NCBI GenBank assembly: GCA_016212295.1
Contig: JACRGO010000034.1
Coordinates: 1-18,064 of the forward strand
DNA from: Nitrospinota bacterium
GTDB lineage: Bacteria; Nitrospinota; Nitrospinia; JACRGO01
Direction of reading: 5' to 3'
Length of the DNA stretch: 18,064 nucleotides
Shown here: piece after piece, positions 1 through 18,064 of the stretch
Layout of the letters: each line of letters starts with the position of its first letter
How positions within the stretch are numbered: position 1 is the stretch's first letter
Program-made: the position numbers and the translations under genes
Notes under the pieces: model-generated
Database searches by the model: none
Seen by the model: the letters and a program-made list of their open reading frames with translations, nothing else
Told to the model about the DNA's origin: nothing

Positions 1-157
1 TCCAAAGGTGTCTCCAATGTCGCGCAAAAGATGAGGCAACTACACCGTAGCGCCAGGTTGGTCTTCGATTACCTGCGCATGACAAAAAACTCCTGCACCC
101 TTAATGGCGTGTGAGATATGGTAGAACAAATTTACCGTGCTACAAAACACCCTGTTC

Positions 158-187
158 TTGACAGGGAAACCGCTATACTAATAGAAT
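158..187 (+). promoter_or_regulatory. Candidate sigma70-type promoter (TTGACA-18 bp-TAGAAT) for the yceD-rpmF-plsX operon
   Basis: TTGACA at 158-163 and TAGAAT at 182-187 with an 18-bp spacer, about 30 bp upstream of the yceD start. Confidence 0.35.
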
Positions 188-217
188 AAGTAGTTTTAGG
201 CGTTAAAAATCGTCCGG

Positions 218-778
218 GTGAGAATTGTGTCAAGCGGCAAAGATCCAAAATTAAAGGTGGAAATCTCCCGGATACCGGACGAGGGGCTGGTTTTGGAAAG
301 GGAAGACAGCCCCTCCTTGTACGAACTCAAGGAAGCGGGGCTTATTCCTTCGGAAAATGTCCGACTGCAAGGCATGGTCCAAAAAATCCGGGAAGGCGCC
401 TACCTCGCCGCCAGGGTCTCAACGGCGCTTGAATTGGAATGCGGACGTTGCCTGCGTCCATATCCGTTCCAGGTGCAATCGGACCTCCGGGTATTCTTCG
501 TGCCTGAATCTGAATCCTCGGAAGACCATGAGGTGGAGCTGACGTCCGAGGATCTGGATACCTATTTTCATGACGGGAAGGAAATAGATATCATGGCTCC
601 TGTAAGGGACCAGATTGTGATGGCCGTCCCCATCCAACCTTTATGCAGTCCGGATTGCCCCGGCCTTTGTCCGGTTTGCGGGAAGGACTTACGGAAAAAA
701 CAATGCGGTTGCAAGCCGGAAGAAGATATTGATCCACGGCTTTCAGTGTTAAAAAATCTTATAAAACGAAAGGAGTAA
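218..778 (+). CDS. yceD: YceD/DUF177 family protein (large-subunit rRNA accumulation protein)
   Basis: 186-aa ORF with GTG start directly upstream of rpmF, the canonical yceD-rpmF-plsX order. C-terminal Cys cluster CSPDCPGLCPVCG typical of DUF177. Confidence 0.8.
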   Translation: MRIVSSGKDPKLKVEISRIPDEGLVLEREDSPSLYELKEAGLIPSENVRLQGMVQKIREGAYLAARVSTALELECGRCLRPYPFQVQSDLRVFFVPESESSEDHEVELTSEDLDTYFHDGKEIDIMAPVRDQIVMAVPIQPLCSPDCPGLCPVCGKDLRKKQCGCKPEEDIDPRLSVLKNLIKRKE

Positions 779-780
779 CG

Positions 781-966
781 ATGCCACAGCCAAAGAAAAA
801 AACATCTCAATCAAGAAAAGGCATGAGGAGGTCGCATGACCACCTGAAGGTCCCCTCGCTTGCCAAGTGCTCAAATTGCGGGGAGCCTGTCGCCCCGCAT
901 CGCGTATGCATGAACTGCGGTTTTTATAAAGGCAAGGAAGTCCTTCCTGTAGAGCATGAGGAATAG
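781..966 (+). CDS. rpmF: 50S ribosomal protein L32
   Basis: 61-aa ORF MPQPKKKTSQSRKGMRRSHDHL with CxxC...CxxC zinc ribbon. AAGGAG RBS at 770-775. Confidence 0.92.
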   Translation: MPQPKKKTSQSRKGMRRSHDHLKVPSLAKCSNCGEPVAPHRVCMNCGFYKGKEVLPVEHEE

Positions 967-987
967 CCATAGCAGGAGGGCAAGGGT

Positions 988-2079
988 TTGAAGATCGCGG
1001 TTGACGCAATGGGAGGGGACAATGCGCCGGAGGTCGTGGTGGATGGGGTCATTCAATACCTCCAGGAAAACCAGGGCCAAATCATTCTATTCGGGCAGCA
1101 AGACCTCCTTTTCCCCTTGCTCGAAAAAAAAGGGGCCAAGGACCTTCCGATAGAGGTGCGCCATTCCTCCGAGTCAGTTGACATGAACGAGGCGCCGTCC
1201 ACTGCCCTGCGCCGTAAAAAGGACTCCTCCATCAGGAAGGCCATAGAGTCGGTCGCCTCCGGAGAAGCAGGCGCGGTGGTGAGCGCCGGGAACACAGGGG
1301 CGGTCCTCGCCATTTCCACGGTCATCCTGAAGCCCATGCAGTGCGTGGACAGGCCTGCCATCTCCATTCTCCTTCCAACCGCAAAGGGACACTCCATACT
1401 CCTTGATGCGGGCGCGAACGTGGACTGCAAATCGAGCCAGCTCTTTCAGTTCGCCATCATGGGCCACGTGTACGCGAAGTACGTCCTGAAAAAGGAGAAT
1501 CCGAAAGTCGGCCTCTTGAGCATCGGGGAGGAAGACTCCAAGGGAAATGAGATCAGCAAGGAGGCATTTAAAATGCTTAAAAAAACTGATATCAATTTCA
1601 TTGGCAACGTGGAGGGGAAAGAGGTGTACCGGGGCAACGCGGACGTGATTGTCTGCGACGGCTTTACCGGGAACATAGCCTTGAAGATAAGCGAAAGCCT
1701 GGCGGAAATGATCGGGAATTCCATAAAGGACCTCTTTATGACAAACTGGCGGACCAAGCTGGCCTTCAAGCTGGTGGAACCTTATTTCCGGGCCTTTAAG
1801 AAGTCGGTGGATTATAACGAGGTGGGAGGCGCGCCGCTCCTGGGCATCAACGGGACGTGCATCATCTGCCACGGGAGTTCCAAGGCAAAGGCGATAAAAA
1901 ACGCGATTCAGCTCGCGGAGGAATTCATAAAAAACGAGGTGAACGCCCATATCCGCGAAGGCATTGAAAAAAATCTGGCCCATGCATACGCGGGCGCCAG
2001 AAAAGGGCGCTTCTGGCAGCAGCTCAAGGAAACCATTCATTTCGGGTCAGGCGCGGAAAAGACGGAGCCGGAAAGTTGA
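988..2079 (+). CDS. plsX: Phosphate acyltransferase PlsX
   Basis: TTG start preceded by AGGAGGG. N-terminus MKIAVDAMGGDNAP is the PlsX signature. 363 aa. Confidence 0.93.
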   Translation: MKIAVDAMGGDNAPEVVVDGVIQYLQENQGQIILFGQQDLLFPLLEKKGAKDLPIEVRHSSESVDMNEAPSTALRRKKDSSIRKAIESVASGEAGAVVSAGNTGAVLAISTVILKPMQCVDRPAISILLPTAKGHSILLDAGANVDCKSSQLFQFAIMGHVYAKYVLKKENPKVGLLSIGEEDSKGNEISKEAFKMLKKTDINFIGNVEGKEVYRGNADVIVCDGFTGNIALKISESLAEMIGNSIKDLFMTNWRTKLAFKLVEPYFRAFKKSVDYNEVGGAPLLGINGTCIICHGSSKAKAIKNAIQLAEEFIKNEVNAHIREGIEKNLAHAYAGARKGRFWQQLKETIHFGSGAEKTEPES

Positions 2080-2088
2080 TAAAAATTA

Positions 2089-2129
2089 AAAGTGACTAAA
2101 GTTTGAAGTGAACTAAAGTGACTAAAGTT
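2089..2129. repeat. 15-bp direct repeat AAAGTGACTAAAGTT x2 (2089-2103, 2115-2129), related to the GTGACNA heptamer family
   Basis: Exact duplicate 15-mers with 26-bp period immediately after the plsX stop. The GTGACT-AAA motif also borders heptamer arrays at 9861, 13436 and 16492. Confidence 0.6.
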
Positions 2130-2131
2130 AT

Positions 2132-2279
2132 AGCGCAACATGTCCGCAACCAAAATAAATTTCTATGTATTCAAACGTTCGATGATATTATTACATCCAG
2201 AATTTTACGTTTTCCACGTTAATTAAATCAGCGTTGAATGCTTCAAGAGAAATTTGTTTTGGTTGCGGACATGCGCGCT
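2132..2279. repeat. Inverted-repeat element: about 32-bp arms (2132-2164 and 2248-2279, about 29/32 complementary) separated by 83 bp. The left arm plus core (2132-2185) is repeated at 6286-6340
   Basis: Left arm AGCGCAACATGTCCGCAACCAAAATAAATTTCT versus the reverse complement of AGAAATTTGTTTTGGTTGCGGACATGCGCGCT. The ORF-track extension of fabH (MNASREICFGCGHARS...) is a translation of the right arm. Confidence 0.75.
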
Positions 2280-2335
2280 CCAAGAAGCGCTTTAAAAACT
2301 TGCGCGGAAAACGCAAATTTCTGGACGTAATATAT

Positions 2336-3316
2336 ATGCTCCGGGCAAAAATCATTGGAACAGGTTCATACCTTCCGAAAAAGGTAATGACCAACCACGA
2401 CCTGGAAAAGTTGGTGGACACCTCCGATGAATGGATCATGACCCGGACCGGCATCCGGGAGCGGAGGATAGCGGACAAAAAGGAGGCAAGCTCTGATTTG
2501 GGGATCAAGGCGGCCAGGGAGGCTTTGGCCAATGCCGGCCTGAAGGCAAGCGACCTGGAATTGATACTCGTCGCCACCGCCACCCCGGACATGATCTTTC
2601 CTTCAACAGCGGCCTACGTCCAGCATGGACTTGGCGCCGGGAACGCCGCGGCCATGGATATTTCCGCGGTTTGCACCGGATTCATCTTCGGCCTTTCCAT
2701 AGCGGAACAATATATCAAAACAGGACGCTACAAGACTATTCTGGTTGTGGGCACGGAAATCATGTCCAGGATACTGGACTGGACTGACAGAAAAACCTGC
2801 GTCCTTTTCGGGGACGGCGCCGGCGCGGCCATCATCCAGGGTTCGGAAGACGAAAGCGGGATACTTTCCACGCATATTTACACGGACGGGTCATACGCGG
2901 ATTTTTTGCTGGCCCCTGGTTCCGGGACAAGGCATGGATATGGAAGCGCCGCGCAGGGGGACAAGTCAAATTGCATTCACATGAAGGGGAACGAAACCTT
3001 TAAGGTGGCGGTTAATTTCATGAGCAAGGTCGCGAGGGAGGCGCTTGAAAGCAACGGCTTGGCCTCGGAGGACATCGACCTCTTCATCCCCCACCAGGCA
3101 AACCAGAGGATCATTGAAGCCATTGCCAAAAAACTTGGCGTTCCCTCAGAAAAGGTTTTCATGAATTTGCATAAATACGGAAACACCTCAGCCGCTTCCG
3201 TTCCCATAGCCCTTGATGAGGCCCTTCGTGAAAACCGCATCAAGCGGGGCGACCTGGTGTTGATCGTGGCCTTTGGCGGCGGACTTACCTGGGGGGCTTC
3301 CCTGATAAGGTGGTGA
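2336..3316 (+). CDS. fabH: 3-oxoacyl-ACP synthase III (FabH)
   Basis: MLRAKIIGTGSYLPKKVMTNHDLEKLVDTSDEWIMTRTGIRERRIA is the canonical FabH N-terminus, with active-site Cys region AVCTGF. True ATG at 2336, not 2234. Confidence 0.92.
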   Translation: MLRAKIIGTGSYLPKKVMTNHDLEKLVDTSDEWIMTRTGIRERRIADKKEASSDLGIKAAREALANAGLKASDLELILVATATPDMIFPSTAAYVQHGLGAGNAAAMDISAVCTGFIFGLSIAEQYIKTGRYKTILVVGTEIMSRILDWTDRKTCVLFGDGAGAAIIQGSEDESGILSTHIYTDGSYADFLLAPGSGTRHGYGSAAQGDKSNCIHMKGNETFKVAVNFMSKVAREALESNGLASEDIDLFIPHQANQRIIEAIAKKLGVPSEKVFMNLHKYGNTSAASVPIALDEALRENRIKRGDLVLIVAFGGGLTWGASLIRW

Positions 3317-3431
3317 ATTTTTTTCAGCTTTCAGTATTCAGCAAAGGCATGGCAAAACTAAAAAAACAAATCCCTGGCCGCTGATTGCTGTGCGCTGAAA
3401 GCTTTTTGTGGTTTTTCGCGTCAAATTCCAC

Positions 3432-3437
3432 TATAAT
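3432..3437 (+). promoter_or_regulatory. Perfect TATAAT -10 hexamer upstream of the secreted-protein gene; no convincing -35
   Basis: TATAAT 35 bp upstream of the ATG at 3472. Implies the inserted gene may have its own promoter. Confidence 0.25.
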
Positions 3438-3471
3438 TTTTTTGATTTATAAACGGAGAGAAGGAAGAAAG

Positions 3472-4560
3472 ATGAATGCCTTTAATGCATGTACAAAAAA
3501 TATCGGCATTGCCCTTCTTCTTTTCCTGCTGAACCTGGTTTCTTTTATTCCGGCTTGGGCGGAAAATTTCCCGGAGCCAAATCCTCCTCTGGAAGGCCCA
3601 CGGCATCTTGAGAAAAAGAAACCTTTGCTGGAAAGGAGGGCCTTGGGGGCCCCCACAACTGAGTGGACCTACCATAAAAACCAAAAGGGAACGCATCCAA
3701 GCAATCACGAACAGGCCCTTGTATGGCTTATGAACAACGCCAGGAAGGACCCGAAAGCGGAGGGAATTTTTTTAGCCGCCACCACGGATACCGACGTGGC
3801 AAATGCGCGCCAGTATTTTAATGTCAACGCCACGATGCTCAAAAGCGAATTCGCTAAACTTCAGAAAAGGCCGCCAGCGGCCTTTGACATACGCCTTTAC
3901 AATGCCGCGTACGAACATAACAAAATTATCATTAAAAAGGACCAACAAAATCATCATGACCCCACTTGGTCACTTTATGATAAAGCAGGATTTGCCAGAA
4001 GGACCGCTGGACAGAATGTATACGCTTATGGAAAAAGCGCCATTTACCTCCATGCGGGTTGGAACATCGACTGGGGGCCAGACGCCTATGGAAAAACCAA
4101 GGGTGGAATGCAGGGGAGCGACAGCTCCGGGCGGGGCCACCGCTCCAACCTGATGGACCAAACCAAATATTCGGCCAGCTATCCCTTCGCCAACGTTGGA
4201 ATTTCAGTGGAATCCGAAAGCAACTCCGCAACCCAGGTAGGCCCCTTGGTGTCCACGGCCGATTTCGCCAATGCCGATACAAGCAAAGCCAATCACTACA
4301 ATGCCTTTATCGTGGGCACGGTTTGGCGGGACACTAATAAAAACGGCGTTTACGATTCCGGCGAAGGCTTGGGGGACGTCAAGGTTATGCCAAACCAGGG
4401 GACCTTTTGGGCAAAGACCGCGAAAAGCGGCGGATACGCCATTCCCGTGACTTCACCAGGCGATTACAACATCACATTTTCCGGCGGACAGCTCACGGCA
4501 AAAAAAACAAAAAAAACAACCGTGGTTAGTGAAAGCGTGTTGCTCGACTTAACATTGTGA
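3472..4560 (+). CDS. Secreted CAP/SCP (YkwD-like) domain protein with an unrecognised C-terminal Gly/Thr-rich domain
   Basis: N-terminal signal peptide MNAFNACTKNIGIALLLFLLNLVSFIPAWA. HEQALVWLMNNARKDP and GRGHRSNLMD...NVGISV match the CAP/YkwD H-x-x-N-x-x-R and GHRxNIL...GVG motifs. GGAG RBS precedes the start. The ORF-track start at 3385 is an upstream extension. Confidence 0.65.
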   Translation: MNAFNACTKNIGIALLLFLLNLVSFIPAWAENFPEPNPPLEGPRHLEKKKPLLERRALGAPTTEWTYHKNQKGTHPSNHEQALVWLMNNARKDPKAEGIFLAATTDTDVANARQYFNVNATMLKSEFAKLQKRPPAAFDIRLYNAAYEHNKIIIKKDQQNHHDPTWSLYDKAGFARRTAGQNVYAYGKSAIYLHAGWNIDWGPDAYGKTKGGMQGSDSSGRGHRSNLMDQTKYSASYPFANVGISVESESNSATQVGPLVSTADFANADTSKANHYNAFIVGTVWRDTNKNGVYDSGEGLGDVKVMPNQGTFWAKTAKSGGYAIPVTSPGDYNITFSGGQLTAKKTKKTTVVSESVLLDLTL

Positions 4561-4577
4561 TTTTAAAAAGAAAATAA

Positions 4578-5516
4578 ATGGCAACAAATTACGCCTTTCT
4601 CTTTCCCGGACAAGGGTCTCAGTATCCCGGCATGGGAAAGGAGCTGTGTGATAATTTTTCCGAGGCAAGGGAAGTCTTTGAGCAGGCCAACGAGGCCCTG
4701 GGATACGATCTCGCGTCCCTTTGCTTCCAAGGCCCGGAAGAGGAACTCAAGCAAACGGAAAAGACCCAGCCGGCCATCCTTACGGCCAGTATAGCGGCGG
4801 CGCGGGTATTGGAAAAGGAGGGCCTGAAACCGGCCATTACCGCCGGCCACAGTCTTGGGGAATATTCGGCGTTGGCCGCCGCTGGGTCCATCTCCTTCAT
4901 GGACGCGGCCAGGGTAACGGCCAAACGTGGGAGGTTCATGCAGGACGCCGTCCCGGACGGCGTTGGGGCAATGGCCGCCATCCTTGGACTGGAAAGCCGG
5001 AAAGTGGAAGAAATATGTTCGAGGGTTTCCAGGACCGGCAAGGTAAGCGCGGCCAATTATAACAGCCCTATCCAGGTGGTCATTGCCGGTGAAAAAAGCG
5101 CGGTGGAAGAGGCCATGGAGGAAGCCGGGAAGGAAGGGGCAAAGAAGATGGTCCTTCTGCCAATGAGCGTTCCTTCCCATTGCGATTTAATGGTCCCGGC
5201 GCGGGAAAGGTTGTCCCTGGAACTGGATAAAATATCCTTCGCGGACCCAAGTTTCCCGCTCATAGCCAATGTAAACGCCCTCGAAACCAGGAGCGGATTG
5301 GACGCAAGGAAAAACCTGAAAGGGCAGTTGACCAGCCCGGTCCGCTGGGTTGAGTCCATGGAAAGGATCGCTGGAGCAGTGAAAACCGTGATTGAGGTCG
5401 GACCCGGCAAGGTGCTCATCGGCCTCATGAAAAGGATCAATAAGGACATTCAATGCCTGAACGTTGAAGACATGCAAAGCCTTGAAAAGACCATGAATGC
5501 CATGAAAGAACATTGA
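4578..5516 (+). CDS. fabD: Malonyl-CoA:ACP transacylase (FabD)
   Basis: FLFPGQGSQYPGMGKEL and GHSLGEYSAL active-site motifs. 312 aa. Confidence 0.93.
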   Translation: MATNYAFLFPGQGSQYPGMGKELCDNFSEAREVFEQANEALGYDLASLCFQGPEEELKQTEKTQPAILTASIAAARVLEKEGLKPAITAGHSLGEYSALAAAGSISFMDAARVTAKRGRFMQDAVPDGVGAMAAILGLESRKVEEICSRVSRTGKVSAANYNSPIQVVIAGEKSAVEEAMEEAGKEGAKKMVLLPMSVPSHCDLMVPARERLSLELDKISFADPSFPLIANVNALETRSGLDARKNLKGQLTSPVRWVESMERIAGAVKTVIEVGPGKVLIGLMKRINKDIQCLNVEDMQSLEKTMNAMKEH

Positions 5517-5525
5517 CGGTTTATG

Positions 5526-5546
5526 ATTGACAATTGACGATTGAAC
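5526..5546. repeat. Heptamer tandem array ATTGACA-ATTGACG-ATTGAAC (contains two phased TTGAC -35-like hexamers)
   Basis: Three consecutive 7-mers read directly from the sequence. Confidence 0.7.
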
Positions 5547-5554
5547 CTTAAACA

Positions 5555-5589
5555 TTAAATCTTAAATCTTAAATCTTAAATTTTAAATC
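5555..5589. repeat. Heptamer tandem array (TTAAATC)x5 immediately upstream of the 5594 ORF
   Basis: TTAAATC TTAAATC TTAAATC TTAAATT TTAAATC. Confidence 0.85.
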
Positions 5590-5593
5590 CCTT

Positions 5594-6274
5594 ATGCTGG
5601 CAAACAGAGAAATAAAAACGAGACTGGAAAAGGCTTTCCCTATAAAACAGGCGGTGGCGCTGGCCGATGTTTTTATAGAATTCAAGGGAGACCTTGTCAA
5701 GTCTGGAGATTTCAACGAGCTTAAAAATGTAGTAAAAGAACTTGCCGAGGCTCAGAAGCGGACAGAAGTAAAAATGGGAGAACTTGCCGGCGCTCAGAAG
5801 AGGACAGAAGTAAAAATGGAAGAACTTGCCGAGGCGCAGAAACGGACGGATTATGAACTTGTCCTCTTTCGCCGCACTTTTACCTCTCAGATTGGAGGGC
5901 TTGGGGCGCGATGGGGTATGATGACGGAATCGTCGTTTCGCAACGCCATGGAGGGAATACTGTCAGAAGTTGGGTTCAAGGCCGAGAGGTTCATAGCTAA
6001 AGACAAAAAGGGGACAGTTTTCGGGTATCCGGCGGAAGTGGAGCTTGATGTTGTCGTTAAAAACGGCAAGACCCTGGTCATTGAGATTAAATCCTCGGTT
6101 AGCCGGGCGGACGCGGCCTCCTTTGACAAGAAGGTAAGCTTTTACGAGAAGGAGACACGGCGGAAGGCTAGCAGGAAGATAATTATATCTCCTTATACCG
6201 AGCCCGCGGCCCATGACGCCGCCAAAAGACTGGGGATCGAGGTTTTTACTGATATAAATGACCCGGCTTTGTAA
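5594..6274 (+). CDS. Coiled-coil-repeat plus PD-(D/E)XK-like nuclease-fold protein (DUF3782-like), inserted between fabD and fabG
   Basis: N-terminal 14-aa tandem repeats [14 protein letters not shown] x about 2.6. C-terminal [24 protein letters not shown] fits the D...(D/E)xK restriction-endonuclease-like core. No fab-pathway role. Confidence 0.55.
5738..5850 (+). repeat. In-frame 42-bp tandem repeat (about 2.6 copies) inside the 5594-6274 CDS
   Basis: Units 5738-5779 and 5780-5821 are near identical. The third unit diverges after about 27 nt. Confidence 0.85.
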
Positions 6275-6285
6275 CACAAACCCAC

Positions 6286-6340
6286 AGCGCGACGTGGCCG
6301 CAACCAAAATAAATTTTCGATGCATTCAAACGTTTCATGA
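6286..6340. repeat. Second copy (about 85% identical, one indel) of the 55-bp element seen at 2132-2185. A degraded right-arm remnant may lie at about 6406-6431
   Basis: AGCGCGACGTGGCCGCAACCAAAATAAATTTTCGATGCATTCAAACGTTTCATGA versus copy 1. Both copies lie just after a stop codon and upstream of a fab gene. Confidence 0.75.
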
Positions 6341-6418
6341 AGCCCCAAATTTCAATTGTCAGATAACAAATAAATCTCAATAACCAAAATTACAAAGAAA
6401 CAAAGAAATGAAATTGTT

Positions 6419-6447
6419 TTGGACATTCGGTAATTGTAATTTATAAT
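6419..6447 (+). promoter_or_regulatory. Candidate promoter TTGGAC-17-TATAAT upstream of fabG
   Basis: Perfect -10 TATAAT at 6442-6447 and a weak -35 at 6419-6424, in an AT-rich region about 130 bp upstream of fabG. Confidence 0.3.
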
Positions 6448-6574
6448 TTATTTGTCATTTGGGATTTCGTTTTCATTTTGGTTGAAGCGAAACCGCGCCA
6501 GGAAGCTTTGTGTCCTGGTGGCTTCGTGGCATATTTTTAATTAGAATCTTAACTGAAAGAAAGGTTTACCGAAA

Positions 6575-7318
6575 ATGAGTCTCGAAGGAAAAACCGCGTT
6601 AGTCACAGGGGCAGGCAGGGGAATCGGCAAGGCGATAGCCCTTGCCTTGGCCAAGGACGGGGCGAACGTGGCCGTGTCCGATATAGACCAGGGTTCCGCC
6701 AACCAAACCGCTGAAGAAATCAAATCCCTTGGAAGAGGCTCCATTGGATTGAAAGCGGACGTGTCCAGGTCCGAAGAGGTGGAGGGGATGTTTCAGGCAA
6801 TTGTGGACAAATTCGGCGGGGTTGATATACTGGTGAATAACGCCGGGATCACCAGGGACGGGTTACTGGTAAGAATGAAGGACGAGGATTGGAGCCTGGT
6901 CATGAAGATCAATCTGGACGGGGCCTTCTATTGCTCCAGGGCGGCCGGCAAGATCATGATGAAGCAAAGAAGAGGGGCCATAATCAACATCGCCTCAATC
7001 GTGGGGGTCATGGGAAACGCGGGCCAGGTGAATTATTCCGCGTCCAAGGCGGGCCTGATCGGCCTGACGAAATCCAGCGCACGGGAGCTTGCCTCAAGAG
7101 GGGTCACGGTAAACGCCATCGCCCCGGGTTTCATCGATACGGCAATGACACAGGCCCTGAACGATAAGGTAAAGGAAAAACTGATGGAGCAGATCCCGCT
7201 GGGCCGCTTGGGCTCCTCGGAGGACATCGCGAACGCGGTCCTCTTCCTTGCGTCTCCGGAAGCGGCCTATATAACCGGCCAGGTGCTCCATGTGAACGGG
7301 GGCATGCTGATGGCGTAG
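6575..7318 (+). CDS. fabG: 3-oxoacyl-ACP reductase (FabG)
   Basis: LEGKTALVTGAGRGIGKAIA Rossmann motif and SDR catalytic S...YSASKAG. 247 aa. Confidence 0.93.
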   Translation: MSLEGKTALVTGAGRGIGKAIALALAKDGANVAVSDIDQGSANQTAEEIKSLGRGSIGLKADVSRSEEVEGMFQAIVDKFGGVDILVNNAGITRDGLLVRMKDEDWSLVMKINLDGAFYCSRAAGKIMMKQRRGAIINIASIVGVMGNAGQVNYSASKAGLIGLTKSSARELASRGVTVNAIAPGFIDTAMTQALNDKVKEKLMEQIPLGRLGSSEDIANAVLFLASPEAAYITGQVLHVNGGMLMA

Positions 7319-7331
7319 GATGAGTTGTGAT

Positions 7332-7373
7332 GGTTCAGGGTTCAGGGTTCAGGGTTGAAGGTTGAAGGTTGAA
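7332..7373. repeat. Heptamer array (GGTTCAG)x3-(GGTTGAA)x3
   Basis: Read directly from the sequence. Imperfect inverted partner (AACCCAG)x3 at 7473-7492. Confidence 0.85.
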
Positions 7374-7472
7374 AGGGCATAATCACGGCAATATTGCATG
7401 TTTTTTTTTAGGGCATTCCACCTCGGATATAGCGCCGCTAAATAAAAATCCGCGTGGGTACGGGCTTTCTGA

Positions 7473-7492
7473 AACCCAGAACCCAGAACCAG
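7473..7492. repeat. Heptamer array AACCCAG x about 3, imperfect inverse of the 7332 array (one mismatch per unit)
   Basis: CTGAAACCCAGAACCCAGAACCAG. Confidence 0.7.
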
Positions 7493-7556
7493 TTAACGTT
7501 TACAAAAATTTTTTAACTATTAAATTAACATAAAAATCTTTTAAAGGAGGAAAAGG

Positions 7557-7787
7557 ATGGATACAGCGGAAAAAGTAAAGAATATCATCATGGAGCAGCT
7601 TGGAGTCGAAGAAGGCCAAGTGACCTCCGAGGCTTCCTTTATTGACGATCTAGGCGCGGATTCCCTGGACACAGTGGAACTCGTCATGGCCTTTGAAGAG
7701 GCATTTGACATTGAGATACCGGATGAGGAAGCGGAAAAAATCATTACGGTAAAAGACGCAGTGGACTATATTGAGAAGCATGTATAA
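7557..7787 (+). CDS. acpP: Acyl carrier protein
   Basis: 76 aa with the DSLD phosphopantetheine-attachment motif. AAGGAGG RBS. Confidence 0.95.
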
Positions 7788-9044
7788 GTGAAAGACCAAG
7801 TAAATCAAAGAAGAGTAGTGGTGACCGGGCTCGGCCTGGTGACCCCCCTGGGAATAGGGGTGAAGGAAACGTGGGAAGGAATTTGCGCTGGACGGTCCGG
7901 CATCGGACGCATCACCAAATTCGACCCGACGGATTACTCCTGCCAAATCGCCGGGGAGGTTAAGGGATTCGACCCGACCAATTACATGGACGCCAAGGAG
8001 GCCAGGAAGATGGACCCCTTCATCCATTACGCCATGGTCGCGGGCTCCTTTGCCGTGGAGGATTCCGGCCTCAAAATAACTCCTGAGAACGACACCAGGG
8101 TAGGCGTAAGCATCGGCGTGGGCATGGGCGGCCTTCCGGTTATTGAAAAATACCACGAGGTCGTCCTGGAACGTGGCCCCAGAAAAATCACGCCATTCTT
8201 CATCCCAATGCTTATCGCAAACATGGCGGCCGGCCATCTGTCGATGAAGTTCGGCGCCAAGGGGCCGAACTGTTGCAGCGCCACAGCCTGCGCCACCGGC
8301 ACCCACGCCATGGGCGATTCCTTTGAAATCATCCGCCGCGGCGACGCGGACGTCATGATCGCGGGCGGCGCTGAATCCGTTATCACGAAACTGGGGATCG
8401 GCGGGTTTTGCGCCATGAAGGCCCTGGCCGCGAAATACAACGGCCAGCCGGAAAAGGGAAGCCGCCCCTTTGACAGGGACCGCGACGGGTTTGTTATGGG
8501 TGAAGGCTCAGGCGTGATGGTGCTTGAGGAGTTGGAATCGGCCAAACGCAGAGGGGCCAGGATTTACGCGGAAATTGTGGGATACGGAATGAACGCCGAC
8601 GCCTATCACATGACCTTGCCCCCGCCGGAGGGAGAAGGCGCCGCCCGGTGCATGAACCTGGCCCTGAAAAAAGGAAATATCAGGCCGGAAGAGATTGATT
8701 ACATAAACGCCCATGGCACTGGAACAGCCGCGGACGTCCTGGAAACAAAGGCCATAAAGTCCGTCTTCGGCGGCCACGCATACAAGCTGGCGGTCAGCTC
8801 CACCAAGTCAATGACCGGACATCTCCTCGGGGCAGCCGGTGGAATAGAGGGCGTTTTTTCCGTTCTTGCCATTGAAAGGGGAGTCCTTCCCCCGACCATT
8901 AATTTAGAGAACCCCGACCAGGAATGTGACCTGGATTATGTCCCTAACCAATCCAGAAAAAAAGAAATAAATTTCGCACTTTCCAATTCCTTTGGATTCG
9001 GCGGGACCAACGCCTGCGTTATTTTCAAGAAATTTAATTCCTGA
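7788..9044 (+). CDS. fabF: 3-oxoacyl-ACP synthase II (FabF)
   Basis: GTG start abutting the acpP stop. RRVVVTGLGLVTPLG N-terminus. Cys-His-His triad context (ATACATG, HGTGT, GHLLGAAG). Confidence 0.92.
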   Translation: MKDQVNQRRVVVTGLGLVTPLGIGVKETWEGICAGRSGIGRITKFDPTDYSCQIAGEVKGFDPTNYMDAKEARKMDPFIHYAMVAGSFAVEDSGLKITPENDTRVGVSIGVGMGGLPVIEKYHEVVLERGPRKITPFFIPMLIANMAAGHLSMKFGAKGPNCCSATACATGTHAMGDSFEIIRRGDADVMIAGGAESVITKLGIGGFCAMKALAAKYNGQPEKGSRPFDRDRDGFVMGEGSGVMVLEELESAKRRGARIYAEIVGYGMNADAYHMTLPPPEGEGAARCMNLALKKGNIRPEEIDYINAHGTGTAADVLETKAIKSVFGGHAYKLAVSSTKSMTGHLLGAAGGIEGVFSVLAIERGVLPPTINLENPDQECDLDYVPNQSRKKEINFALSNSFGFGGTNACVIFKKFNS

Positions 9045-9861
9045 ATTTATCCAGTTCCCTCGTTGTTTCCTGGGCAATGATTTCCATCAAATCGCTTGAG
9101 ATTTTTGGGACAACTGAAGGGACGCATGGCATTCCGGCTGAGGAATGCTGGAGGGAGACGAACTTTCCCGACGGACACGCCTTGCACGATTCGCAGCGGG
9201 CGAGGATTTTCTTGGGCGGAAGGCCAAGCCCCTCGCCCACTTTCCGCAATTTTTCTATCTGGCCCTGAGACAAGGGATGCAGGTCCCCCAACTGCCTTGC
9301 CGCGTGGGTGATTTGCGCCACGTGCTCGATCCGCTCCAACAGATTATATGCGTCAAACACGGTGGCGCCAACTGTCAGGGACCCATGCCGTTCCAGCATG
9401 ATGGCGTCGAAATCCTTGATGTATTCCTGAATGGACTGCGGCACCTCGTCCGTTGTGGGGGTGGAATATGACGCGGTTGGAATGGATCCCAGTGTGAAGA
9501 CCACCTCCGGCAGCATGCACTTGGCCAGGGAGACTCCAGCCAACGTGAAGGCCACGCAATAGGTGGGATGAGCATGGACCACCGCCATGACGTCCGGCCT
9601 CATCCTGTAGCACTCCAGGTGCATCCTGATTTCAGACGAAGGACCGTATTGGCCGGATATCCGCGCACCCTCCATATCGATCACCACCAGGTCGCGCTCG
9701 TTAATGAAACCCTTATGGAGTTTGGTGGGAGTGGTGAGGACGCGGTTTCTGGGCAGGCGGAGGCTCACGTTGCCGTCGCTGGCCGCGATCCATCCCTTGT
9801 TGTACATCCTGCGGCAGACCTCCACTATGTCTTTTCTATGCTCTTCTTCGTTTTTTATCAT
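9034..9861 (-). CDS. Class II aldolase (FucA/RhaD/adducin-head family) with a C-terminal Cys-rich extension; BMC cargo candidate
   Basis: True start MIKNEEEHRKDIVEVCRRMYNKGW at 9861; the upstream MSLVTRHLSLISV is repeat-derived. HAHP metal-binding context. About 60-aa C-terminal tail with CESCKACPSGK...C and an amphipathic SSDLMEIIAQETTRELDKF. The 3' end overlaps the fabF 3' end convergently by 11 nt. Confidence 0.85.
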   Translation of the reverse strand: MIKNEEEHRKDIVEVCRRMYNKGWIAASDGNVSLRLPRNRVLTTPTKLHKGFINERDLVVIDMEGARISGQYGPSSEIRMHLECYRMRPDVMAVVHAHPTYCVAFTLAGVSLAKCMLPEVVFTLGSIPTASYSTPTTDEVPQSIQEYIKDFDAIMLERHGSLTVGATVFDAYNLLERIEHVAQITHAARQLGDLHPLSQGQIEKLRKVGEGLGLPPKKILARCESCKACPSGKFVSLQHSSAGMPCVPSVVPKISSDLMEIIAQETTRELDKFRN

Positions 9862-9872
9862 GACTGAAATCA

Positions 9873-9928
9873 GTGACAAGTGACGAGTAACAAGTGACAA
9901 GTGACAAGTGGCGAGTAACGAGTAAAAA
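9873..9928. repeat. Heptamer array A: GTGACAA GTGACGA GTAACAA GTGACAA GTGACAA GTGGCGA GTAACGA GTAAAAA
   Basis: Eight consecutive 7-mers. Preceded by TGACTGAAA. Confidence 0.9.
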
Positions 9929-9964
9929 ACGGAAAATGCCCCACTTGATCCATGCCTCTTGACA

Positions 9965-10237
9965 CTATCCCGAACAATTTATCTGATCCACTATAGCTGT
10001 AATGACCGAATGGACCGGCGCGGAGTCGTCTCCAAAAAGCTGCCTGGCCGCGTTCCCTTCCGGGGCAACCAGCACCGTGTCCCCTTCCCCTGCCTGCACA
10101 AAATCAACAGCCAGGAAGGAGCTTCCCGTTGGTTTCTGCTCCTGGTCCAGGGGCTGGACCACAAGGACCTTGTGCCCCTCGTAAGCCGGGTGCTTCAAGG
10201 TCGCGACGACATTTCCCAATACCTTGCAGATCAACAT
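9965..10237 (-). CDS. BMC vertex protein (EutN/PduN/CcmL family, BMC-P) copy 1
   Basis: MLICKVLGNVVATLKHPAYEGHKVLVVQP matches the PF03319 N-terminus. The ORF-track start at 10327 is an extension through the repeat array. Confidence 0.85.
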   Translation of the reverse strand: MLICKVLGNVVATLKHPAYEGHKVLVVQPLDQEQKPTGSSFLAVDFVQAGEGDTVLVAPEGNAARQLFGDDSAPVHSVITAIVDQINCSG

Positions 10238-10247
10238 TTTTTTCTTA

Positions 10248-10296
10248 GTGACCAGTGACGAGTAACGAGTGATCAGTGGCGAGTAACGAGTGACGA
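10248..10296. repeat. Heptamer array B1 (GTGACCA GTGACGA GTAACGA GTGATCA GTGGCGA GTAACGA GTGACGA)
   Basis: Seven 7-mers. Inverted partner B2 lies 24 bp away. Confidence 0.9.
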
Positions 10297-10320
10297 GTCT
10301 TAGAAGCATAGGTTTTTTAC

Positions 10321-10369
10321 TTGTCACTCGTCACTTGTCACTCGTCACTATTTATTTGTCACTCGTCAC
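10321..10369. repeat. Heptamer array B2 (TTGTCAC TCGTCAC TTGTCAC TCGTCAC TATTTAT TTGTCAC TCGTCAC), inverse of B1. The two form a palindrome of about 120 bp
   Basis: Reverse-complement orientation of B1. It contains the stop codon and last codons (..SSDE*) of the BMC-P gene at 10359-10637. Confidence 0.9.
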
Positions 10370-10637
10370 TGCTCCTTGCGTCTATATTGTCAACAATCCC
10401 GACGATACCGGCGTCTATGGGACTGAAGGTGTCCGGCAGAGTCAGGGCCGCCTCGCGTCCGACCACATAAGAGACGGTCTCGCCGATTCCGGCCTGTTGG
10501 GCGTCCACCATCACAAGAGGCTCTCCCTTGGGTTTTCGCTCGTGGTCCACCGGCTGCACCAGCAGGAGCTTGATTCCCTCCAGGCTTGGATGCTTCACCG
10601 TGGCCACCACCCGTCCTATTACTTTTCCTATGTGCAT
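10359..10637 (-). CDS. BMC vertex protein (EutN/PduN family, BMC-P) copy 2
   Basis: MHIGKVIGRVVATVKHPSLEGIKLLLVQPV. GGAG RBS. C-terminal tail encoded by repeat array B2. Confidence 0.85.
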   Translation of the reverse strand: MHIGKVIGRVVATVKHPSLEGIKLLLVQPVDHERKPKGEPLVMVDAQQAGIGETVSYVVGREAALTLPDTFSPIDAGIVGIVDNIDARSSDE

Positions 10638-10772
10638 GAAAAAACTCCAGCCACAAACTTTATTCAGTTTTCCCTTAATATATCAATAACTACGTTGACA
10701 ATTGAATTTATTGCGCCACTTTTTAGTTTGCCTATTTCAGAAATAATCAGTTTATTGTGAATGGTATTAATA

Positions 10773-10994
10773 CTACCGAGCCTTTTGAAAATGTTGCCAT
10801 GCCTCATCCTCCTCTGGACGGTTCCAATCTTCCGCGAGGGCTGTTTCGCTTAACAAGGCTTCCTCATTTACATGAATTAAAGGTTCCTCATCAAGAATCG
10901 TGACTAATGCACGGCAGGATGAAGACAGTTTAATCGGTTCAGACAACTTAATATTGCCTTTTAGATCAATTGTTGCTTCAAGTATGCGGACCAT
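10773..10994 (-). CDS. Small AF2212/AbrB-like, antitoxin-like protein (73 aa), orphan
   Basis: True start MVRILEATIDLKGNIKLSEPIKL...ALVTILDEE with AGGAGG 7 nt upstream; the ORF-track TTG start translates the RBS. C-terminal LSETALAEDWNRPEEDEAW resembles the tails of type II antitoxins that pair with PIN toxins. No toxin gene is adjacent. Confidence 0.4.
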   Translation of the reverse strand: MVRILEATIDLKGNIKLSEPIKLSSSCRALVTILDEEPLIHVNEEALLSETALAEDWNRPEEDEAWQHFQKAR

Positions 10995-11066
10995 ATTAGG
11001 CCTCCTTTTTTTCAAATAAATATGCTTTTATTTAATGAAATCAAATATACACATTTCTTGATAGAG

Positions 11067-11078
11067 TAGCAATTGCTA
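11067..11078. promoter_or_regulatory. Perfect 12-bp palindrome TAGCAATTGCTA flanked by inverted TGATAG/CTATCA hexamers; candidate operator
   Basis: About 70 bp upstream of the 10994 start codon on the - strand. Confidence 0.3.
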
Positions 11079-11084
11079 TCACAA

Positions 11085-11630
11085 TTAGAGCAATTTAAAA
11101 TTCAAATCCGCATGGGGGGCGGGGATGATCTCCTTTGCAACCAGGGTCCCCCCTTCCATTAAATTCCTGATCCCTGCCTCTATCGCGGCTTCCACCTCGG
11201 AGATGTCGCCGGTCAGGGTGTAAAACGATTTTCCGCCAAGGCCGTTGGCAAGGCGCAGCTCGATGAGGTCCACCTTCGCCGCCTTCACCGCCGTGTCGGC
11301 TGAAACAATGGCCGAGGCCACTGAGAAGGTCTCCACTATCCCCAATGCCGCAAGTCCCGCCACCTCGGTGCATGCCTCCATTGCCGGGATGACCTGCCCA
11401 TGTACCTGGGGCAGAAAAAGTTCGTCCACCACAAGTTCTGCCCCTATGCTTATCCCCTCCCTGACGGCTTCCTCGACCGAGGCAACGTCGCCGCGCACAA
11501 GGACCATGTACTTTCCGGGGCACACGGTCCTTGCTTCCATGAGCTTCACCGGGGCCTTTTTCATCATGGCGTCGCAAACCCGTATTCCCCTGGCAACGCT
11601 TCTTAGTTCTATTAATCCTATAGCTTCCAT
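11085..11630 (-). CDS. Tandem BMC-domain shell protein (BMC-T, PduT-like)
   Basis: Two PF00936-like halves: MEAIGLIELRSVARGIRVCDAMMKKA... and LAALGIVETFSVASAIVSADTAVKAAKV.... 181 aa. Confidence 0.8.
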   Translation of the reverse strand: MEAIGLIELRSVARGIRVCDAMMKKAPVKLMEARTVCPGKYMVLVRGDVASVEEAVREGISIGAELVVDELFLPQVHGQVIPAMEACTEVAGLAALGIVETFSVASAIVSADTAVKAAKVDLIELRLANGLGGKSFYTLTGDISEVEAAIEAGIRNLMEGGTLVAKEIIPAPHADLNFKLL

Positions 11631-11638
11631 TAATTATC

Positions 11639-11672
11639 CACGTTATCAGTTCACGGTTTACGGTTCACGGTT
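11639..11672. repeat. Heptamer array CACGTTA TCAGTT CACGGTT TACGGTT CACGGTT; left boundary of the four-helix-bundle cassette
   Basis: Inverse partner AACCGTG array at 12042-12069. Contains the stop codon of the 11665-12015 gene. Confidence 0.85.
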
Positions 11673-12015
11673 TTTTCAATGAATCATGCAAGGCTTGCAA
11701 CATTTTTGATATGGATTTCAACTCATTAATCAAACCTTTTGCGTCACTGTCGGAAAATACGTTAATTTCCCTTGAAATATAAACTTGTGTCCGCAGTTCC
11801 GCCGCCGAGCCTTTTGCAATGTTTATAAACCTTTGAAAATCTGGAACACTGTTTCTTTCGCACCCTTCCGCGATATTCGATGGAATAGATACGGATGAGC
11901 GCAACATTTGATCTTTCAGCCCATAATCACGGCAATCTTTTAATAATTTATAGAGGGTTACTGTCAGTCTGCAAGATTTTTTCCAAACTTCTAAATTCTC
12001 AAAGGAAGCGCTCAT
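11665..12015 (-). CDS. Four-helix-bundle protein (23S rRNA intervening-sequence protein / Avd-like family, TIGR02436-type), intact copy
   Basis: LEVWKKS...LKDQMLRSSVSIPSNIAEG..R.S..DFQRFINIAKGSAAELRTQVYIS matches the family consensus. Flanked by inverted CACGGTT/AACCGTG heptamer arrays. Confidence 0.85.
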   Translation of the reverse strand: MSASFENLEVWKKSCRLTVTLYKLLKDCRDYGLKDQMLRSSVSIPSNIAEGCERNSVPDFQRFINIAKGSAAELRTQVYISREINVFSDSDAKGLINELKSISKMLQALHDSLKKP

Positions 12016-12041
12016 AACCTTTTTCTATTTTCTGCTTCACC

Positions 12042-12069
12042 AACCGTGAACTGTGAACCGTGAACCGTA
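12042..12069. repeat. Heptamer array AACCGTG AACTGTG AACCGTG AACCGTA; right boundary of the four-helix-bundle cassette
   Basis: Reverse complement of the 11639-11672 array. Confidence 0.85.
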
Positions 12070-12090
12070 AACAATTTTCTTATTTTATGT

Positions 12091-13425
12091 CTACCTGCTT
12101 TCAATTCCCACATACCTCCCGTTCACCTCCGCCACTGTCCCGTCCATGGAGGCGTGGACTCTGGCGCCCATTTTTCCCTCCGGTATCTCGCCCACCAATT
12201 GGCCTTGCTTCACCTTGTCCCCTGTCTTCACCACAGGGACGGCGGCCGCGCCGATATGCTGCCTCAAGGGAATTTTTACATTGGTGAAGGGAAAATCCCT
12301 TTCTTCCCATTCGGGGTGGACGTCGTATTCCTTTAGACCCAGCCTTTGAATCAACCGGTCCTTGGGGATTTTCCTGTAGTCGCGGTATTGGTCCTGGGCC
12401 AGGCCGCTTCGTGAATGCGGGTTCTTTATCCCTGCCCCGGCTAGGCGTCCCTTGAATTCCCTGAAAACAACGCGGGGAGAAAGGGCCATGGGACAGGCAT
12501 AGAGGTCGCATACCCCGCATTCACAACAGAGAAAGGCGCGGGTTATTGTGTCGGTGTCAAGGTCCCGATCATAGTCTATTACCCGCATAATCTTGTGCGG
12601 CTCAAGACTATGCCCCTGGAGCCAGCGGGGACAAAAATCAGTGCAGTAGCGGCACTGCTCGCAAATTGATTTGGACATGCGCGCCTCTGTGGCCACTGTC
12701 CTGCTTCTTCGCATTACGTAAGGGTGGTCCTTTGGGAGCACGATGATCCCGGAGGTGGTCTTCGTGACCGGCTCCCCGCAATCCCCTGCCAACCGTCCCA
12801 TCATGGGTCCCCCCACCAGAATAACGTAATCCTCTATCCTGGCCCCGCCGCACAGCGCTATGAGGTCCTTGAAAGAAACGCCGATAGGGACCCGCAGGAC
12901 CCTTGGCCAGTTGACCTCTCCGCATACCGTTATCCGCTGGCGGACCACGGGTTCGCCGTGGAAGGCGCGGTGGATGTTGAGCAGGGTGTTGACGTTATTC
13001 ACCAAGACGCCCACATGCAAGGGAAGGCCGCCTTCGGGAATTATTCTTCCAGCGGCGTCCAGGACCAAAACATGCTCATCGCCCGCCGGGTAATAATTCC
13101 CCATTTCATGCAGCCTGATATTTTTTTCGGAGGCTGCTGCCTGGGAAAGCGATTTTACCGCTTCGTGATAATGGGCCTTGACAGCGATAATCCCCTGTCC
13201 GGCACCAACTGCCTCCATCACGAGCTTGACGCCGGAGACGATCTCGTCCGCCGCCGTCTCCATGGTCCTCTGGTCCGTGCAGAGAAGGGGCTCGCATTCC
13301 GCTCCATTGGCGATCACTATCTCAGCCCTGGCGTTGATCTTTACGTGGGTTGGAAACCCAGCCCCTCCGGCGCCCACCACTCCGGCGTTTTTAACTTTTT
13401 CTATTAATTGTTCGCGAAAACGCAT
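12091..13425 (-). CDS. PduS/RnfC-like Fe-S flavoprotein oxidoreductase (BMC-associated)
   Basis: True start MRFREQLIEKVKNAGVVGAGGAGFPTHVK with the RnfC/NqrA-type GAGGAGFP motif. Two 4Fe-4S motifs, CEQCRYCTDFCP and CCECGVCDLYACP. The ORF-track start at 13521 runs through repeat array C (LLVTRHLSLVT). Confidence 0.85.
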   Translation of the reverse strand: MRFREQLIEKVKNAGVVGAGGAGFPTHVKINARAEIVIANGAECEPLLCTDQRTMETAADEIVSGVKLVMEAVGAGQGIIAVKAHYHEAVKSLSQAAASEKNIRLHEMGNYYPAGDEHVLVLDAAGRIIPEGGLPLHVGVLVNNVNTLLNIHRAFHGEPVVRQRITVCGEVNWPRVLRVPIGVSFKDLIALCGGARIEDYVILVGGPMMGRLAGDCGEPVTKTTSGIIVLPKDHPYVMRRSRTVATEARMSKSICEQCRYCTDFCPRWLQGHSLEPHKIMRVIDYDRDLDTDTITRAFLCCECGVCDLYACPMALSPRVVFREFKGRLAGAGIKNPHSRSGLAQDQYRDYRKIPKDRLIQRLGLKEYDVHPEWEERDFPFTNVKIPLRQHIGAAAVPVVKTGDKVKQGQLVGEIPEGKMGARVHASMDGTVAEVNGRYVGIESR

Positions 13426-13435
13426 TTGAATGATA

Positions 13436-13498
13436 GTGACTGAAAGATAGTGACAAGTGACAAGTGACAAGTGACGAGTGACAAGTAAAAAGTAAAAA
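13436..13498. repeat. Heptamer array C (GTGACTG..GTGACAA x3 GTGACGA GTGACAA GTAAAAA GTAAAAA)
   Basis: Inverted partner D at 13571-13619, 72 bp away. Confidence 0.9.
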
Positions 13499-13570
13499 CT
13501 TATAGCTCTTTGGGCGGACAAAAAAAATCAATGGCCAGGGATCAGTACCGGCTCCTGGATTCTTTTCTAC

Positions 13571-13619
13571 TCGTCACTCGTCACTTGTCACTCGTTACTG
13601 CTTCTCGGTAACTCGTCAC
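13571..13619. repeat. Heptamer array D (TCGTCAC TCGTCAC TTGTCAC TCGTTAC ... TCGTCAC), inverse of C
   Basis: Ends 4 bp from the aldehyde dehydrogenase stop codon. Confidence 0.9.
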
Positions 13620-13623
13620 TGCT

Positions 13624-15114
13624 TCAAACAATTCTAAACCTGTCCTTCAAAGTACAGCGGCGCTCCCTTGTGAAGTGGACGGCGGTGGTCAGGCCCTCTC
13701 CGGTGGGGCTGGCTATGGTGAAGGACGTATACCCTTCCCCGGTGAAGCCCAATCCGGCGTATGAAGGTCCGTTCTTCACGAAGATGGAGGTGTTGATTTC
13801 CCGCGCCATGCGGCTCAGCTTGTCGATGTTTCTGGAGTGCATCACCGCCGTGTGGCCGAACCCGTGCTCCACCTCCTTGGCCAGGTCAATGGCGGCGTCC
13901 GCGTCCTTGACCCTAACCAACGGAATCAAAGGCATGAGAAGTTCCATCTGGACAAAGGGATGGCCGGCGTCCGTCTCGGCGATGATCAACCGGATATCCT
14001 CCCCGACGTTGACGCCGATCTCCTTCAGGATAACCGCCGCGTCCTTTCCCACGAATTTCTTGTTAACCACTCCGTGGGAGCCGTCAACCGGCGGCTCCTG
14101 GATAATAAGCTTCCGCATCTGGCGGATTTGCTGCTGGTTCAACTCGTAGCAGCCGTTTCGCTTGAGGGCGGATTTCAGGGAATCCGCTATTGAGGCCACT
14201 GCTATGATCTCCTTTTCCACTATGCAGACCATGTTGTTGTCGAATGACGCGCCGTTTACTATGTCAACCGCCGCGTTTTCGATGTCCGCTGTCTCGTCCA
14301 CCACCACAGGCGGATTACCTGGTCCGGCGGCGATCACCTTCTTTCCTGAATTCATGGCGGCCTTGACCACCGCGGGTCCGCCGGTGACCACCAATAACCG
14401 TATGCCGGGATGCTCCATGAGTTCCCTGGCCGATTGAATGGTCGGCTCTGATATAGTGGTTATGAGGTCCCTGGGACCGCCCGCCTTGGCTATGGCCCTG
14501 TTGAGGAGATCGACTGAATAAATGGAGATTTTTTTAGCGGTCGGGTGGGCGTTGAACACCACCGCGTTTCCCCCGGCCAGCATGCTCACCGCGTTGTTGA
14601 AGATCGTCGCGAAGGGATTTGTGCATGGGGTGATGGACCCTATGACGCCGTAAGGGGCGCGTTCCACCAACGTGAGTCCGTTATCGCCCGTGTAGCTGAC
14701 TGGTTGCAGTATTTCCAGTCCAGGCGTTTTTTCTATTGACAACCTGTTTTTCAGCGCCTTGTCCTTGACCCGGCCCATGCCTGTCTCTGACACCGCCATC
14801 TCCGCGAGTTTTTGCGCCTCTTCCAGGGCGGTTGATCGCATGGAGGCGATGATCCCGCCACGAAGGGACAAGGGCATACTGCTAAGTTCCGCGAAGGCCT
14901 TCGCGGCGGCAAGGACCGCTGAATTAATATCGCCGAACACTCCAAGCCCCTCGCCCTTGCTTTCCTTAGCGGATGAGGACGGACAGCCGTGAGGCGGATT
15001 GAACGCCGCCTGGGGCTTCGAGGGACCTGGAGCGCTAATGGTCTGCCCGCTCCATATCCTTTCAGCAACCCTTCTCACTATTGAGGCAATCTGGTCTTCT
15101 GTAAGTTGTGTCAT
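13624..15114 (-). CDS. CoA-acylating aldehyde dehydrogenase (PduP/EutE-like BMC core enzyme) with N-terminal encapsulation-peptide-like helix
   Basis: 496 aa. ALDH catalytic region ...MVCIVEKE.../...GEGYTSFTIASPTGEG. N-terminal amphipathic EDQIASIVRRVAERI followed by a Pro/Ser/Gly linker before GVFGDINSAV. Confidence 0.88.
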   Translation of the reverse strand: MTQLTEDQIASIVRRVAERIWSGQTISAPGPSKPQAAFNPPHGCPSSSAKESKGEGLGVFGDINSAVLAAAKAFAELSSMPLSLRGGIIASMRSTALEEAQKLAEMAVSETGMGRVKDKALKNRLSIEKTPGLEILQPVSYTGDNGLTLVERAPYGVIGSITPCTNPFATIFNNAVSMLAGGNAVVFNAHPTAKKISIYSVDLLNRAIAKAGGPRDLITTISEPTIQSARELMEHPGIRLLVVTGGPAVVKAAMNSGKKVIAAGPGNPPVVVDETADIENAAVDIVNGASFDNNMVCIVEKEIIAVASIADSLKSALKRNGCYELNQQQIRQMRKLIIQEPPVDGSHGVVNKKFVGKDAAVILKEIGVNVGEDIRLIIAETDAGHPFVQMELLMPLIPLVRVKDADAAIDLAKEVEHGFGHTAVMHSRNIDKLSRMAREINTSIFVKNGPSYAGLGFTGEGYTSFTIASPTGEGLTTAVHFTRERRCTLKDRFRIV

Positions 15115-15121
15115 TGTCTAA

Positions 15122-15409
15122 TTACTTCTTAAACACCAACTTATCGTCGATGTCCCATTGGTCCACTATGGCCATTATGACAGCGTCTACTGGTTTATTA
15201 TTGGTTATGTCCGTTTGCCTCGCCGAACTTCCAGTGGCGTAGAGCACTATCTCTCCCTGGCCCGCGCCGACGGAGTCGGCCGCCACCACATAGTTCTGGC
15301 CGGCCTTCCCCCTGGAATCAACGCCAGCCACAAGCTGGAGCTTGAGGCCCTCCAGCTTAGGGTCTTTCTGGGAGGCGACAACCGTCCCAACCACTTTTCC
15401 GAATAACAT
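15122..15409 (-). CDS. BMC vertex protein (EutN/PduN family, BMC-P) copy 3
   Basis: [34 protein letters not shown] 8 nt upstream. The ORF-track start at 15445 would overlap the BMC-H gene. Confidence 0.85.
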
Positions 15410-15419
15410 GAGCGGTCTC

Positions 15420-15710
15420 CTATTCCGTAGCGTTCGAGCGCCCAAGCGGGAGGGCCTTGTCGATATTGAGGTGCGGCCTTGGAATCACGTGGACGGACAC
15501 CAACTGCCCGACCTTCTCAGCGGCGCGGGAGCCGGCCTCGGTGGCGGCCTTGACCGCCGCGACGTCTCCCCTCACTATGGCGGTGACGTAGCCGCCGCCG
15601 GTTTTTTCGTATCCGACCAACTCAACCTTGGCCGCCTTGACCATGGCGTCCGACGCCTCAACCATGGCGGTGAAACCCCGCGTTTCTATCATTCCCAATG
15701 CTTCAGCCAT
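15420..15710 (-). CDS. BMC-H hexameric shell protein (PduA/EutM-like)
   Basis: [56 protein letters not shown] is a canonical PF00936 sequence. GGAGG RBS. Confidence 0.93.
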
Positions 15711-15768
15711 AAAAAAACCTCCTTATAAAAAGTTAAATTAATAAAATTCGTAACTACTCATGTTATCC

Positions 15769-15839
15769 GGTTCAGGGTTCAGGGTTCAGGGTTCAGAGTT
15801 CCCGGTTGAAAGCTTTGTGGCCTTTGTGCCTTTGTGGTG
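15769..15839. repeat. Heptamer array (GGTTCAG)x4-like followed by the octamer-like repeat CTTTGTGG CCTTTGTG CCTTTGTG in the BMC-T/BMC-H intergenic gap
   Basis: Same GGTTCAG unit as at 7332. Confidence 0.8.
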
Positions 15840-15845
15840 AAAAAA

Positions 15846-16472
15846 TTATTTTTTCTTCAACGCCACTCCCTCCAAACCGGAAAGCGCGGTGATCGCGGCC
15901 TCCGCCGCTGAGTCTATTTCCGATTCCGACCCGGACATATAAAGCCTCCCATAGGCGCCGAAGGGACGCACCTCAACAAGTTTTACATTCGCCGCCTTTT
16001 CCGCCTCGTTCGCGCCGAAGATAACGTATCCGGCAGGCTCAGTCTCCAGTATGAAGAGCGATTCGCCCGGAAGGATCATGGACCCGCTCCGGTTACGATT
16101 GATAAGTTGGCATTGATACGCCTCCATCGCGCGGATGATCTGGTTTGAGACGATGTCCGGCTTGATCCGGTCCGACTCCTTGATCTCCAGGTAGTCCAGG
16201 ATGGACTGTCCCGCCAGCCTCACCTCCCCCTTGTCGTGCTCGTGGACTTCCAATACCCCGTAGGCCCGCTCCACGATCTGGACCGCCGGCTGGACCTTGG
16301 TGGCCTTCAAGGCCACATCCAGGACCTTGTTGATTGCGAGTCCGGGCGCTATTTCAACAAAGAGCGACGCCACTCCAGGCACCGGGAGGAACCCCTTGGC
16401 CGTGGACCCTATATAAGAGGCCAGTTGAGCTTGAAGACTGTCCAGAAAAACATAAGTGCGCAGGGTTATCAT
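15846..16472 (-). CDS. Permuted tandem BMC-domain shell protein (BMC-T, PduB/EutL-like)
   Basis: 208 aa with two permuted-BMC halves ([19 protein letters not shown]... and ...[30 protein letters not shown]...) paralleling the EutL architecture. GGAGG RBS. Confidence 0.7.
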
Positions 16473-16491
16473 TGTTTAATCCTCCATTTTA

Positions 16492-16528
16492 AGTGACTAT
16501 AAAACCAGTGACCAGTGACGAGTAATTA
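16492..16528. repeat. Heptamer array E (GTGACTA...GTGACCA GTGACGA GTAATTA)
   Basis: Overlaps the stop codon of the 16526-16807 gene. Inverse partner F at 16827-16847. Confidence 0.8.
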
Positions 16529-16807
16529 GTTTGTGCTCCTCAAGGAGCGTTGTAAGCCAATAATCATTTTTGAAATTTCGTCCAGTTCTTCCAATAAACT
16601 ATTTTCAATTCGCGACTCCAGGAGTTGTAAATTTTTACTTATGATGATTTGTGTTTCCAGTTCCGCTATATTAGATGGAATGGATACGGCCGCTCGCCGC
16701 ATTTGGGATAGCAGGCCAAATTTCTCTTCCGAAGGAAAGGAAGCAATCTGTTCCACAAAGCTGATTGACCTTTTCCATACCTCCAGGCGCTTATGCGGCT
16801 TTCCCAT
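16526..16807 (-). CDS. Four-helix-bundle protein (Avd-like / 23S-IVS family), second copy with an internal deletion of about 20 aa; possibly degenerate
   Basis: MGKPHKRLEVWKRS...FGLLSQMRRAAVSIPSNIAE|LETQIIIS lacks the G..R.S..DF..F..IA.GS segment present in the copy at 11665-12015. True ATG at 16807 with GGAGGG RBS; the track start at 16840 is repeat-derived. Confidence 0.65.
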   Translation of the reverse strand: MGKPHKRLEVWKRSISFVEQIASFPSEEKFGLLSQMRRAAVSIPSNIAELETQIIISKNLQLLESRIENSLLEELDEISKMIIGLQRSLRSTN

Positions 16808-16826
16808 GAAATCCCTCCCTTTTAAC

Positions 16827-16847
16827 TCGTCACTTGTCACTCGTCAC
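16827..16847. repeat. Heptamer array F (TCGTCAC TTGTCAC TCGTCAC), inverse of E
   Basis: Read directly from the sequence. Confidence 0.85.
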
Positions 16848-16853
16848 TATCTT

Positions 16854-17723
16854 CTAATACTGTTTCGCCACGATCGCGTCCTCTATCTTCCTCGTGTTGG
16901 CCAGGGTGCGCTGCCGGTTCGTCATGCCGATCGTTATATACAGCACGTCAATGATGCTTGACTGCGCGATCCTCGAGGCAAGGGCCTCGCTCCGGTATTT
17001 GGTCTCCTTGGAAGAGGTCACGAGGACCACGTCCGCTACCTTTGCCAGGGGCGAAAGGGAATTATTAGTGATTGCTATCGCCTTGACCCCGTTTTTCCTG
17101 GCGACTTCTATTGTGTCTATGGGGTCCCTGGTGCTCCCGGAATGGGAGATGGCAAGGACTAGGTCGCCCTTTCTCAATAGCGCGGCCTCCATCATCTGGA
17201 GGTGGCTGTCGTTTTGATAGGAGCACCAAAGCCCAAGCCTCAGGAATTTATTAAAGGCGTCAAAAAGGATGGGGGTGGAGGTCCCGACCCCGATTATCAG
17301 AATTTTTTTCGCCTTGCTCAACAGCTTCACGGCTTCCCCGACGGCCTCCGGCTTCAGCGCCTCCAGGGTGCTTTGCAGGGTCTCGATGTTGGCGGAAAAG
17401 ACCTTGCGGATGATGGTGGCCGTCCCGTCCCTTTCGCTCACGTCCTCATGTATGGCGTGGTGGATGGGAGATACAAGGTCCCGCGCCAAATTAATCTTCA
17501 GGTCCTGAAAGCCCCTGTATCCCATGGTCCTGCAGAAACGGATCACGGTCGCCTCGCTGGCCCCGGCGCCGATTGCCACTTCGCTCACCGACTGGTCAAG
17601 AACGCCCTGCGCGTTGCCGAGCGCGTATTCCGCCACTTTTTTCTCCGCCGAGTGAAGTGACGGCAGCATGCCCCTCAGTCTGGCAAGACAATTTTCCCTT
17701 GGGGCCGCTTGGGTCTTCAGCAT
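16854..17723 (-). CDS. RpiR/MurR-family transcriptional regulator (HTH plus SIS sugar-phosphate-binding domain)
   Basis: LHSAEKKVAEYAL...SEATVIRFCRTMGYRGFQDLK is an RpiR-type HTH. The SIS domain shows IGVGTS...ISHSGST. ATG at 17723 preferred; the track GTG at 17738 overlaps the -10 box. Confidence 0.85.
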   Translation of the reverse strand: MLKTQAAPRENCLARLRGMLPSLHSAEKKVAEYALGNAQGVLDQSVSEVAIGAGASEATVIRFCRTMGYRGFQDLKINLARDLVSPIHHAIHEDVSERDGTATIIRKVFSANIETLQSTLEALKPEAVGEAVKLLSKAKKILIIGVGTSTPILFDAFNKFLRLGLWCSYQNDSHLQMMEAALLRKGDLVLAISHSGSTRDPIDTIEVARKNGVKAIAITNNSLSPLAKVADVVLVTSSKETKYRSEALASRIAQSSIIDVLYITIGMTNRQRTLANTRKIEDAIVAKQY

Positions 17724-17729
17724 GATGAA

Positions 17730-17757
17730 ATTATACACGGAAAAAATTTCTTGTCAA
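17730..17757 (-). promoter_or_regulatory. Strong sigma70-like promoter TTGACA-16-TATAAT for the RpiR gene; the ATG lies 6 nt after the -10, so the mRNA is probably leaderless
   Basis: - strand TTGACA corresponds to 17752-17757 and TATAAT to 17730-17735. Confidence 0.55.
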
Positions 17758-17764
17758 GTTTTTT

Positions 17765-17805
17765 TTCATGAAATTTTTTTTCATGAAGTAATATTTCATC
17801 ATGAA
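17765..17805. promoter_or_regulatory. Three TTCATGAA-type palindromes (17765-17772, 17780-17787, 17795-17805) between divergent promoters; candidate operator set
   Basis: Two perfect 8-bp palindromes, each preceded by a T8 run and spaced 15 bp apart, plus TTCATCATGAA. A similar TTCATCATG overlaps the RpiR start codon. Confidence 0.4.
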
Positions 17806-17811
17806 TCCTTA

Positions 17812-17840
17812 TTTACGGTCCTGCGTCCTTGTGTTATAAT
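17812..17840 (+). promoter_or_regulatory. Candidate divergent promoter TTTACG-17-TGTTATAAT (extended -10) reading rightward
   Basis: TGnTATAAT at 17832-17840. A GC hairpin GTCCGCGTTGCGGAC at 17848-17862 lies just downstream. No ORF in the remaining 220 bp. Confidence 0.35.
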
Positions 17841-18064
17841 TCCTTCCGTCCGCGTTGCGGACTATTCACTGCTTTTCGCAAATATTAACAGTCTCATAAT
17901 AGTGCCAGCATAATTTTCCCTGGCTCTCGTTCCCAGGCTCCTGCCTCACTGCCATTAAGTTAAGGGAAAAAGCCTTTGTTTTCAATTAGTTAGGCGGTCT
18001 AGATTTTACATTAACTATATGGTAATATGTGTCTATTATGCATTAATTATTAAATTTATAGTAA

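Follow-up and report, generated by a model that had tools for sequence, protein, structure and literature searches.

Two inverted-repeat elements in the fab cluster of a Nitrospinota contig are probably members of a dispersed, non-coding palindromic repeat family

Introduction

Two stretches of closely similar DNA precede fabH and fabG in the fatty-acid-synthesis gene cluster of a MAG labelled 'Nitrospinae bacterium' at NCBI, and the question raised by this locus is whether they represent a signal shared by fab genes or repeats that came to lie beside them. An earlier note on the same DNA had left three candidates: a shared fatty-acid operator, an RNA attenuator, and a MITE landed twice in the fab cluster. 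The DNA analysed here, referred to as the window, is the whole 18,064-bp contig, and the genes that matter for the argument are as follows:

218-778, yceD-like gene
988-2079, plsX
2336-3316, fabH, annotated 326-aa protein with start ATG at 2336
3385-4560, gene of a 391-aa protein with a weak SdrD_B match
4578-5516, fabD
5594-6274, gene of a 226-aa DUF3782/PDDEXK_10 protein
6575-7318, fabG
7788-9044, fabF

The remainder of the contig is a bacterial-microcompartment locus comprising genes for a class II aldolase, an aldehyde dehydrogenase, BMC/EutN shell proteins and an RpiR regulator. Neither a transposase gene nor a lipid regulator gene was found within the window.

Results

Two elements bounded by terminal inverted repeats

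The plsX-fabH spacer of the window measures 256 bp (plsX stop at 2079, fabH ATG at 2336), and the first element lies in it together with two further repeats:

2081..2129, plus strand, AAAGTGACT-type repeat module flanking element 1 (repeat finding)
2132..2279, no strand assigned, element 1, a 148-bp near-palindromic repeat element (inverted repeat, DNA fold, arm alignment)
2132..2164, plus strand, left terminal repeat of element 1 with the ~35-nt family motif (AGCGCAACATGTCCGCAACCAAAATAAATTT; nhmmer E = 1.3e-6)
2165..2185, plus strand, inner left arm of element 1, common to element 2, including the AACGTT-centred half-palindrome at 2171-2182 (repeat finding, fold, alignment)
2185..2218, plus strand, centre (loop) of element 1, which doubles as arm B of a second inverted repeat interleaved with the first (30 nt, 87% complementary)
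2248..2279, minus strand, right terminal repeat of element 1, carrying the family motif on the minus strand (nhmmer E = 8.7e-7)
2302..2336, plus strand, arm B', in which the centre of element 1 is duplicated in inverted orientation, abutting the fabH start codon (30/35 identical, score 43 versus 14 ± 2 in shuffled sequence)

The arms of element 1 were 96% complementary over 26 nt (2139-2164 versus 2248-2273) at a distance of 83 nt, and alignment extended the pairing, with one indel, to about 32 nt (2132-2164 versus 2248-2279), in agreement with the inverted partner of ~32 bp, 83 bp downstream, that the earlier note had described. Its description of the plsX-fabH intergenic repeat as hairpin-capable was borne out as well: folding of single-stranded DNA from 2128 to 2283 gave −40.7 kcal/mol versus −14.7 ± 3.1 in shuffles (z = −8.5), and the RNA of the whole spacer folded with −85.2 kcal/mol (z = −7.7). 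The AACGTT palindromes were present at the positions claimed, namely as TCAAACGTTCGA at 2171-2182 in element 1 and as TCAAACGTTTCA at 6326-6337 in element 2. By fold and alignment, the half-palindrome of element 1 pairs inward with a degenerate partner at ~2229-2243, and it is a piece of the long arm rather than a separate site. The 19-mer CCGCAACCAAAAYAAATTT occurred three times in the window, versus 0.03 occurrences expected.

The spacer upstream of fabG holds the second element:

6286..6498, no strand assigned, element 2, 213 bp long and of the same family as element 1 but with a different interior (repeats, nhmmer, alignment)
6286..6340, plus strand, left arm of element 2, 84% identical to 2132-2185 (nhmmer E = 8.4e-9), reproduced up to 6315 in the independent assembly contig L001
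6347..6467, no strand assigned, internal AT-rich imperfect inverted repeat of element 2, absent from element 1 (50-nt arms, 70%)
6420..6447, plus strand, putative sigma-70-like promoter directed at fabG, within the interior of element 2 (TGGACA-16-TATAAT, 11/12; a strong match, but to consensus only)
6472..6498, minus strand, right terminal repeat of element 2, degenerate (27 nt, 74% complementary; nhmmer E = 4.7e-5)

The right arm of element 2, complementary to 6287-6313, is newly found here, and the two copies are thus two elements bounded by terminal inverted repeats. Its outer end points towards fabG, 76 nt from the ATG at 6575, and that of the right arm of element 1 points towards fabH, 57 nt from the ATG at 2336. 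The identity of ~85% reported for 2132-2185 and 6286-6340 was confirmed by counting on the gapped alignment (46 of 55 positions, 84%); as direct repeats, 2132-2162 and 6286-6316 were 90% identical, and 2152-2185 and 6307-6340, with a one-base offset, 79%. Placement of both copies immediately after the stop codon of the preceding gene held for copy 2, which begins 11 nt after the stop at 6274, but not for copy 1, which begins 52 nt after the plsX stop. Elements 1 and 2 have in common only 55 nt at the left end and ~27 nt at the outer end of the right arm: their interiors are mosaic and differ between the copies, and their ends are inverted copies of the ~35-nt motif. Element 2 in its entirety folded only marginally better than shuffles (z = −1.9), and the sole terminator-like site called at the elements was a weak one on the minus strand at 6303-6282.

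The contig L001, from an independent Logan assembly, corresponds to window positions 3070-6315 at 99.97% identity and takes in the start of element 2. It stops exactly at 6315, the end of the constant part of the family; this would fit a multi-copy repeat branch in the assembly graph, to which the coincidence is only suggestive. Look-ups by exact protein (PlsX, FabG, and P0001, which is 100% identical to FabH) returned no record of further assemblies of the same junctions.

Copies of the terminal motif in other genomes

Scanning 185,579 species-representative genomes with the 19-mer yielded 62 matches, mostly due to chance. Ten of these shared an extended motif and were separated from the chance matches by nhmmer (E ≤ 1e-7 versus E ≥ 3e-5); eight were located in four Ca. 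Brocadiaceae (anammox) MAGs, one in another Planctomycetota MAG and one in a MAG labelled Acidobacteria. Their consensus, (C)TAGCGCGGC-NNN-GCCGCAACCAAAACAAATTT, consists of a GC stem (GCGGC/GCCGC), a variable 3-nt loop and an invariant A-rich tail, and a single motif profile fitted all four arms in the window (nhmmer E from 8e-9 to 5e-5). As judged from these alignments, the conserved core of the family is the ~35-nt terminal motif (C)TAGCGCGGC-NNN-GCCGCAACCAAAAYAAATTT and not the AACGTT palindrome. The stem GCGGC-N3-GCCGC is a feature of the Brocadiaceae-type copies, and the window arms keep only a 3-bp stem. In most Brocadiaceae-type copies TA precedes GCGC, but CCTAGG itself is conserved there.

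Metagenome contigs added at least four motif copies (L070, L116 and L161, of the same locus type as the Acidobacteria MAG, and L164). A search for arms of the window type (GCAACCAAAAYAAATTTYY) showed no further copy of the 55-nt arm among the metagenome matches listed, which were mostly chance matches, and a profile search detected no further degenerate motif copies within the Brocadiaceae loci or the loci of relatives. Counted by the exact 19-mer alone, the terminal motif occurs two to three times per Brocadiaceae MAG; the 18-kb window holds two copies of the element. The 19-mer had no match in viral contigs, and a blastn comparison of the spacer with plasmids gave no match. The literature searched contained neither the motif sequence nor a description of MITEs from anammox bacteria or Nitrospina.

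Outside the window the motif was single and did not form inverted pairs. On its inner side it passed into lineage-specific, heptamer-rich hairpins, e.g. AACCACAAAG...CTTTGTGGTT, and near-identical copies with the same loop and inner sequence were found beside different genes in different MAGs (e.g. L008 and L010). None of the identifiable neighbours was a lipid gene; they were unrelated housekeeping genes (ABC permease, AroB, TsaD, FGE-sulfatase, NTP_transf_5, TilS, HisD, AnmK, BatD and HlyD/ABC). No transposase or autonomous IS with these ends was detected in the window or in 11 family loci. Ten loci outside the window could be scored, and at five of them the motif, with its outer end (...GCCGCGCTAGG on the strand of the gene), came to within 4-20 nt upstream of a Pfam-supported start codon; all five copies were in one fixed orientation and contribute an AGG(A/G) Shine-Dalgarno-like sequence. 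As a rough estimate, assuming a chance of a few percent per random insertion, such placement at five of ten loci has a probability of ~1e-5, in a sample that is small and was seeded on the exact 19-mer.

The fab loci of relatives

The earlier note had proposed to check whether related genomes have a clean plsX-fabH junction. By following FabH homologues (69-98% identity) back to the contigs that encode them, eight loci were obtained for comparison, comprising five distinct plsX-fabH junctions and one contig with the fabH upstream flank only. The spacers were:

L186, 0 bp
L190/L191, 6 bp
L187, 43 bp
L189, 226 bp of unrelated sequence
L185, 309 bp with GGAGTAN inverted heptamer arrays

None of these junctions carried the motif or TTCAAACGTT, the motif profile had no match in any of the eight loci, and the retrieved leaders of relatives contained no orthologous copy of the element 1 structure. 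In L187 and L188, fabD directly abuts fabG. The closest relative with flanking DNA, L184, is 94% identical to the window at the nucleotide level across fabH; its homology to the window starts at 2333, 3 nt before the ATG, and the 157 nt upstream are unrelated repeats. As the element is missing from the junctions of relatives, both copies are best explained as lineage-specific insertions into an ancestrally compact operon, and the spacers compared indicate that fab spacers turn over very quickly.

Discussion

Terminal inverted repeats, the lack of coding capacity, presence and absence among relatives, and a cross-phylum motif beside unrelated genes together characterize a non-autonomous repeat of a mobile or recombinogenic kind. 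Hence, both copies are probably members of a dispersed, non-coding, palindromic repeat family, MITE- or REPIN-like, that inserted in two fab spacers, and the MITE suggestion of the earlier note is the one that we favour. The family looks like an undescribed one of an already known kind. With 148 and 213 bp, and with no credible open reading frame inside, both elements fall within the size range of MITEs (about 50-500 bp, non-coding); both have terminal inverted repeats and are polymorphic for presence and absence at orthologous sites. No target-site duplication was detected at either copy, as the flanks (GTTAT and CCAAG at element 1, CCCAC and CAGGA at element 2) contain no direct repeat.

According to this proposal, the host operon would be an otherwise compact rpmF-plsX-fabH-fabD-fabG-acpP-fabF, of which two intercistronic spacers would have been hit by insertion. 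The terminal motif would be the end recognized by a putative trans-acting recombinase or transposase, and the position near fab genes may well be incidental. Element 1 is probably transcribed, because the plsX-fabH junction is intercistronic in relatives, and its 26-32-bp near-perfect stem could then serve as an RNase III-type substrate, cutting of which would uncouple the plsX and fabH segments of the mRNA. For fabG-acpP-fabF, element 2 may be the source of a sigma-70-like promoter that points outward.

One close parallel in general design is provided by the Correia elements (CREE/NEMIS) of Neisseria, which are non-coding, ~100-155 bp long, bounded by ~26-bp terminal inverted repeats around an AT-rich centre, and duplicate a TA target. 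Transcribed Correia copies form long hairpins that are cut by RNase III, and some copies carry outward promoters. Element 1 resembles them in size (148 bp), in its arms of 26-32 bp and in its intergenic or intercistronic site near gene starts, the promoter-like site of element 2 fits the same pattern, and neither family has a known parent transposase. However, there is no sequence similarity, the host phyla are different, and a TA duplication was not seen in the window elements; furthermore, unlike Correia elements, the family motif is also found singly and next to heptamer arrays.

REP/REPIN elements, which are mobilized by RAYT (IS200/IS605-like Y1) transposases, offer a second parallel. The likeness lies in a short, GC-rich stem-loop that keeps its stem while the loop varies (GCGGC-N3-GCCGC in the Brocadiaceae-type copies), in the occurrence of singlets as well as of inverted doublets that form one long hairpin, the arrangement of both window elements, in the extragenic location and in the lack of a target-site duplication. 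In contrast to REP/REPIN elements, the family is best conserved in a 20-nt non-palindromic, A-rich tail, and the doublet spacers of the window elements are long (83 and 158 nt). REP sequences are imperfect palindromes of 20-40 nt, and their two superfamilies are defined by a GTAG or a CGTC tag (PMC3733652); neither tag is present here, where the motif starts with (C)TAG. Counting against a MITE or REPIN reading, the motif is single outside the window, neither copy shows a target-site duplication, no parent transposase was found in the window or the 11 family loci, and no further window-type arm was seen among the metagenome matches listed. The start-proximal copies in fixed orientation likewise count against selfish insertion, being more orderly than random insertion predicts.

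This order is the point of departure for a different reading, in which the ~35-nt motif and the heptamer arrays constitute a cis module used by the host, a 5'-leader or post-transcriptional signal that spread horizontally among Planctomycetota, Nitrospinota and others. We regard this as rather unlikely. It would account for the five of ten loci at which the outer end of the motif precedes a start codon in the same orientation, for the constancy of the GCGGC-N3-GCCGC stem as opposed to its variable loop, and for the heptamer arrays found next to the motif at almost every locus; the right arms of the two window elements are turned towards fabH and fabG in this orientation as well. The arrangement resembles a proposal made for the TAACTGA repeats of Beggiatoaceae, start-codon-proximal heptamers thought to form a regulatory network (PMC4679880). 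Heptamer arrays of this TAACTGA/STRR type, known from Beggiatoaceae and cyanobacteria, are abundant between genes, often close to the start codon on its upstream side, and are shared by phyla that are only distantly related, no mechanism of transfer being known (PMC4679880). The window and all family loci are similarly rich in heptamer arrays; the family differs in consisting of a 35-nt unique motif plus a long palindrome, and the heptamers around it differ in sequence (AGTGACA, GGTTCAG and CACAAAG). Against the cis module stand the small, 19-mer-seeded sample, the distances of 57 and 76 nt between the window arms and the start codons together with the degradation of the small hairpin in these arms, the left arms, which face the 3' ends of genes, and the lack of a consistent promoter geometry in the inspected flanks of the motif. 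Moreover, the motif is missing at the same genes in close relatives and is thus dispensable. Variants of such a leader module, in which the motif would be the site of a host RNA- or DNA-binding protein or a post-transcriptional regulator, or a portable Shine-Dalgarno, 5' stem-loop, translation-initiation or RNA-stability cassette, with the fab copies as inverted doublets, do not appear very probable either. If a cis module of this type existed, the fab copies would affect the expression of fabH and fabG.

A dedicated RNA attenuator or riboswitch-like leader controlling fabH is very unlikely. The strong fold of the spacer RNA would suit it, and the repeat formed by 2185-2218 and 2302-2336 extends as far as the fabH start codon, where it might in principle mask the ribosome-binding region. 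However, the element 1 hairpin is followed neither by a U-tract nor by any called terminator-like site, both helices could exist together and offer no obvious switch, and positional conservation is wanting, the entire spacer being replaced in L184 in spite of 94% nucleotide identity in fabH. Rfam scans of the window (gathering threshold), of positions 2000-6700 (permissive) and of the 11 family loci retrieved nothing relevant; they assigned no family to either element or to the motif, and for this leader yielded only sub-threshold matches to plant miRNA-precursor models, in effect generic models of long hairpins.

The idea of a shared operator, with the AACGTT half-palindrome at its centre and bound by a transcription factor of fatty-acid synthesis, draws on two exact copies of TTCAAACGTT, one upstream of fabH and one upstream of fabG, both in fab spacers. 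The operators of FapR, FabT, FabR, FadR and DesT likewise contain palindromes and lie upstream of fab genes, but unlike them the window sequence is unconserved at the fab genes of relatives, lies inside a repeat element and has no regulator gene nearby. About one TTCAAACGTT is expected in 18 kb when one mismatch is allowed, and the exact matches in the window are found only inside the two elements, within the repeat arms, and hence are not independent. The sequence is absent upstream of plsX, acpP and fabF in the window, and at one mismatch allowed it scored zero in the eight related fab loci, the junctions of which are 0-43 bp long or filled with unrelated repeats. With no lipid regulator gene in the window, and with the family elsewhere located beside non-lipid genes, we consider this operator most improbable, which removes a tempting false lead, as the fab cluster does not present a new lipid-regulator operator.

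That element 1 or 2 is a palindromic chimera made by the assembler is hardly credible. Assembly errors can create long palindromes, and element 1 is without a second independent assembly. However, the arms show mismatches and asymmetry, the inversion does not extend into the flanks, the independent Logan assembly has the left end of element 2 as well, and the same terminal motif occurs in many unrelated assemblies.

Several known signals were also compared with the motif and rejected. On the reverse strand, TGGTTGCGGC-NNN-GCC has the GG-N10-GC spacing of a sigma-54 promoter, but the −12 TTGC falls in the variable loop and is unconserved, and the housekeeping nature of the downstream genes disfavours such a promoter as well. 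For a sigma-70 promoter at the junction of heptamer hairpin and motif (TGGTTAAAT), the −35 spacing was inconsistent among loci (9 versus 18 nt). An intrinsic terminator does not fit, as the T-rich tract precedes the small hairpin and an A-rich tail follows on the other strand. By inspection, the RYYYAAC and GTTRRRY cores of an integron attC misfit CCGCAAC and GTTGCGG, and no cassette array was seen.

To return to the dispersed palindromic repeat, its terminal motif varies very little between Nitrospinota, anammox Planctomycetota and other MAGs and makes a useful marker of horizontal exchange, and the family is a likely cause of contig breaks in hard-to-assemble genomes. What deserves genome-wide follow-up is the motif that is shared across phyla and biased towards start codons; if this bias held genome-wide, the motif and the heptamer arrays would provide a tractable entry point to a post-transcriptional signal in organisms for which genetic tools are lacking.

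The second inverted repeat (2185-2218 and 2302-2336) interleaves with element 1 and folds with z = −3.7; it gave a sub-threshold hairpin match in the permissive Rfam scan. Simple nested insertion does not explain this repeat, and our best guess is that arm B' may be what is left of another family member, inserted in inverted orientation. On the other side, the AAAGTGACT array lies between the plsX stop and the start of element 1, and 39 nt of this module (2081-2119) are 92% identical to a module that the Brocadiaceae contig L033 has close to the motif. As this module is common to both, the spacers appear to be mosaics of shared mobile modules.

Organization of the fab operon and the assembly end at element 2

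The fab operon of the window is broken by two additional genes:

3385-4560, gene whose 391-aa product matches SdrD_B weakly
5594-6274, between fabD and fabG, gene for a 226-aa protein of the DUF3782/PDDEXK_10 nuclease superfamily

The first of these is missing from the fabH-fabD interval both in L184, the closest relative with flanking DNA, and in L187, a further relative. The DUF3782/PDDEXK_10 gene is present in L184, whereas in the relatives L187 and L188 fabD directly adjoins fabG. Within this gene lies a 42-nt tandem repeat (5736-5847; 2.7 copies, 85% matches), which gives rise to a 14-residue repeat in the protein. At the fab locus of another relative, L186, copies of a 15-nt unit (GATTCGGAAAAGCCT, with variants) stand in tandem within the 3' end of plsX (L186 positions 2940-3030), and the fabH ATG immediately follows the plsX stop codon.

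An independent assembly of the same population, the Logan contig L001 (SRR12113407), was compared with window positions 3070-6315. Its end coincides exactly with position 6315, where the constant segment of element 2's terminal motif has its last base, and stopping at this very base suggests an assembly-graph break caused by the repeat.

Sequences accompanying the motif and an unrelated leader

A module, GAAGCCC(A/C)ATCCGAAGGAGGAGGTATGAAG, is common to two of the motif-bearing loci from Ca. Brocadiaceae MAGs (L035 and L036), where it is found on the inner side of the motif, immediately after AACCA(C/T)AAAG, and carries a strong Shine-Dalgarno sequence and an ATG followed by an ORF of only 2 or 8 codons.

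A conserved leader (...CGCGTTTTACGGCAACCAAAACAAATTTTCATTAGGGAGAGCTCGATGCGAAGC...), directly 5' of an ORF beginning MRSKLML, was found in many metagenome contigs. It is unrelated to the motif and appeared in the scan output only because of a common 17-mer. Among the matches listed, the contigs were as follows:

Leader: L065, L110, L128, L141, L146, L152, L157, L174, L176, L183
Leader variants: L074, L093, L100, L113, L148, L150

Heptamer arrays and the microcompartment locus

Nearly all intergenic spacers of the window contain tandem heptamer arrays:

2089-2128, 5526-5589, 7328-7373, 9872-9923, 10247-10370
11649-11672, 12042-12072, 13449-13599, 15769-15837, 16504-16523, 16825-16848

The units are AGTGACA/AGTGACG and their complement, GGTTCAG, CTTAAAT, ATTGACA, AACCGTG and CTTTGTGGC, and the arrays are similar to the TAACTGA repeats found in Beggiatoaceae and in cyanobacteria (PMC4679880). 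Inverted pairs frequently flank one gene, as with the ORF at 9959-10258, which is enclosed by the pair 9871-9930 and 10312-10371. Arrays in the relatives and the Brocadiaceae loci are alike in style but differ in sequence from those of the window.

The remainder of the contig holds a bacterial-microcompartment locus:

9034-17738, minus strand, genes for a class II aldolase, BMC shell proteins, EutN, an aldehyde dehydrogenase, an RnfC/Nuo51-like protein and an RpiR regulator
11665-12015, 23S-rRNA-IVS-family gene inserted in this locus

Follow-up and report, generated by a model that had tools for sequence, protein, structure and literature searches.

A DUF3782/PDDEXK_10 protein encoded between fabD and fabG in a Nitrospinota contig: a predicted nuclease from a family whose coiled-coil stalks vary in whole repeat units

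We found that the 226-aa protein encoded between fabD and fabG in a Nitrospinota contig is a new member of a known, functionally uncharacterised family, DUF3782/PDDEXK_10 (COG5493, formerly DUF1626). Our preferred reading, which we judge somewhat better than an even call, is that this is an intact, selectively maintained member of the family consisting of a head, a three-unit stalk and a nuclease domain, and that it would act as a self-associating DNA endonuclease made from the fab transcript.

The window, meaning the whole stretch of DNA that was analysed, is the complete 18,064-nt contig of a Nitrospinae/Nitrospinota MAG. Apart from the fab genes and a microcompartment locus, only a few small genes are annotated in it, their functions being unrelated or unknown, and the whole window is without any Rfam family at gathering score. 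It is laid out as follows.

First half of the window, + strand: fatty-acid synthesis cluster, beginning at the 5' end with yceD, a small ORF, plsX (988-2079) and fabH (2234-3316)
3385-4560, + strand: 391-aa SdrD_B/CarboxypepD_reg-like ORF, after fabH
4578-5516, + strand: fabD
5512-5589, + strand: fabD-ORF spacer with ATTGACN and CTTAAAT heptamer arrays, context lying outside the gene module
5594-6274, + strand: DUF3782 + PDDEXK_10 ORF, 226 aa, ATG start
6286-6498, no strand assigned: imperfect palindromic (MITE-like) element between the ORF and fabG, a degenerate copy
6420-6447, + strand: sigma-70-like promoter, TGGACA-16-TATAAT (11/12), inside the palindromic element and 128 nt upstream of fabG
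6575-7318, + strand: fabG, downstream of the DUF3782 ORF
7557-7787, + strand: acpP
7788-9044, + strand: fabF
Second half of the window, - strand: bacterial microcompartment locus

The ORF between fabD and fabG is real. The features that a preliminary description of this DNA had listed for it are all present in the sequence, the homologues P0003 and P0007 begin at the residue equivalent to its start, and NCBI holds the protein as MBI5184504.1, 'DUF3782 domain-containing protein'. Within the ORF we distinguish these parts.

5594-5728, + strand: N-terminal head, residues 1-45, with two short helices, an F-P motif (P16) and D39-F40-x-x-L43
5736-5847, + strand: 42-bp tandem repeat, 2.7 copies (TRF score 182, 85% matches), encoding a 14-residue (two-heptad) stalk unit
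5894-5917, + strand: GGLGARWG motif, residues 101-108, at the stalk/nuclease junction
5918-6271, + strand: C-terminal nuclease domain
5927-5929, + strand: predicted catalytic residue E112
6047-6049, + strand: predicted catalytic residue D152
6083-6085, + strand: predicted catalytic residue E164
6089-6091, + strand: predicted catalytic residue K166

Profile searches bore out the earlier proposal of a PD-(D/E)XK nuclease linked to DUF3782, with both Pfam matches far above their curated cut-offs. PF12644 (DUF3782) covers residues 74-146 at 71.4 bits against a cut-off of 24.4 (E = 7e-20), and PF07788 (PDDEXK_10) covers residues 148-216 at 73.4 bits against 21.2 (E = 1.4e-20), spanning positions 2-74 of the 74 in the profile. 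The DUF3782 match thus lies directly N-terminal to the nuclease core, as is required of a member of DUF3782/PDDEXK_10 (COG5493). The ELDVVV...IEIKS motif on which the proposal had been built is present in the C-terminal half, and the D/E/K residues, whose variation among homologues would have spoken against a nuclease, turned out to be conserved: E112, D152, E164 and K166 are invariant in a core alignment of 19 homologues, together with K180 and Y184, and across 50 full-length homologues the first three remain invariant while K166 is conserved in at least 90%.

The AlphaFold2 monomer model (pLDDT 82 overall, 92-98 in the C-terminal domain) predicts a PD-(D/E)XK fold with a complete E-D-ExK metal-binding site, in what appears to be a minimal Hjc/NucS-type domain. 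Foldseek with this predicted fold placed EndoMS/NucS at the top, and NucS/EndoMS and AF1548 were the leading structural matches. A profile search of PDB sequences gave no meaningful match to any chain, no NCBIfam model matches the protein, and the sole PHROGs match was of coiled-coil type, to a tape-measure protein (E = 0.0055). The likeness to NucS/EndoMS (PDB 2vld, 5gkj) is confined to the catalytic domain. NucS uses an N-terminal beta-barrel domain both to dimerise and to bind DNA, and it carries a PCNA-binding tail, whereas the protein described here has a helical head and a coiled coil; its N-terminal half is all-helical and it has no PF01939 (DUF91) match, placing it outside the NucS/EndoMS family. 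Hjc and Hje (PDB 1gef, 1hh1, 1ob8) resemble its nuclease domain in size and share a G-x-x-x-E in helix 1, a D that ends strand 2 and an E-x-K-S in strand 3.

Both the family and its stalk were published in 2007 and 2016, and the architecture is therefore not new. Knizewski et al. (2007) put DUF1626 (PF07788, COG5493) in the PD-(D/E)XK superfamily, linked it to DUF91 (NucS) and, by meta-profile, to Hjc/Hje, and noted an N-terminal coiled coil in most members (PMC1913061). Steczkiewicz et al. (2012) gave the function of the family as 'Unknown' and its distribution as patchy, suggesting 'multiple HGT events' (PMC3424549), and Hartmann et al. (2016) described 'a family of prokaryotic endonucleases' with N-terminal coiled-coil stalks under Pfam DUF3782 (PMC4786415). 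What our protein shares with this family is both Pfam domains, a stalk placed ahead of the C-terminal PD-(D/E)XK domain, the topology predicted for that domain and the patchy prokaryotic range. Its stalk is built purely of heptads, unlike the nonad-containing alpha/beta coiled coil of crenarchaeal members, and bacterial members were already described as being without the nonads of the crenarchaeal ones (PMC4786415). A search of the literature found no assayed member of DUF3782/PDDEXK_10.

Two published observations would fit a protein that keeps the fold but serves in vivo as a structural or nucleic-acid-binding coiled-coil protein rather than as a nuclease: some members of the family, in archaea, replace the motif III lysine with threonine (PMC1913061), and stalk-only relatives that lack the nuclease domain exist (PMC4786415). 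We consider this reading extremely unlikely for the protein at hand, as the clade to which it belongs keeps the canonical ExK lysine and all four catalytic residues are invariant there. In addition, the nuclease domain is under strong purifying selection, with dN/dS of 0.05-0.20 relative to the three closest homologues, and the gene is therefore functional and constrained.

At the junction of stalk and nuclease domain, G101, G104, W107 and G108 of the GGLGARWG motif are invariant in the close family, and G102, A105 and R106 are at least 90% conserved. Because model confidence is low in this region (pLDDT 53-60 over residues 100-120), we suggest only that the motif may serve as a hinge or form part of the entrance to the active site.

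The stalk itself is a regular coiled coil. A single helix is predicted over residues 37-125, and together with the heptad periodicity this corresponds to the N-terminal helical coiled-coil region of COG5493. A periodicity of 3.5 residues is significant (p about 0.02), and the a/d register is clear: the a positions read F V Q M Q M Q L F and the d positions L L T L T L T F Q, such that half of the core is polar (Q at a, T at d). The 42-bp tandem repeats reported in the preliminary description are present, but 'near-perfect' overstated their likeness: relative to copy 1, identity is 90% for copy 2 and 74% for copy 3. With copies only 74-90% identical, the array in the window is therefore not a hypermutable contingency locus.

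Among relatives, the stalk varies in length in a strikingly regular way. The closest homologue, whose nuclease domain is 84% identical at the nucleotide level, carries at least 6.1 units of 42 bp, compared to 2.7 here. In a Methanospirillum cluster at 90% identity, full-length members measure 227, 241, 255, 269, 283, 297 and 311 aa, corresponding to 3-9 units, and a second allelic series inside a 90%-identity cluster measures 228, 242, 256, 270 and 312 aa; across each series the head and nuclease sequences are near-identical. The 227-aa allele was found on 27 contigs and the 241-aa allele on 8, although perfect repeats can be miscounted in short-read assemblies and part of the allelic series could be an artefact. 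The same quantisation was seen in 115 close homologues, of which 68 have a length upstream of GGLGARWG that falls in one residue class modulo 7 (about 16 expected), with no comparable excess for moduli 5, 6, 8, 9 or 11. Of 393 spacings between successive L-x-x-x-Q repeat anchors, 383 measure 7, 14, 21 or 28 residues. The stalks of other clades consist of unrelated units, of 7, 11, 14, 18, 21, 22, 25 or 28 residues, all of them coiled-coil periodicities (for example RRWEENE and LERAVEG, each of 7, and LRSEFQQEMAA, of 11), and stalk length differs even between paralogues of one genome.

The expandable coiled-coil repeats that had been proposed from this one sequence thus hold at the level of the family, where allelic length series advance in 14-residue steps and lengths fall into modulo-7 classes, and the comparison of repeat number that had been recommended gives, in relatives, 3-9 units among near-identical alleles. 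Expandability is well supported, through what can be read from relatives rather than from the locus in the window. Being encoded by tandem repeats of 42 bp, the stalk would gain or lose whole units, by replication slippage or unequal recombination; the heptad register is preserved at each step, and the length is therefore free to vary between close relatives. Stalk length may thus drift, or be tuned, in heptad-preserving whole units.

One explanation for such variation is that the stalk acts as a ruler: the head would attach to a partner or to a site on DNA, and the stalk, being rigid, would set the distance to the cut, so that each unit of 14 residues gained or lost (about 2.1 nm, or some 6 bp) would shift the cut site, by analogy with the spacer repeats of HsdS. 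The strictly quantised length changes, the differences between paralogues of one genome and the independent use of repeat-built stalks by separate clades all fit this idea, but neutral slippage in any coiled coil predicts quantised lengths equally well. The head, for which AlphaFold2 predicts helices at 4-14 and 17-32, is conserved independently of the stalk (F40 and L43 invariant, P16 and D39 at least 90% conserved in 50 homologues); against this, it has no recognisable DNA-binding fold or Pfam match and reaches a pLDDT of only 62-74. The N-terminal extension ranges from 5 to 280 residues (median 146), and it is shorter than 40 residues, leaving little or no stalk, in 6 of 145 cluster representatives, some of which may be truncated gene calls. 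We therefore regard a ruler function as very unlikely.

A known parallel lies in type I restriction. The enzymes EcoR124I and EcoR124/3 reportedly differ by a change of repeat number in the coiled-coil spacer of the specificity subunit, a result said to go back to Price et al. in 1989. The likeness is that of a short in-frame repeat in the coiled coil of a nuclease system, whose copy number shifts by slippage and alters a molecular distance. In HsdS, however, the repeat is of 4 residues, is present in 2 or 3 copies, separates two DNA-reading domains and has a proven consequence; here it is of 14 residues, is present in 3-9 or more copies and belongs to a protein with no known DNA-reading domain.

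In the mechanism that we prefer, the stalk would self-associate and thereby set at least two nuclease heads side by side, as a cut through both DNA strands requires, and the result would be a self-associating Mg2+-dependent DNA endonuclease. A dimer is not assured, because crenarchaeal stalk relatives were studied in the context of trimeric fibres (PMC4786415). The polar half of the stalk core counts against self-association, and the AlphaFold2 model, being of a single chain, carries no information on it.

The ORF begins 77 nt behind fabD and would be transcribed by read-through from it. Our scan detected neither a sigma-70-like promoter nor a terminator in this spacer, and the ORF is therefore probably co-transcribed with the fab genes, as judged from the absence of predicted signals only. 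We considered and rejected a promoter inside the ATTGACN/CTTAAAT arrays: the scan found none, and by eye the TTGACN-TTAAAT spacers are of 15 or 22 nt. On the other side of the ORF, fabG would regain a promoter from the sigma-70-like candidate in the downstream palindromic element.

The preliminary description had treated the heptamer arrays upstream and the 55-bp repeat downstream as belonging to the gene, which would make it a module with ends of its own. Neither attribution survived comparison. In the spacer, TRF finds ATTGACA x2.7 at 5526-5544, with an extra ATTGACG at 5512 that overlaps the fabD stop, and CTTAAAT x6.1 at 5547-5589, ending 4 nt 5' of the ATG. However, most of the intergenic regions in the window are occupied by period-7 arrays (12 after merging, in 18 kb, compared to 0.19-0.46 per 10 kb in other loci), with AGTGACA, GGTTCAG, ACTCGTC, AACCGTG and more among the other units, and the arrays have no DNA similarity to the flanks of homologues. 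The homologous loci L002, L085 and L086 are without them. Nor are arrays tied to the gene in other genomes, where they occur beside 4 of 20 family genes and 24 of 109 neighbouring genes. Two or more arrays were present in 9 of 85 family loci and in none of 48 control loci (p = 0.026, confounded by phylogeny), suggesting at most a weak genome-level link between the DUF3782 family and heptamer-rich genomes. The 55-nt repeat at 6286-6340 matches 2132-2185, where it forms the left arm of the 150-nt hairpin that spans 2132-2279, between plsX and fabH; it is thus an arm of a palindromic element that also lies upstream of fabH, and not the end of a module. Three copies of the 19-nt core of this repeat are present, where chance alone would give 0.01. 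The plsX-fabH hairpin is near-perfect (-61.8 kcal/mol, z = -9.8), while the copy 3' of the ORF folds with z = -2.6.

Whether the gene was inserted into the operon is a separate matter. The adjacency of fabD and fabG had been called universal, but in 41 unrelated metagenomic fab loci with both genes the gap was shorter than 60 nt in 21 and about 560-610 nt in 19; in L103, where the gap was read, it holds a DUF3109 gene. GC3 is 0.54 in the ORF and 0.54-0.56 over the ORF and the SdrD-like ORF, compared to 0.65-0.73 in the fab genes, which is consistent with a later arrival. DNA similarity to the three closest homologous loci runs from about 5603 to about 6272, inside the coding sequence, and the flanks are not shared. 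We found no inverted repeats bracketing the ORF, and with neither terminal inverted repeats nor travelling flanks it does not look like the cargo of a transposable element or MITE. The nearest FabD recovered by the metagenome scan is only 52-59% identical, too distant to supply an empty site for comparison. A late insertion into the fab operon is plausible but unproven, and the inserted unit, if there was one, would be a bare gene.

Searching 1.84 billion representatives with the nuclease domain alone (HMMER), we recovered 743 clusters at 50% identity with E <= 1e-3, of which 409 had E <= 1e-10, and the nuclease domain was nearly always C-terminal. Distribution across bacteria and archaea is patchy, with family loci in Poribacteria, Chloroflexota, Binatia, Methylomirabilota, Desulfobacterota-type MAGs, Cyanobacteria, Methanophagales, Caldarchaeum, Archaeoglobaceae and others. 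Several MAGs have more than one locus, one Chloroflexota MAG has at least six, and a few loci hold two copies. Clustering of neighbours revealed synteny within lineages only (Poribacteria, Methanophagales, Caldarchaeum), and the 150 nearest neighbours are mostly housekeeping enzymes. The gene has no conserved partner and is a chromosomal 'loner', and its placement within a fab operon is peculiar to this Nitrospinota genome.

This pattern bears on the possibility of a selfish 'lodger' nuclease that spreads horizontally and persists between the genes of essential operons, where deletion or polar effects would be costly, and that may cut or recombine DNA for its own integration. Free-standing homing endonuclease genes would be analogues, as would the Rpn/YhgA recombination-promoting nucleases. 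Rpn/YhgA-like PD-(D/E)XK proteins (PDDEXK_2) are multi-copy, partner-less chromosomal genes in unrelated contexts; they belong to a different Pfam family without a coiled-coil stalk, and we detected no sequence relationship between them and our protein. Multiple copies, and a patchy range that had been read as suggesting several horizontal transfers (PMC3424549), are unusual for a core repair enzyme and fit accessory or selfish genes better. The closest homologues lie in three unrelated contexts, and codon usage in the window is atypical. The gene also recurs inside housekeeping operons: four Methanophagales loci have it between trpF and trpB, which echoes its position in the fab operon, and across the family both neighbours are co-oriented in 33 of 64 loci, with 18 loci tightly sandwiched between unrelated genes. 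On the other hand, the gene has no terminal repeats and similarity ends at the coding sequence, no transposase or integrase appears among the 25 commonest neighbour families, and no relative was found on plasmids (PLSDB), phages (INPHARED) or viral contigs (IMG/VR). Different species of Poribacteria keep the gene in synteny, a sign of vertical inheritance, and the low dN/dS implies long-term constraint, although selfish nucleases can be constrained too. Overall we find a selfish element unlikely, if still worth entertaining.

A stand-alone defence nuclease, either a type IV-like cutter of modified or foreign DNA or a type III CRISPR effector or accessory protein, with an arms race driving stalk length, is in our estimation quite unlikely. 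It would account for the rapid repeat variation, multiple copies and horizontal transfer in the family, and the PADLOC model C3a181, which derives from a screen for type III CRISPR accessory genes (PMC6546367), matches the protein with E = 3e-12. The cluster behind this model, however, has only three members, a low score and an evidently wrong label ('diadenylate cyclase'). Archaeal DUF1626 genes occur with HEPN/MNT genes (PMC3710099), and we observed PIN and Polbeta-type genes as 4 and 3 of the 150 neighbours, respectively; yet no PADLOC family was matched by more than three of these neighbours. No methyltransferase, which a type II restriction-modification system would have next to the nuclease gene, was present among the scanned ORFs of the window, the recurrent neighbours of 80 homologous loci or the 25 commonest families of the 150 nearest neighbours, and no cas gene was present among the scanned ORFs or the top neighbour families. 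The protein is likewise without a CARF/SAVED or modification-reading domain, its only additions being the 45-residue head and the coiled coil. The preliminary description had asked whether homologues are multi-copy or sit near defence islands: they are present in several copies in some genomes, but a defence-island neighbourhood was not observed. Its suggestion of a 'selfish or defence-type' role gained no positive support, given strong purifying selection and the lack of plasmid, phage or viral copies, of defence or mobile neighbours and of a methyltransferase partner.

We therefore rank processing of the repair or recombination type first, a selfish element second and defence third, the last because its supporting context is absent. 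As a guess at its role, the preferred endonuclease may resemble Hjc and NucS in processing DNA that is branched or damaged, and not serve in restriction or its own mobility.

For the window itself these findings have little consequence, and the gene can be correctly annotated as a 'DUF3782 domain-containing protein'. The only result worth carrying forward is the quantised allelic series of stalk lengths. We found no account, in the papers that we read, of stalk-length polymorphism in exact 14-residue steps among near-identical alleles, nor of independent repeat-built stalks in separate clades. It is a long shot that the family as a whole consists of 'ruler nucleases' lodged in fab- and trp-type operons, in which slippage over 3-9 units would be a heritable tuning knob for where or what they cut. 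The family spans bacteria and archaea with some 740 clusters at 50% identity and has an intact predicted nuclease site. Its stalk-length polymorphism makes it a natural test case for whether coiled-coil length in an enzyme is functional or neutral, and its allelic series are ready-made for the purpose.

Of the unrelated metagenomic fab loci that we examined, about half (L103 and 18 others within L102-L132) have a gap of about 560-610 nt between fabD and fabG. The content of the gap was read in L103 alone, where it includes the following gene:

L103 5903-6517: gene for a 204-aa Cys-rich DUF3109 protein

In our contig, the nuclease gene (the 226-aa DUF3782/PDDEXK_10 ORF between fabD and fabG) is accompanied within the fab cluster by a second non-lipid gene, whose GC3 of 0.555 is below that of the fab genes and whose product gives weak SdrD_B-, CarboxypepD_reg- and fn3-like matches:

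3385-4560, + strand: gene for a 391-aa protein, between fabH and fabD

The plsX-fabH spacer and the region downstream of the nuclease gene share a structured element. In the spacer, it forms a near-perfect 150-nt hairpin with a 26-bp terminal stem (2132-2279; MFE -61.8 kcal/mol, z -9.8) that has no match in Rfam, and its left arm is present again in a partial copy of the element at 6286-6498. The element has the appearance of a repeat of palindromic or MITE-like type, or else of a structured leader common to fabH and fabG.

Most intergenic regions of the contig are occupied by tandem arrays, built from several different heptamers:

2089-2128: 9-mer tandem array
5526-5589, 7328-7373, 7473-7490, 9872-9923, 10247-10298, 10319-10370, 11649-11672, 12042-12072, 13449-13498, 13569-13599, 15769-15807, 16504-16523, 16825-16848: heptamer arrays

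The heptamer units include AGTGACA/AGTAACG, GGTTCAG, ACTCGTC, CTTAAAT, ATTGACA and AACCGTG, and some arrays form inverted pairs that could fold into long hairpins. The closest published parallel is the TAACTGA heptamers repeated between genes in Beggiatoaceae, cyanobacteria and Bacteroidetes (PMC4679880), from which the window differs in having many different heptamer units side by side.

A pair of mutually inverted heptamer arrays, GTTCACG and AACCGTG (11649-11672 and 12042-12072), brackets a gene within a microcompartment operon:

9034-17738, - strand: bacterial microcompartment locus, also encoding a class II aldolase, BMC shell proteins, an RnfC/Nuo51-like protein, an aldehyde dehydrogenase and an RpiR-type regulator
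about 9965-10237 (read by eye) and 15122-15445, - strand: EutN/CcmL
11665-12015, - strand: '23S rRNA-intervening sequence protein' gene (PF05635, E 3e-35)

The two arrays could pair in the transcript, an arrangement reminiscent of the flanking stem of rRNA intervening sequences.

At least two period-7 DNA arrays were found in 9 of the 85 loci carrying family members (DUF3782/PDDEXK_10 homologues of the nuclease gene; those named are L019, L023, L026, L057, L069, L074, L078 and L083) versus none of the 48 fabD control loci (L087-L134; Fisher p 0.026), a comparison confounded by phylogeny. The arrays showed no preference for positions next to the family gene.

Four Methanophagales loci (L022, L023, L053 and L059) have a family member in an aromatic amino-acid operon, where it is flanked by trpF (PRAI) and trpB (PALP) and reads in the same direction as they do. 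This position is a second case of a family gene lodged within a housekeeping operon.

Follow-up and report, generated by a model that had tools for sequence, protein, structure and literature searches.

We found that the tandem GGTTCAG and GGTTGAA heptamers at two sites of an 18,064-nt stretch of Nitrospinota DNA (hereafter the window) are best read as parts of a selfish repeat system that turns over rapidly and is linked to PF05635 genes. With moderate confidence we assign both arrays to a class of IVS-type heptamer foldbacks, in which the element at 7328-7492, between fabG and acpP, would be a gene-less, partly decayed copy and the array at 15769, in a BMC operon, a half-site. Proteins of the PF05635/TIGR02436 family go under the names '23S rRNA intervening-sequence protein', S23p, IVP and 'four helix bundle protein', and two genes of this family are bracketed by heptamer arrays in the window.

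Sequence reading and TRF agree that the (GGTTCAG)3(GGTTGAA)3 array proposed for the fabG-acpP spacer in the earlier note is genuine (7332-7373), with 3.6 copies of GGTTCAG at 7332-7356 (TRF, 100% matches) and three copies of GGTTGAA continuing from there up to 7373. The inverse AACCCAG array near acpP is present at 7469-7492, but it is not the clean triplet that had been described, since TRF reports 2.6 copies at 7473-7490, the stretch including the preceding degenerate unit reads CTGAAAC CCAGAAC CCAGAAC CAG, and the count lies between 2.6 and 3.5. The recurrence of GGTTCAG at 15769 holds, with 4.7 copies at 15769-15801 (TRF). Scoring each position by whether the same base recurs 7 nt further on, we observe 8 period-7 arrays in the window at a threshold of at least 20, against 0.03 expected from 100 dinucleotide shuffles, and 11 at a threshold of at least 16, against 0.48 expected from dinucleotide shuffles, with no excess of arrays of period 5, 6, 8 or 10 in the same test. 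All of the 11 strong period-7 arrays lie in non-coding DNA, which makes up 17% of the window, and almost all spacers above roughly 50 nt contain heptamer arrays, mostly as inverted pairs; foldbacks with heptamer arms are found at at least six sites. The TRF arrays and the period-7 excess thereby support the wider proposal of a general, intergenic, STRR-like heptamer system. The arrays do not resemble CRISPR arrays, with their repeats of 23-50 nt and unique spacers, because the units are 7 nt long, head-to-tail and spacer-free. Two main unit families occur in the window, GGTTCAS and AGTGACN (Table 1).

Table 1. Heptamer arrays, foldbacks and cassettes of the window
Position	Strand	Feature	Unit family	Basis
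7328..7492	+	Gene-less foldback, fabG-acpP spacer	GGTTCAS	
7331..7353	+	5' arm of this foldback, (GGTTCAG)3, part pairing with the 3' arm		TRF, fold
7353..7375	+	(GGTTGAA)3 extension of the 5' array, no 3'-arm partner		TRF, fold
7376..7467	+	Loop core, about 92 nt, non-coding		
7468..7492	+	3' arm, imperfect reverse complement of the GGTTCAG array		TRF, fold, arm duplex
15769..15810	+	Solo (GGTTCAG)4.7 and one GGTTGAA, no inverted partner in cis	GGTTCAS	TRF, fold, duplex
15813..15837	+	(CTTTGTGGC)2.9, second repeat family		TRF
11642..12072	-	Complete IVS-type cassette: (GGTTCAC)5 arm, RBS, PF05635 gene 11665-12015, (GTGAACC)5 arm	GGTTCAS	
16504..16848	-	Second cassette: (AGTGACN) arms, PF05635 gene 16526-16840	AGTGACN	
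13435..13620	-	Gene-less foldback, stem about 45 bp, aldehyde dehydrogenase/rnfC-like spacer	AGTGACN	
9871..10371	-	Hairpin 10247-10371 and third arm 9871-9930 beyond the eutN gene (9965-10237)	AGTGACN	
5526..5589	+	(ATTGACN)2.7 and (CTTAAAT)6 arrays, directly 5' of the inserted PD-(D/E)XK/DUF3782 gene		

The first array of the fabG-acpP element begins 14 nt past the fabG stop codon (7316-7318), and 64 nt separate the inverse array from the acpP start codon (7557). In the predicted fold, 21 outer pairs join 7331-7353 with 7468-7491, and the outer stem consists of three 6-bp helices with single mismatches between them. The arm duplex (7328-7375 with 7462-7494) has a predicted energy of -32.6 kcal/mol, against -16.7 +/- 3.7 kcal/mol for shuffled arms (z = -4.3; 1 of 2000 shuffles as good or better). 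The fold of the whole element (7326-7494) is marginal (z = -1.9; 8 of 200 shuffles equally good) and the GGTTGAA half is unpaired, so that 7326-7494 is a weak member of the foldback class. Tandem-heptamer arms of the kind that flank IVS-type PF05635 cassettes (TRF) are found at 7328-7492, and these arms are inverted and pairable; the 15769 array forms no such pair. A PF05635 ORF between the arms is present at 11642-12072 and 16504-16848 and absent at 7328-7492, where a six-frame search with the IVP HMM detected neither an ORF nor a remnant of one in 7376-7467 (best E = 0.19); IVP remnants were likewise not found in the cores of the gene-less foldbacks. As neither 7328-7492 nor 15769 holds a PF05635 ORF, we file them as gene-less or half derivatives and not as full members of the cassette class. 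Being gene-less and small (165 nt), with inverted terminal repeats, the element at 7328-7492 also has the form of a MITE; its core is single-copy within the 18 kb of the window, and the comparison with empty sites reveals no clear target-site duplication.

The array at 15769 lies between a BMC-T-like gene (15846-16472) and a BMC-H gene (15420-15710), both on the minus strand, at 58 nt from the BMC-H start codon. The GGTTCAG units are followed by a single GGTTGAA at 15804-15810 and then by the CTTTGTGGC repeat, to which a CTTTGCG foldback in the fabG-acpP spacer of a relative (L001) is related. No structure is predicted for 15711-15845 on the minus strand (z = +0.77) and no arm partner was found there, good matches to the array being confined to the non-transcribed strand of the other operon. 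Given the minus-strand location of the BMC genes, the mRNA at this site would carry CTGAACC repeats, in the orientation opposite to that of the fab site. An assembly of the window's own organism (L206) breaks inside this array, and L206 and L219 both end inside heptamer arrays.

The plus strand of the window carries yceD, rpmF, plsX, fabH, an SdrD-like ORF, fabD, a PD-(D/E)XK/DUF3782 ORF, fabG, acpP and fabF. The minus-strand BMC operon comprises, in its first part, an rpiR-like gene, an IVP gene, BMC-T, BMC-H, eutN, aldehyde dehydrogenase and an rnfC-like gene and, in the remainder, another IVP gene, a tandem BMC gene, a small ORF, two eutN genes and a class II aldolase gene. In the complete cassette, whose units belong to the same GGTTCAS family as those of 7328-7492, the 3' arm overlaps the stop codon of the PF05635 gene; the gene of the second cassette is about 27 residues shorter than its ortholog in L209, which represents a loss. 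The whole-element fold reaches z = -7.7 at 13430-13625 (minus strand; arm duplex z = -9.1) and z = -9.5 at 10240-10378 (minus strand), and the arm pairs of the window other than 7328-7494 have duplex z-scores of -8.7, -6.3 and -9.1. Exact-protein look-ups matched BMC-H and the IVP only to contigs of the same organism (run SRR12113407) and returned no record for FabG; the IVP look-up, with matches in this one organism only, gives no evidence for a second genomic context of the identical IVP.

Next, we compared the spacers of related genomes; among named taxa, MAGs of Nitrospinae, Nitrospirota and Thermodesulfovibrionales are nearest to the host. Close relatives do not conserve the arrays, the same genes being separated there by spacers that are empty or hold other repeats. 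The fabG-acpP spacer measures 65 nt in L204 (FabF 83% to the window) and 75 nt in L205 (FabF 86%), where four GATTNNN heptads follow the stop codon; it lacks the array in L002 (FabF 83%), has unpaired GGTTCAA arrays at the same position in L003 (FabF 80%) and holds a different foldback, of CTTTGCG units (z = -5.7), in L001 (FabF 94%). About 65 nt adjoining acpP are common to the spacers, and the window element lies upstream of that part. Similar turnover is seen in the BMC operons of L209 (aldehyde dehydrogenase 81%) and L207 (77%). Between rpiR and BMC-T, the window and L209 have an array-IVP-array block and L207 an empty spacer of 20 nt. Between RnfC and BMC, the IVP of the window has CGGTTCA arms, L209 has an unrelated IVP (21% identity) with GATTTTW arms, and L207 a frameshifted IVP with GATTTTW arms. 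The gene-less AGTGACN foldback between aldehyde dehydrogenase and RnfC has a gene-less counterpart of the same family in L207 and an empty 4-nt spacer in L209, and the long spacer between BMC and eutN, with its AGTGACN hairpin, corresponds to an empty 11-nt spacer in L209 and to a gene-less GGTTCAA-type foldback in L207. Insertion polymorphism is observed both in the fabG-acpP spacers of the five relatives and in the BMC operons of L207 and L209. Judging from the BMC operons, arms travel with their gene, and the series from intact gene through damaged gene to gene-less foldback can plausibly be read as a decay series.

We then examined PF05635 genes across bacteria, in a set of 84 genes from the window and from 80 genome loci, found by searching with the window IVP and restricted to one genome per species. 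The 80 loci span Desulfobacterota, Planctomycetota, Verrucomicrobiota, Lentisphaerota, Chlorobium, Gallionella and others; their IVPs are 56-84% identical to that of the window across phyla, and FabF reaches only about 68% to any named taxon, which indicates that the IVP gene moves horizontally. A strict heptamer array lies within 100 nt on at least one side of 57 of the 84 IVP genes (68%) and of 66 of 366 controls (18%; Fisher p = 2.6e-18), and arrays lie on both sides of 26/84 IVP genes against 10/366 controls (Fisher p = 1.9e-13); as the loci were chosen through the IVP itself, these counts do not give the fraction of arrays that is IVP-linked. In this locus set, 80% of the arrays are outside ORFs. 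Read in gene orientation, a cassette consists of a G/T-rich array, 10-30 nt with an RBS, the ORF, and a reverse-complement array at or overlapping the stop codon. The G/T-rich arm comes first in 29/29 IVP cassettes, a polarity that is uninformative on which strand matters because a perfect inverted repeat reads alike on both. Of 75 IVP genes, 62 point in the same direction as the genes on either side and hence sit in host transcription units.

Abutting tandem arrays, mostly of heptamers, are also found at seven of eight independently annotated plasmid 'four helix bundle protein' genes, and are inverted at five of the eight. Plasmid PF05635 genes are concentrated in Nostoc, Calothrix and Anabaena; one plasmid gene is flanked by cas6 and cas4 and another by cmr2 and cmr3, in agreement with an earlier report of 'four helix bundle' genes within cas loci (PMC3936711). 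A Riemerella plasmid IVP has GGTTCAA/GGTTTAA arms, and a Pseudanabaena IVP copy has direct arrays, not inverted ones. In Azospirillum, a PF05635 copy within a 23S rRNA gene has inverted heptamer arms, so that classical IVSs and operon cassettes share one architecture. IVP arms within one mismatch of GGTTCAG occur in 9 elements and of GGTTGAA in 7. We rejected the idea that the GGTTCAG unit is usually an IVP arm on the strength of metagenomes, where none of 120 contigs with exact (GGTTCAG)3, prokaryote-like contigs included, carries an IVP gene. Many of these contigs are eukaryotic telomere-like satellite, packed with CCCTAAA arrays, and GGTTCAG is one base off a rotation of TTTAGGG. Prokaryote-like contigs repeatedly show a stop codon, (GGTTCAG)n, a short loop and (CTGAACC)n, indicating that gene-less foldbacks of the GGTTCAG family are widespread in their own right. 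Given the lack of IVP genes on the (GGTTCAG)3 contigs, most heptamer foldbacks are not IVP cassettes, and their derivation from cassettes is what we infer.

The Coxiella IVS comprises a decaying S23p ORF and a 28-bp inverted-repeat stem, its tandem GACAGAT heptamers vary in copy number between strains, and RNase III cuts at the first repeat, inside the heptamer-containing stem (PMC4990558). By analogy, a transcript-processing role of paired arrays, one of the functions suggested in the earlier note, is partly supported: the operon stems of about 45 bp would very likely be RNase III substrates, and the three 6-bp helices at 7331-7491 an uncertain one. The data do not support selection for RNA pairing. 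Stem mismatches show no bias toward G.U on the sense strand (30 vs 45, p = 0.11), 107 of 182 are of the transversion type, and arms pair slightly better with their own partners than with arms of sister elements (p = 0.015), a difference that is confounded by arm length.

Under our preferred explanation, the foldback class would be the architecture that brackets PF05635 genes both in 23S rRNA IVSs and as operon cassettes, and the element at 7328-7492 would have inserted past the fabG stop codon, ahead of the conserved acpP leader. The arrays would grow and shrink through replication slippage, and gene-less foldbacks may derive from PF05635 cassettes or spread alongside them. Upon transcription of the operon the paired arms would form an imperfect dsRNA stem, and RNase III, if it acts as on the Coxiella IVS, could cut this stem and separate the fabG and acpP messages. 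The host is probably little affected by the element, given that relatives do not conserve it.

An alternative with parts of the data on its side is that the arrays are plain slippage microsatellites, functionless, in AT-rich or unconstrained spacers, with the inverse array at 7469-7492 incidental. The 15769 array is unpaired, and the unpaired arrays of L003 and L205, at the same fabG-proximal position, fit simple slippage equally well and count against the foldback explanation. Furthermore, copy number is hugely variable, the array after fabD having about 55 copies in L001 vs 9 in the window, and heptanucleotides are reported to be more frequent than any other class of long repeats in prokaryotes (Mrazek et al. 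2007, summarised in PMC4679880). We nevertheless consider this account unlikely, as the complementarity of the 7328-7494 arms exceeds chance, the foldback architecture recurs in unrelated contigs as well as across the window, and array-gene-array blocks are gained and lost as units. In addition, close IVP homologs of different phyla keep the order of their degenerate heptad variants, which points to inheritance and not to fresh slippage. Very improbable, in our assessment, is a dedicated cis-regulatory signal for acpP and BMC-H, be it a promoter, an attenuator/terminator or an mRNA stabiliser, selected for high expression. Both arrays do precede a start codon by about 60 nt, the GGTTGAA units give rise to a -35-like hexamer (TTGAAG) at 17 nt from CATAAT (7355-7383, 9/12), a second promoter-like 9/12 match lies at 7499-7526, and the loop core holds a weak hairpin followed by a T run (palindrome GCAATATTGC at 7388-7397, T9 at 7401-7409). 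However, no promoter-like match is found in 15650-15900, and scans detected no intrinsic terminator, that is, a G+C-rich hairpin directly before a U run, within either element. An Rfam scan (E <= 1) returned only spurious miRNA-precursor matches on long hairpins, with no family and no rRNA, and relatives with the same genes have no arrays or different ones. Several suggestions of the earlier note are not supported: promoter architecture is left with two weak matches at 7332, one of them made by the GGTTGAA units, and none at 15769; a shared RNA-level role of the two GGTTCAG sites conflicts with their opposite orientation to transcription and with the lack of predicted structure at 15769; and the tie to highly expressed genes lacks support, since arrays also stand beside many genes without high expression, next to IVP, eutN, rnfC-like, aldolase and PD-(D/E)XK genes.

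A further alternative, which can coexist with our preferred explanation and which we regard as possible but on balance doubtful, is that the heptamers are DNA or RNA binding sites for a repeat-recognising protein, with an effect on transcription, translation or local recombination. The candidate would be a PF05635 pentamer taking one heptad per subunit, and the resident IVP, the one with GGTTCAC arms, would have the gene-less arrays at 7332 and 15769 as targets in trans. Conservation in the arms concerns a periodic core, RGTT on one side and AACY on the other, rather than exact complementarity between them. The unit co-varies with the protein clade, being common to 85% of protein pairs with at least 70% identity and to 1% of pairs below 40%, and 46 of 111 other arrays in a locus have the unit of the resident IVP, where 19.7 would be expected (a count that none of 1000 permutations reached); the same covariation is equally expected from plain co-inheritance of cassettes. 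The closest solved relative of the window IVP, XCC0516 (2GSC, deposited with 5 chains), is described as a homopentameric toroid (PMC4990558), and five heptads is the most frequent length of the 5' arm (28/85; more than five in 5/85), with exactly five in 14/18 members of the window IVP's clade. Striking as it is in this clade, a rule of five heptads per pentamer fails across protein clusters, and the array at 7332 counts 6 units and that at 15769 4.7, of mixed types, neither being kept in relatives. Two papers have independently postulated a heptamer-binding protein and called for a heptamer-binding or heptamer-spreading factor (PMC4679880; bioRxiv 10.1101/2022.06.06.494920). As a conjecture that we put forward only tentatively, PF05635 proteins may be sequence-specific heptad binders that carry and seed their own arrays. 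Intergenic heptamers of many bacteria, among them cyanobacterial STRRs, the TAACTGA repeats of giant sulfur bacteria and the GGTTCAG/AGTGACN arrays of the window, would then be footprints or trans targets of this single selfish family. If true, this would be a protein-plus-repeat mobile system without a recognisable transposase.

Decades of cataloguing intergenic heptamers such as STRRs and TAACTGA repeats have yielded no agreed origin or partner protein, and the association with PF05635, a family to which the Avd protein of diversity-generating retroelements is related (PMC10053308), provides a concrete, testable candidate for the factor that was called for. It also brings rRNA intervening sequences together with the cassettes of fab, BMC and cas operons and accounts for the isolated 'four helix bundle protein' genes that have been reported from CRISPR-cas loci. 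In practical terms, the elements put structured dsRNA into polycistronic messages, and their arrays break short-read assemblies (L206, L219).

Several known systems resemble the window elements in part. The FB transposons of Drosophila have inverted arms of short tandem repeats that vary in length, and are in many cases non-coding inside, but they are eukaryotic, far larger and associated with unrelated proteins, so that the likeness is one of form only. The Correia/NEMIS elements of Neisseria, REP/BIME and ERIC are small, gene-less intergenic foldbacks that are co-transcribed with their neighbours, and in the case of Correia elements RNase III acts on the hairpins, with an effect on mRNA stability. 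They are like 7328-7492 in being small gene-less intergenic foldbacks, and unlike it in having arms of unique sequence, many near-identical copies and no four-helix-bundle gene. The STRRs (short tandemly repeated repetitive sequences), said to have been described by Mazel et al. in 1990, are reportedly tandem heptanucleotides of heterocystous cyanobacteria, of several unit families and dispersed between genes. They vary between close strains and are often able to form stem-loops. The window arrays are likewise dispersed intergenic tandem heptanucleotides of several unit families, in a host that is not cyanobacterial and with units that differ from the canonical ones of STRR1-3. The searched literature draws no link between STRRs and PF05635.

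The TAACTGA repeats are intergenic direct repeats of Beggiatoaceae, Cyanobacteria and Bacteroidetes (MacGregor 2015, PMC4679880), mostly unpaired, in arrays of 2-6 copies that end a few nt from start codons and whose patchy distribution suggests horizontal spread (PMC4679880). The window arrays are intergenic heptamers too, but with GGTTCAG/GGTTGAA units, mostly in inverted pairs, and at 64 and 58 nt from start codons; among IVP elements, twelve have arms that differ from TAACTGA by at most one base, and an exact (TAACTGA)6 occurs in L026. Finally, the window elements differ from the 23S rRNA IVSs of Coxiella burnetii and Leptospira in lying in mRNA spacers of fab and BMC operons instead of 23S rRNA helices, and in lacking an ORF at 7328-7492 and 15769; RNase III cleavage is known for the Coxiella IVS alone, which is also the single IVS for which the searched literature notes heptamers, with no general link between PF05635 and heptamer arrays. 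What the window elements have in common with these IVSs is a terminal inverted-repeat stem, heptamers of variable copy number that adjoin a decay-prone PF05635 ORF, and the apparently selfish or near-neutral character of the element (PMC4990558).

The PF05635 gene (23S rRNA intervening-sequence protein, S23p; hereafter IVP) that is found in cassettes between heptamer arms varies in integrity. The second IVP gene of the window (16526-16840) has lost approximately 27 residues relative to its ortholog at 851-1216 of L209, a relative compared at the BMC operon. Part of the conserved central segment is among the losses, and the gene looks like a decaying copy. In a further relative compared at this operon, L207, the RnfC-BMC site (7065-7596) carries the 5′ arm ATTTTAGATTTTTGATT twice, the copies lying approximately 130 nt from one another, and has a broken PF05635 reading frame. 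Among the loci of the closest IVP homologs (L004-L020), the 5′ arm often carries a GTAACCGTTCACGGTTAC-like sequence at its outer end, itself a small local hairpin, and the 3′ arm has the mirrored form at its own outer end; this sequence may mark where the IVP element really ends. An exception to the foldback rule is the Pseudanabaena plasmid locus, in which the arrays around the IVP gene are direct and not inverted, with (AAAGCTA)14 upstream and (AAAGCCA)10 downstream.

We observe that heptamer arrays cause assembly breaks. Two short-read contigs of the window's own organism (L206 and L219; Logan run SRR12113407; 100% identity to the window) terminate exactly within the (CTGAACC)4 array, which is the GGTTCAG array at 15769 on the BMC mRNA strand, and within the IVP cassette's 5′ arm.

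Features of the window and of the plasmid IVP locus
Feature	Position	Location	Strand or detail
CATGTCCGCAACCAAAATAAATTTCT and inverse copy	2139-2164 / 2248-2273	plsX-fabH spacer	96% complementary, 83 nt between
SdrD-B/CarboxypepD_reg-like ORF	3385-4560	inside fab operon	
(ATTGACN)2.7 and (CTTAAAT)6 arrays	5526-5589	preceding PD-(D/E)XK/DUF3782 gene	
PD-(D/E)XK/DUF3782 gene	5594-6274	fabD-fabG interval	
Tandem repeat	5736-5847	within PD-(D/E)XK/DUF3782 gene	42-nt unit, 2.7 copies
CCGCAACCAAAAT inverted pair	6287-6313 / 6472-6498	downstream of PD-(D/E)XK gene	related to CATGTCCGCAACCAAAATAAATTTCT
Palindrome GCAATATTGC, T9 after 3 nt	7388-7409	inside gene-less core of fabG-acpP foldback	
eutN/ccmL	9965-10237	BMC locus	-
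eutN/ccmL	10359-10637	BMC locus	-
eutN/ccmL	15122-15445	BMC locus	-
IVP gene	within locus L213 (45877-47015)	between cas6 and cas4	Pseudanabaena plasmid NZ_CP112875.1

Within the fab operon, the fabD-fabG position is occupied by the PD-(D/E)XK/DUF3782 gene in the window, whereas the relatives compared at this locus (L001-L003) have a response-regulator gene. After fabD, L001, a 94%-identical relative, carries a giant array of approximately 55 heptamer copies (2179-2590), with ATTGAAC/ATCGAAC units followed by GAGAGTC and ACTGACT, in contrast to only approximately 9 copies, of other units, in the window. An SdrD-B/CarboxypepD_reg-like ORF is shared with L002. The window also holds a second repeat family, whose units are not heptamers, as the two inverted pairs of CATGTCCGCAACCAAAATAAATTTCT and CCGCAACCAAAAT; a miRNA match, the sole Rfam result over 2132-2279, was judged spurious. 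In the gene-less core, the palindrome and its T-tract resemble a weak terminator, yet the terminator scan made no call there.

Each of the three eutN/ccmL genes of the BMC locus lies on the minus strand. The two neighbouring ones share 47% identity and are separated by an AGTGACN hairpin alone, with the stop codon of the upstream member falling within the AGTGACN array. An 80-aa ORF (10773-11015), flanked by the tandem BMC gene on one side and eutN on the other, had no family match.

Finally, GGTTCAG is a rotation of TTCAGGG, from which the plant and algal telomere repeat TTTAGGG differs by one base. Many of the metagenome contigs matching (GGTTCAG)3 (L084-L203) are nearly pure satellite of the GGTTTAG/CCCTAAA type, originating from a few lake samples.

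Follow-up and report, generated by a model that had tools for sequence, protein, structure and literature searches.

The 18,064-nucleotide stretch of Nitrospinota DNA analysed here (the window) carries, as read from its sequence, an intact and self-contained operon of ten genes, controlled by an RpiR regulator, that encodes a bacterial organelle enclosed in a protein shell. The organelle would probably cleave a sugar phosphate and then oxidise the aldehyde product. We consider it likely that the locus is a catabolic, class II aldolase variant of the HO/SPU5 microcompartment family with the mechanism proposed below. This family is already catalogued.

Gene content, relatives and regulation

All ten genes of the original prediction, which had placed them at 9034-17723, were found there with Pfam on the minus strand in the order rpiR, BMC-Tdp, BMC-H, BMC-P, acylating ALDH, PduS-like flavoprotein, PduT-like BMC-T, BMC-P, BMC-P and class II aldolase (Table 1). 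All are full length and their catalytic and pore motifs are intact. Overlooked had been three additional small ORFs within the operon, of which two are 23S-rRNA-IVP four-helix-bundle genes and the third encodes 73 aa. For several genes the mechanical ORF starts were set too far upstream because heptamer repeats of the spacers had been translated as protein; likely starts are 15409 (P1), 13425 (PduS), 10237 (P3) and 9861 (aldolase). The remainder of the window is taken up by a plsX-fabH-fabD-fabG-acpP-fabF cluster. As predicted, the window encodes none of the classical PDU/EUT/GRM signature enzymes (diol dehydratase, EutBC, glycyl radical enzyme), and phosphotransacylase (PTAC), alcohol dehydrogenase and kinase were not found in it either.

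Table 1. Features of the operon, listed in the direction of transcription
Feature	Position	Strand	Evidence
Operator-like sites ATGWA-N7-TTSAY, three tandem 17-bp copies, 15-nt phasing	17753..17799	-	Unique to this place in the window; conserved position
Sigma-70 promoter TTGACA-16-TATAAT	17730..17757	-	12/12 consensus positions matched
rpiR, RpiR/MurR-family regulator, 289 aa	16854..17723	-	Pfam HTH_6 8e-20, SIS 1e-22
Truncated 23S-rRNA-IVP/four-helix-bundle gene, inserted between rpiR and shell genes	16526..16807	-	Pfam PF05635 2e-18, two pieces
BMC-Tdp, double-stacking permuted tandem-BMC trimer, CsoS1D/CcmP type, HO-5816 orthologue, 208 aa	15846..16472	-	Pfam BMC; 311 bits, 70% identity to H. 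ochraceum HO-5816; NCBIfam CcmP 273 bits
BMC-H, sole hexamer shell protein, 96 aa	15420..15710	-	Pfam BMC 3e-31; 83% identity to HO-5815
BMC-P1, pentamer vertex protein, HO-5814 orthologue	15122..15409	-	Pfam EutN_CcmL 9e-29
CoA-acylating ALDH	13624..15114	-	Pfam Aldedh 2e-36; NCBIfam NF011927 681 bits vs cut-off 403
ALDH-PduS spacer, inverted heptamer arrays (AGTGACR and complement)	13426..13623	-	Repeat families D1, D2, D4, I9, I13
PduS-like flavoprotein, MNdh (metabolosome NADH dehydrogenase)	12091..13425	-	Pfam Complex1_51K, SLBB, Fer4_17, C-terminal RnfC_N, 1e-46; TIGR01945 269 bits, above cut-off
Full-length 23S-rRNA-IVP/four-helix-bundle gene, inserted between PduS and BMC-T	11665..12015	-	Pfam PF05635 3e-35; NF008912 154 bits, above cut-off
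PduT-like BMC-T(SE), tandem-BMC trimer, 181 aa	11085..11630	-	Two Pfam BMC domains, 4e-46; CPGK aligns on CPGK of PduT 3PAC
73-aa ORF, widespread small-protein family, inserted	10773..10994	-	642 homologous cluster representatives (E <= 1e-3), most of them of 70-75 aa
BMC-P2, second pentamer paralogue	10359..10637	-	Pfam EutN_CcmL 7e-28
BMC-P3, third pentamer paralogue	9965..10237	-	Pfam EutN_CcmL 4e-26
Class II (FucA-like) aldolase	9034..9861	-	Pfam Aldolase_II 1e-49

The ten-gene module recurs in Nitrospinota-related MAGs. The order rpiR-Tdp-H-P1-ALDH-PduS-T-P2-P3-aldolase was found in six loci (L003, L005, L006, L007, L009, L084). It was also found as a split operon in L001 plus L085, and on the cut contig of L004. 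The 10-kb flanks of the related loci hold unrelated housekeeping or mobile genes. The original prediction had named two findings that would speak against it, placement in a PDU/EUT clade and a nearby dehydratase or glycyl radical enzyme just beyond the window; neither was made.

The regulator combines a DNA-binding domain (HTH_6) with a sugar-phosphate-binding SIS domain, as predicted, and reached none of the NCBIfam equivalog cut-offs. Translation from the ATG at 17723 gives a protein equal in length to those of the relatives. RpiR had been regarded as an atypical sensor, yet each complete locus of the subtype has it at its head. The ATG lies only 6 nt past the -10 hexamer, which would make the mRNA leaderless or nearly so, and the identical -35/-10/ATG geometry was found in L001, L003, L005, L007 and L084. 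The final copy of the operator-like repeat overlaps the -35 hexamer. The repeat gave 5 strand-hits against 0.30 expected, is absent elsewhere in the window and is kept in position in 9 related loci with differing upstream genes; this conservation marks the tandem copies as candidate RpiR binding sites.

Cargo enzymes and proposed mechanism

The operon encodes three cargo enzymes: the aldolase with a C-terminal tail, the CoA-acylating ALDH, whose N terminus bears an amphipathic peptide, and the PduS-like MNdh. The predicted acylating ALDH of an aldehyde-oxidising metabolosome is borne out by a score well above the NF011927 cut-off, a 476-bit match to the R. palustris BMC ALDH 5JFL and the catalytic motif FDNNMVC at residues 291-297. 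Its N-terminal helix motif is conserved across the loci.

The PduS-like protein has the FMN/NADH site GAGGAGFP and, at residues 255 and 300, two Cys motifs for 4Fe-4S clusters; its Complex1_51K-SLBB-Fer4_17-RnfC_N domain order is the one published for MNdh (PMC11626177). MNdh and BMC-T(SE) form an NAD+-recycling module (Sutter et al. 2024, PMC11626177). The flavoprotein had seemed noteworthy in a locus with no B12 enzyme, but its domain order and the adjacent Cys-pore PduT homologue identify this known pair. The C37-P-G-K pore motif of the PduT-like BMC-T(SE) is presumed to be a 4Fe-4S ligand. The CPGK pore cysteine was present in 12/12 loci with PduS and in 0/54 loci without it, a strict linkage that agrees with the published MNdh/BMC-T(SE) rule.

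The aldolase is the presumed signature enzyme of the organelle. A FucA/RhaD-type enzyme had been predicted; it is indeed a PF00596 class II aldolase and the sole candidate signature enzyme, but it scores below every FucA/RhaD cut-off, and no NCBIfam equivalog cut-off was reached. Identity is only ~30% even to the best matches, which are OtnC decarboxylase, FucA and 6BTD, the last deposited under the name fuculose phosphate aldolase. FucA Tyr113 and Phe131, which we take to be aldehyde-pocket positions, are replaced by Leu117 and Pro135. Therefore, substrate and aldolase chemistry stay predicted. The Zn/catalytic residues E77, H96, H98 and H159 do not vary among 68 homologues. The C-terminal extension carries the invariant motif C223-xx-C226-N-A-C229, then a linker, and ends in an amphipathic helix; CxxCxxC was found in 120/120 homologues. 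In the AlphaFold2 model (mean pLDDT 88) helix 256-274 is confident and residues 221-250 are poorly modelled. The helix is presumed to be an encapsulation peptide; such termini of both ALDH and aldolase are conserved among the loci, and hydrophobic-moment tests gave weak results for the two putative peptides (p of about 0.05 and 0.19).

In the mechanism that we propose, a sugar phosphate would bind the SIS domain, RpiR would leave the tandem operators over the -35 hexamer of the strong promoter and the whole operon would be transcribed. Inside the shell, the aldolase would split a ketose-1-phosphate into DHAP and a short aldehyde, for which lactaldehyde, glycolaldehyde and acetaldehyde are candidates. 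ALDH would convert aldehyde, CoA and NAD+ to acyl-CoA and NADH, and MNdh would re-oxidise the NADH, electrons passing via its two 4Fe-4S clusters and the pore 4Fe-4S of BMC-T(SE) to the outside of the shell. Such electron export could substitute for the missing alcohol dehydrogenase. Phosphotransacylase is encoded neither here nor beside the related loci; CoA might be recycled by a distant pduL, or acyl-CoA might be exchanged for CoA across the BMC-Tdp pore.

The same organelle might instead take a specific substrate from the ‘DHAP shunt’. Radical-SAM and polyamine chemistry gives 5-deoxy-ribulose-1-P and 5-methylthioribulose-1-P as by-products, and cleavage of one of these would yield DHAP and acetaldehyde or (methylthio)acetaldehyde, contained by the shell. 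The ALDH falls in the HO/SPU group, sister loci of which rely on the acetaldehyde-yielding DeoC, and 6BTD, which we take to be the 5-deoxyribulose-1-P aldolase DrdA, is among the three best PDB matches of the aldolase. Furthermore, the closest named relatives are Nitrospinota-type MAGs, and this lineage is largely autotrophic, which makes a sugar-scavenging role less obvious. However, the identity to 6BTD is no better than that to FucA or OtnC, and neither the window nor the flanks of any related locus hold an mtnK/mtnA-like kinase or isomerase. This substrate choice is inference alone, and we regard it as unlikely.

It is likewise improbable that the PF00596 protein is an OtnC-, AraD- or MtnB-like decarboxylase, epimerase or dehydratase and that the aldehyde is made by an enzyme encoded elsewhere. 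Its top NCBIfam and PDB matches are OtnC-type 3-oxo-tetronate-4-P decarboxylases (121.8 bits; 6VOQ, 6VOP), and HO type I main loci also have no signature enzyme (Sutter 2021 catalogue). Every score is, however, far under the cut-off, the Zn ligands and the general base, a Glu, do not vary, the tail is of the encapsulation type and the protein is the only conserved candidate aldehyde source in the operon; the same catalogue treats such proteins as aldolases.

Inserted genes and hairpins

The truncated IVP gene, not found in related loci, lies between inverted heptamer arrays (16502-16530 and 16812-16853), and the full-length one has inverted GTTCACG arrays at its sides (11642-11672 and 12042-12072). 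The 73-aa ORF gave an empty Pfam search, has no homologue in related BMC loci and is no BMC component; a weak RelN-antitoxin match (E = 0.027) makes it possibly antitoxin-like. Inverted 60-nt heptamer arrays also stand on both sides of BMC-P3 (repeat I1, 9871-9930 and 10312-10371, 85% complementary). The ALDH-PduS spacer RNA folds into a long hairpin with a minimum free energy of -81.3 kcal/mol (z = -7.5 vs shuffles).

Such insertions and long hairpin spacers could impair expression, and the operon might be a horizontally acquired module that they have disrupted and that is decaying or silent. There are three inserted genes and ~1-1.7 kb of additional spacer relative to related loci, the module of the closest MAG is interrupted by foreign genes (a DEAD helicase and a T5orf172 protein), and a relative with 94% FabF has no BMC locus beside fabF. 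Against this, the ten genes and their motifs are intact, the promoter is of perfect consensus and the operator-like repeat is conserved. Heptamer hairpins occur also in spacers of the relatives L084 and L001, as well as in the window's own fab operon, which points to a genome-wide habit and not to damage. We therefore hold decay or silence to be quite improbable.

Shell proteins and comparison with known systems

[quoted passage not shown] The permuted BMC-T of the original prediction is present but is more exactly a double-stacking BMC-Tdp, as its CcmP and HO-5816 matches indicate. It carries the motif VERAYG, which presumably has a role in gating, and is presumed to form a large gated pore. 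BMC-H has the standard interface motifs KAAK and PRPH. The predicted BMC-P triplet was recovered (EutN_CcmL, 1e-26 to 1e-29): the top PDB match of P1 is the HO BMC-P (107 bits), P2 is 45-47% identical to P1 and P3, and the P2 orthologue always adjoins P3 in related loci. Identity to the model shell of Haliangium ochraceum (HO) is 60-83% (Tdp 70%, H 83%, P1 60%). The Tdp-H-P1-ALDH-T backbone is common to ~50 HO-type loci and to 10 loci with the fusion of RpiB and DeoC that is the signature of SPU3. In an NJ tree, whose references were other than PVM and bona fide SPU5 sequences, the ALDH lies inside a Nitrospinota-type clade adjoining the SPU3/PduS+ and HO clades.

The original prediction had read the locus as a PVM-type metabolosome, with three BMC-P and an aldolase as hallmarks. 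In a PVM or PVM-like organelle, an L-fuculose-1-P/L-rhamnulose-1-P aldolase would yield lactaldehyde, processed as in Planctopirus limnophila. The PF00596 aldolase with its C-terminal extension and the BMC-P triplet fit this reading, JGI labels homologues ‘L-fuculose-phosphate aldolase’, and lactaldehyde is still a possible product. However, the Sutter 2021 catalogue lists the BMC-P triplet and aldolase also for HO, SPU5, ACI, MIC3, MIC4 and MUF2, and this combination is not diagnostic of PVM. The shell is closest to that of HO, the ALDH nests with HO, SPU3 and PduS-containing loci, and the aldolase has neither FucA cut-off score nor Tyr113 and Phe131. PVM loci have two BMC-H with three BMC-P, use DeoR as regulator, encode acetate kinase, PTAC and a dehydrogenase of LDH/MDH type, and are confined to Planctomycetes and Verrucomicrobia; this Nitrospinota locus has one BMC-H, a CsoS1D/CcmP-like BMC-Tdp, a PduT/MNdh pair in the main locus and RpiR, with none of these enzymes in the window. 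PVM-like loci occur in Firmicutes and have GRM5-like parts. The PVM label was thus rejected as very improbable.

Among known systems, the SPU signature enzymes PF01791 and PF02502 are absent here, and the label SPU5 is given by catalogue description, not by HMM typing. SPU5 is the closest entry in the Sutter 2021 catalogue, and its text agrees with the locus feature by feature.

Gene content and surroundings of the BMC locus

The window is composed of two convergent blocks, a fatty acid synthesis cluster and a bacterial microcompartment (BMC) locus. Scans with Pfam and NCBIfam profiles recovered every gene that the original prediction had listed for the locus, and the BMC operon it had detected is genuine and intact. 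The list was incomplete, however, as three inserted genes had been overlooked: two genes for 23S-rRNA-intervening-sequence proteins (IVPs) and one 73-aa ORF. Several mechanically called ORF starts turned out to be artefacts, since the open frames run on into spacer heptamer repeats, which read as 'LVTRHLSLVT' in translation. Searches of the window with Rfam (gathering threshold) and for tRNAs gave no matches.

Features of the window, with coordinates where assigned
Feature	Coordinates	Strand	Description
Fatty acid synthesis cluster	1-9044	+	yceD-like, plsX, fabH, SdrD-B-like 391-aa ORF, fabD, PDDEXK_10/DUF3782 gene, fabG, acpP, fabF
26-nt inverted repeat	2139-2164 / 2248-2273		across plsX-fabH junction; 96% complementary
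Repeat arm with adjacent sequence	2132-2185		recurs at 6286-6340, downstream of PDDEXK gene, 79-90% identity
391-aa ORF	3385-4560		SdrD-B/CarboxypepD_reg-like
PDDEXK_10/DUF3782 gene	5594-6274		nuclease-like
42-nt in-frame tandem repeat	5736-5847		in PDDEXK gene; 2.7 copies
Heptamer array, fab cluster	7328-7373
BMC locus	17723-9034	-
rpiR		-	HTH_6 and SIS domains
BMC-Tdp		-	208-aa BMC protein, CcmP-like by score
BMC-H		-	96 aa
P1, P2, P3		-	three EutN/CcmL pentamer proteins
Acylating ALDH		-	EutE-type; NF011927 681 bits, cut-off 403
PduS/RnfC-like flavoprotein		-	found in Pfam/NCBIfam scans
Tandem BMC-T		-	181 aa
Class II aldolase		-	Aldolase_II 1e-49
Aldolase tail with C-x-x-C-N-A-C motif	9034-9200		residues ~215-275
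73-aa ORF	10773-10994	-	insertion between PduT-like gene and P2
Full IVP gene	11665-12015	-	insertion between MNdh and BMC-T(SE) genes
Truncated IVP gene	16526-16807	-	insertion in BMC operon
Spacer heptamer arrays	9862-9964, 10238-10358, 11642-11672, 12042-12072, 13426-13623, 15755-15826, 16502-16530, 16812-16853
Sigma-70 promoter	17757-17730	-	TTGACA-16-TATAAT
Operator-like sites	17753-17799	-	three, palindromic, phased

The spacers of the locus carry tandem arrays of the heptamers AGTGACR and its complement, GTTCACG and GGTTCAG, which occur as inverted pairs and presumably resemble the STRR repeats of cyanobacteria. Similar arrays fill the spacers of two related loci (L084 and L001). RNA of the ALDH-PduS spacer forms a hairpin of -81 kcal/mol (z = -7.5), and elsewhere the inverted pairs bracket whole genes, namely P3 and both IVP genes. 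Such hairpins may divide the transcript of the operon into segments, as RNase III or RNA-stability elements. The IVP genes, enclosed by inverted arrays in the manner of the stem of an rRNA intervening sequence, are absent from all related BMC loci and look like small mobile cassettes landing in spacer hairpins. The product of the 73-aa ORF belongs to no Pfam family and shows faint similarity to the RelN antitoxin; it is part of a widespread family of small proteins, with 642 homologous cluster representatives of about 72-75 aa, and a partner toxin is not visible.

In the fatty acid synthesis cluster, both the 391-aa ORF between fabH and fabD and the PDDEXK_10/DUF3782 gene look foreign. The latter is replaced by a response-regulator gene in L087, a related contig with a 94% identical FabF. 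The inverted repeat across the plsX-fabH junction, of which one arm recurs behind the PDDEXK gene, could represent a miniature repeat element or else act as a regulatory site. FabF of the window is 94% identical to that of one metagenome contig, 80-86% to a few more and at most 69% to that of any named taxon (Nitrospinae and Nitrospirae MAGs), which points to a host from a poorly sampled lineage related to Nitrospinota. A literature search for BMCs in Nitrospinota returned nothing specific, and the portion of the Sutter 2021 catalogue text that was available contains no 'Nitrospin*' entry.

Promoter region and conservation of the module

A perfect sigma-70 promoter precedes rpiR, and its geometry of -35, -10 and start codon is common to five relatives. 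The ATG of rpiR follows the -10 hexamer by only 6 nt, which suggests a leaderless rpiR mRNA. Directly upstream of the promoter are three 17-bp sites of the form ATGWA-N7-TTSAY, phased at 15 nt, the last of which overlaps the -35 element; the sites abutting the -35 have TTCATGAA cores. Within the window this pattern is unique to the promoter region (5 strand-hits against 0.30 expected). When nine loci were anchored on the -35 element, the consensus ATGaAat.tTACTtCAT-N13-ATGaAA.A.tACTTGACa-N17-tAnAAT was obtained. As it is kept in all nine although the upstream genes differ, we regard it as a phylogenetic footprint and candidate operator, to which RpiR would bind. No second copy of the site was found in the window ahead of the shell genes, and thus the simplest model is a single autoregulated operon.

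Scanning of GTDB genomes with a BMC-Tdp alignment yielded 564 relatives; the 80 best loci among them were retained. Among these, the nearest BMC-Tdp relatives (82% identity) were from Nitrospinota MAGs, and the closest relatives of the locus belong to Nitrospinota-related or candidate-division MAGs, not to Firmicutes. According to tblastn, the backbone Tdp-H-P1-ALDH-T is common to all loci mapped in this best 80 of 564. In Myxococcota the backbone stands alone (type I of the Haliangium ochraceum model shell type, HO) or continues into P2-P3, the aldolase being present or absent (HO type II). In ten sister loci from Chloroflexota, Holophagaceae, Acidimicrobiia (Acidimicrobiaceae, Ilumatobacter) and Woeseiaceae, it is preceded by an RpiB-DeoC fusion (PF02502+PF01791), the signature of SPU3. 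The ten-gene order rpiR-Tdp-H-P1-ALDH-PduS-T-P2-P3-aldolase was found in the window and in the related loci L003, L005, L006, L007, L009 and L084; L001 and L085 together also hold the module, separated into two parts by foreign genes, and L004 has it on a contig that breaks off. In a neighbour-joining tree of ALDH sequences, built from the loci fetched here and containing neither PVM nor reference SPU5 sequences, the window ALDH falls within a Nitrospinota-type clade that adjoins the SPU3/PduS-bearing and HO clades and is far from the GRM3 outgroup.

Insertions are also seen in relatives. In the closest MAG, GCA_054034195.1 (L001 8500-11355, L085 1-4850), an insertion separates P2 from P3; among the inserted genes are one of DEAD-box helicase-like and one of T5orf172/MUG113 type, and P3 and the aldolase gene are on another contig. 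L043 (8303-10178) carries genes for a NotI-type restriction endonuclease and a D12-class methyltransferase between the ALDH and PduS genes.

The original prediction had noted that genes for phosphotransacylase (PTAC), alcohol dehydrogenase and a kinase are missing from the window, and the Pfam and NCBIfam scans bore this out; an isomerase or a transporter is not encoded there either. Flank content was judged from relatives. Genes for these five functions are absent up to 10 kb from the module in L003 and L084, and the genes directly beside it in L005, L006, L007 and L009 are unrelated. Crude ORF clustering over the best 80 of 564 loci revealed no flank genes common to the Nitrospinota-type loci, whose nearest neighbours have unrelated functions according to Pfam. 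Neighbours of related loci include lysA/dapF, rplU/rpmA, an O-antigen ligase gene, SAH hydrolase, cytochrome c, ffh and Mrr. Since the flanks differ in every genome compared and no BMC locus lies beside fabF in L087, the module behaves as a portable unit.

Shell proteins, enzymes and the NADH dehydrogenase pair

For the shell, the operon encodes three BMC-P proteins together with a single BMC-H, a single BMC-Tdp and a single PduT-like BMC-T. Comparison with solved structures was decisive for the predicted relationship of this shell, which is HO-like. BMC-Tdp matches H. ochraceum HO-5816 with 70% identity (311 bits), BMC-H, with its KAAK and PRPH motifs, is 83% identical to HO-5815, and the closest solved structure to P1 is the HO BMC-P of 5V74 (60% identity). 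For P2 and P3 the PDB matches are generic EutN/CcmL structures only. The three pentamer paralogues are mutually 45-47% identical, and P2 lies next to P3 both here and in every related locus. In the tandem BMC-T, C37-P-G-K aligns on the CPGK of PduT. The BMC locus catalogue labels HO-5816 Tdp_apricot_S1Dlike, beside the Tdp_melon_S1Dlike entries of SPU5 (Sutter et al. 2021, PMC8217296).

The catalytic FDNNMVC motif of the ALDH is intact, and its N-terminal helix motif (L/I)xExQIxxIVxRVxxRL, conserved across loci, is followed by a low-complexity Pro/Ser/Gly linker. In the aldolase, the phosphate-binding, Zn-binding and Glu positions D29, G30, N31, S33, E77, H96, H98 and H159 show no variation across 68 homologues. 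The protein nevertheless scores under all NCBIfam equivalog cut-offs (at best OtnC with 122 bits vs 250 and FucA_Meth with 115 vs 250) and is at most about 30% identical to any solved structure. Tyr113 and Phe131, which we take to be pocket residues of FucA, correspond to invariant Leu117 and Pro135 in the window aldolase.

A C-terminal extension of about 60 aa ends in a helix (residues 256-274), which AlphaFold2 modelled confidently together with the catalytic domain; residues 221-250 were poorly modelled. Between catalytic domain and putative encapsulation helix lies a cysteine motif, CxxCxxC, that was present in all 120 best aldolase homologues (49-90% identical, 253-345 aa), those of Myxococcota (Minicystis) included. 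Its consensus in these 120 is P-C-(D/N/E)-x-C-N-A-C, placed a median of 48 residues before the terminal amphipathic helix, and 50 of them have a fourth cysteine nearby. The CxxCNAC motif may be a Zn or Fe-S site. Our literature search found no description of a Cys motif in BMC aldolases; a content of 5.5% Cys in aldolase linkers has been tabulated, with no conserved sequence reported (Aussignargues 2015). Hydrophobic-moment shuffles of the two putative encapsulation peptides gave p values of only about 0.05 and 0.19; their assignment relies instead on conservation and the AlphaFold2 helix.

The original prediction had found a PduS-like protein noteworthy in a locus without a B12 enzyme. This is explained by the finding that many non-B12 metabolosomes combine a PduS homologue, now called MNdh, with a PduT homologue that has a cysteine in its pore, BMC-T(SE) (PMC11626177). 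[quoted passage not shown] 2024, PMC11626177), especially in 361 loci without alcohol dehydrogenase, and the CPGK of PduT has been described as a 4Fe-4S pore motif (PMC11626177). The window protein has the domain order of the MNdh module, Complex1_51K (PF01512), SLBB (PF10531), 4Fe-4S dicluster and RnfC sandwich (PF13375), with a GAGGAGFP site and two 4Fe-4S motifs. An unusual, 'permuted' PduS with RnfC_N at the C-terminus was also considered and rejected, as RnfC_N in last position is the published MNdh order (PMC11626177). As in the MNdh module, a PduT homologue with CP(G/S)K is adjacent, an ALDH co-occurs and alcohol dehydrogenase is lacking; there is no structural difference, and an IVP gene between the partner genes is peculiar to the window.

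Among the fetched loci, CP[GS]K occurs in 12/12 PduS-bearing loci (11 fetched plus the window) and in 0/54 loci without PduS, all HO-type loci included, where Ser, Glu, His, Thr or Gln mostly occupies the pore position. That the pore cysteine goes with PduS is clean comparative evidence in favour of the MNdh/BMC-T(SE) rule. By analogy, MNdh and BMC-T(SE) of the locus would oxidize NADH and transfer the electrons across the shell, and NAD+ recycling would thereby be covered.

Proposed mechanism and relationship to known microcompartment types

In the mechanism that we propose, the aldolase would act first, followed by the ALDH and then by MNdh with BMC-T(SE), all under the control of RpiR; as a prediction, this scheme has good support from homology and comparative genomics. 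Structural and engineering studies of microcompartments use the H. ochraceum shell as their main model, and yet what the HO organelle does "remains enigmatic" (Sutter et al. 2021, PMC8217296). In the locus described here, a single operon combines the shell with a candidate signature aldolase, an ALDH, the pair for NAD+ recycling and a sugar-phosphate regulator of its own, for which a candidate operator is recognisable. Its main value is that of a compact handle on the function of HO-type organelles, and the sugar phosphates to which RpiR and the aldolase respond could reveal the substrate of the whole HO/SPU5 family. As genome annotation the locus is otherwise ordinary, its organelle type being already known. 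A more far-reaching joint reading, which we put forward as speculation and consider improbable in its entirety, is that this compact, regulator-equipped HO-type organelle of a deep-branching Nitrospinota-related lineage could be key to the native function of HO/SPU5 organelles. It would lack PTAC and ADH, act on a non-fucose ketose-1-phosphate (e.g. 5-deoxy- or 5-methylthio-pentulose-1-P) and recycle NAD+ purely electronically via MNdh and BMC-T(SE), with an aldolase under metal or redox control through CxxCNAC and an RpiR switch acting on ATGWA-N7-TTSAY.

Of the known types, SPU5 is closest to the locus. Its catalogue entry describes an ALDH with N-terminal encapsulation peptide, closest to the HO ALDH, and no RpiB; a PF00596 aldolase with C-terminal encapsulation peptide in 5/8 catalogued loci; a BMC-P triplet with one standard BMC-H and PduS-associated Cys-pore BMC-Ts; and a CsoS1D-clade BMC-Tdp in 4/8 loci (PMC8217296). 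The window shares the HO-related ALDH with its N-terminal peptide, the absence of PF02502 (RpiB) with a PF00596 aldolase carrying a C-terminal peptide in its place, the BMC-P triplet and single standard BMC-H, no requirement for a satellite locus, a PduS homologue adjoining a Cys-pore BMC-T, and the HO-5816-related BMC-Tdp of the CsoS1D-like group. Every item of the description was matched, as judged on the prose of the catalogue and not on its HMMs. The eight catalogued loci are from Proteobacteria and one Chloroflexi bacterium (PMC8217296), whereas the window and its closest relatives are Nitrospinota-related or candidate-division, and the catalogue mentions neither RpiR nor this particular order of genes. 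Of the signatures of SPU loci in general, PF01791 (DeoC-type) and PF02502 were in no window ORF, and the BMC-P paralogues conformed (P2 and P3 adjacent, 45-47% identical); 'SPU-like' loci with a class II aldolase in place of DeoC have already been described (Axen 2014).

HO loci, of which about 50 were fetched from Myxococcota and other proteobacterial MAGs, share with the window the main-locus order Tdp-H-P-ALDH-T, the BMC-P triplet, shell proteins of the HO clade and an aldolase of the same clade; the Minicystis aldolase homologues share the CxxCxxC tail motif. In contrast, their BMC-Ts lack the pore cysteine and PduS is normally absent, whereas the window has CPGK and an adjacent PduS. HO loci also have a second, satellite BMC-Tdp, and type I loci keep two BMC-P genes and the aldolase gene in a satellite locus. 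RpiR was not seen in the fetched HO-type loci. SPU3 has the backbone Tdp-H-P1-ALDH-T-P2-P3 and a neighbouring ALDH clade in common with the window, but its signature enzyme is the RpiB-DeoC fusion, encoded upstream of Tdp, and not a class II aldolase encoded 3'-terminally, and its loci lack both PduS and the pore cysteine.

The fucose/rhamnose type of Planctopirus limnophila (PVM), to which the original prediction had assigned the operon, is further away. The window resembles it in three BMC-P paralogues, an acylating ALDH and a class II aldolase with C-terminal encapsulation peptide; a PF00596 aldolase as signature enzyme, however, is common to at least seven other BMC types. PVM loci combine two BMC-H with three BMC-P proteins and no BMC-Tdp, compared with one BMC-H and a BMC-Tdp here, and encode a DeoR regulator, PTAC, acetate kinase and an LDH/MDH-type dehydrogenase, whereas the window has RpiR and none of the rest, which are also absent from the flanks examined in related loci. 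Their MNdh/T(SE) pair is mostly in satellite loci, and they occur only in Planctomycetes and Verrucomicrobia, unlike the nearest loci of the window in Nitrospinota and candidate-division MAGs. The PVM label thus fails on shell make-up, ancillary genes, regulator and taxon range. The Firmicutes loci called PVM-like, with GRM5-like ALDH, PTAC and BMC-P, agree no better with a PTAC-less locus that has an HO-like shell and non-Firmicutes relatives. As the features of PVM and PVM-like loci do not fit and the SPU5 description does, the locus is filed, on the prose of the catalogue, as a predicted member of the HO/SPU5 family, whose range it extends to Nitrospinota-related lineages.

Follow-up and report, generated by a model that had tools for sequence, protein, structure and literature searches.

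A microcompartment class II aldolase whose C-terminal tail joins an invariant three-cysteine motif to a predicted encapsulation helix

The window (the whole stretch of DNA that was analyzed, 18,064 nt) contains a microcompartment operon whose class II aldolase runs on past the end of the FucA-type fold, which raises the question of what its last residues are for. The earlier note had seen in this extension both a possible metal or Fe-S motif of the CxxCxxC type and a candidate encapsulation peptide. The aldolase can be divided into the following parts, all of which lie on the minus strand.

9037..9861 (-): class II aldolase coding sequence, 275 aa (translation; PF00596, E = 1e-49; the homologue consensus begins at the same Met)
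9223..9861 (-): catalytic core, residues 1 to 213 (invariant metal ligands; FucA-like fold; pLDDT mostly >90)
9517..9519 (-): core cysteine C115 in the LAKC-MLPE loop, candidate fourth metal ligand (invariant in 121 homologues; covariation with the motif)
9205..9225 (-): conserved tail base GLPPKKI, residues 213 to 219 (G213, 100%; P215, 92%; K218, 87%; pLDDT ~94)
9175..9195 (-): cysteine knuckle CESCKAC, with C223, C226, and C229 (100% conserved in 121 sequences; without Pfam, NCBIfam, or PDB coverage)
9097..9174 (-): hypervariable disordered linker, residues 230 to 255 (pLDDT <50 at 233 to 246; low column identity)
9040..9096 (-): predicted C-terminal amphipathic helix SDLMEIIAQETTRELDKFR, residues 256 to 274, putative encapsulation peptide (AlphaFold2, hydrophobic moment, published likeness)
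9034-9036 (-): stop codon

The start codon of the aldolase is ATG 9861. The mechanical open reading frame begins at TTG 9900, but this start was rejected, and with it the 13 codons upstream of the ATG as protein, because these codons lie within a 7-nt (heptamer) repeat array and the homologues begin at the ATG. At the other end of the gene, minus-strand positions 9034-9240 translate to VGEGLGLPPKKILARCESCKACPSGKFVSLQHSSAGMPCVPSVVPKISSDLMEIIAQETTRELDKFRN, that is, aldolase residues 208 to 275 followed by the stop codon, and the last 11 nt at the 3' end are shared with the convergent fabF gene.

The core has the 3 His + 1 Glu ligand set of class II aldolases on a PF00596 fold; it retains all four metal ligands (E77, H96, H98, and H159), which are invariant in 121 homologues and 65 genome loci. 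Foldseek aligned about 209 columns with E. coli FucA (1FUA), with a TM-score of 0.88 normalized to the target, and the likeness to FucA extends from the fold and the ligands to a short basic C-terminal tail after the last helix. The two proteins differ in sequence (28% identity), in the 62 extra residues of the microcompartment aldolase, and at the position of the FucA catalytic Tyr113', where the aldolase family has an invariant LPE (L117-P118-E119). Tyr113', the C-terminal Tyr209, and Arg212 of FucA have all been targets of active-site mutagenesis (PMC11841055; PDB entry titles). The aldolase does not qualify as a FucA equivalog, since the best FucA models reach 85 to 115 bits against cut-offs of 250 to 400, and it misses all NCBIfam equivalog cut-offs. 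The Pfam match (PF00596) covers the core only, no NCBIfam model reaches past about residue 211, and the class II aldolases in the PDB (206 to 222 aa) align up to query residue 206 to 213 at most. Because Pfam, NCBIfam, PDB, and Foldseek coverage all stop at the core, some 62 residues have no counterpart in any solved relative, which bears out the extension that had been proposed from the reading of the gene. The stretch at the junction, GLPPKKI (213 to 219), is the counterpart of the active-site tail with which FucA-type aldolases normally end.

Directly after this base, C223, C226, and C229 (CxxCxxC) are invariant in 121/121 homologues at 51 to 91% identity, and the motif columns N227 and A228 are 93% conserved. 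The columns that follow are only 10 to 30% identical and rich in gaps, so the motif is not a chance feature. In distant relatives the form CxxCGxC, a ferredoxin-type signature, occurs in 12/19 motif-bearing sequences of a 151-sequence set. Ferredoxin [4Fe-4S] sites (CxxCxxCxxxCP) and the zinc site of alcohol dehydrogenase (CxxCxxCx7C) have the same three cysteines at two-residue spacing, but in the aldolase a remote core cysteine is the candidate for the fourth ligand, the motif is not set in a ferredoxin fold, and the canonical fourth Cys-Pro of ferredoxins is absent from the tail. Searches of six isolated tails against Pfam, even at E<=10, returned nothing meaningful, whether Fer4, zinc finger, or other. 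Among relatives, the Planctomycetota aldolases encoded beside a pentamer triplet keep the motif and lack the helix, which suggests that the motif has an independent function, and Acidobacteria-type relatives have the helix on a cysteine-free tail. Because relatives exist with the motif only and with the helix only, the motif is, on sequence comparison, a module separate from the putative encapsulation peptide. Our literature search found no paper describing the aldolase cysteine motif, although a mention in Erbilgin et al. 2014 or in the supplement alignment figure of Aussignargues et al. 2015 is possible.

The remote core cysteine is C115. In the alignment it corresponds to FucA Ile111, 2 to 4 residues before the catalytic Tyr113' position, and it adjoins the loop that, in E. 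coli FucA, supplies Tyr113' from the neighboring subunit. Among the 65 genome loci, C115 is present in 35/36 motif-bearing proteins (the exception is locus L034) and absent from 25/29 motif-less proteins, the other 4 having C115 without the full motif; the Polyangiaceae lineage L031 has lost both. The homologues with E<=1e-10 number roughly 4,700. Association was also computed over 151 mutually distant sequences, comprising 150 representatives (~50% identity or less) and the query, ranked on the core alone. The cluster members of ten representatives include Polyangia and Promineifilaceae and otherwise carry generic names. In this set, Cys115 is the best associated of 205 core columns with a tail-position cysteine (Fisher 4e-9; next column, 2.5e-4; kinship ignored), and for the full CxxCxxC, positions 113 and 115 rank as the top two core columns (151 sequences, kinship likewise ignored). 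The pairing has exceptions on both sides: 4/19 motif-bearing representatives are without C115, and about 33 representatives have C115 but not the full motif. A cysteine at the C223 position is far commoner than the full motif. In the AlphaFold2 monomer, the core otherwise scores above pLDDT 90, and the elements next to it with the lowest confidence are the C115 loop (79) and the motif (~59); this fits, as far as the model goes, elements that would be ordered only with a ligand or partner. The metal or Fe-S character that the earlier note had suggested for CxxCxxC is thus strengthened by its invariance and by the sequence covariation with C115, and from these we infer metal binding itself.

Beyond the third cysteine the tail changes in character. 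Most linker columns (residues 234 to 255) show identities of 3 to 31% and gaps of up to 86%, the segment of linker plus helix varies from 25 to 117 aa among homologues, and the linker cysteine C246 is conserved in the nearest clade only. AlphaFold2 predicts a helix at residues 256 to 274, most of it in blocks with pLDDT values of 87 to 95; at 0.51, its hydrophobic moment ranks near the 95th percentile within the protein. In 110/121 homologues the last 28 residues attain 0.45 or more, whereas the linker median is 0.28. The conserved hydrophobic positions of the helix among homologues are L258, I262, V266, and L270; with T266 in place of the Val of 81% of homologues, the helix of this aldolase is weaker than the consensus. 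The terminal amphipathic helix that had been claimed is present in the model after a disordered stretch.

Encapsulation peptides have been defined as amphipathic helices of ~15 to 20 aa at a cargo terminus, joined by a flexible linker (Kinney 2012; Aussignargues 2015; PMC4594438), and for microcompartment class II aldolases a C-terminal peptide of this kind after a linker of 23 to 81 aa has been documented (PMC4594438; PMC8217296 and its supplement). The aldolases in question (PVM, PVM-like, GRM5, ACI, MUF2/3, and SPU5; Aussignargues et al. 2015, Sutter et al. 2021) share with this one the PF00596 domain, the C-terminus, and the shell-gene setting, and their published peptides are, as here, helices of ~17 to 19 aa behind a variable linker. 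The predicted helix and the poorly conserved flexible linker of our aldolase agree with this definition, though the preceding residues 223 to 229 are invariant, and the helix, as modeled and by sequence, matches this already-known kind of C-terminal encapsulation peptide. The difference from published aldolase linkers is that the first 7 residues of the "linker" here are an invariant CxxCxxC tied to a core cysteine. One review called the aldolase linker unconserved, and a composition table lists aldolase linkers as the highest in cysteine, at 5.5%, without comment (PMC4594438). Of the tail that had been read as an encapsulation peptide, then, the helix and linker stand, and the cysteine motif is set apart from them.

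The aldolase gene is preceded by shell genes and by a second cargo enzyme, an acylating aldehyde dehydrogenase (ALDH).

9965..10637 (-): two pentamer shell genes (EutN/CcmL; 9965-10327 and 10359-10637), directly upstream of the aldolase (PF03319, E = 4e-26 and 7e-28)
11085..11630 (-): PduT-like tandem shell protein with the pore-cysteine motif TVCPGKY (PF00936 twice; best NCBIfam model, eut_PduT)
12091..13521 (-): PduS/RnfC-like flavoprotein with a 4Fe-4S dicluster domain (PF01512, PF10531, PF13534, PF13375)
13624..15114 (-): acylating ALDH (PduP/EutE type), second cargo enzyme (PRK15398, 681 bits against a cut-off of 403; PF00171)
15049..15099 (-): putative N-terminal encapsulation peptide of the ALDH, EDQIASIVRRVAERIWS, residues 6 to 22 (AlphaFold2 helix; hydrophobic moment 0.72)
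14944-15048 (-): disordered linker of the ALDH, residues 23 to 54 (pLDDT <50)
15122-15445 (-): third pentamer gene (PF03319)
15420-15710 (-): hexamer shell gene (PF00936)
15846-16472 (-): CcmP-like double-stacking trimer gene (NCBIfam CcmP model, E = 1e-81)

Both enzyme genes lie amid the shell genes of the operon, of which 3 encode pentamers, 1 a hexamer, and 2 trimers. Compared by description, this gene set agrees with the text of the Sutter 2021 supplement on the HO-type (type II)/incomplete-core metabolosome: the pentamer triplet, the single hexamer, the CcmP-like double trimer, the single-layer trimer, the ALDH with an N-terminal peptide, and the aldolase beside two pentamer genes are all present. 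The HO-type description includes no phosphotransacylase, and no PduL was seen in the 18,064 nt. The Sutter 2021 locus catalogue holds no Nitrospinota loci. A strict pairing of the cysteine motif with PduS/PduT from locus to locus was ruled out, as the motif occurs in the PduS-less loci L007, L017, L034, L036, and L037.

The matching N-terminal helix and flexible linker that had been claimed for the ALDH were confirmed in its AlphaFold2 model, in which the N terminus, EDQIASIVRRVAERIW, forms a helix at residues 6 to 22 followed by disorder. The PRK15398 (NCBIfam) match begins at residue 6, and the helix is conserved in the related loci with a readable ALDH N terminus (17/19). With its 32-residue linker, the enzyme is an ordinary member of the PduP/EutE-type ALDHs that carry an N-terminal encapsulation peptide. 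The helices of the aldolase and the ALDH share a hydrophobic pattern.

Taken together, these results favor a reading, to which we give a probability of roughly 0.6, of a FucA-like core with a cysteine metal site, a disordered linker, and an encapsulation helix. The last 62 residues would form a three-part tail on a complete FucA-like metal-dependent aldolase core. C223, C226, and C229 would most likely join with C115 in a four-cysteine metal site, with a ferredoxin-like [4Fe-4S] cluster as the best guess for the metal and structural zinc as the alternative, and this site would pin the tail base next to the active-site entrance. The hypervariable stretch of ~26 residues would serve as a flexible tether, and the 19-residue amphipathic helix would recruit the aldolase into the microcompartment lumen, as the N-terminal peptide would recruit the ALDH.

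How the cysteines are used is the point on which alternatives have to be weighed. The fullest version of the cluster proposal, in which the signature aldolase of a widespread microcompartment group has a [4Fe-4S] cluster that is held by CxxC(G/N)xC plus C115, sits at the mouth of the active site, gates the aldehyde step by redox state or oxygen, is perhaps wired to PduS/PduT, and has the linker and encapsulation peptide hanging from a metal-locked base, is tentative and on balance doubtful. Two other products of the operon, the Fe-S flavoprotein and the PduT-like shell protein with its pore cysteine, favor a metal site; it is disfavored by the low confidence at the motif, well-formed Cys4 sites often being modeled confidently, and by the lack of any obvious need of an aldolase for a redox cofactor. 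A structural zinc, bound by the same four cysteines as an architectural clamp that holds the tail base on the core, we regard as a possible though not the favored explanation. The structural zinc of medium-chain alcohol dehydrogenases (C-x2-C-x2-C-x7-C; Cys97/100/103/111 of the horse liver enzyme) has the same three-cysteine spacing, many Nitrospinota homologues have a further cysteine 4 to 9 residues downstream (e.g., CNDCNACGKHxC), a zinc site would tolerate oxygen and would suit an enzyme that is not a redox enzyme, and the tail has neither a ferredoxin-type Cys-Pro fourth ligand nor a Fer4 match. However, the downstream cysteine is missing in 69/121 close homologues, which leaves the remote C115; three close cysteines and one remote are an arrangement typical of Fe-S proteins, and the CxxCGxC of most distant family members is a typical cluster-binding signature. 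It is unlikely that the cysteines are instead redox-active thiols whose intra- or intersubunit disulfides (e.g., C115-C223) lock or release the tail, or cross-link the cargo, as the redox state of the lumen dictates. The trait most strongly tied to C115 is indeed a single cysteine at the C223 position (36/48 representatives with C115), which would suit a one-to-one disulfide, and for the scaffold proteins of carboxysomes redox-sensitive cysteines have been discussed. Three invariant cysteines set exactly two residues apart, and a conserved Asn or Gly among the intervening residues, nevertheless argue for metal ligation rather than one disulfide, and some relatives carry the tail cysteine but not C115.

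For the helix, the alternative is an oligomerization or regulatory element of the aldolase whose likeness to encapsulation peptides reflects generic amphipathicity; here the neighborhoods of the relatives were compared, with shell genes counted within 10 kb of the aldolase gene and relatives divided into tail-bearing (>=240 aa) and tail-less (<=232 aa). The concern that homologues outside microcompartments might carry the same tail is answered in part, since 14/16 tail-less relatives are without neighboring shell genes (2/16 have them), but the tail-bearing relatives are evenly split, with 25/50 loci having shell genes within this distance and 25/50 not. The latter half, the only moderate hydrophobic moment, and the fact that our literature search found no experiment on any aldolase encapsulation peptide would all be compatible with a nontargeting helix. 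On the other side, cargo genes in unlinked satellite positions are documented (Sutter 2021 supplement), and Minicystis rosea, with a tail-bearing unlinked aldolase, has microcompartment loci elsewhere in its genome. In addition, the shared pattern of the ALDH helix in the same operon favors targeting, and the hypervariability and the wide length range of the segment after the third cysteine suggest a tether rather than a structural element. We therefore consider a nontargeting helix very unlikely and retain the encapsulation peptide as the predicted role of the aldolase C terminus.

The targeting helix is textbook and adds only one further member; its Nitrospinota-like locus belongs to a type with a role that is still called enigmatic. 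The three-cysteine tail motif together with the core cysteine looks, by sequence, like an undescribed metal site, probably iron-sulfur or zinc. The conservation of the motif contradicts the published view of aldolase linkers as unconserved. Cysteine-rich extensions have been recorded on other microcompartment cargo, namely, the C-terminal 4-Cys domain of the MIC3 ALDH, the 4xCys MIC6 oxidoreductase, and a small ACI protein with an encapsulation peptide and 3 Cys (Sutter 2021 supplement). These are likewise conserved cysteine clusters on terminal extensions of microcompartment versions only, but on proteins other than the aldolase, whose own motif has no mention in the Sutter 2021 supplement. 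MIC3 is described there as having no detectable encapsulation peptides, and the MIC3-like Planctomycetota aldolases have a CxxCGxC motif and no helix. The aldolase motif may thus connect to a recurrence of such extensions among microcompartment cargo. C115, C223, C226, and C229 offer a mutable handle on how the first, aldehyde-producing enzyme is built or regulated, and for engineers who use aldolase tails as targeting tags, the motif separates the tether from the part of the tail that belongs to the enzyme.

The window carries two convergent operons, one for fatty-acid synthesis on the plus strand and one for a bacterial microcompartment on the minus strand, the latter running from an RpiR-type regulator to a class II aldolase.

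Genes of the two operons
7788-9044, plus: fabF, in the fatty-acid synthesis operon yceD, plsX, fabH, fabD, fabG, acpP, fabF
16854-17738, minus: RpiR-type regulator, first in the microcompartment operon
15846-16472, minus: CcmP-like double trimer
15420-15710, minus: hexamer shell protein
15122-15445, minus: pentamer
13624-15114, minus: acylating aldehyde dehydrogenase (ALDH)
12091-13521, minus: PduS/RnfC-like Fe-S flavoprotein
11085-11630, minus: PduT-like tandem shell protein
10359-10637 and 9965-10327, minus: two further pentamers
9037-9861, minus: class II aldolase, final gene of the microcompartment operon

By text description alone, this gene set fits the "HO type II" loci: these are described as having a pentamer triplet, their aldolase gene adjoins two pentamer genes, and their ALDH bears an encapsulation peptide at the N terminus (Sutter 2021 supplement, PMC8217296). 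No PduL-type phosphotransacylase was seen in the window, and the nearest relative at genome level, a metagenome-assembled genome from Nitrospinia, shows 75% identity. The 3' ends of the aldolase and fabF genes overlap by 11 nt (9034-9044). In the PduS/RnfC-like protein, the RnfC_N barrel domain is C-terminal (residues 414-471), behind Complex1_51K, SLBB, and 4Fe-4S domains, an order permuted relative to that of RnfC, whose RnfC_N is N-terminal; the rnfC model covers the protein over profile positions 121-429 only.

Both operons contain additional genes. The fatty-acid operon is interrupted on the plus strand by a PD-(D/E)XK nuclease/DUF3782 gene (5594-6274) and, at 3385-4560, by a gene whose SdrD_B and carboxypeptidase-regulatory-like matches are weak. 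A small open reading frame (ORF) of 73-80 residues (10773-11015, minus), without a Pfam match, separates the PduT-like gene from a pentamer gene; its C-terminal ...AEDWNRPEEDEAW is antitoxin-like as judged by eye only. Tandem copies of the heptamer AGTGAC[A/G] and of its complement form intergenic arrays at 9865-9930, 10242-10373, 13435-13624, 16502-16530, and 16812-16872, arranged as inverted pairs on either side of small genes within the microcompartment operon; the pair 9871-9930 / 10312-10371, for instance, brackets a pentamer gene. Two 23S rRNA intervening-sequence protein genes (PF05635; 11665-12015 and 16526-16840, minus) are inserted between microcompartment genes and have arms of inverted heptamer repeats on either side (11642-11672 with 12042-12072, of the GTTCACG family, and 16502-16530 with 16812-16872, respectively); they resemble small insertions of a mobile or selfish kind. 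Owing to the AGTGAC[A/G] arrays, the ORFs of the aldolase, a pentamer, and the PduS-like protein also acquire a spurious N-terminal stretch ("LVTRHLSLVT"). A longer mechanical ORF for the aldolase was rejected, as its start falls inside such an array and the homologues start at the ATG, leaving 9037-9861 as the true coding sequence.

The earlier note described an aldolase tail at 9034-9240 that extends some 60 residues past the FucA-type fold. The minus-strand translation of this segment is identical to the quoted sequence (residues 208-275 plus stop). PF00596 and every NCBIfam model stop by about residue 211, solved relatives (206-222 residues) can be aligned up to residue 206-213 and no further, and Foldseek aligns about 209 columns with Escherichia coli FucA (TM-score 0.88); because all of these end near residue 206-213, the aldolase has about 62 extra residues. 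Throughout the family, metal ligands E77, H96, H98, and H159 are invariant. The enzyme misses every curated NCBIfam equivalog cut-off, whether for aldolases, epimerases, or decarboxylases, and the position of FucA Tyr113' is occupied by an invariant Leu-Pro-Glu (residues 117-119, 9505-9513), so that the source-annotation label "fuculose-phosphate aldolase" is unsupported. Chemistry and substrate may differ from those of FucA.

The tail ends in an amphipathic helix, as proposed earlier. In an AlphaFold2 monomer model built with 121 sequences, the core is confident (pLDDT mostly >90), values fall to ~59 at residues 221-230 and <50 at 233-246, and a helix is predicted at 256-274, with pLDDT of 87-95 in blocks covering most of it. 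Its hydrophobic moment, 0.51, ranks near the 95th percentile within the protein; in homologues the median best moment is 0.61 in the terminal 28 residues versus 0.28 in linkers, and the window helix is slightly degenerate, with T266 where 81% of homologues carry Val. The N-terminal helix and flexible linker ascribed to the ALDH are likewise predicted (helix 6-22, moment 0.72; disorder 23-54). The ALDH is matched from residue 6 by the PduP/EutE-type model PRK15398, with a score well over the cut-off, and DQIAxIVxRVxxRL is conserved in the related loci with a readable ALDH N terminus (17 of 19), a classic encapsulation-peptide case. For aldolases, a helix of ~17 residues after a linker of 23-81 residues was found in 21/23 microcompartment-associated enzymes and 0/12 controls (Aussignargues et al. 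2015, PMC4594438), and C-terminal encapsulation peptides are listed for ACI, MUF2, MUF3, and other locus types (Sutter et al. 2021, PMC8217296). A C-terminal peptide of this kind has thus been published before for class II aldolases of microcompartments. Both window peptides are ordinary, and the aldolase helix very probably has a targeting function.

The cysteine motif that precedes the linker is a different matter. Aldolase linkers have the top cysteine content (5.5%) in a published composition table (Aussignargues et al. 2015, PMC4594438); the literature searched yielded no description of the motif on aldolases. When the query was aligned with its 120 best homologues (51-91% identity), all sequences shared C223, C226, and C229 as well as core C115; N227 and A228 reach 93%, and conservation collapses directly after the motif. 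Aldolases were read from 67 genome loci, 65 of them alignable over the core: position 115 is Cys in 35/36 motif-bearing proteins and is not Cys in 25/29 motif-less ones, and a Polyangiaceae protein (locus L031) has lost both. Redundancy was cut by a core-only search (residues 1-212) of 1.84 billion cluster representatives, of which the best 150 plus the query were retained, and each association was ranked against all other core columns as an internal control. With phylogeny ignored, Cys115 is the strongest of 205 core columns for a tail-position cysteine (Fisher 4e-9; next best, 2.5e-4), and the top two correlates of the full CxxCxxC are Ala113 (6e-7) and Cys115 (8e-6). The most widespread feature is a lone tail cysteine, placed 16-20 residues past L205; C115 is second, and the full motif is the most restricted.

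Motif and targeting helix are separate modules, since each occurs without the other in some relatives. Planctomycetota aldolases beside a pentamer triplet (loci L034, L036, and L037) keep CxxC(G/R)xC and lack the helix, that of L034 (8115-8774) stopping right after ...CKPCRVC; they resemble the MIC3 type, which has no detectable encapsulation peptide in that catalogue (Sutter 2021 supplement, PMC8217296). Acidobacteria-type relatives have the helix on a cysteine-free tail. Among relatives of at least 240 residues, shell genes occur within 10 kb in 25 loci and are missing, even under relaxed thresholds, from another 25; for those of at most 232 residues, the numbers are 2 and 14. Tail-bearing loci without nearby shell genes are mainly from Myxococcota and Acidobacteria, for which satellite and fragmented microcompartment loci are documented (Sutter 2021 supplement, PMC8217296); the Minicystis rosea aldolase stands alone among transporter genes, and SPU3-type shell loci lie elsewhere in that genome.

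C115 is paired by HMMER with Ile111 of FucA, which places it two to four residues ahead of the position of catalytic Tyr113'; in FucA this tyrosine extends into the active site of the neighbouring subunit (PMC11841055). According to structure entry titles, C-terminal Tyr209 and Arg212 of FucA were mutated alongside Tyr113'. Both residues reportedly belong, in work by Joerger et al. from 2000, to the same mobile tail closing over the active site. Conserved GLPxRKI (residues 213-219, pLDDT ~94) corresponds to this tail, and the motif begins three residues later. Because C115 is near the Tyr113' position and the motif follows the corresponding tail, it is plausible that the two meet at the active-site entrance. 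Around the core of the monomer model, confidence is lowest in the C115 loop (pLDDT 79) and in the motif (pLDDT 59), as expected if a ligand or neighbouring subunit is missing from the model.

The invariance of the motif and its covariation with C115 support the earlier reading of a metal or Fe-S-like motif, and a four-cysteine metal site is likely (probability about 0.6). For its identity we tentatively favour a [4Fe-4S]-type cluster, to which we give somewhat under half of the total probability, because of the CxxCGxC form, the grouping of three cysteines close together with a fourth at a distance, and an operon context rich in Fe-S, with genes for the PduS-like protein and a PduT-like protein with a TVCPGKY pore cysteine. 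Ferredoxin-type clusters typically have this CxxCGxC form, which is found in 12 of the 19 motif-bearing sequences of the 151-sequence set. The main rival, structural zinc, has a precedent in the CxxCxxCx7C site of alcohol dehydrogenases and is possible, though less likely; a disulfide switch would be a minor alternative.

The earlier observation is confirmed and its interpretation supported. Speculatively, the putative metal site could hold the catalytic tail locked, act as a redox sensor, or do no more than anchor the tether. The conserved cysteine motif, with its link to a cysteine of the core, seems not to have been described before; it marks a large family of microcompartment aldolases that spans several phyla (Nitrospinota, Myxococcota, Planctomycetota, Chloroflexota, and Eiseniibacteriota).

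Follow-up and report, generated by a model that had tools for sequence, protein, structure and literature searches.

Why does the bacterial microcompartment (BMC) operon of a Nitrospinota bacterium carry inverted arrays of 7-nt repeats between its genes? The window analysed here is an 18,064-nt stretch of contig JACRGO010000034.1, in which a first-pass annotation had placed arrays of GTGACGA, GTGACAA and GTAACGA units and their complements. Tandem repeats were found with TRF (period 7 and its multiples 14 and 21) and a period scan, and both agree with that placement: the window holds 22 matches to GTGACNAGTGACNA (at most one mismatch), every one inside 9873-16847, against 0.01 expected from 200 shuffles. 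By TRF, the period scan and the gene map the arrays are intergenic and built of tandem near-perfect 7-nt units, and at least 13 of them lie across two operons within the 18 kb. Those of the GTGACNA family are as follows, the operon being on the - strand.

9871-9930, array A, about 8 GTGACNA units on the + strand, which is TNGTCAC (the C-rich arm) in the operon sense
10247-10298, array B1, C-rich arm, on the operon-sense strand, of the EutN-2/EutN-1 hairpin
10312-10371, array B2, G-rich 5' arm, on the operon-sense strand, of the EutN-2/EutN-1 hairpin
13435-13498, array C, arm of a hairpin without an ORF in the AldDH/PduS spacer
13499-13563, C/D loop, 65 nt
13564-13620, array D, partner arm of C
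16492-16531, array E, 3' arm (operon sense) of the cassette around the gene IVP2
16819-16850, array F, 5' arm (operon sense) of the IVP2 cassette

As first described, the two EutN genes flank B1/B2, and C/D separates the aldehyde dehydrogenase gene from the PduS-like gene; these two pairs had also been called exact, and the arms prove instead to be 79-90% complementary (B1/B2, 79% over 52 nt; C/D, 89% over 36 nt or 80% over 45 nt; E/F, 90% over 20 nt). The best partner of array A is B2 (85% over 60 nt), a pairing by which the whole EutN-1 gene is enclosed. The G-rich arm comes first in every window pair. Array B2 supplies the stop codon of EutN-2 (10359-10361) and its ...SSDE* tail, in keeping with the earlier description.

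Pair E/F is no empty palindrome: it brackets a 93-codon ORF of the S23p/23S_rRNA_IVP family (IVP), and an intact gene of this family stands between arms of another heptamer. That heptamer family, GTTCACG/CGTGAAC, had been overlooked, as had GGTTCAG and ATTGACA/CTTAAAT. The additional features are:

5526-5592, ATTGACA and CTTAAAT arrays, directly upstream of an inserted DUF3782/PD-(D/E)XK ORF
7325-7490, hairpin without an ORF in the fabG/acpP spacer, GGTTCAG/GGTTGAA at 7325-7381 and inverted AACCCAG at 7473-7490
11642-11674, CGTGAAC/CGTAAAC heptamers, 3' arm (operon sense) of the IVP1 cassette
11665-12015, - strand, IVP1, intact S23p/23S_rRNA_IVP four-helix-bundle gene, 116 aa, same orientation as the operon
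12038-12076, GTTCACG/GTTTACG heptamers, 5' arm (operon sense) of the IVP1 cassette
15762-15808, solo GGTTCAG array in the CcmP-like/BMC-H spacer
16526-16807, - strand, IVP2, truncated S23p/IVP gene, 93 aa

IVP1 matches Pfam PF05635 (3e-35), TIGR02436 (4e-34) and XCC0516 (PDB 2GSC, 1e-19), is AT-rich (GC 0.38 vs about 0.55 in host genes), and takes its TGA stop from the first CGTGAAC/CGTAAAC unit of its 3' arm. IVP2 matches the Pfam model in two stretches (1.1e-18), and its alignment to the copies in the related locus L121 shows in-frame deletions of 12 nt and 69 nt; among these three copies dN/dS is 0.04-0.08, which shows the protein to be under purifying selection. Weak matches to bAvd/Avd profiles were also seen, Avd of diversity-generating retroelements (DGRs) being a pentameric homologue of the PF05635 four-helix-bundle protein (PMC10053308). 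The window contains one intact cassette (GTTCACG arms) and one decaying cassette (GTGACNA arms E/F); hairpins without an ORF belong to the GTGACNA family (B1/B2 with A; C/D) and to other families, and neither an ORF nor similarity to or a remnant of an IVP gene was found in the C/D loop. Given the further heptamer families, the phenomenon is not limited to the BMC operon; heptamer hairpins are present in the FAS operon too.

In L121, the closest relative (its PduS is 92% identical), the same operon spacers contain three IVP genes, each flanked by inverted heptamer arrays. An intact IVP gene occupies the site orthologous to C/D, which is empty in the window, and the IVP1 site holds an unrelated IVP subfamily with TCTAAAA arms, two non-orthologous cassettes thus sharing one spacer. 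GTGACNA arms surround two L121 copies that are 92% identical to each other, and where the window has its solo GGTTCAG array L121 instead has a GAACATC/GATGTTC inverted pair. Unit counts differ at orthologous sites (about 17 in L121 vs about 8 in the window), and multi-unit blocks are duplicated. GTGACNA-type arrays occupy the AldDH/PduS spacer in the window, L121, L122 and L123; they form a clear inverted pair in L123, the arms in L122 are only about two units each, and the IVP gene of L122 is degraded. Arrays also lie outside the operon in relatives (L121 1081-1163; L123 21043-21079). By the first-pass annotation, absence from the rest of the genome and from related strains, with no structure-dependent difference in transcript abundance, would have marked the arrays as incidental; contrary to this, they recur in the same spacers of related genomes and in many phyla. 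A Nitrospinae operon of the same gene order (L265) has no arrays at all, its spacers are 3-27 nt or overlaps, and it spans 6,875 nt vs 8,705 nt here. Because that operon is compact and array-free, the hairpin material is a later insertion that the operon does not need, and the suggested tuning of shell-to-cargo stoichiometry by the hairpins is weakened by the same comparison. Comparison of filled with empty sites revealed no recognisable target-site duplication.

Generality was assessed in 80 metagenomic loci, the top-scoring tblastn hits for one IVP subfamily. Period-7 arrays lay within 200 nt of the gene in 51 of the 80 loci (64%, a figure valid for that subfamily), at a density near the gene of 2.68 per kb vs 0.22 per kb elsewhere in the same loci, and periods 5, 6, 9, 10 and 11 were near zero. 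Arrays occurred in 50/116 IVP-adjacent spacers vs 13/96 other spacers (p = 2e-6). The arms are inverted and locus-specific: in 37 of 69 loci the upstream and downstream flanks were more complementary than the 99th percentile for non-cognate pairs (p = 1e-24), and distal arrays have the same unit as the IVP flanks 66% of the time vs 5.7% between loci. As in the window, the G-rich arm is 5', in 51/55 pairs from GTDB loci and 8/8 from viral contigs (59 vs 4). In 33 of 45 loci the genes on either side had the same orientation as the IVP gene, and in 3 both ran the opposite way. The S23p with a solved structure, from Xanthomonas, is another example: the XCC0516-type gene of X. campestris sits between accB and accC with arrays of the published GGGAATC type at its flanks. 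Searching from the arrays gave another picture: an IVP gene was nearby in 1 of 120 GTGACNA loci in other genomes (the 120 + 55 array loci were scanned with the IVP model only), and hairpins in other genomes occur in every gene context at roughly background proportions.

Folding of the array pairs bears out the long stems between cistrons that had been predicted. The B hairpin reaches -64.9 kcal/mol on the operon-sense strand (z -9.5 vs shuffles) and is more stable on the other strand (-73.5, z -11.7); C/D gives -76.6 (z -8.3) and -75.1 kcal/mol (z -7.0) for the two strands. In the IVP1 and IVP2 cassettes, minimum-energy and centroid folds alike enclose the ORF between paired arms (-122.2 kcal/mol, z -4.1; -100.5, z -2.6), and stems reach about 34 contiguous pairs. 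None of the 15 terminator-like sites in the window coincides with an array, and no U-tract follows the hairpins. Across loci the sense fold was better in 33 and the antisense fold in 36; because stability shows no such asymmetry, nothing here points to selection on the sense RNA specifically.

Taking together the cassette architecture, its insertion between cistrons, its recurrence with or without the gene in relatives, its generality and the predicted long stems, all of which are established above, we read the arrays as the inverted terminal arms of S23p-type intervening-sequence cassettes and of their ORF-less derivatives, forming RNA stems that RNase III would cleave, and give this reading a probability of about 0.6. 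A cassette would run from (G-rich heptamer)n through a small four-helix-bundle gene (23S_rRNA_IVP/S23p) to (complementary C-rich heptamer)n, and would sit in an intercistronic spacer, oriented like the host genes. On transcription each pair would form an imperfect double-stranded stem of about 30-50 bp, which RNase III would cut as it does in the S23p intervening sequence of Coxiella 23S rRNA; the polycistronic RNA would be split at these spacers, with half-stems left on the new ends. Array length would change through slippage, the arrays would provide homology for cassette exchange among hairpins of one heptamer family, and microcompartment stoichiometry, if affected at all, would be altered only as a side effect.

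The S23p-type intervening sequences (IVSs) of Coxiella burnetii, Leptospira and others are the nearest known system. Like the cassettes here, they have a PF05635 ORF in the loop, sense to the host transcript, and terminal inverted repeats that give a long stem. IVP1 and IVP2 each have the sense-strand S23p-family ORF, which pairs B and C/D lack, and a terminal stem enclosing it (31 nt at 84% in IVP1; 20 nt at 90% in IVP2). The Coxiella IVS also has variable-number tandem heptamers directly upstream of a decay-prone ORF, as here, and is excised by RNase III (PMC4990558). However, S23p-type IVSs sit in helix 25 or 45 of 23S rRNA, and the present ones in spacers of protein-coding operons (BMC; accBC in Xanthomonas); no rRNA or other Rfam match was found in the window. 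ORF-less versions are common here, unlike in S23p-type IVSs, and RNase III cleavage is proposed by analogy, Coxiella being the only precedent for such excision. The gene could be a passenger retained in hairpin loops and not the origin of the hairpins: the single IVP neighbour among the 120 GTGACNA loci shows that arrays persist and spread without a local gene, which speaks against their origin in an S23p cassette, as does the lack of an IVP remnant in the C/D loop.

Heptamer repeats are known from Xanthomonas (GGGAATC), Nostoc/Anabaena (GGGGATT/STRR) and Beggiatoaceae (TAACTGA); these too are tandem 7-nt units, found mainly in intergenic DNA, specific to their genome and differing in copy number. 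The Xanthomonas repeats form 70-75 convergent (inverted) pairs per genome, at positions kept between species, and the window pairs, with the G-rich array first, have their 'convergent orientation' (PMC4692102). TAACTGA arrays lie just upstream of start codons without ribosome-binding sites (PMC4679880), and such sets are nearly all direct, whereas the arrays here are inverted and have the unit GTGACNA. The published papers on these three groups make no link to S23p genes; the present association ties widespread, unexplained bacterial heptamer repeats to one specific gene family. For the ORF-less hairpins the best functional analogue is CREE/nemis, small non-autonomous inverted-repeat elements; these Correia repeats of Neisseria are co-transcribed with neighbouring genes, and RNase III binds their RNA hairpin, with cleavage or protection as the outcome (PMC2649163). 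The terminal repeats of CREE, unlike the present arrays, have a fixed length of 26 nt; CREE also has a conserved core and duplicates a TA target, and it contains neither tandem heptamers nor an associated four-helix-bundle gene.

The earlier comparison was with REP/BIME elements, and in that case uncut hairpins would block exonucleases at the 3' side, so that upstream segments outlive downstream ones and set the shell-to-cargo ratio. Such elements share an intergenic, palindromic, multi-copy nature and a segmental effect on mRNA stability, and the stems here are long, stable, between cistrons, kept in position in four related genomes and, having no U-tract, not terminators. Yet the REP unit is one imperfect palindrome, 20-40 nt long, which RAYT transposases mobilise, and it lacks heptamer periodicity and S23p; the arms here are arrays of 3-17 heptamers with no defined palindromic unit, differing in length between orthologous sites. 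On these grounds, and with no RAYT/HUH or tyrosine transposase seen in the window and four related loci, membership of this class is not supported. A stabilising role is unlikely as well: stems this long are usual RNase III substrates, a hairpin-free version of the same operon works, and the hairpins extend to the FAS operon and, elsewhere, to all gene contexts. The annotation's alternative, that the pairs mark the ends of a mobile element whose transposase (RAYT/IS200-type HUH or tyrosine) recognises hairpins, came nearer, in that the pairs are arms of S23p/23S_rRNA_IVP cassettes or of versions lacking the ORF, inverted and dispersed in many copies; the transposase part finds no support, as no such gene occurs in the window, in L121-L123 (for RAYT, tnpA_REP, neither in a Pfam scan of window ORFs nor among called genes of those loci) or within the 120 + 55 array loci, which were scanned with the IVP model only. 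It is S23p that co-occurs, arm length and unit differ where a fixed recognition hairpin is expected, and a transposon origin is very improbable. Of the traits of a MITE the inverted arms are present, and neither a target duplication nor a parent IS was found.

Arrays could also act in DNA, as binding or recombination sites (for example for pentameric S23p) that move cassettes or change copy number, RNA structure being incidental. The Avd protein of DGRs and its homologues bind nucleic acids. Different IVP subfamilies bear different heptamers within L121 (GTGACNA vs TCTAAAA), non-orthologous cassettes share a spacer between window and L121, distal arrays match the unit at the IVP flanks, and stem stability has no sense/antisense asymmetry, all of which would suit such sites. 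However, no recombinase, transposase or reverse transcriptase was found in any of the loci and no target-site duplication was recognised; the 5' position of the G-rich arm is a single-strand polarity that duplex binding does not predict without extra assumptions, and the co-orientation of IVP and host genes (33 vs 3) is expected if the cassettes depend on the host transcript. We regard a DNA-level element as doubtful, about on a par with the stabiliser reading. Less probable still is incidental slippage, by which heptamer arrays would grow in any tolerant spacer, their inversion and neighbouring genes being functionless. It would account for the widely varying unit counts and duplicated blocks at orthologous sites and for decaying gene copies (IVP2 here, L122, L060, Coxiella), but slippage does not create complementary arrays flanking a gene, and it leaves unexplained the arm order, the period-7 specificity, one unit in many phyla and GTGACNA-type arrays at one spacer in four relatives. 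The S23p-cassette reading remains preferred over all of these.

A diversity-generating retroelement was considered and rejected: it requires a reverse transcriptase and template/variable repeats, no RT domain is present in window ORFs, and apart from the heptamer arrays a coding 42-mer is the sole long direct repeat; Avd genes have not been described with heptamer-array flanks. The ...LVTRHLSL... peptides are, as already suspected, the outcome of mechanical ORF extension. Array A, in the spacer between the EutN-1 and aldolase genes, decays at one end into GTAAAAA.

The window carries two operons, one on each strand:

1-9030, + strand: FAS operon (rpmF, plsX, fabH, fabD, fabG, acpP, fabF)
9034-17738, - strand: BMC operon of 10 named genes, RpiR-type regulator first and class II aldolase last

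In transcript order (5' to 3'), the BMC operon encodes the RpiR-type regulator, a CcmP/CsoS1D-like tandem BMC protein, BMC-H, EutN, an aldehyde dehydrogenase (AldDH), a PduS/RnfC-like flavoprotein, a tandem BMC protein, EutN-2, EutN-1 and the class II aldolase; the nearest named homologues of the PduS-like protein come from Nitrospinae/Nitrospinota (~55% identity), to which the source of the window is probably related. The GTGACNA/TNGTCAC heptamer arrays are present where the first-pass annotation had placed them: the two-unit motif GTGACNAGTGACNA (at most 1 mismatch) has 22 matches, all within 9873-16847, against 0.01 in shuffled sequence. The inverted pairs in the EutN-2|EutN-1 spacer (B1/B2) and the AldDH|PduS spacer (C/D) had been called exact and are imperfect, with 79% complementarity over 52 nt and 89% over 36 nt, respectively, as is E/F further upstream in the operon (20 nt, 90%); the best partner of array A is B2 (60 nt, 85%), spanning the entire EutN-1 gene. 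The proposal of stems between cistrons is borne out by RNA folds of B and C/D far beyond those of shuffles on both strands (z -7.0 to -11.7). Array B2 does supply the stop codon and SSDE tail of EutN-2, and LVTRHLSL-type peptides do result from mechanical extension of ORFs through the arrays. Other heptamer families (GGTTCAG, AACCCAG, ATTGACA, CTTAAAT) occupy further spacers of both operons, and the inserted genes and spacers form AT-rich islands (GC 0.33-0.42 vs ~0.55). No terminator-like sites were found at the heptamer arrays of the window, and no Rfam family matched within it. A promoter role was rejected because promoter-like sites overlap arrays in only 2 of 13 cases, where TTGTCA resembles a -35 box.

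The observation of the arrays was thus real and incompletely described, as two genes of the 23S_rRNA_IVP (S23p) four-helix-bundle family, hereafter IVP genes, had been missed. One (16526-16807, Pfam 1.1e-18) lies between E and F and has lost 12 and 69 nt in separate in-frame deletions. The other (11665-12015) is intact (Pfam 3e-35, TIGR02436 4e-34, PDB 2GSC 1e-19) and its flanking arrays belong to another heptamer family, with GTTCACG units at 12038-12076 and CGTGAAC units at 11642-11674; its stop codon comes from the first CGTGAAC unit. When either cassette is folded whole, the terminal arrays pair and the ORF lies in the loop. The C/D loop was rejected as a deletion remnant of such a gene, since it has no similarity to IVP genes.

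Four informative loci with a related BMC operon were found through homologues of the PduS-like protein. In L121 (92% identity) this operon contains three intact IVP genes, all of them flanked by inverted heptamer arrays. The first occupies the E/F site with GTGACNA arms; the second occupies the AldDH|PduS site between 17 and 10 GTGACNA units, the counterpart of the window's ORF-less C/D hairpin, with outer flanks common to both loci; the third, at the PduS|BMC-T site, has TCTAAAA arms and belongs to a subfamily without BLAST similarity to the window's gene. L122 (73%) carries a degraded IVP copy of the TCTAAAA type and short GTAACGA/TCGTCAC arms of about two units each at AldDH|PduS, and L123 (70%) has an empty GTGACNA/TNGTCAC hairpin at that site. 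The arrays therefore recur in three relatives, contrary to the absence from related strains that the first-pass annotation had named as a refutation. The fourth locus, L265, from a Nitrospinae genome (55%), keeps this gene order with genes that overlap or stand 3-27 nt apart, and period-7 arrays are absent across its 17 kb; its BMC operon measures 6,875 nt, shorter than that of the window (8,705 nt) or of L121 (10,098 nt). This compact, array-free operon, set against the relatives of the window, indicates that the arrays and IVP genes were inserted and are specific to the window's clade. These comparisons indicate that spacers have been re-used by non-orthologous cassettes and that an IVP gene can be present or absent at one fixed hairpin. 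Among the three IVP copies of the GTGACNA type, DNA identity is 85-88%, dS 0.6-0.8 and dN/dS 0.04-0.08; purifying selection has acted on the protein, and the copies are old. The same identity and dS exclude the L121 copies as recent duplicates. The viral contig L243, which shares its sample with L121, is unrelated.

A scan for four perfect GTGACNA units, with one genome per species, returned at least 120 stretches spread over many phyla. Pyrinomonadaceae and other Acidobacteriota predominate among the stretches listed, which also include Scytonema and other cyanobacteria, Chloroflexota, Bacteroidota, Clostridia, Verrucomicrobiota, Omnitrophota and others. Among the matches listed, the order (GTGACNA)n-loop-(TNGTCAC)n was found 51 times and the reverse 4 times, with loops mostly of 13-125 nt; viral contigs gave 8 pairs in the usual order and 0 reversed. 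An IVP gene was present in 1 of the 120 GTDB loci listed, bracketed by arrays inside a sulfate-transporter operon, and in 0 of 55 viral stretches, which refutes the idea of an IVP gene beside every GTGACNA array and makes ORF-less hairpins the common form. The gene context of these hairpins was near background among the matches listed (26 co-directional, 6 convergent, 5 divergent), and a context preference was rejected. One Chloroflexia locus (L074, 3592-4204) has a GTGACGA/TCGTCAC pair around a 550-nt loop with a small opposite-strand ORF that is not an IVP gene; heptamer hairpins can thus carry other cargo.

Metagenome contigs scanned with an IVP alignment yielded 80 loci (45-62% identity), the best matches to one subfamily, of which 51 have period-7 arrays within 200 nt of the S23p gene. 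The density of such arrays is 2.68 per kb near the gene vs 0.22 per kb in the remainder of the same loci; periods 5, 6, 9, 10 and 11 are essentially missing, and period 8 is a minor second. Arrays occur in 50/116 IVP-adjacent spacers vs 13/96 others (odds ratio 4.8, p = 2e-6). The flanks are complementary in a locus-specific manner, with 37/69 loci above the 99th percentile for non-cognate pairs (p = 1e-24), and the heptamer unit varies between loci: other arrays in the same locus share it in 66%, vs 5.7% between loci. Of 45 loci, 33 have the IVP gene running in the direction of both neighbours, and 3 have it running against both. XCC0516, the S23p family member of known crystal structure, exemplifies the arrangement: in X. 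campestris a gene of this type is situated between accB and accC, with GGGAATC GGGAGTG GAGAATC GGGAATC upstream and CCCATTC CCCATTC ... CCTATTC downstream. The flanking unit GGGAATC is the Xanthomonas heptamer of Rehm et al. (PMC4692102), who described 70-75 convergent pairs per genome at positions kept between species, found no regulatory role and did not mention S23p.

The order of the arms is fixed. A G-rich, C-poor array lies 5' and a C-rich array 3' in 59/63 GTGACNA pairs among the matches listed, and likewise in ~90% of S23p flanks (upstream G-rich in 36/40 arrays, downstream C-rich in 37/41). Being symmetric, this order is the same on both strands and independent of gene orientation. 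A three-frame ribosome stop was rejected as the reason for placing the G-rich arm first: stops in all frames occur in 50% of 5' arms vs 22% of 3' arms, and random arrays of the same composition give 46%, so the excess is a by-product of composition.

Heptamer arrays and the S23p intervening sequence of rRNA are each already known. In Coxiella, terminal inverted repeats of the 23S rRNA intervening sequence pair into a 28-bp stem, and the loop encloses a decaying S23p ORF with three or four tandem GACAGAT heptamers, variable in number, upstream of it; RNase III cuts the element out (Warrier et al., PMC4990558). Of the periodic repeats in prokaryotic intergenic DNA, tandem heptamers are reported to be the commonest, and no function is known for them (PMC6344855). 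A search of openly accessible literature found no work linking S23p genes in general to heptamer arrays, and nothing relevant on the GTGACNA unit. The architecture seen here is that of the S23p intervening sequence of 23S rRNA, from which the window's cassettes differ in being placed in operon spacers and in having ORF-less derivatives. What is new is that protein-coding operons harbour such cassettes and that S23p genes are statistically associated with inverted heptamer arrays. Two puzzles are thereby joined: S23p genes typically sit within inverted, locus-specific heptamer arrays, in operons as in 23S rRNA, and one heptamer family is also present as ORF-less hairpins.

We know of no function for S23p proteins, although their structure is solved. 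Tentatively, with a probability of roughly one in four, we propose that S23p genes are autonomous partners of the ubiquitous heptamer arrays, their protein, a pentameric homologue of the Avd protein of diversity-generating retroelements (DGR), acting in trans on hairpins of the cognate heptamer to move them, maintain the arrays or process the RNA, with ORF-less hairpins and solo arrays as non-autonomous derivatives. If true, the proposal would establish mobile cassettes of a new class, which colonise rRNA helices and operon spacers alike, and would account for the "prime-number periodicity" of bacterial intergenic repeats, unexplained in the literature. The main reading, which we hold somewhat more likely than not, is that the arms pair within the polycistronic RNA and give stems of sufficient length for RNase III, which would cleave the transcript in the heptamer-stem spacers; Correia elements, co-transcribed inverted repeats cut or bound by RNase III, are a precedent (PMC2649163). 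Array length may be altered by slippage, and shared heptamers could provide homology for cassette exchange. A weakness of this main reading is that most arrays have no such gene nearby, so the S23p gene may be a passenger rather than their source.

A further weak point is the lack of strand asymmetry in stem stability: arm duplex energies at 69 loci favoured the sense strand in 33 and the antisense strand in 36 (p = 0.51), which speaks neither for nor against selection on the sense RNA, and the window's own pairs are mixed as to which strand folds better. Protection of the transcript in the manner of REP elements, without cleavage, would use the same intercistronic stems; it is unlikely, and the REP/BIME label given to the arrays does not fit. 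A role at the level of DNA, in which S23p binds its heptamer, is unlikely to a similar degree. That the arrays are neutral products of slippage is improbable. The earlier suggestion that the pairs are ends of an element came nearer the truth than the REP-like one, except that the associated gene is S23p and not a transposase; a hairpin-specific transposase is very improbable. For annotation, heptamer cassettes explain spurious N-terminal extensions, repeat-supplied stop codons and inflated operon spacers.

Several further features of the two operons were recorded. The starts at 9861 (aldolase), 10237 (EutN-1), 11630 (tandem BMC) and 13425 (PduS-like) lie directly 3' of a C-rich heptamer arm, and several such genes have no recognisable Shine-Dalgarno sequence, e.g. 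CACTATCATTCAAATG. They resemble genes of Beggiatoaceae, in which MacGregor described TAACTGA direct repeats immediately upstream of start codons without ribosome-binding sites (PMC4679880). A perfect sigma-70 consensus (TTGACA, 16 nt, TATAAT) at the head of the BMC operon (17757-17730, - strand) overlaps the mechanically called GTG start of RpiR, whose real start is thus probably further downstream. Between the tandem BMC gene and EutN-2, a 445-nt AT-rich insert (10640-11084) holds an 80-aa antitoxin-like ORF (weak RelN-antitoxin match) and a 47-aa ORF; the same spacer of L121 (8891-9648) has an intact VapB and PIN toxin-antitoxin pair, and in a further locus (L266) an MjaI-type restriction-modification pair lies immediately upstream of PduS. 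Selfish genes accumulate in the spacers of this operon.

The FAS operon has insertions of its own. A 362-aa ORF (3472-4560, + strand) with a signal-peptide-like N-terminus and weak SdrD-B/carboxypeptidase-regulatory-like domains separates fabH from fabD as an insert, an unusual arrangement in FAS operons. A 226-aa ORF (5594-6274, + strand) with DUF3782 and a PD-(D/E)XK nuclease domain is inserted between fabD and fabG; it holds a 42-nt coding repeat in 2.7 copies (5736-5847), is preceded by ATTGACA/CTTAAAT heptamer arrays and has an AT-rich spacer of 300 nt (GC 0.33) after it. A ~55-nt repeat (AGCGCRACRTGKCCGCAACCAAAATAAATTT...ATTCAAACGTT) is present in two spacers. The copy at 2132-2185 has an inverted partner at 2248-2273 (26 nt, 96%) and the copy at 6286-6340 has one at 6472-6498 (27 nt, 74%), so that the repeat is a hairpin or resembles a MITE, with no relation to the heptamers. 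Short 8-9-mer repeats of the CTTTGTGG(C) type are found in three spacers, after the GGTTCAG array (15813-15837), before fabG (~6503-6530) and after fabH (~3395-3420).

What the first reader, a model, noticed from the sequence alone, without database searches (positions are those of the whole stretch)
10773..11081. Orphan antitoxin-like (AF2212/AbrB-type) gene with a perfect palindromic operator inside the BMC operon
The 73-aa protein has the G-x-I-x-L-x-EP...V-x-I swapped-hairpin-like N-terminus and the LSE.ALAEDW..EEDEAW tail common in type II antitoxins. A perfect palindrome TAGCAATTGCTA at 11067-11078 lies upstream, as expected for autoregulation. No PIN or other toxin ORF follows it. It is either an orphan antitoxin, possibly an anti-addiction or regulator remnant, or a small DNA-binding regulator recruited to the BMC operon.
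Basis: inference. Interest (0 to 1): 0.5.

Follow-up and report, generated by a model that had tools for sequence, protein, structure and literature searches.

The report
Leftover antitoxin of a broken toxin-antitoxin pair
The small gene is the surviving antitoxin of a MazF-type toxin-antitoxin cassette that landed inside a microcompartment operon and then lost most of its toxin gene, which is a common fate for such selfish elements and not a new regulator.

Summary
The 73-aa ORF (10773-10994, minus strand) and the palindrome TAGCAATTGCTA (11067-11078) are both real. The ORF belongs to a large family with no Pfam assignment: more than 2,600 90%-identity clusters, at least 13 phyla, nearly always 73 aa. 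In 49 of 80 assessable loci it overlaps by 28 nt a 109-124-aa PemK/MazF toxin gene. The partner is therefore MazF, not VapC/PIN.

In the window the toxin gene is a wreck. Codons 1-14 and the last 30 codons survive, and about 199 nt between them are deleted out of frame.

The module is a 443-bp, 35%-GC insertion between the BMC-T and BMC-P genes. Sister operons have an empty junction, or a different TA (VapB-PIN, also decaying) at the same spot. It is therefore not a conserved BMC component.

The palindrome is no more than chance gives (5 observed, 4.9 expected). It is absent from all 84 other unique upstream regions and lies outside the family's conserved promoter.

The N-terminal half is weakly AF2212/RelN-like. 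The tail resembles the C-terminus of E. coli MazE.

Verdict: an ordinary decayed TA module. The antitoxin family is uncharacterised, and the insertion hotspot is mildly interesting.

The parts
10773..10994 (-). Antitoxin gene, 73 aa (MVRILEATIDLKGN...QHFQKAR), stop included. The N-terminal beta-rich domain (about residues 1-36) is weakly AF2212/RelN-like. The C-terminal helical tail (residues 44-71) carries the near-invariant LLSE.ALAEDWNRPEEDEAW motif.
   Evidence: dN/dS against relatives is 0.05-0.14.
11001..11005 (-). Ribosome-binding site GGAGG, 6 nt before the antitoxin ATG.
   Evidence: read directly. The position is conserved in relatives.
10759..10800 (-). Toxin remnant, 5' part: native MazF-type toxin start codon and codons 1-14 (MATFSKGSVVLIPF). 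Its first 28 nt overlap the antitoxin 3' end. The reading frame then runs TIN-stop, ending at 10747.
   Evidence: Alignment with intact toxin genes of L001/L002/L003/L092.
10664..10756 (-). Toxin remnant, 3' part: the last 30 codons plus the original stop codon (NKLIISEIGKLKSGAINSIVNVVIDILREN*). It is shifted by one base relative to the 5' part, so it reads as the tail of the 47-aa ORF 10664-10807. About 199 nt (toxin residues 15-80) are missing between the two parts.
   Evidence: 20 of the 25 invariant toxin columns, including the Arg25-Pro26 and Thr44 positions, fall in the deleted stretch.
10639..11081 (-). The whole inserted cassette: 443 bp, GC 0.354, against 0.57-0.58 in the flanking shell genes. 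It lies between TAATTG (BMC-T stop plus 3 nt) and CATG (EutN start).
   Evidence: Alignment with sister locus L101, which has an empty site (TAA TTGCC ATG), and with L087. GC values.
11067..11078 (.). Perfect palindrome TAGCAATTGCTA, beginning 3 nt inside the 5' edge of the insert. It overlaps a weak -35-like TTGCTA.
   Evidence: It is at chance frequency and is not conserved in any homologous locus.
11044..11072 (-). Weak sigma-70-like match: TTGCTA, 17 nt, TATATT (9 of 12 positions).
   Evidence: 4 such sites in the 1.9 kb scanned against 2.5 +/- 1.8 expected. It is not the family's conserved promoter.
10638..10652 (-). GGCTGGAGTTTTTTC: the 3' end of the insert, supplying the ribosome-binding site of the downstream EutN gene. 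The VapBC-bearing sister loci L099 and L102 share it. The empty-site loci L101 and L087 lack it.
11085..11630 (-). Upstream neighbour: tandem-BMC-domain shell protein (BMC-T, PduT-like), 181 aa.
10359..10637 (-). Downstream neighbour: EutN/CcmL pentamer (BMC-P) protein, 92 aa.

Best explanation
The 73-aa gene is the antitoxin half of a two-gene type II toxin-antitoxin cassette whose toxin is a PemK/MazF-family endoribonuclease.

In intact relatives the antitoxin gene comes first. The toxin gene starts 28 nt before the antitoxin stop, and its ribosome-binding site and ATG lie inside the codons for PEEDEAW. The pair has a conserved promoter of its own.

One such cassette (443 bp, 35% GC, foreign to this 55-60% GC genome) was inserted between the BMC-T and first BMC-P genes of a Nitrospinae microcompartment operon, in the operon's orientation. 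An out-of-frame internal deletion of about 199 nt then removed toxin residues 15-80. These include the positions that align with the catalytic Arg of E. coli MazF, so the toxin is dead.

The antitoxin ORF is intact and has a strong ribosome-binding site. It has lost the family's -35 element and most of its -10 element, and no terminator separates it from the shell genes. It is therefore most likely made by read-through from the BMC operon (inferred).

By analogy with MazE, the C-terminal helices (residues 44-71, DW..PEED.AW) would wrap the toxin dimer. The N-terminal beta domain would dimerise and bind DNA. Both points are inferred, not shown.

With no cognate toxin next to it, the protein is most likely a leftover. 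The toxin can be lost safely and the antitoxin cannot be lost first, so antitoxin-only remnants are the expected intermediate of TA decay. The palindrome is a chance feature at the edge of the insert, not an operator.
For: Family and partner.
- More than 2,600 clusters of about 73-aa homologues, and 1,868 50%-identity clusters by exhaustive HMM search.
- In Scalindua, Acidobacteria and other loci the next gene is a 111-113-aa PF02452 protein overlapping by 28 nt. These toxins pass Pfam's gathering score, at 27.9 and 34.1 bits against 23.1.
- Of 80 assessable unique loci, 49 have an intact toxin.

Remnant.
- The window keeps toxin codons 1-14 and the last 30 codons plus the stop. It is 199 nt shorter than the intact gene, and the frame is shifted.
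- 20 of 25 invariant toxin columns are in the gap.
- Arg25 aligns with Arg29 of E. coli MazF (the MazF sequence was verified against the PDB).

Insertion.
- The closest operons L087, L088, L091 and L101 have only 2-5 nt between BMC-T and EutN.
- GC is 0.354 in the insert against 0.57-0.58 in the flanks.

Not BMC-specific.
- L099 and L102 carry VapB-PIN, decaying, at the same junction.

Antitoxin under constraint.
- dN/dS is 0.05-0.14. The window protein deviates at only 2 of 36 conserved columns.

No minus-strand terminator between 10300 and 12200.

Palindrome.
- Chance frequency. Absent from all 84 other upstream regions and from two metagenome scans.
Against: No experiment shows that this family's antitoxin neutralises its toxin or binds DNA.

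The fold of the N-terminal domain could not be established. There was no Pfam hit for the window protein, and the monomer models found no structural match.

Expression by read-through is inferred from orientation and the lack of a terminator-like site only.

Only an 18-kb window of the genome was available, so a related intact toxin elsewhere could give the antitoxin a present-day job.

The intact state of the ORF, and the lack of extra divergence in toxin-less copies across the family (1.16 vs 0.92 deviations, p = 0.066), fit continued selection as well as recent decay.
Confidence: 0.85

Rival explanations
1. The antitoxin is kept by selection as an anti-addiction or cross-neutralising factor. 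It would protect the cell against related MazF toxins encoded elsewhere in the genome or arriving on mobile elements.
For: The ORF is intact, has a strong ribosome-binding site, and sits where it will be transcribed. 31 of 80 family loci have a damaged or missing toxin but a full-length antitoxin. These orphan copies are not significantly more diverged at conserved positions. dN/dS is low. Orphan antitoxins are abundant in other bacteria, and this role has been proposed for them (PMC7192599).
Against: Antitoxin-only intermediates are expected from neutral decay alone. dS to every sampled relative is saturated (above 1), so the low dN/dS mostly records the time before toxin loss. No second toxin is visible in the window, and the rest of the genome could not be examined.
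Confidence: 0.2
2. The protein has been recruited as a DNA-binding regulator of the microcompartment operon and uses the palindrome TAGCAATTGCTA as its operator.
For: It lies inside the operon. Its N-terminal domain resembles AF2212/RelN-type antitoxin domains, which are presumed to bind DNA (PMC2701414). The palindrome overlaps a weak -35-like hexamer.
Against: The closest BMC operons lack the gene (L087, L101) or carry a different TA at the same place (L099, L102). The palindrome is at chance frequency and is unique to this locus. The operon already has an RpiR/SIS regulator at 16854-17738. The toxin wreck next to the gene shows its origin.
Confidence: 0.04
3. The module is still an active TA pair, with the 47-aa ORF (10664-10807) or the 17-aa peptide acting as a miniature toxin.
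Against: Its first 17 residues are out-of-frame sequence and the rest is only the C-terminal helix of the toxin. The beta-barrel core and the catalytic positions are deleted. There was no Pfam hit. Its ATG directly abuts the GAGGAGG, leaving no spacer.
Confidence: 0.02

Closest known systems
MazE-MazF / PemI-PemK (Kis-Kid) type II toxin-antitoxin modules
   Same: The toxin belongs to Pfam PF02452. The RP motif aligns with the catalytic Arg29 of E. coli MazF. The antitoxin gene comes first and overlaps the toxin gene. The antitoxin has an acidic C-terminal tail whose EDWNRPEEDEAW aligns with the last 12 residues of E. coli MazE, IDWGEPKDKEVW.
   Different: The antitoxin N-terminal domain gives no match to the SpoVT/AbrB-type MazE domain in Pfam or in hhalign. 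Neither protein finds a solved relative by sequence. In the window the toxin is deleted.
AF2212-like / COG2880 / DUF104 antitoxins (PF01954), usually paired with PIN toxins
   Same: The N-terminal 34 residues align in register with a Pfam-annotated AF2212-like protein (M..T.EA...G.v..lE.v.l...r...vTI; hhalign E 2e-4, probability 45%). 8 of 78 family members give weak PF01954 hits. The literature links this family to the AbrB superfamily, and records one DUF104 antitoxin next to a MazF toxin (PMC2701414, PMC3879964).
   Different: All hits are below Pfam's threshold, and the window protein gives none. The partner is MazF, not PIN. This family has a long conserved helical tail that short AF2212-like proteins lack.
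RelN antitoxin domain (NCBIfam NF050107)
   Same: 21 of 31 family members match its N-terminal positions 7-41 (best E 6.7e-6; window protein E 0.022).
   Different: Scores (15 bits for the window protein) are far below the curated 70-bit cut-off. RelN pairs with RelE-type toxins.
Orphan antitoxins left by decaying TA loci
   Same: An intact antitoxin sits next to a truncated or absent toxin. This is frequent within this family too, at 31 of 80 loci. It is described as abundant in Klebsiella, with anti-addiction proposed as a possible role (PMC7192599).
   Different: Nothing essential. The only unusual point is the location inside a microcompartment operon, at a junction that another TA has also colonised.

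Membership tests
Type II TA module of the MazF/PemK class (antitoxin component) | The antitoxin gene is immediately followed by, and co-oriented with, a PF02452 toxin gene | tested here: met
   Met for the family: 49 of 80 assessable loci, with a 28-nt overlap, and the toxins pass the Pfam cut-off. In the window itself only toxin codons 1-14 and 81-111 remain.
Type II TA module of the MazF/PemK class (antitoxin component) | An intact, potentially active toxin is present at this locus | tested here: not met
   An out-of-frame internal deletion of about 199 nt has occurred. 20 of 25 invariant toxin columns are missing, including the Arg aligned with MazF Arg29.
Type II TA module of the MazF/PemK class (antitoxin component) | The antitoxin protein binds and neutralises the toxin | not testable with these tools
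   There is only indirect support. The C-terminal motif resembles the MazE C-terminus, and the predicted helices at 44-57 and 60-71 have moderate confidence.
Type II TA module of the MazF/PemK class (antitoxin component) | Autoregulation through an operator in the module's own promoter | tested here: inconclusive
   The family shows a conserved promoter-like region (GTTAG in 21 and TGTRYAMT in 27 of 85 upstream regions; GCCATGCATGGC in three Nitrospira loci). The window has neither motif, and its palindrome is unique to it. Binding was not testable.
Pfam AF2212-like (PF01954) | Score at or above the Pfam gathering threshold | tested here: not met
   The window protein gives no hit. 3 of 31 and 8 of 78 members give weak hits, with a best E of 7.5e-4.
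Pfam AF2212-like (PF01954) | The N-terminal strand pattern aligns in register with a family member | tested here: inconclusive
   hhalign places residues 1-34 against a 41-aa PF01954 protein of L002: E 2e-4, probability 45%. A second member gave probability 6%.
AbrB/MazE/SpoVT swapped-hairpin DNA-binding domain | Sequence or structural match to the swapped-hairpin domain | tested here: inconclusive
NCBIfam RelN antitoxin (NF050107) | Score at or above the curated cut-off (70 bits) | tested here: not met
   15.4 bits for the window protein. 21 of 31 members hit weakly.
Conserved component of this BMC operon type | Present at the same position in related operons | tested here: not met
   Absent in L087, L088, L089, L091 and L101. 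L099 and L102 carry VapB-PIN there instead.

The most novel reading that the evidence does not exclude
The BMC-T/BMC-P junction of this Nitrospinae microcompartment operon is a true insertion hotspot. Closely related strains carry either nothing, a MazF-type module (this window) or a VapB-PIN module (L099, L102) at the same few bases. Both inserts end in the same GGCTGGAG(C)TTTTTT, which supplies the downstream gene's ribosome-binding site. Neighbouring spacers hold four-helix-bundle genes or a restriction-modification pair. This could reflect a targeted or cassette-like integration mechanism into operon junctions. It could also reflect selection for TA modules that stabilise a horizontally moving metabolic operon, with the surviving antitoxin, now co-transcribed with shell genes, retained for a purpose.
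Probability: 0.12. Interest if true: 0.55.

Novelty: new member of a known kind. Interest (0 to 1): 0.27.

Why it matters
For annotation, it replaces a 'hypothetical protein' with a concrete call. The gene is the antitoxin of a decayed MazF-type module, and a pseudogene lies beside it. It should not be counted as part of the microcompartment machinery.

More generally, the 73-aa antitoxin family is very large and spread across many environmental phyla, yet it has no Pfam model and no characterised member that I could verify. A family model pairing it with its MazF-like toxin would annotate thousands of genes.

About a third of sampled loci have lost the toxin but kept the antitoxin. This, together with the repeated colonisation of one operon junction by different TA modules, gives modest and testable material for studying how TA modules spread and decay in uncultured bacteria.

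Tried and rejected
1. Pfam and NCBIfam on the window protein gave no usable family hit.

2. PDB sequence searches found nothing relevant. I used the antitoxin profiles A2 and A6, one intact toxin, and the toxin profile A7.

4. Two metagenome scans found nothing: one for palindrome plus ribosome-binding site plus ATG, the other for the 21-nt flank GATAGCAATTGCTACTCTATC.

5. tblastn of the antitoxin against sequenced plasmids and phages gave no match, so there is no evidence for a plasmid or phage vehicle.

6. Rfam over the whole window found nothing.

7. I looked for VapB or PIN remains inside the window's insert, to test whether the MazF-type cassette replaced the sister strains' VapBC. None were found.

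8. I tried to establish whether the characterised Nitrospira ND1 MazEF-nd1 or MazF-nd2 (PMC7291052) belongs to this family. The sequences are only in figure images, so this is unresolved.

9. I considered a target-site duplication. AATTGCT-CTA at the BMC-T 3' end resembles AATTGCTACTCTA next to the palindrome, but both copies lie at the same end of the insert. I rejected it as a duplication flanking the element.

10. I tested whether orphan copies show relaxed constraint. The result was not significant (p = 0.066).

Full report
THE OBSERVATION

The minus strand carries an ORF of 73 codons (ATG 10994-10992, stop 10775-10773). It is preceded by GGAGG at 11005-11001 with a 6-nt spacer.

TAGCAATTGCTA is a perfect palindrome at 11067-11078. 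The gene lies between a tandem-BMC-domain shell gene (11085-11630) and an EutN/CcmL gene (10359-10637). These belong to a minus-strand operon that also encodes:
- a second EutN and a class II aldolase;
- a PduS/RnfC-like flavoprotein and an aldehyde dehydrogenase;
- further shell proteins and an RpiR/SIS regulator.

The region from about 10640 to 11085 is a clear low-GC island.

WHAT THE GENE IS

The protein has no Pfam hit, and only a weak NCBIfam match to the N-terminal part of the RelN antitoxin model. A search of 5.8 billion clustered proteins returned more than 2,600 clusters. Nearly all are 73 aa and 60-82% identical, and they come from Planctomycetota (Scalindua, Brocadiaceae), Acidobacteriota, Chloroflexota, KSB1 and others. 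An exhaustive HMM search found 1,868 clusters at the 50% identity level. A scan of species-representative genomes found at least 546 copies, in at least 13 phyla by record title.

The genomic context is decisive. In Scalindua, Acidobacteria and most other loci the next gene starts 28 nt before the antitoxin stop and encodes a 109-124-aa protein. Two of these proteins pass the Pfam gathering threshold for PemK_toxin (PF02452) over the full model length. Their invariant KLRP motif aligns with the HRP of E. coli MazF that contains catalytic Arg29 (the recalled MazF sequence was checked against the PDB).

Of 80 assessable unique loci, 49 have an intact toxin gene in this arrangement. The family is therefore the antitoxin of a MazF/PemK-type type II module, not of a PIN/VapC toxin.

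The extreme conservation of PEEDEAW at the nucleotide level (GAGGAGGATGAGGCATGG) has a simple cause. These codons also hold the toxin's ribosome-binding site and start codon.

THE TOXIN IN THE WINDOW

Downstream of the antitoxin the window keeps the native toxin start (ATG at 10800) and 14 codons. MATFSKGSVVLIPF compares with MATPSKGSVVLIPF in Scalindua. The frame then runs into TIN-stop.

The last 30 codons of the toxin and its stop codon survive at 10664-10756. NKLIISEIGKLKSGAINSIVNVVIDILREN compares with NSLIISEVGKLKNTILNSIITSVIDILKED. They are shifted by one base, so they read as the tail of a 47-aa ORF (10664-10807).

From start to stop the remnant is 137 nt against 336 nt in the intact gene. 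This is an out-of-frame internal deletion of about 199 nt. It removes residues 15-80 and with them 20 of the 25 invariant columns of the toxin alignment. The toxin is dead.

The surviving 3' piece shows low dN/dS against intact toxins (0.06-0.20, with saturated dS) and keeps its stop codon. I infer that the deletion is recent relative to the divergence from any sampled relative.

HOW IT GOT THERE

The closest operons have the same gene order, but BMC-T and EutN are only 2-5 nt apart. These are L087 and L088 (BMC-T 88% identical), L091, and L101 (at least 90% identical, same 90% cluster).

Relative to L101 (TAA TTGCC ATG), the window has 443 extra bases, 10639-11081, with GC 0.354 against 0.57-0.58 in the flanking genes.

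Two further sister loci carry a different TA at the same junction. L099 has VapB (PF09957) plus a PIN gene that is split by a roughly 160-nt element with 17-nt terminal inverted repeats. L102 has the same insert further decayed: VapB is internally deleted and only about 10 codons of PIN are left.

The window's insert and the VapBC inserts share only their last 14-15 nt, GGCTGGAG(C)TTTTTT. This supplies the ribosome-binding site of the downstream EutN and is absent from empty sites. The window's insert contains no VapBC remains.

So the gene is not a conserved part of the microcompartment operon. The junction has been colonised at least twice by unrelated TA modules, each now decaying. I could not determine the insertion mechanism.

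The family was not found on sequenced plasmids or phages. Another family member sits between a ferredoxin gene and a pyruvate:ferredoxin oxidoreductase gene, which is another intra-operon location.

THE PALINDROME

The window contains five perfect 12-nt palindromes, and Markov-simulated sequence of the same composition gives 4.9 +/- 2.1. A 90-nt AT-rich stretch like this one has about an 8% chance of holding one.

I compared 85 unique upstream regions of family members, including the window's. Only the window's has the palindrome, and no other has anything within two mismatches.

Many family members do share a promoter-like region 20-60 nt before the ATG: GTTAG(G/C)C, about 17 nt, then TGT(A/G)(T/C)A(C/A)T. 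It is recognisable from Planctomycetota to Nitrospirota and Armatimonadota. Three Nitrospira loci have a different palindrome (GCCATGCATGGC) in its spacer.

In the window, homology to relatives stops about 45-50 nt before the ATG. The -35 element is gone and the -10 is degenerate (CATATTTAT). The window's palindrome begins 3 nt inside the 5' edge of the inserted DNA, outside this conserved region.

A consensus scan does find TTGCTA, 17 nt, TATATT overlapping the palindrome, at 9 of 12 matches. However, four such sites occur in 1.9 kb against 2.5 expected.

No terminator-like site lies on the minus strand between 10300 and 12200. I therefore infer that the antitoxin is transcribed with the shell genes.

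WHAT KIND OF ANTITOXIN

Evidence on the N-terminal half:
- 21 of 31 members weakly match the N-terminal part of NCBIfam's RelN antitoxin model (best E 6.7e-6).
- 8 of 78 diverse members weakly match Pfam AF2212-like (best E 7.5e-4).
- hhalign puts residues 1-34 in register with a 41-aa PF01954 protein from a Scalindua TA island (E 2e-4, probability 45%).

The literature relates AF2212/COG2880/DUF104 to the AbrB superfamily. It usually finds that family next to PIN toxins, with one case next to MazF (PMC2701414, PMC3879964).

Against E. coli MazE (sequence verified), only the last 12 residues align: EDWNRPEEDEAW with IDWGEPKDKEVW (pairwise E 0.007-0.02, low probability). From established knowledge of the MazE-MazF structure (1UB4), that segment belongs to the toxin-binding tail.

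Formal membership of PF01954, of NF050107 or of the SpoVT/AbrB family is not met.

PRESENT-DAY ROLE

The antitoxin ORF shows strong purifying selection against all relatives (dN/dS 0.05-0.14, dS above 1). It deviates from the family at only two of 36 highly conserved columns (T4I, L69F).

Across the family, 31 of 80 loci have a damaged or missing toxin beside a full-length antitoxin. At least 20 of these are large deletions or complete absence. The rest are single frameshifts or stops that could be assembly errors. Breakpoints differ between loci: codon 12 in the closest relatives L096-98, 14 in the window, and 22-37 in others. The losses are therefore independent. In L011 the toxin is cut at about codon 23 by a repeated element.

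Orphan copies are not significantly more diverged than paired ones (p = 0.066). This is the pattern expected if toxins can be lost freely while antitoxins cannot be lost first. It is also compatible with orphans being kept as protection against related toxins, a role proposed in the literature (PMC7192599).

I favour the leftover reading, give the anti-addiction reading about one chance in five, and give the recruited-regulator reading a few per cent.

COMPARISON AND NOVELTY

This is a type II MazF/PemK module in gene order, overlap, toxin family and antitoxin tail. Its antitoxin DNA-binding domain is of the AF2212/RelN kind rather than the classical MazE kind. It is caught in the common orphan-antitoxin stage of decay.

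The antitoxin family itself is large and unmodelled. I could not verify whether any member has been characterised; the Nitrospira ND1 MazEF paper does not give sequences in text.

I rate it a new member of a known kind, of low to moderate interest. The most interesting residue is the repeated colonisation of one operon junction by different TA modules.

Noticed in passing
window 9871-9930 / 10312-10371; 10247-10298 / 10319-10370; 13435-13495 / 13564-13620; 16504-16523 / 16825-16844; 11642-11672 / 12042-12072: Tandem heptamer arrays, (AGTGACR)n or (GGTTCAC)n, fill most intergenic spacers of the BMC operon. They occur as inverted pairs up to 60 nt long and 85% complementary, so the transcript could form long hairpins. 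Related operons have heptamer arrays of different sequence at the same spacers (L087 TCGTCAC, L089 TTTTAGA/CCTTGAA).
   Followed up: partly
window 11665-12015 (-) and 16526-16840 (-): Two four-helix-bundle genes of the 23S rRNA intervening-sequence protein family (PF05635; the first is 116 aa with GC 0.385). Each lies exactly between a pair of inverted heptamer arrays, like the ORF in the loop of an rRNA intervening sequence. The gene at 11665-12015 is absent from L087 and L102. Similar genes sit in the same spacer in L089, L099 (two copies), L100 and L101.
   Followed up: partly
window 5594-6274 (+): A 226-aa PD-(D/E)XK nuclease-family protein (PDDEXK_10 + DUF3782) with an internal 42-nt x 2.7 tandem repeat (5736-5847). 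It sits between fabD and fabG of a plsX-fabH-fabD-fabG-acpP-fabF cluster and is preceded by a CTTAAAT x 6 heptamer array (5547-5589). It looks like another small gene inserted in an operon spacer.
   Followed up: no
L099 3643-4400: A sister strain carries VapB plus PIN at the same BMC-T/EutN junction. The PIN gene is split by a roughly 160-nt element with 17-nt terminal inverted repeats (GCTATTGCAACACCTTG ... CAAGGTGTTGCAATAGC), which looks like a miniature transposable element. L102 has the same insert, further deleted.
   Followed up: partly
L091 1917-3673: A related BMC operon has a restriction-modification pair (MjaI-type endonuclease plus N6/N4 methyltransferase) inserted between the aldehyde dehydrogenase and PduS-like genes.
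   Followed up: no
L011 1930-3710: Brocadiaceae S225 has two full and one partial tandem copies of promoter plus antitoxin plus about 23-25 toxin codons. Each toxin is cut at the same point by a repeated sequence (translating as YRIAGII.GHYIVQTPKGFKKPKVLN) that recurs elsewhere in the locus.
   Followed up: partly
protein P0274: A 3,492-aa predicted protein with 16 separate stretches matching the antitoxin profile. It is possibly a mis-called ORF across a repeat array.
   Followed up: no
upstream regions of L022, L037, L038 (about -48 from the antitoxin ATG): Nitrospira members of the family carry the perfect palindrome GCCATGCATGGC between the conserved -35-like GTTAG and the -10-like TGTATACT. 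It is a better operator candidate for the family than the window's palindrome.
   Followed up: partly

Follow-up and report, generated by a model that had tools for sequence, protein, structure and literature searches.

The closest known system to the element described here is the S23p-type intervening sequence (IVS) of 23S rRNA, as found in Coxiella burnetii and Leptospira. IVS that bear an open reading frame (ORF) were reportedly proposed as mobile elements in 1993. That of Coxiella has been described as a selfish element of 428 to 444 nt, with an S23p ORF and a 28-bp terminal stem that is cut by RNase III; production of its S23p protein was reported to be undetectable (PMC4990558). The protein family in question, PF05635, is also the family that most often adjoins DGR reverse transcriptases, and the DGR reverse transcriptase depends on Avd as an obligatory partner (PMC10053308).

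Tandem 7-nt units between genes, of the kind that also form the arrays of our element, have been described as the cyanobacterial STRR, as the TAACTGA repeats of Beggiatoaceae, Cyanobacteria, and Bacteroidetes, and in Geobacter metallireducens. These intergenic heptamer repeats have been known since 1990 and are, to our knowledge, still unexplained. Repeats of the TAACTGA class comprise tandem units in 2 to 6 or more copies, mostly intergenic and often just upstream of start codons; a single genome has several unit types, and their distribution among lineages is patchy (PMC4679880). The roles proposed for them are regulatory: arrays close to start codons were suggested to be translation regulators in Beggiatoaceae (PMC4679880), and inverted tandem-repeat pairs at variable distance were read as global-regulator binding sites in G. 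metallireducens (PMC2700814). One of these papers states that no transfer mechanism is evident, and they contain zero occurrences of a four-helix-bundle or IVS protein (PMC4679880, PMC2700814). Full-text searches, largely outside subscription journals, gave no publication that ties heptamer repeats to PF05635 genes.

A gene bounded by its own repeats is familiar from RAYT/REPIN systems, with which our element shares its genome organization: one small gene lies between inverted copies of a short repeat of its own, every gene lineage is coupled to a particular repeat class, many gene-less inverted doublets lie between genes, and one genome holds several classes. Our element differs in encoding a 116-aa helical bundle rather than an IS200-like Y1 transposase, in having tandem heptamers instead of single palindromes, and in that repeats and gene move as one unit. 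Like integron gene cassettes, it is a promoter-less single-gene unit, transcribed from outside, with a fixed orientation, several copies per operon, and replacement at the same site, but it has no integrase, no attC at one end only, and no attI platform. Like MITEs, it is short, with terminal inverted repeats and gene-less derivatives, but in contrast to MITEs and classical IS, it has no transposase-bearing parent element and no target-site duplication.

We analyzed a window of 18,064 nt from a Nitrospinota bacterium (assembly GCA_016212295.1, contig JACRGO010000034.1). In its BMC operon, a 431-nt unit, which we call cassette 1, occupies positions 11642 to 12072 of the minus strand, between the pduS-like and pduT-like genes. 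Read in the sense direction, and with all parts on the minus strand, it starts with an upstream heptamer array (12042 to 12072; GTTTACG GTTCACG GTTCACA GTTCACG GTT), followed by a leader that runs from the array to the start codon and includes the ribosome-binding region (12016 to 12041), the gene for a 116-aa four-helix-bundle (4HB) protein, 4HB-1 (11665 to 12015), and a downstream array (11642 to 11672; AACCGTG AACCGTA AACCGTG AACTGAT AAC), inside which the stop codon of the gene falls. The heptamer unit is GTTCACG, and Tandem Repeats Finder reported period 7 at 11649 to 11672 and 12042 to 12072. The two arrays form inverted arms of 31 nt that are 84% complementary, with a 17-nt perfect core; a preliminary description of the locus had already recognized these inverted brackets, and our limits amount to a small correction. 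Its closest homologues in other phyla are flanked by the same unit family. The GC content of cassette 1 is 39%, against 57% for the flanking BMC genes, and we found no sigma-70-like promoter upstream of 4HB-1.

Cassette 1 resembles S23p-type IVS, a likeness of design that the preliminary description had missed, in its size (431 nt, against 428 to 444 nt), in its one ORF of family PF05635 ("23S rRNA intervening sequence protein"), in terminal inverted repeats that form a stem (31 nt here, about 28 bp in IVS), and in being placed sense within a host transcript, AT-rich relative to the host, and spread horizontally (PMC4990558). Its length within 430 to 760 nt, PF05635 ORF, and stem-forming terminal inverted repeats are the properties by which an IVS is recognized. 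It differs from IVS, compared here by their descriptions only, in its tandem heptamer termini, which are undescribed in the IVS literature consulted, and in the strong purifying selection on its protein, in contrast to an S23p that is not detectably made in Coxiella. It also differs in location, as the copies in the window lie between protein-coding operon genes and not in 23S rRNA (helix 9, 25, or 45). None of about 280 loci scanned had an rRNA context, no conserved rRNA motifs lay beside any cassette locus, and Rfam identified no rRNA in the window. We consider it likely that the unit at 11642 to 12072 is a single copy of a selfish mini-element, widespread and about 430 to 440 nt long, that moves array-to-array and is present in many phyla. 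The only parts of this element are a promoter-less gene that encodes a PF05635 protein of roughly 116 aa and two terminal inverted repeats made of heptamer arrays.

The assignment of the 116-aa gene to the four-helix-bundle family was confirmed, as 4HB-1 (pI 9.05) scored 121.1 bits against PF05635 (cutoff, 33.8) over profile positions 1 to 105 of 106, 117 bits against TIGR02436, and 154.5 bits against NF008912 (cutoff, 124). PF05635 was the sole domain found in the 4HB genes, which have no IS200/IS605-like Y1 transposase, and we know of no catalytic activity, established or predicted, for a helical bundle of 116 aa. A profile of 80 homologues matched the PDB structures 2GSC (E = 2.5e-28, residues 11 to 122) and 2RLD (E = 2.4e-11), each of which has five chains in its deposition; Avd is a pentamer, and the median array holds 4.7 to 4.9 heptamer units. 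The ratio dN/dS was 0.05 to 0.10 between 4HB-1 and its relatives; among eight pairs for which it could be estimated, it was 0.01 to 0.17 in seven and 0.39 in the other, indicating that the cassette protein is maintained by purifying selection. The family is large, with 14,654 clusters at 50% identity. Neither 4HB-1 nor the second 4HB protein of the window, 4HB-2, matched the PADLOC defence-system profiles or the PHROGs phage families, and we rejected both of these readings of the 4HB protein.

The preliminary description had called the gene Avd-like, and this stands at the level of the structural superfamily only, that of small basic four-helix bundles to which both the five-chain structures and Avd belong. 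The bAvd profile PF22296 gave no match to 4HB-1 at E values up to 1, and an intact relative of 4HB-2 (P0272) reached 31.6 bits, below the cutoff of 40. That weak match, and the habit of PF05635 genes of adjoining DGR reverse transcriptases (PMC10053308), might suggest that 4HB genes are DGR remnants, that is, Avd genes stripped of their reverse transcriptase and template/variable repeats, around which the arrays are incidental. We regard this as highly improbable, and for this window it is already contradicted: none of the ten window ORFs compared with Pfam has a reverse transcriptase domain (the remaining ORFs look like genes for fatty-acid synthesis and for EutN/BMC shell proteins), the window holds no long direct repeat of the template/variable type, bAvd is below cutoff or absent, PHROGs gave no match, and the examined cassettes sit between housekeeping genes. 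The initial judgment that the locus is not a complete DGR thus holds. Unlike Avd, the 4HB gene has heptamer-array flanks and moves on its own.

The flanking arrays are a property of the family, in line with the expectation that further 4HB genes would be flanked alike. Inverted flanks with complementarity above the 95th percentile of shuffled sequences surrounded the homologues at 71 of the 82 loci from genomes and 64 of the 70 from metagenomes. Among 33 loci on viral contigs, with 31 to 54% identity, 22 exceeded the maximum score (12) of shuffled genome-locus flanks. The arrays had period 7 at 30 loci, compared with 0 to 2 loci at periods 5, 6, 8, and 9. Across the family, the median element is 443 nt long, and each terminal repeat is built of about five tandem 7-nt units; a median of 27 nt separates the upstream array from the ORF, and the downstream array lies at the stop codon. 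This inverted, unit-matched arrangement was present in about 85 to 90% of loci from many phyla, with about 10 to 15% lacking clear arrays, and 4HB domains fused into large proteins had no arrays.

The two arms of a locus vary together. We compared the upstream unit with the reverse-complemented downstream unit in 48 loci, which comprised 35 unit types. The distance was 0.94 within loci, compared with 2.92 after permutation, and the observed value was reached in 0 of 1,000 permutations. Unit type also tracks protein type (Spearman, -0.26; permutation p < 0.002). Type-2 proteins had AGTGACG arrays at five of five loci, in three different sites, and type-3 proteins had TTTAGAT arrays, with ATGCGGA arrays in a type-3 relative at 54 to 57% identity. 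These patterns indicate that every protein lineage has its own heptamer unit on both arms, as had been suggested from the different repeat unit of each copy in the window. TAACTGA, which is not among the heptamers of the window, is the reverse complement of AGTTATC, the unit that flanks 4HB genes at three loci (L020, L022, and L024).

Evidence of mobility came from copies with at least 92% nucleotide identity but unrelated flanks, of which we found 29 pairs (18 loci). The block shared by the members of a pair had a median length of 429 nt and ended +2/-2 nt from the outer repeat bases; in one group, the termini were GTAACCGTTCACGG...CCGTGAACGGTTAC. These comparisons indicate that the element moves as an exact array-to-array unit, in agreement with the earlier proposal that small mobile cassettes ending in heptamer arrays form a family. 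Since near-identical copies in unrelated contexts share only this block, there is no sign of a larger vehicle, and neither the window nor the neighborhood of the examined cassettes contained a transposase, integrase, or reverse transcriptase. For cassette 1 itself, no copies of at least 90% identity were found elsewhere, and the best match among genomes and metagenomes was 84% at the protein level, so recent mobility has been demonstrated for sister lineages of the family but not for this copy. Flanking direct repeats of 116 elements, compared with flanks paired across loci, gave no target-site duplication above the control. At individual loci, AAAATAT was present at both junctions (L004), and an apparent 9-nt repeat was noted by eye only (L124).

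The position of the arrays allows another reading, in which they are cis-regulatory sites that act on the 4HB gene or host operon, such as operators, or an RNA element that exerts autoregulation or controls translation. They would accompany the gene only as part of its regulatory region, and some other vehicle would carry the gene. The positions of the arrays, upstream at a median distance of 27 nt from the start codon and downstream at the stop codon, would suit such sites, and regulatory roles are what has been proposed for the arrays of Beggiatoaceae (PMC4679880) and the paired inverted sites of G. metallireducens (PMC2700814). In addition, all three frames are closed by stop codons in about half of the arrays, on both strands, compared with 10 to 20% of shuffled arrays; this may merely favor insertion at gene junctions as a secondary advantage, and not be a defining property. 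We nevertheless think a regulatory origin of the arrangement unlikely, because the array-to-array block is all that near-identical copies have in common, different cassette types replace one another at one junction, and cassettes are AT-rich compared with their hosts. A regulatory role is, moreover, compatible with mobility and does not exclude it.

The pduS-pduT junction supports a mobile cassette from the side of the host. The preliminary description had held that a gene is out of place here, and in two orthologous operons (L087 and L088) pduS and pduT overlap by 4 nt and leave no spacer. Comparison of orthologous Nitrospinae operons, which had been proposed as a search for empty sites, found junctions that were empty, differently occupied, or decayed: the spacer is absent in L087, L088, and L086, L082 has a solo array, L202 and L203 have a type-3 cassette, L084 has a decayed type-3 cassette, and the window has type 1. 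Arrays are entirely absent from more distant Nitrospinae that have the same operon. These junction states indicate that in this Nitrospinae lineage, elements of the GTTCACG, AGTGACG, and TTTAGAT types have repeatedly invaded the same BMC operon junctions and replaced one another.

The window also preserves stages of decay. The second 4HB gene, likewise reported earlier as bracketed by a different unit, is indeed enclosed by AGTGACG arms but is internally deleted. This type-2 unit, cassette 2, spans 16504 to 16848 (minus strand), with arrays at 16825 to 16848 (5') and 16504 to 16523 (3') whose inverted arms, 16504 to 16523 and 16825 to 16844, are 20 nt long and 90% complementary. Within it, the 4HB-2 ORF (16526 to 16807, minus strand) has a 23-residue in-frame deletion that removes the near-invariant AEGxER...GSA block, whereas intact homologues are 115 to 121 aa long. 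The match of 4HB-2 to PF05635 (67.2 bits) was split in two stretches because of this deletion. Intact cassette 2 orthologues with the same arrays are present at the same junction, rpiR/BMC-T, in L202 and L203.

Arrays in the window are not confined to the two 4HB genes, which corrects the earlier picture; they also form gene-less pairs and solo arrays. An inverted AGTGACG pair without a gene lies at 13435 to 13620 (minus strand), between the aldehyde dehydrogenase and pduS genes. At the orthologous junction of L202, where the outer flanks are near-identical, an intact 120-aa type-2 4HB gene is located between the same arrays, and by this comparison the gene-less pair is a remnant of a type-2 cassette. 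A second inverted AGTGACG pair, with a 20-nt loop, lies between the two EutN genes (10247 to 10371, minus strand), where its array provides the stop codon and last four codons of EutN-2; in L087, the two EutN genes overlap by 4 nt. A third pair at 7328 to 7490 (plus strand), between fabG and acpP, combines a GGTTCAG/GGTTGAA array (7328 to 7373) with an imperfect inverse, AACCCAG (7473 to 7490). A solo array of the AGTGACG family, of 3' type on the sense strand, lies between EutN-1 and the aldolase gene (9871 to 9930, minus strand), and one of the GGTTCAG family separates BMC-T from BMC-H (15769 to 15807, minus strand); a further solo array is at 5526 to 5589. The orientation of gene-less pairs relative to host genes could be scored for 9 usable pairs, by a keto-content criterion that fails for some units. 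Internal stop codons or deletions were seen in L016, L057, and W2. Together, these states show a decay route in which the gene is lost and gene-less inverted pairs and solo arrays are left behind. The arrays described here would differ from the published intergenic heptamer repeats in being the ends of a gene-carrying mobile unit, with gene-less arrays as its remnants.

In total, Tandem Repeats Finder located period-7 arrays of 2.3 to 7.4 copies at 13 sites of the window, with the units GTTCACG, AGTGACG, GGTTCAG, and CTTAAAT, all in spacers or overlapping gene ends; eight were strong, compared with none in 20 shuffles. Their presence in many spacers without a 4HB gene, and elsewhere in host loci at 0.26 to 0.42 per kb, could be taken to mean that they are ordinary simple repeats generated by slippage in the intergenic DNA of this lineage and surround 4HB genes by coincidence. 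Within 160 nt of the gene, however, the density in the same loci is 4.5 to 5.0 per kb, a 12- to 17-fold enrichment. Slippage would also leave unexplained the inverted arrangement of matched units in about 85 to 90% of loci from many phyla, the movement of arrays with the gene, and the array-free operons of distant Nitrospinae. Contradicted already by density, inverted matched units, and co-movement, coincidental slippage is scarcely credible.

The sites at which the element survives suggest how it is expressed. Insertions fall in AT-rich junctions between operon genes, and the examined cassettes sit between housekeeping genes, in some operons with several cassettes in a row (L028 and L202). 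Where both neighbors were co-directional, the cassette was in sense orientation at 49 of the 50 loci from genomes and at all 36 from metagenomes (85 to 1), and no promoter-like site was found upstream. Because they survive almost only in sense orientation, we infer that a host promoter transcribes the cassette. Cassette GC content was below that of the host locus in 75 of 80 loci, which we read as pointing to a foreign origin.

In sense RNA of cassette 1, the termini are predicted to pair in the MFE fold as well as in the centroid fold (z = -4.2). Arm mismatches compatible with G-U pairing numbered 63 in the sense and 91 in the antisense strand; with no sense-strand excess, selection for RNA pairing in the sense transcript is unsupported by this test. 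These observations bear on a route through RNA, in which the excised stem-loop would be copied by a reverse transcriptase encoded elsewhere, with the 4HB protein as an Avd-like cofactor that binds the arms, and the cDNA integrated. The predicted pairing of RNA termini, the sense bias, which fits a transcript intermediate, the lack of a visible target-site duplication, and the role of Avd, of the same superfamily, as obligatory partner of a reverse transcriptase (PMC10053308) would all agree with this. We doubt it all the same, as neither the window nor the neighborhood of the inspected cassettes contains a reverse transcriptase, the Pfam bAvd model does not match, the sense strand shows no G-U bias, and the sense bias is also explained by the need of host transcription for gene expression.

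For the selfish array-to-array element, we propose the following mechanism. The 4HB protein is probably pentameric, as its solved homologues are, and would bind the heptamer arrays of its own element, as suggested by co-variation, a signal inflated by shared ancestry. Such binding may involve about one subunit per heptamer, and the bound protein would mark both ends for mobilization by a catalytic activity. In the host transcript, the two arms are predicted to pair into a stem of about 30 bp, which RNase III could cut, as shown for the S23p IVS of 23S rRNA; given no G-U support for a sense-RNA stem, this RNase III step is taken from precedent. Cleavage of the stem would let the element sit in an operon or rRNA at little cost.

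A broader reading, which we offer tentatively, as possible rather than probable, joins these observations. Genes that combine PF05635 with heptamer ends would be a very large, previously unrecognized class of autonomous-looking mobile elements in many phyla, whose pentameric bundle reads 7-nt units, roughly one per subunit, as an end-recognition and possibly strand-transfer factor. Intergenic heptamer repeats (STRR and TAACTGA) would be footprints or non-autonomous derivatives of such elements, and ORF-bearing IVS of 23S rRNA would be rare rRNA insertions of the same element.

If this is true, the origin of ORF-bearing rRNA IVS, the meaning of heptamer repeats, and the function of four-helix bundles outside DGRs would become one testable object. 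It would define a minimal mobile element, of about 430 nt and with one non-enzyme-like protein of 116 aa, whose movement is beyond explanation by any known transposase. Either a new protein-nucleic acid recognition code, at 7 nt per subunit, would act with a catalytic partner, or the bundle would have a new activity. Such elements would account for the small "hypothetical" genes and repeat arrays that interrupt operons in some lineages, and their simple signature would allow annotators to recognize the cassettes.

The bacterial microcompartment (BMC) operon lies on the minus strand of the window, opposite the plus-strand genes plsX, fabH, fabD, fabG, acpP, and fabF, and is interrupted by two small genes. 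It runs from an rpiR-like regulator through a tandem-domain shell protein, BMC-H, EutN, an aldehyde dehydrogenase, a PduS/RnfC-like flavoprotein, a PduT-like shell protein, and two EutN genes to a class II aldolase. The four-helix-bundle (4HB) gene 4HB-1 (11665-12015, minus strand) encodes 116 amino acids and matches PF05635 (121 bits) and TIGR02436 ("four helix bundle protein"). The preliminary description placed it between inverted heptamer arrays, and we confirmed this bracket: the arms of cassette 1 (11642-11672 and 12042-12072) are 31 nt long, 84% complementary, perfectly so over 17 nt, and built of tandem GTTCACG units. The second copy, 4HB-2 (16526-16807, minus strand), is likewise enclosed, as had been claimed, by a different unit, AGTGACG, in arms at 16504-16523 and 16825-16844. 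Its PF05635 match is split in two pieces; 23 residues are missing, including the near-invariant AEGxER...GSA segment, and intact relatives have 115 to 121 amino acids. Cassette 1 has a G+C content of 39%, versus 57% in the flanking BMC genes.

A strict detector found eight period-7 arrays in the window, versus none in 20 shuffles. Heptamer arrays also occur away from the two 4HB genes, as gene-less inverted pairs (10247-10371, 13435-13620, and 7328-7490) and solo arrays (9871-9930, 15769-15807, and 5526-5589), and the second EutN gene, EutN-2, ends within one of the arrays, which provides its final codons and stop codon. Other tandem repeats lie close by: a 9-mer, AAAGTGACT (4.6 copies, 2089-2128, after plsX), adjoins heptamer arrays, and an 8- to 9-mer, CTTTGTGGC (2.9 copies, 15813-15837), sits beside a GGTTCAG array.

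To learn whether other 4HB genes are flanked in the same way, a check proposed in the preliminary description, we scanned one genome per species and kept the best 80 of 392 relatives, which came from Desulfobacterota, Planctomycetota, Verrucomicrobiota, Lentisphaerota, Chlorobium, SAR324, and others. Because the peptide patterns used are internal to the protein, array-bearing loci could not have been favored by the search. Inverted heptamer arms, about 370 nt apart, are present at each of the 20 closest loci. The upstream flank matched the reverse complement of the downstream flank above the shuffled 95th percentile in 71 of 82 loci and above the shuffled maximum in 58. In-phase GTT triplets upstream had a period of 7 in 30 loci and of 5, 6, 8, or 9 in 0 to 2, with constant polarity (GTT-type upstream of the gene, AAC-type downstream). 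Array density was 4.5 per kb within 160 nt of the gene versus 0.26 elsewhere in the same loci, a 17-fold difference. An independent metagenome set agreed, with 64 of 70 usable loci above the complementarity threshold and 5.0 arrays per kb near the gene versus 0.42 elsewhere. Even distant homologues on IMG/VR contigs (31 to 54% identity) had inverted period-7 arrays at 22 of 33 loci, with very unlike units (e.g., GGCAGAA, AGTGGAG, GTTGGCT, and GGTAAGA); among the exceptions examined, two encode proteins of more than 1,000 amino acids with a fused 4HB domain. The inverted-array bracket thus belongs to the gene family, which comprises 14,654 clusters at 50% identity (E up to 0.001), rather than to the window locus.

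The median array has 4.7 to 4.9 units. A median of 27 nt separates the upstream array from the ORF, and the downstream array starts close to the stop codon. Stop codons in all three frames are present in about half of the arrays, versus 10 to 20% of shuffles, and may facilitate insertion at junctions where genes overlap. As for the 4HB domains within very large proteins, both loci inspected, L102 (3-3974, 1,323 amino acids) and L092 (864-3980, 1,038 amino acids), lack flanking arrays; a third large protein, P0141 (2,474 amino acids), contains the domain in 12 matched stretches.

We then compared near-identical copies. Many pairs drawn from about 160 genome and metagenome loci combine 93 to 99% nucleotide identity between their 4HB genes with unrelated sequence on both flanks (e.g., L004/L005, 98.6%; L186/L187, 98.8%; L029/L170, 97.3%). 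For 29 such pairs, from 18 loci, the homology covers a median of 429 nt, and its limits lie a median of +2 and -2 nt from the outermost inverted-repeat bases. The termini of one group can be read directly as GTAACCGTTCACGG...CCGTGAACGGTTAC, outside of which lies unrelated AT-rich sequence. From outer repeat to outer repeat, the element measures a median of 443 nt (interquartile range, 424 to 467). The unit that moves therefore extends from array to array, in agreement with the suggested small mobile cassettes ending at heptamer arrays. We found no target-site duplication above the control. Cassette 1 had no copy above 84% protein identity in the genome scan or the metagenome searches, so its own recent movement is inferred from relatives and the operon comparison.

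The comparison of pduS-pduT junctions called for in the preliminary description yielded sites without a cassette. In L087 and L088 (PduT 63% identical), the operon is compact, with genes overlapping or at most 27 nt apart and pduS and pduT overlapping by 4 nt, and there is neither a 4HB gene nor a period-7 array within 14.5 kb. L086 has no 4HB gene; in this more distant relative, a restriction-modification pair (MjaI-like endonuclease and N6/N4 methyltransferase, 3917-5673) is inserted elsewhere in the operon, between the aldehyde dehydrogenase gene and pduS. The corresponding PduT values for L082, L084, and L203 are 88%, 87%, and 89%. L082 has no 4HB gene at either site but has arrays in 6 of the 7 spacers inspected, among them a solo ACTCGTC array in its 90-nt pduS-pduT spacer. 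In L084, that spacer holds a decayed type-3 4HB gene between TTTAGAT arrays, and L203 has two intact cassettes, type 2 at rpiR/BMC-T and type 3 at pduS/pduT. L202 has three cassettes, at rpiR/BMC-T, aldehyde dehydrogenase/pduS, and pduS/pduT. The window has type 1 at the junction where close relatives have type 3, and the right boundary of this cassette is at most about 5 nt from that of type 3, adjoining the conserved TAATT(A/G)ATGGAAGC start region of pduT. The outer flanks of the window pair at 13435-13620 are almost those of the intact L202 cassette at the same junction, identifying the pair as a cassette minus its gene. Further signs of decay are the internal stop codons of L016 and L057, the residues deleted from 4HB-2, and the L084 remnant. 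Together, these loci show turnover and decay of cassettes at fixed operon junctions. Other operons of this lineage behave alike: a chemotaxis operon (L204) contains two cassettes, and a Desulfobacterales locus (L028) has three in 3.3 kb.

Several further features were seen in these loci. L082 has gene-less GATTGAT/ATCAATC inverted pairs (2333-2502 and 8226-8310) sharing a conserved loop motif, AAATATGCTCTTTA, which suggests that they belong to a family of non-autonomous elements with an internal sequence of their own. In L084 (6429-6635), the pduS 3' end and upstream TTTAGAT array are tandemly duplicated about 137 nt apart before the decayed gene, and the array contains the pduS stop codon. 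In the Nitrospinae locus L204, GCGGAAT-type arrays (2715-2754, 6030-6101, and 6897-6949) fall within ORFs called CheW and CheA, where they may be in-frame insertions or the result of read-through in gene calling. Between the PduT-like gene and EutN-2, the window has an 80-amino-acid ORF without a family match (10773-11015, minus strand); L082 and L087 have nothing at this junction, and L202 has a VapB/PIN toxin-antitoxin pair there, whose VapB shows no homology to the window ORF. The site is a second junction at which cargo varies.

The repeat unit differs between copies, as was noted for the window: 35 units are represented among 48 loci with two strong arrays. When the upstream unit is compared with the reverse-complemented downstream unit of the same locus, they differ at 0.94 of 7 positions, versus 2.92 after permuting loci, and the observed value was reached in 0 of 1,000 permutations. 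Unit distance decreases with higher protein identity (Spearman -0.26; 0 of 500 permutations as extreme), a correlation to which shared ancestry contributes. In Nitrospinae relatives, type-2 proteins (73 to 93% identical to 4HB-2) have AGTGACG arrays at five of five loci, representing three different insertion sites. Type-3 proteins (16 to 19% identical to 4HB-1) have TTTAGAT arrays, and a type-3 relative at 54 to 57% identity has ATGCGGA arrays. The type-specific pairing is visible even within single genomes of these relatives. Thus, the arms of a cassette vary together, and the kind of unit goes with the protein.

In 75 of 80 loci, G+C content is lower in the 4HB gene than in the host locus. 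Between relatives, dN/dS was 0.01 to 0.17 in seven of the eight pairs giving an estimate and 0.39 in the eighth; as estimated from these coding sequences, such low ratios show purifying selection and imply a functional protein. Where neighbors are co-directional, the 4HB gene points the same way in 49 of 50 genome loci and 36 of 36 metagenome loci. Terminal inverted repeats make the element symmetric, so this bias concerns the gene, and it fits a promoter-less gene dependent on host transcription; we found no promoter-like site upstream of 4HB-1. The arrays are predicted to pair in the sense RNA of cassette 1 in both minimum-energy and centroid folds (-124.8 kcal/mol, z = -4.2). However, G-U-compatible arm mismatches showed no sense-strand excess (63 versus 91), and selection for RNA pairing is thus not demonstrated. 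We infer that RNase III would process the stem and that the 4HB protein would bind its own arrays, and the same holds for the way of integration.

The window holds other candidate insertions. A DUF3782 and PD-(D/E)XK nuclease (PDDEXK_10) gene (5594-6274, plus strand) lies between fabD and fabG, within the fatty-acid synthesis operon, preceded by ATTGACA and CTTAAAT arrays (5526-5589). It contains three 42-nt coding tandem repeats (5737-5862) and matches PADLOC model C3a181 (E = 3.4e-12). The gene resembles a further selfish insertion. Another type of short element, bounded by terminal inverted repeats (CGCAACCAAAATAAATTT...), occurs twice (2132-2273 and 6286-6498), in the plsX-fabH and PDDEXK-fabG spacers. 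The copies look MITE-like, with arms of 26 to 27 nt, up to 96% complementary, and a common internal ...ATTCAAACGTT....

The cassette is not a diversity-generating retroelement (DGR), in line with the earlier judgment that it is not a complete DGR. A Pfam scan of ten window ORFs revealed no reverse transcriptase, the remaining ORFs read as fatty-acid synthesis and EutN/BMC shell genes, the window has no TR/VR-like repeat, and the bAvd Pfam model was not matched. PADLOC and PHROGs gave no matches for the cassette 4HB proteins. The solved homologue structures 2GSC and 2RLD have five chains in each deposition, and Avd is a pentamer; since the arrays hold about five units, one subunit may correspond to one heptamer.

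RAYT/REPIN systems are similarly organized, with a gene flanked by its own repeat and gene-less doublets dispersed in the genome, but the gene is unrelated. Intergenic heptamer repeats have been described without a link to the PF05635 family: TAACTGA repeats of Beggiatoaceae, Cyanobacteria, and Bacteroidetes have spread, "but no mechanism is evident" (PMC4679880), and in Geobacter metallireducens, tandem-repeat sites arranged as inverted pairs were interpreted as regulator-binding sites (PMC2700814). The AGTTATC unit around the 4HB genes of L020, L022, and L024 is the reverse complement of TAACTGA. We found no prior description of these cassettes in a literature thinly covered for subscription journals, where an earlier account is possible.

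The PF05635 family takes its name from ORFs within 23S rRNA intervening sequences. That of Coxiella burnetii is described as a selfish element of 428 to 444 nt with an S23p ORF, terminal inverted repeats forming a 28-bp stem cut by RNase III, and a G+C content below that of the genome, and was acquired horizontally (PMC4990558). An older proposal, as quoted there, held such an element to be mobile and its ORF to encode a mobility component (PMC4990558). The S23p element resembles our cassettes in size, content, and design. It sits in 23S rRNA, whereas none of the approximately 280 loci scanned has an rRNA context, and the periodic termini are a second possible difference. The cassettes can be classed as an S23p-type intervening sequence generalized to operons, with heptamer-array ends added.

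Follow-up and report, generated by a model that had tools for sequence, protein, structure and literature searches.

A shortened four-helix-bundle gene in a Nitrospinota microcompartment operon is probably a decaying copy of an IVS-like cassette

The short four-helix-bundle (4HB) gene located between rpiR and the first shell gene of a Nitrospinota microcompartment operon is probably a damaged, decaying copy of an IVS-like 4HB cassette. Two in-frame deletions have shortened it, while the inverted arrays of heptamer repeats on either side of it are still predicted to pair. The window, that is, the whole stretch of 18,064 nt that was analysed (contig JACRGO010000034.1), carries the genes plsX-fabH-fabD-fabG-acpP-fabF on its plus strand and the microcompartment operon, with rpiR as its first gene, on its minus strand, as assigned from the ORF listing and Pfam. 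The order of the operon is rpiR, the short 4HB gene, the 208-aa BMC shell gene, BMC-H, EutN, aldehyde dehydrogenase, a PduS/RnfC-like gene, an intact 4HB gene (11665-12015), tandem-BMC, two EutN genes and a class II aldolase (Table 1). A syntenic contig, L001, has the order RpiR, a full-length 4HB gene (posA), BMC208, BMC-H, EutN, aldehyde dehydrogenase, a further 4HB gene (posB, which encodes P0002), PduS, a third 4HB gene (posC), BMC-T, VapB, PIN, two EutN genes and aldolase. The genes around the short 4HB gene are 87-90% identical between the window and L001 at the nucleotide level.

Table 1. Coordinates of the features of the window discussed in the text
Feature	Position	Strand	Basis and remarks
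Short four-helix-bundle ORF (PF05635/TIGR02436), 93 aa, ATG start	16526..16807	-	ORF listing, Pfam, TIGR02436
Ribosome-binding site GGAGGG	16814..16819	-	6 nt upstream of ATG; conserved in L001 posB
69-nt deletion junction, lone retained copy of direct repeat ATAGCGGAA (Ile47-Ala48-Glu49)	16661..16669	-	DNA alignment
Second, 12-nt in-frame deletion junction, between Ile21 and Ala22 (relatives: TATAAGACAACN = YKTT)	16744..16745	-	Alignments
Upstream (5' in transcript) heptamer arm, (AGTGACN)n	16825..16848	-	Starts 6 nt past rpiR stop codon
Downstream (3') heptamer arm	16504..16523	-	Predicted to close stem around ORF
Intact 4HB cassette of a different subfamily; ORF 11665-12015 (116 aa)	11642..12072	-	Inverted (GTTCACG)n arms 11642-11672 and 12042-12072
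'Empty' inverted AGTGACN arm pair, ~80-nt loop unrelated to 4HB	13435..13624	-	Repeat scans, L001 synteny
rpiR (HTH_6 + SIS)	16854..17723	-	First gene of operon; ATG 17721-17723 is the likely start; ORF listing opens at GTG 17738
First shell gene (CsoS1D_N-like + BMC domain, 208 aa)	15846..16472	-	RBS and start form the original rpiR-proximal junction
Perfect promoter TTGACA-16-TATAAT, sigma-70-type	17730..17757	-	Ends 6 nt before rpiR ATG; conserved in L001
Conserved TTCATGA repeats, candidate operator	17759-17799	-	Precede TTGACA-16-TATAAT; conserved in L001

Outside these features, a 391-aa ORF with a hydrophobic N-terminus was found within the fatty-acid synthesis operon, in the fabH-fabD interval (3385-4560; sub-threshold Pfam matches only, SdrD_B-like and CarboxypepD_reg). 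Between fabD and fabG a PD-(D/E)XK nuclease-family gene (5594-6274; PF07788 and DUF3782) is inserted, with an in-frame tandem repeat of 42 nt x 2.7 (5736-5847) and with heptamer arrays immediately upstream (5526-5589). A direct repeat of ~54 nt, the copies of which are 80-90% identical, occurs downstream of plsX (2132-2185) and downstream of the PD-(D/E)XK gene (6286-6340). In L001, a VapB-PIN toxin-antitoxin pair occupies the interval from tandem-BMC to EutN (8891-9648); the 80-aa ORF at the equal position in the window (10773-11015) was rejected as a counterpart of VapB, with no BLASTP similarity and no Pfam match.

The short ORF encodes a protein that agrees in every residue with database protein P0001, whose annotation is 'four helix bundle protein [Nitrospinae bacterium]' and which has one member on one contig, so that this deletion is seen on a single contig. 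Scores of 67.2 bits for PF05635 (cut-off 33.8) and 59.2 bits for TIGR02436 (cut-off 24) place it in the family. The profile match is split in two, at profile positions 1-48 and about 70-106, and positions of about 49-70 of the ~106-position domain are absent; continuous cover was seen in 79 of 80 genome homologues. The ATG at 16805-16807 is the likely start, since the N-terminus MGKPHKRL that follows from it matches those of the homologues. The sequence-only reading had let the gene extend to 16847; this coordinate, like a GTG at 16840, falls within the flanking heptamer repeat and the gene is accordingly shorter (Table 1). The GGAGGG ribosome-binding site, the unbroken frame and the location between rpiR and the first shell gene were all correctly recognized in that reading. 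It had also taken the gene for a second copy of the intact 4HB gene. With 32% identity between the two window proteins (BLASTP, E 1e-14, a single 23-residue gap) and unlike flanking heptamers, the intact gene is not the source of the short one, and recent duplication of the window's intact 4HB gene is rejected. By sequence comparison the intact gene belongs to a different subfamily and the true parents are P0002/P0005-like genes. PADLOC returned no match for any 4HB protein and lent no support to a known defence system.

Full-length genes that are 85-88% identical in nucleotides to the short gene are present at posA and posB of L001. DNA alignment with both revealed a clean 69-nt gap (23 codons) together with a clean 12-nt gap (4 codons), a total loss of 27 codons. 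The larger gap confirms, in protein and in DNA alignment, the internal in-frame deletion already suspected; the smaller, which takes away 'YKTT' at the end of helix 1, had been overlooked. In posB the 69 nt are bounded at both ends by ATAGCGGA, and in posA the bound is GCGGAA. These repeats are identical to ATAGCGGAA over 8 nt in posB and 6 nt in posA, and it is from these relatives (8/9 and 6/9 nt) that we infer the 9-nt repeat of the immediate parent. As the DNA of the relatives has the junction repeat on either side of the lost segment, the proposal of a deletion between AE(L) microhomologies holds at the DNA level. The alignments establish both deletions, and replication slippage between ATAGCGGAA copies would fit the loss of the 69 nt. 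Since both repeat copies encode Ile-Ala-Glu in equal phase, a slippage deletion of this kind is in frame by construction and the intact frame is therefore no evidence of selection. For the 12-nt loss the microhomology is at most 1 nt, and the chance of staying in frame was 1 in 3. The short copy, which is in position A, was slightly nearer to posB (87.8%) than to posA (84.6%) of L001, posA and posB being 87.5% identical. In this comparison of three sequences, the affinity to posB could reflect gene conversion among the cassettes, or a duplication that took place close to the divergence of the two genomes.

The consequences for the protein were followed on the full-length relative P0002. Its AlphaFold model (pLDDT 96, pTM 0.90) has helices at residues 9-25, 36-55, 60-86 and 92-118; P0002 matches PDB 2GSC by sequence (E 6e-30), and the model superposes on 2GSC with TM 0.93-0.96 and an rmsd of about 1 A, as well as on 2RLD and DGR Avd. 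The two deletions remove P0002 residues 22-25, at the end of helix 1, and 52-74, which run from the last part of helix 2 through the turn into helix 3 (15 residues of it), so that the earlier placement of the loss in the helix-3 region was roughly right. Among the lost residues, G54, R57, F63, L67, Q71 and S73 (P0002 numbering) are invariant or at least 90% conserved in 119 homologues. The AlphaFold (AF2) model of the short protein showed three helices at pLDDT 77 and pTM 0.62, with confidence lowest near the junction, and fitted 2GSC less well, at TMt 0.66 and an rmsd of 3.1 A. Judging from these models and the lost residues, the short protein most likely does not work as a four-helix bundle any more.

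If short forms lacking this segment were a common natural subtype, the gene would have to be read differently. All of the 119 database homologues closest to the short protein have lengths of 115-142 aa, and short forms were found in 0/119 close homologues, 0/80 genome loci (one of which is truncated differently) and 0/118 neighbours of P0270; they are rare, and the subtype explanation falls away. An exhaustive search with the short protein gave about 10 short single-stretch matches among the best 150 of 5,322; this search favours gapless matches, and the samples of 119, 80 and 118 are the unbiased ones. In alignment, exactly the same 23-residue gap is found in P0122, P0126, P0142/P0270 and P0213, while P0156 has a gap of 22 residues and P0139 and P0215 have gaps of 18. 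The short forms are 46-54% identical to each other, which places the 23-residue loss in no fewer than four further, unrelated lineages. The genes closest to them are of full length, namely P0325 (116 aa) for P0270, and P0271 and P0273 (125 aa, about 97% nucleotide identity) for P0122. We therefore regard the deletions as recurrent, independent and young, and not as the mark of a short-protein lineage. In the parent P0271 the 69 nt that were lost are flanked on either side by a perfect 9-nt repeat, GTCGCAGAA, and on these alignments the site is a deletion hotspot created by two conserved (I/V)-A-E triplets. The second, 12-nt deletion occurs in the window copy only and is lacking in the other short forms. 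P0270 lies between imuB and dnaE2 and is unchanged on 12 contigs from several samples. In P0122 (L135, 271-642) the stop codon is also lost (TAG to TGG), and the frame reads into the downstream heptamer arm; the 24-residue, repeat-encoded tail that results adds to the signs of decay in copies of this kind. That the short form could be the ancestral state was rejected, close and distant relatives all being long.

The rpiR-shell junction was compared among metagenome relatives of the shell gene, of which 40 were collected. In nine of those that have rpiR upstream (L008-L012, L014-L016, L020) about 9-27 nt separate the rpiR stop from the shell-gene ATG, with an RBS only and no 4HB gene, which bears out the view that the 4HB gene was inserted there. 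In L013 this junction is occupied by a hairpin insert of 183 nt that is unrelated to the cassette. The closest outgroup, L007 (82% nucleotide identity, the window and L001 being 88% identical), likewise has no 4HB gene, and its spacer of 84 nt contains degenerate heptamers; these heptamers resemble a second, (GGTTCAG)n type, of which the window has arrays at 7328-7373 (fabG-acpP spacer) and 15769-15807 (spacer of the first two shell genes). Both the window and L001 have the cassette, with identical boundaries, which are the rpiR stop plus 6 nt and ...AGTCACTTAAAATGGAGGATTAAACAATG, and in L001 the gene is full length. The insertion must therefore have been present in their common ancestor, before the deletions arose, and any regulatory effect must belong to the cassette and not to the deletion.

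The sequence-only reading had placed the gene where the promoter and operator of the BMC genes would be expected and suggested that its insertion had rewired regulation. The ancestral junction of 9-27 nt holds only an RBS, and the promoter lies upstream of rpiR, where a TTGACA-16-TATAAT promoter and TTCATGA(A) repeats are conserved in L001 (~1170-1250) while the remainder of the spacer has diverged. Judged from this conservation, the promoter and the repeats are likely the promoter and operator of the whole operon, and the distance to the rpiR ATG (Table 1) suggests that the rpiR mRNA may be leaderless. Promoter-like sites inside the operon are at background (8, compared with 5.4 +/- 2.4), and a candidate internal promoter in the 3' arm (16514-16486) was rejected as weak (9/12), of background frequency and, by eye, not conserved in L001. 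An Rfam scan of the whole window gave no match, and thus no riboswitch or known RNA at the rpiR-shell junction. With a strong promoter upstream of rpiR and internal sites at background, the regulatory interpretation of the insertion is unsupported.

The arms that flank the short gene are part of a wider pattern. The segments 16504-16523 and 16825-16844 are inverted and 90% complementary and are paired in both the MFE and the centroid fold, giving a predicted stem of ~20 bp around the ORF (fold z = -1.95); for the arms of the intact cassette a stem of ~38 bp is predicted (fold z = -4.3). The empty arm pair lies at the aldehyde dehydrogenase/PduS-like junction, where L001 has the full-length 4HB gene posB (6025-6387). 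Tandem Repeats Finder (TRF) reported period-7 arrays at 16504-16523, at 16825-16848 and in more than 10 other spacers, and the pattern GTGACNAGTGAC had 23 matches compared with 0.1 expected. One of the EutN genes (9965-~10240) is also enclosed by inverted heptamer arms, of 60 nt and 85% complementary (9871-9930 and 10312-10371); the arm at 10312-10371 has an alternative pairing with the nearby array 10247-10298, across a 20-nt loop. Beyond the window and L001, a matching arm architecture surrounds 4HB genes in chemotaxis and EPS operons on contigs of other Nitrospinae and of Thermodesulfobacteriota, and 4HB loci bracketed by inverted heptamers were noted at 11642-12072 of the window and at L002-L006, L047-L126, L127 and L133-L135. 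The heptamers vary among contigs (AGTGACN, AATGCGG, ATTTTAG) and their type differs among 4HB subfamilies. Orthologous junctions differ in occupancy, a 4HB gene being present in the CheA-CheB spacer of L002 and absent from that of L003.

Across 80 4HB loci from many phyla, inverted flanking repeats exceeded the maximum of 30 shuffles at 61. Period-7 repeats were found in 32% of the 110-nt flanks of these loci versus 1.9% of control segments, with no enrichment at lags 4-6 and 9-11, and among the loci with both flanks clearly periodic the downstream unit was the reverse complement of the upstream unit in 12/20. At the PduS-like/tandem-BMC junction, the window (11665-12015) and L001 (posC, 7871-8224) have 4HB genes of unrelated subfamilies. 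No BLASTP match was obtained between them, their arm heptamers are GTTCACG and ATTTTAG, respectively, and orthology was rejected; the posC site is therefore uninformative on the short copy. From the sequences, the occurrence of unrelated 4HB genes at this junction suggests independent insertions or replacement of one cassette by another at a single site. The literature on PF05635/S23 proteins and heptamer repeats yielded only work on DGR/Avd, on the Coxiella IVS and on TAACTGA repeats (PMC4679880); no link between 4HB genes and heptamer arms was found there.

The sequence of events that we propose starts from a cassette made of a PF05635 gene of ~120 codons between two inverted arrays of 7-nt tandem repeats, inserted into the rpiR-shell junction of ~9-27 nt in the common ancestor of the window Nitrospinae and L001 genomes. 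Then, in the window lineage only, 69 nt were lost, presumably by slippage between in-phase ATAGCGGAA copies, and a separate second event removed 12 nt. The product lacks the helix 2-helix 3 turn and near-invariant residues and is predicted, with lower confidence, to be a three-helix protein. The RNA-level part of the cassette persists, both arms still being predicted to pair. Operon transcription would still start at the promoter that precedes rpiR, and the shell gene retains its own RBS. The operon holds a graded series of such elements, with one gene intact (11665-12015), one internally deleted (16526-16807) and one site with arms only (13435-13624). Of the codon changes that only the short copy has, 9 are synonymous and 3 non-synonymous; the corresponding ratios of its full-length relatives are 11:4 and 8:2. 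As its ratio equals theirs, the short copy has spent most of its branch under constraint. The ratio makes no relaxed selection visible yet, and fits either recent deletions or a short protein that may still be constrained.

The earlier reading had offered a decaying cassette and a shortened variant as alternatives, and the loss of core residues and the lack of a short-form clade make decay the better option and the variant the less favoured one. That the short form is a functional, selected three-helix variant, for example a modulator or antagonist of full-length paralogues assembling into pentamers, appears improbable to us. Its unbroken frame with ATG and RBS, the 9:3 ratio on its own branch, the identical deletion in at least five lineages, the persistence of P0270 on 12 contigs, by which such forms are at least tolerated, and a model that is still helical (pTM 0.62) would all agree with selection. 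However, in-phase slippage is in frame by construction and protein databases show in-frame survivors only, so that neither frame retention nor recurrence needs selection. Moreover, the nearest relatives of every short form are full length and no diversified short-form clade exists, the most conserved residues of the family are removed, and the window copy bears an extra deletion not shared by the other short forms. It is very improbable that the deletion is an artefact of metagenome assembly or of the sampled population. The short protein is on a single contig, its flanks are repeat-rich and about 87% identical paralogues are present in the lineage, but De Bruijn assembly does not merge repeats of 9 nt, the flanks on both sides are collinear with L001, and identical deletions occur in independent assemblies of unrelated cassettes.

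A different question is whether the cassette acts at the regulatory or RNA level by uncoupling rpiR from the shell genes, through RNase III-type cleavage of the stem or a new promoter, in which case the state of the 4HB protein would be irrelevant. We consider this possible, if rather unlikely. It draws on the predicted ~20-bp stem around the ORF and the ~38-bp stem of the intact cassette (z = -4.3), on the RNase III excision of the homologous rRNA IVS (PMC4990558), on the arms that remain where the gene has gone and on the weak promoter-like site in the 3' arm. Yet the rpiR-shell junction had no ancestral promoter or operator, the weak -35 is by eye not conserved in L001, promoter-like sites in the operon are at background level, and the fold z of the short cassette is just -1.95. 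Such a role is compatible with decay of the short gene, as it concerns the cassette and not the deletion.

Among known systems, the ORF-bearing IVS of 23S rRNA, in which a PF05635 protein is encoded in the loop of an RNase III-cleaved stem (PMC4990558), comes closest. In both cases terminal inverted repeats form a stem with a PF05635 ORF in its loop, for the short cassette a predicted stem (arms 90% complementary and paired in the MFE and centroid folds). The IVS of Coxiella burnetii is described as a selfish element whose S23p ORF is in reductive evolution (PMC4990558), which parallels the decay of the short gene. Unlike the IVS, the window element is not in helix 25 or 45 of 23S rRNA but in an mRNA intergenic junction of a metabolic operon (it lies between two protein-coding genes and has no Rfam match); its arms are tandem heptamer arrays, and RNase III excision is known for the IVS whereas here the stem is a predicted one. 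XCC0516 (PDB 2GSC) and BT_0352 (PDB 2RLD) are stand-alone four-helix bundles of the 'S23 ribosomal protein family' whose fold P0002 shares according to its model; the window protein is without 27 residues of that fold, and the solved proteins have no known function. The PDB entries 2GSC, 2RLD and 4DWL each contain five chains (homo-oligomer). Avd, the DGR accessory protein (PDB 4DWL, 8UB7), shares the fold and is a distant family relation of P0002, which scored 31.6 bits with PF22296 bAvd, below the Pfam cut-off of 40, at a Foldseek TM of about 0.7-0.8. Of DGR features, the window has no reverse transcriptase, its large ORFs all being assigned to fab, BMC or inserted genes, and the repeat search found no TR/VR-like long repeats. 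The STRR of cyanobacteria and the TAACTGA repeats of Beggiatoaceae are intergenic heptamer tandem repeats (PMC4679880). They resemble the window arrays as tandem 7-nt units in operon spacers that form lineage-specific families with no known function, and differ from them in that the window arrays are inverted pairs that bracket a 4HB gene or an empty loop; PMC4679880 makes no mention of 4HB/S23 proteins or intervening sequences alongside its heptamer repeats.

In summary, the short gene alone is a minor event, the ordinary decay of an abundant small gene, and the control region of the operon, misplaced at the short 4HB gene in the earlier reading, lies upstream of rpiR. The hotspot is reproducible in the family, and 'four helix bundle proteins' of ~93-100 aa would be damaged genes and not a subtype. 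More interesting than the deletion is a cassette architecture that rRNA IVS ORFs have in common with 4HB genes embedded in the operons of many phyla. We tentatively put forward a broader reading, which as a whole may well prove wrong, in which PF05635 4HB genes are generally the cargo of an undescribed class of IVS-like cassettes, with ~120 codons between inverted, subfamily-specific heptamer arrays, that insert into tight operon junctions across many bacterial phyla and then follow a stereotyped path of decay, from recurrent 69-bp (I/V)-A-E slippage through gene loss to 'empty' heptamer hairpins. If this were true, the window would show all three stages of decay in one operon, and many unexplained STRR-like heptamer arrays would be footprints or landing pads of 4HB cassettes. 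The arms, together with presence and absence at orthologous junctions, could then open the roles of 4HB proteins and of heptamer repeats to experiment.
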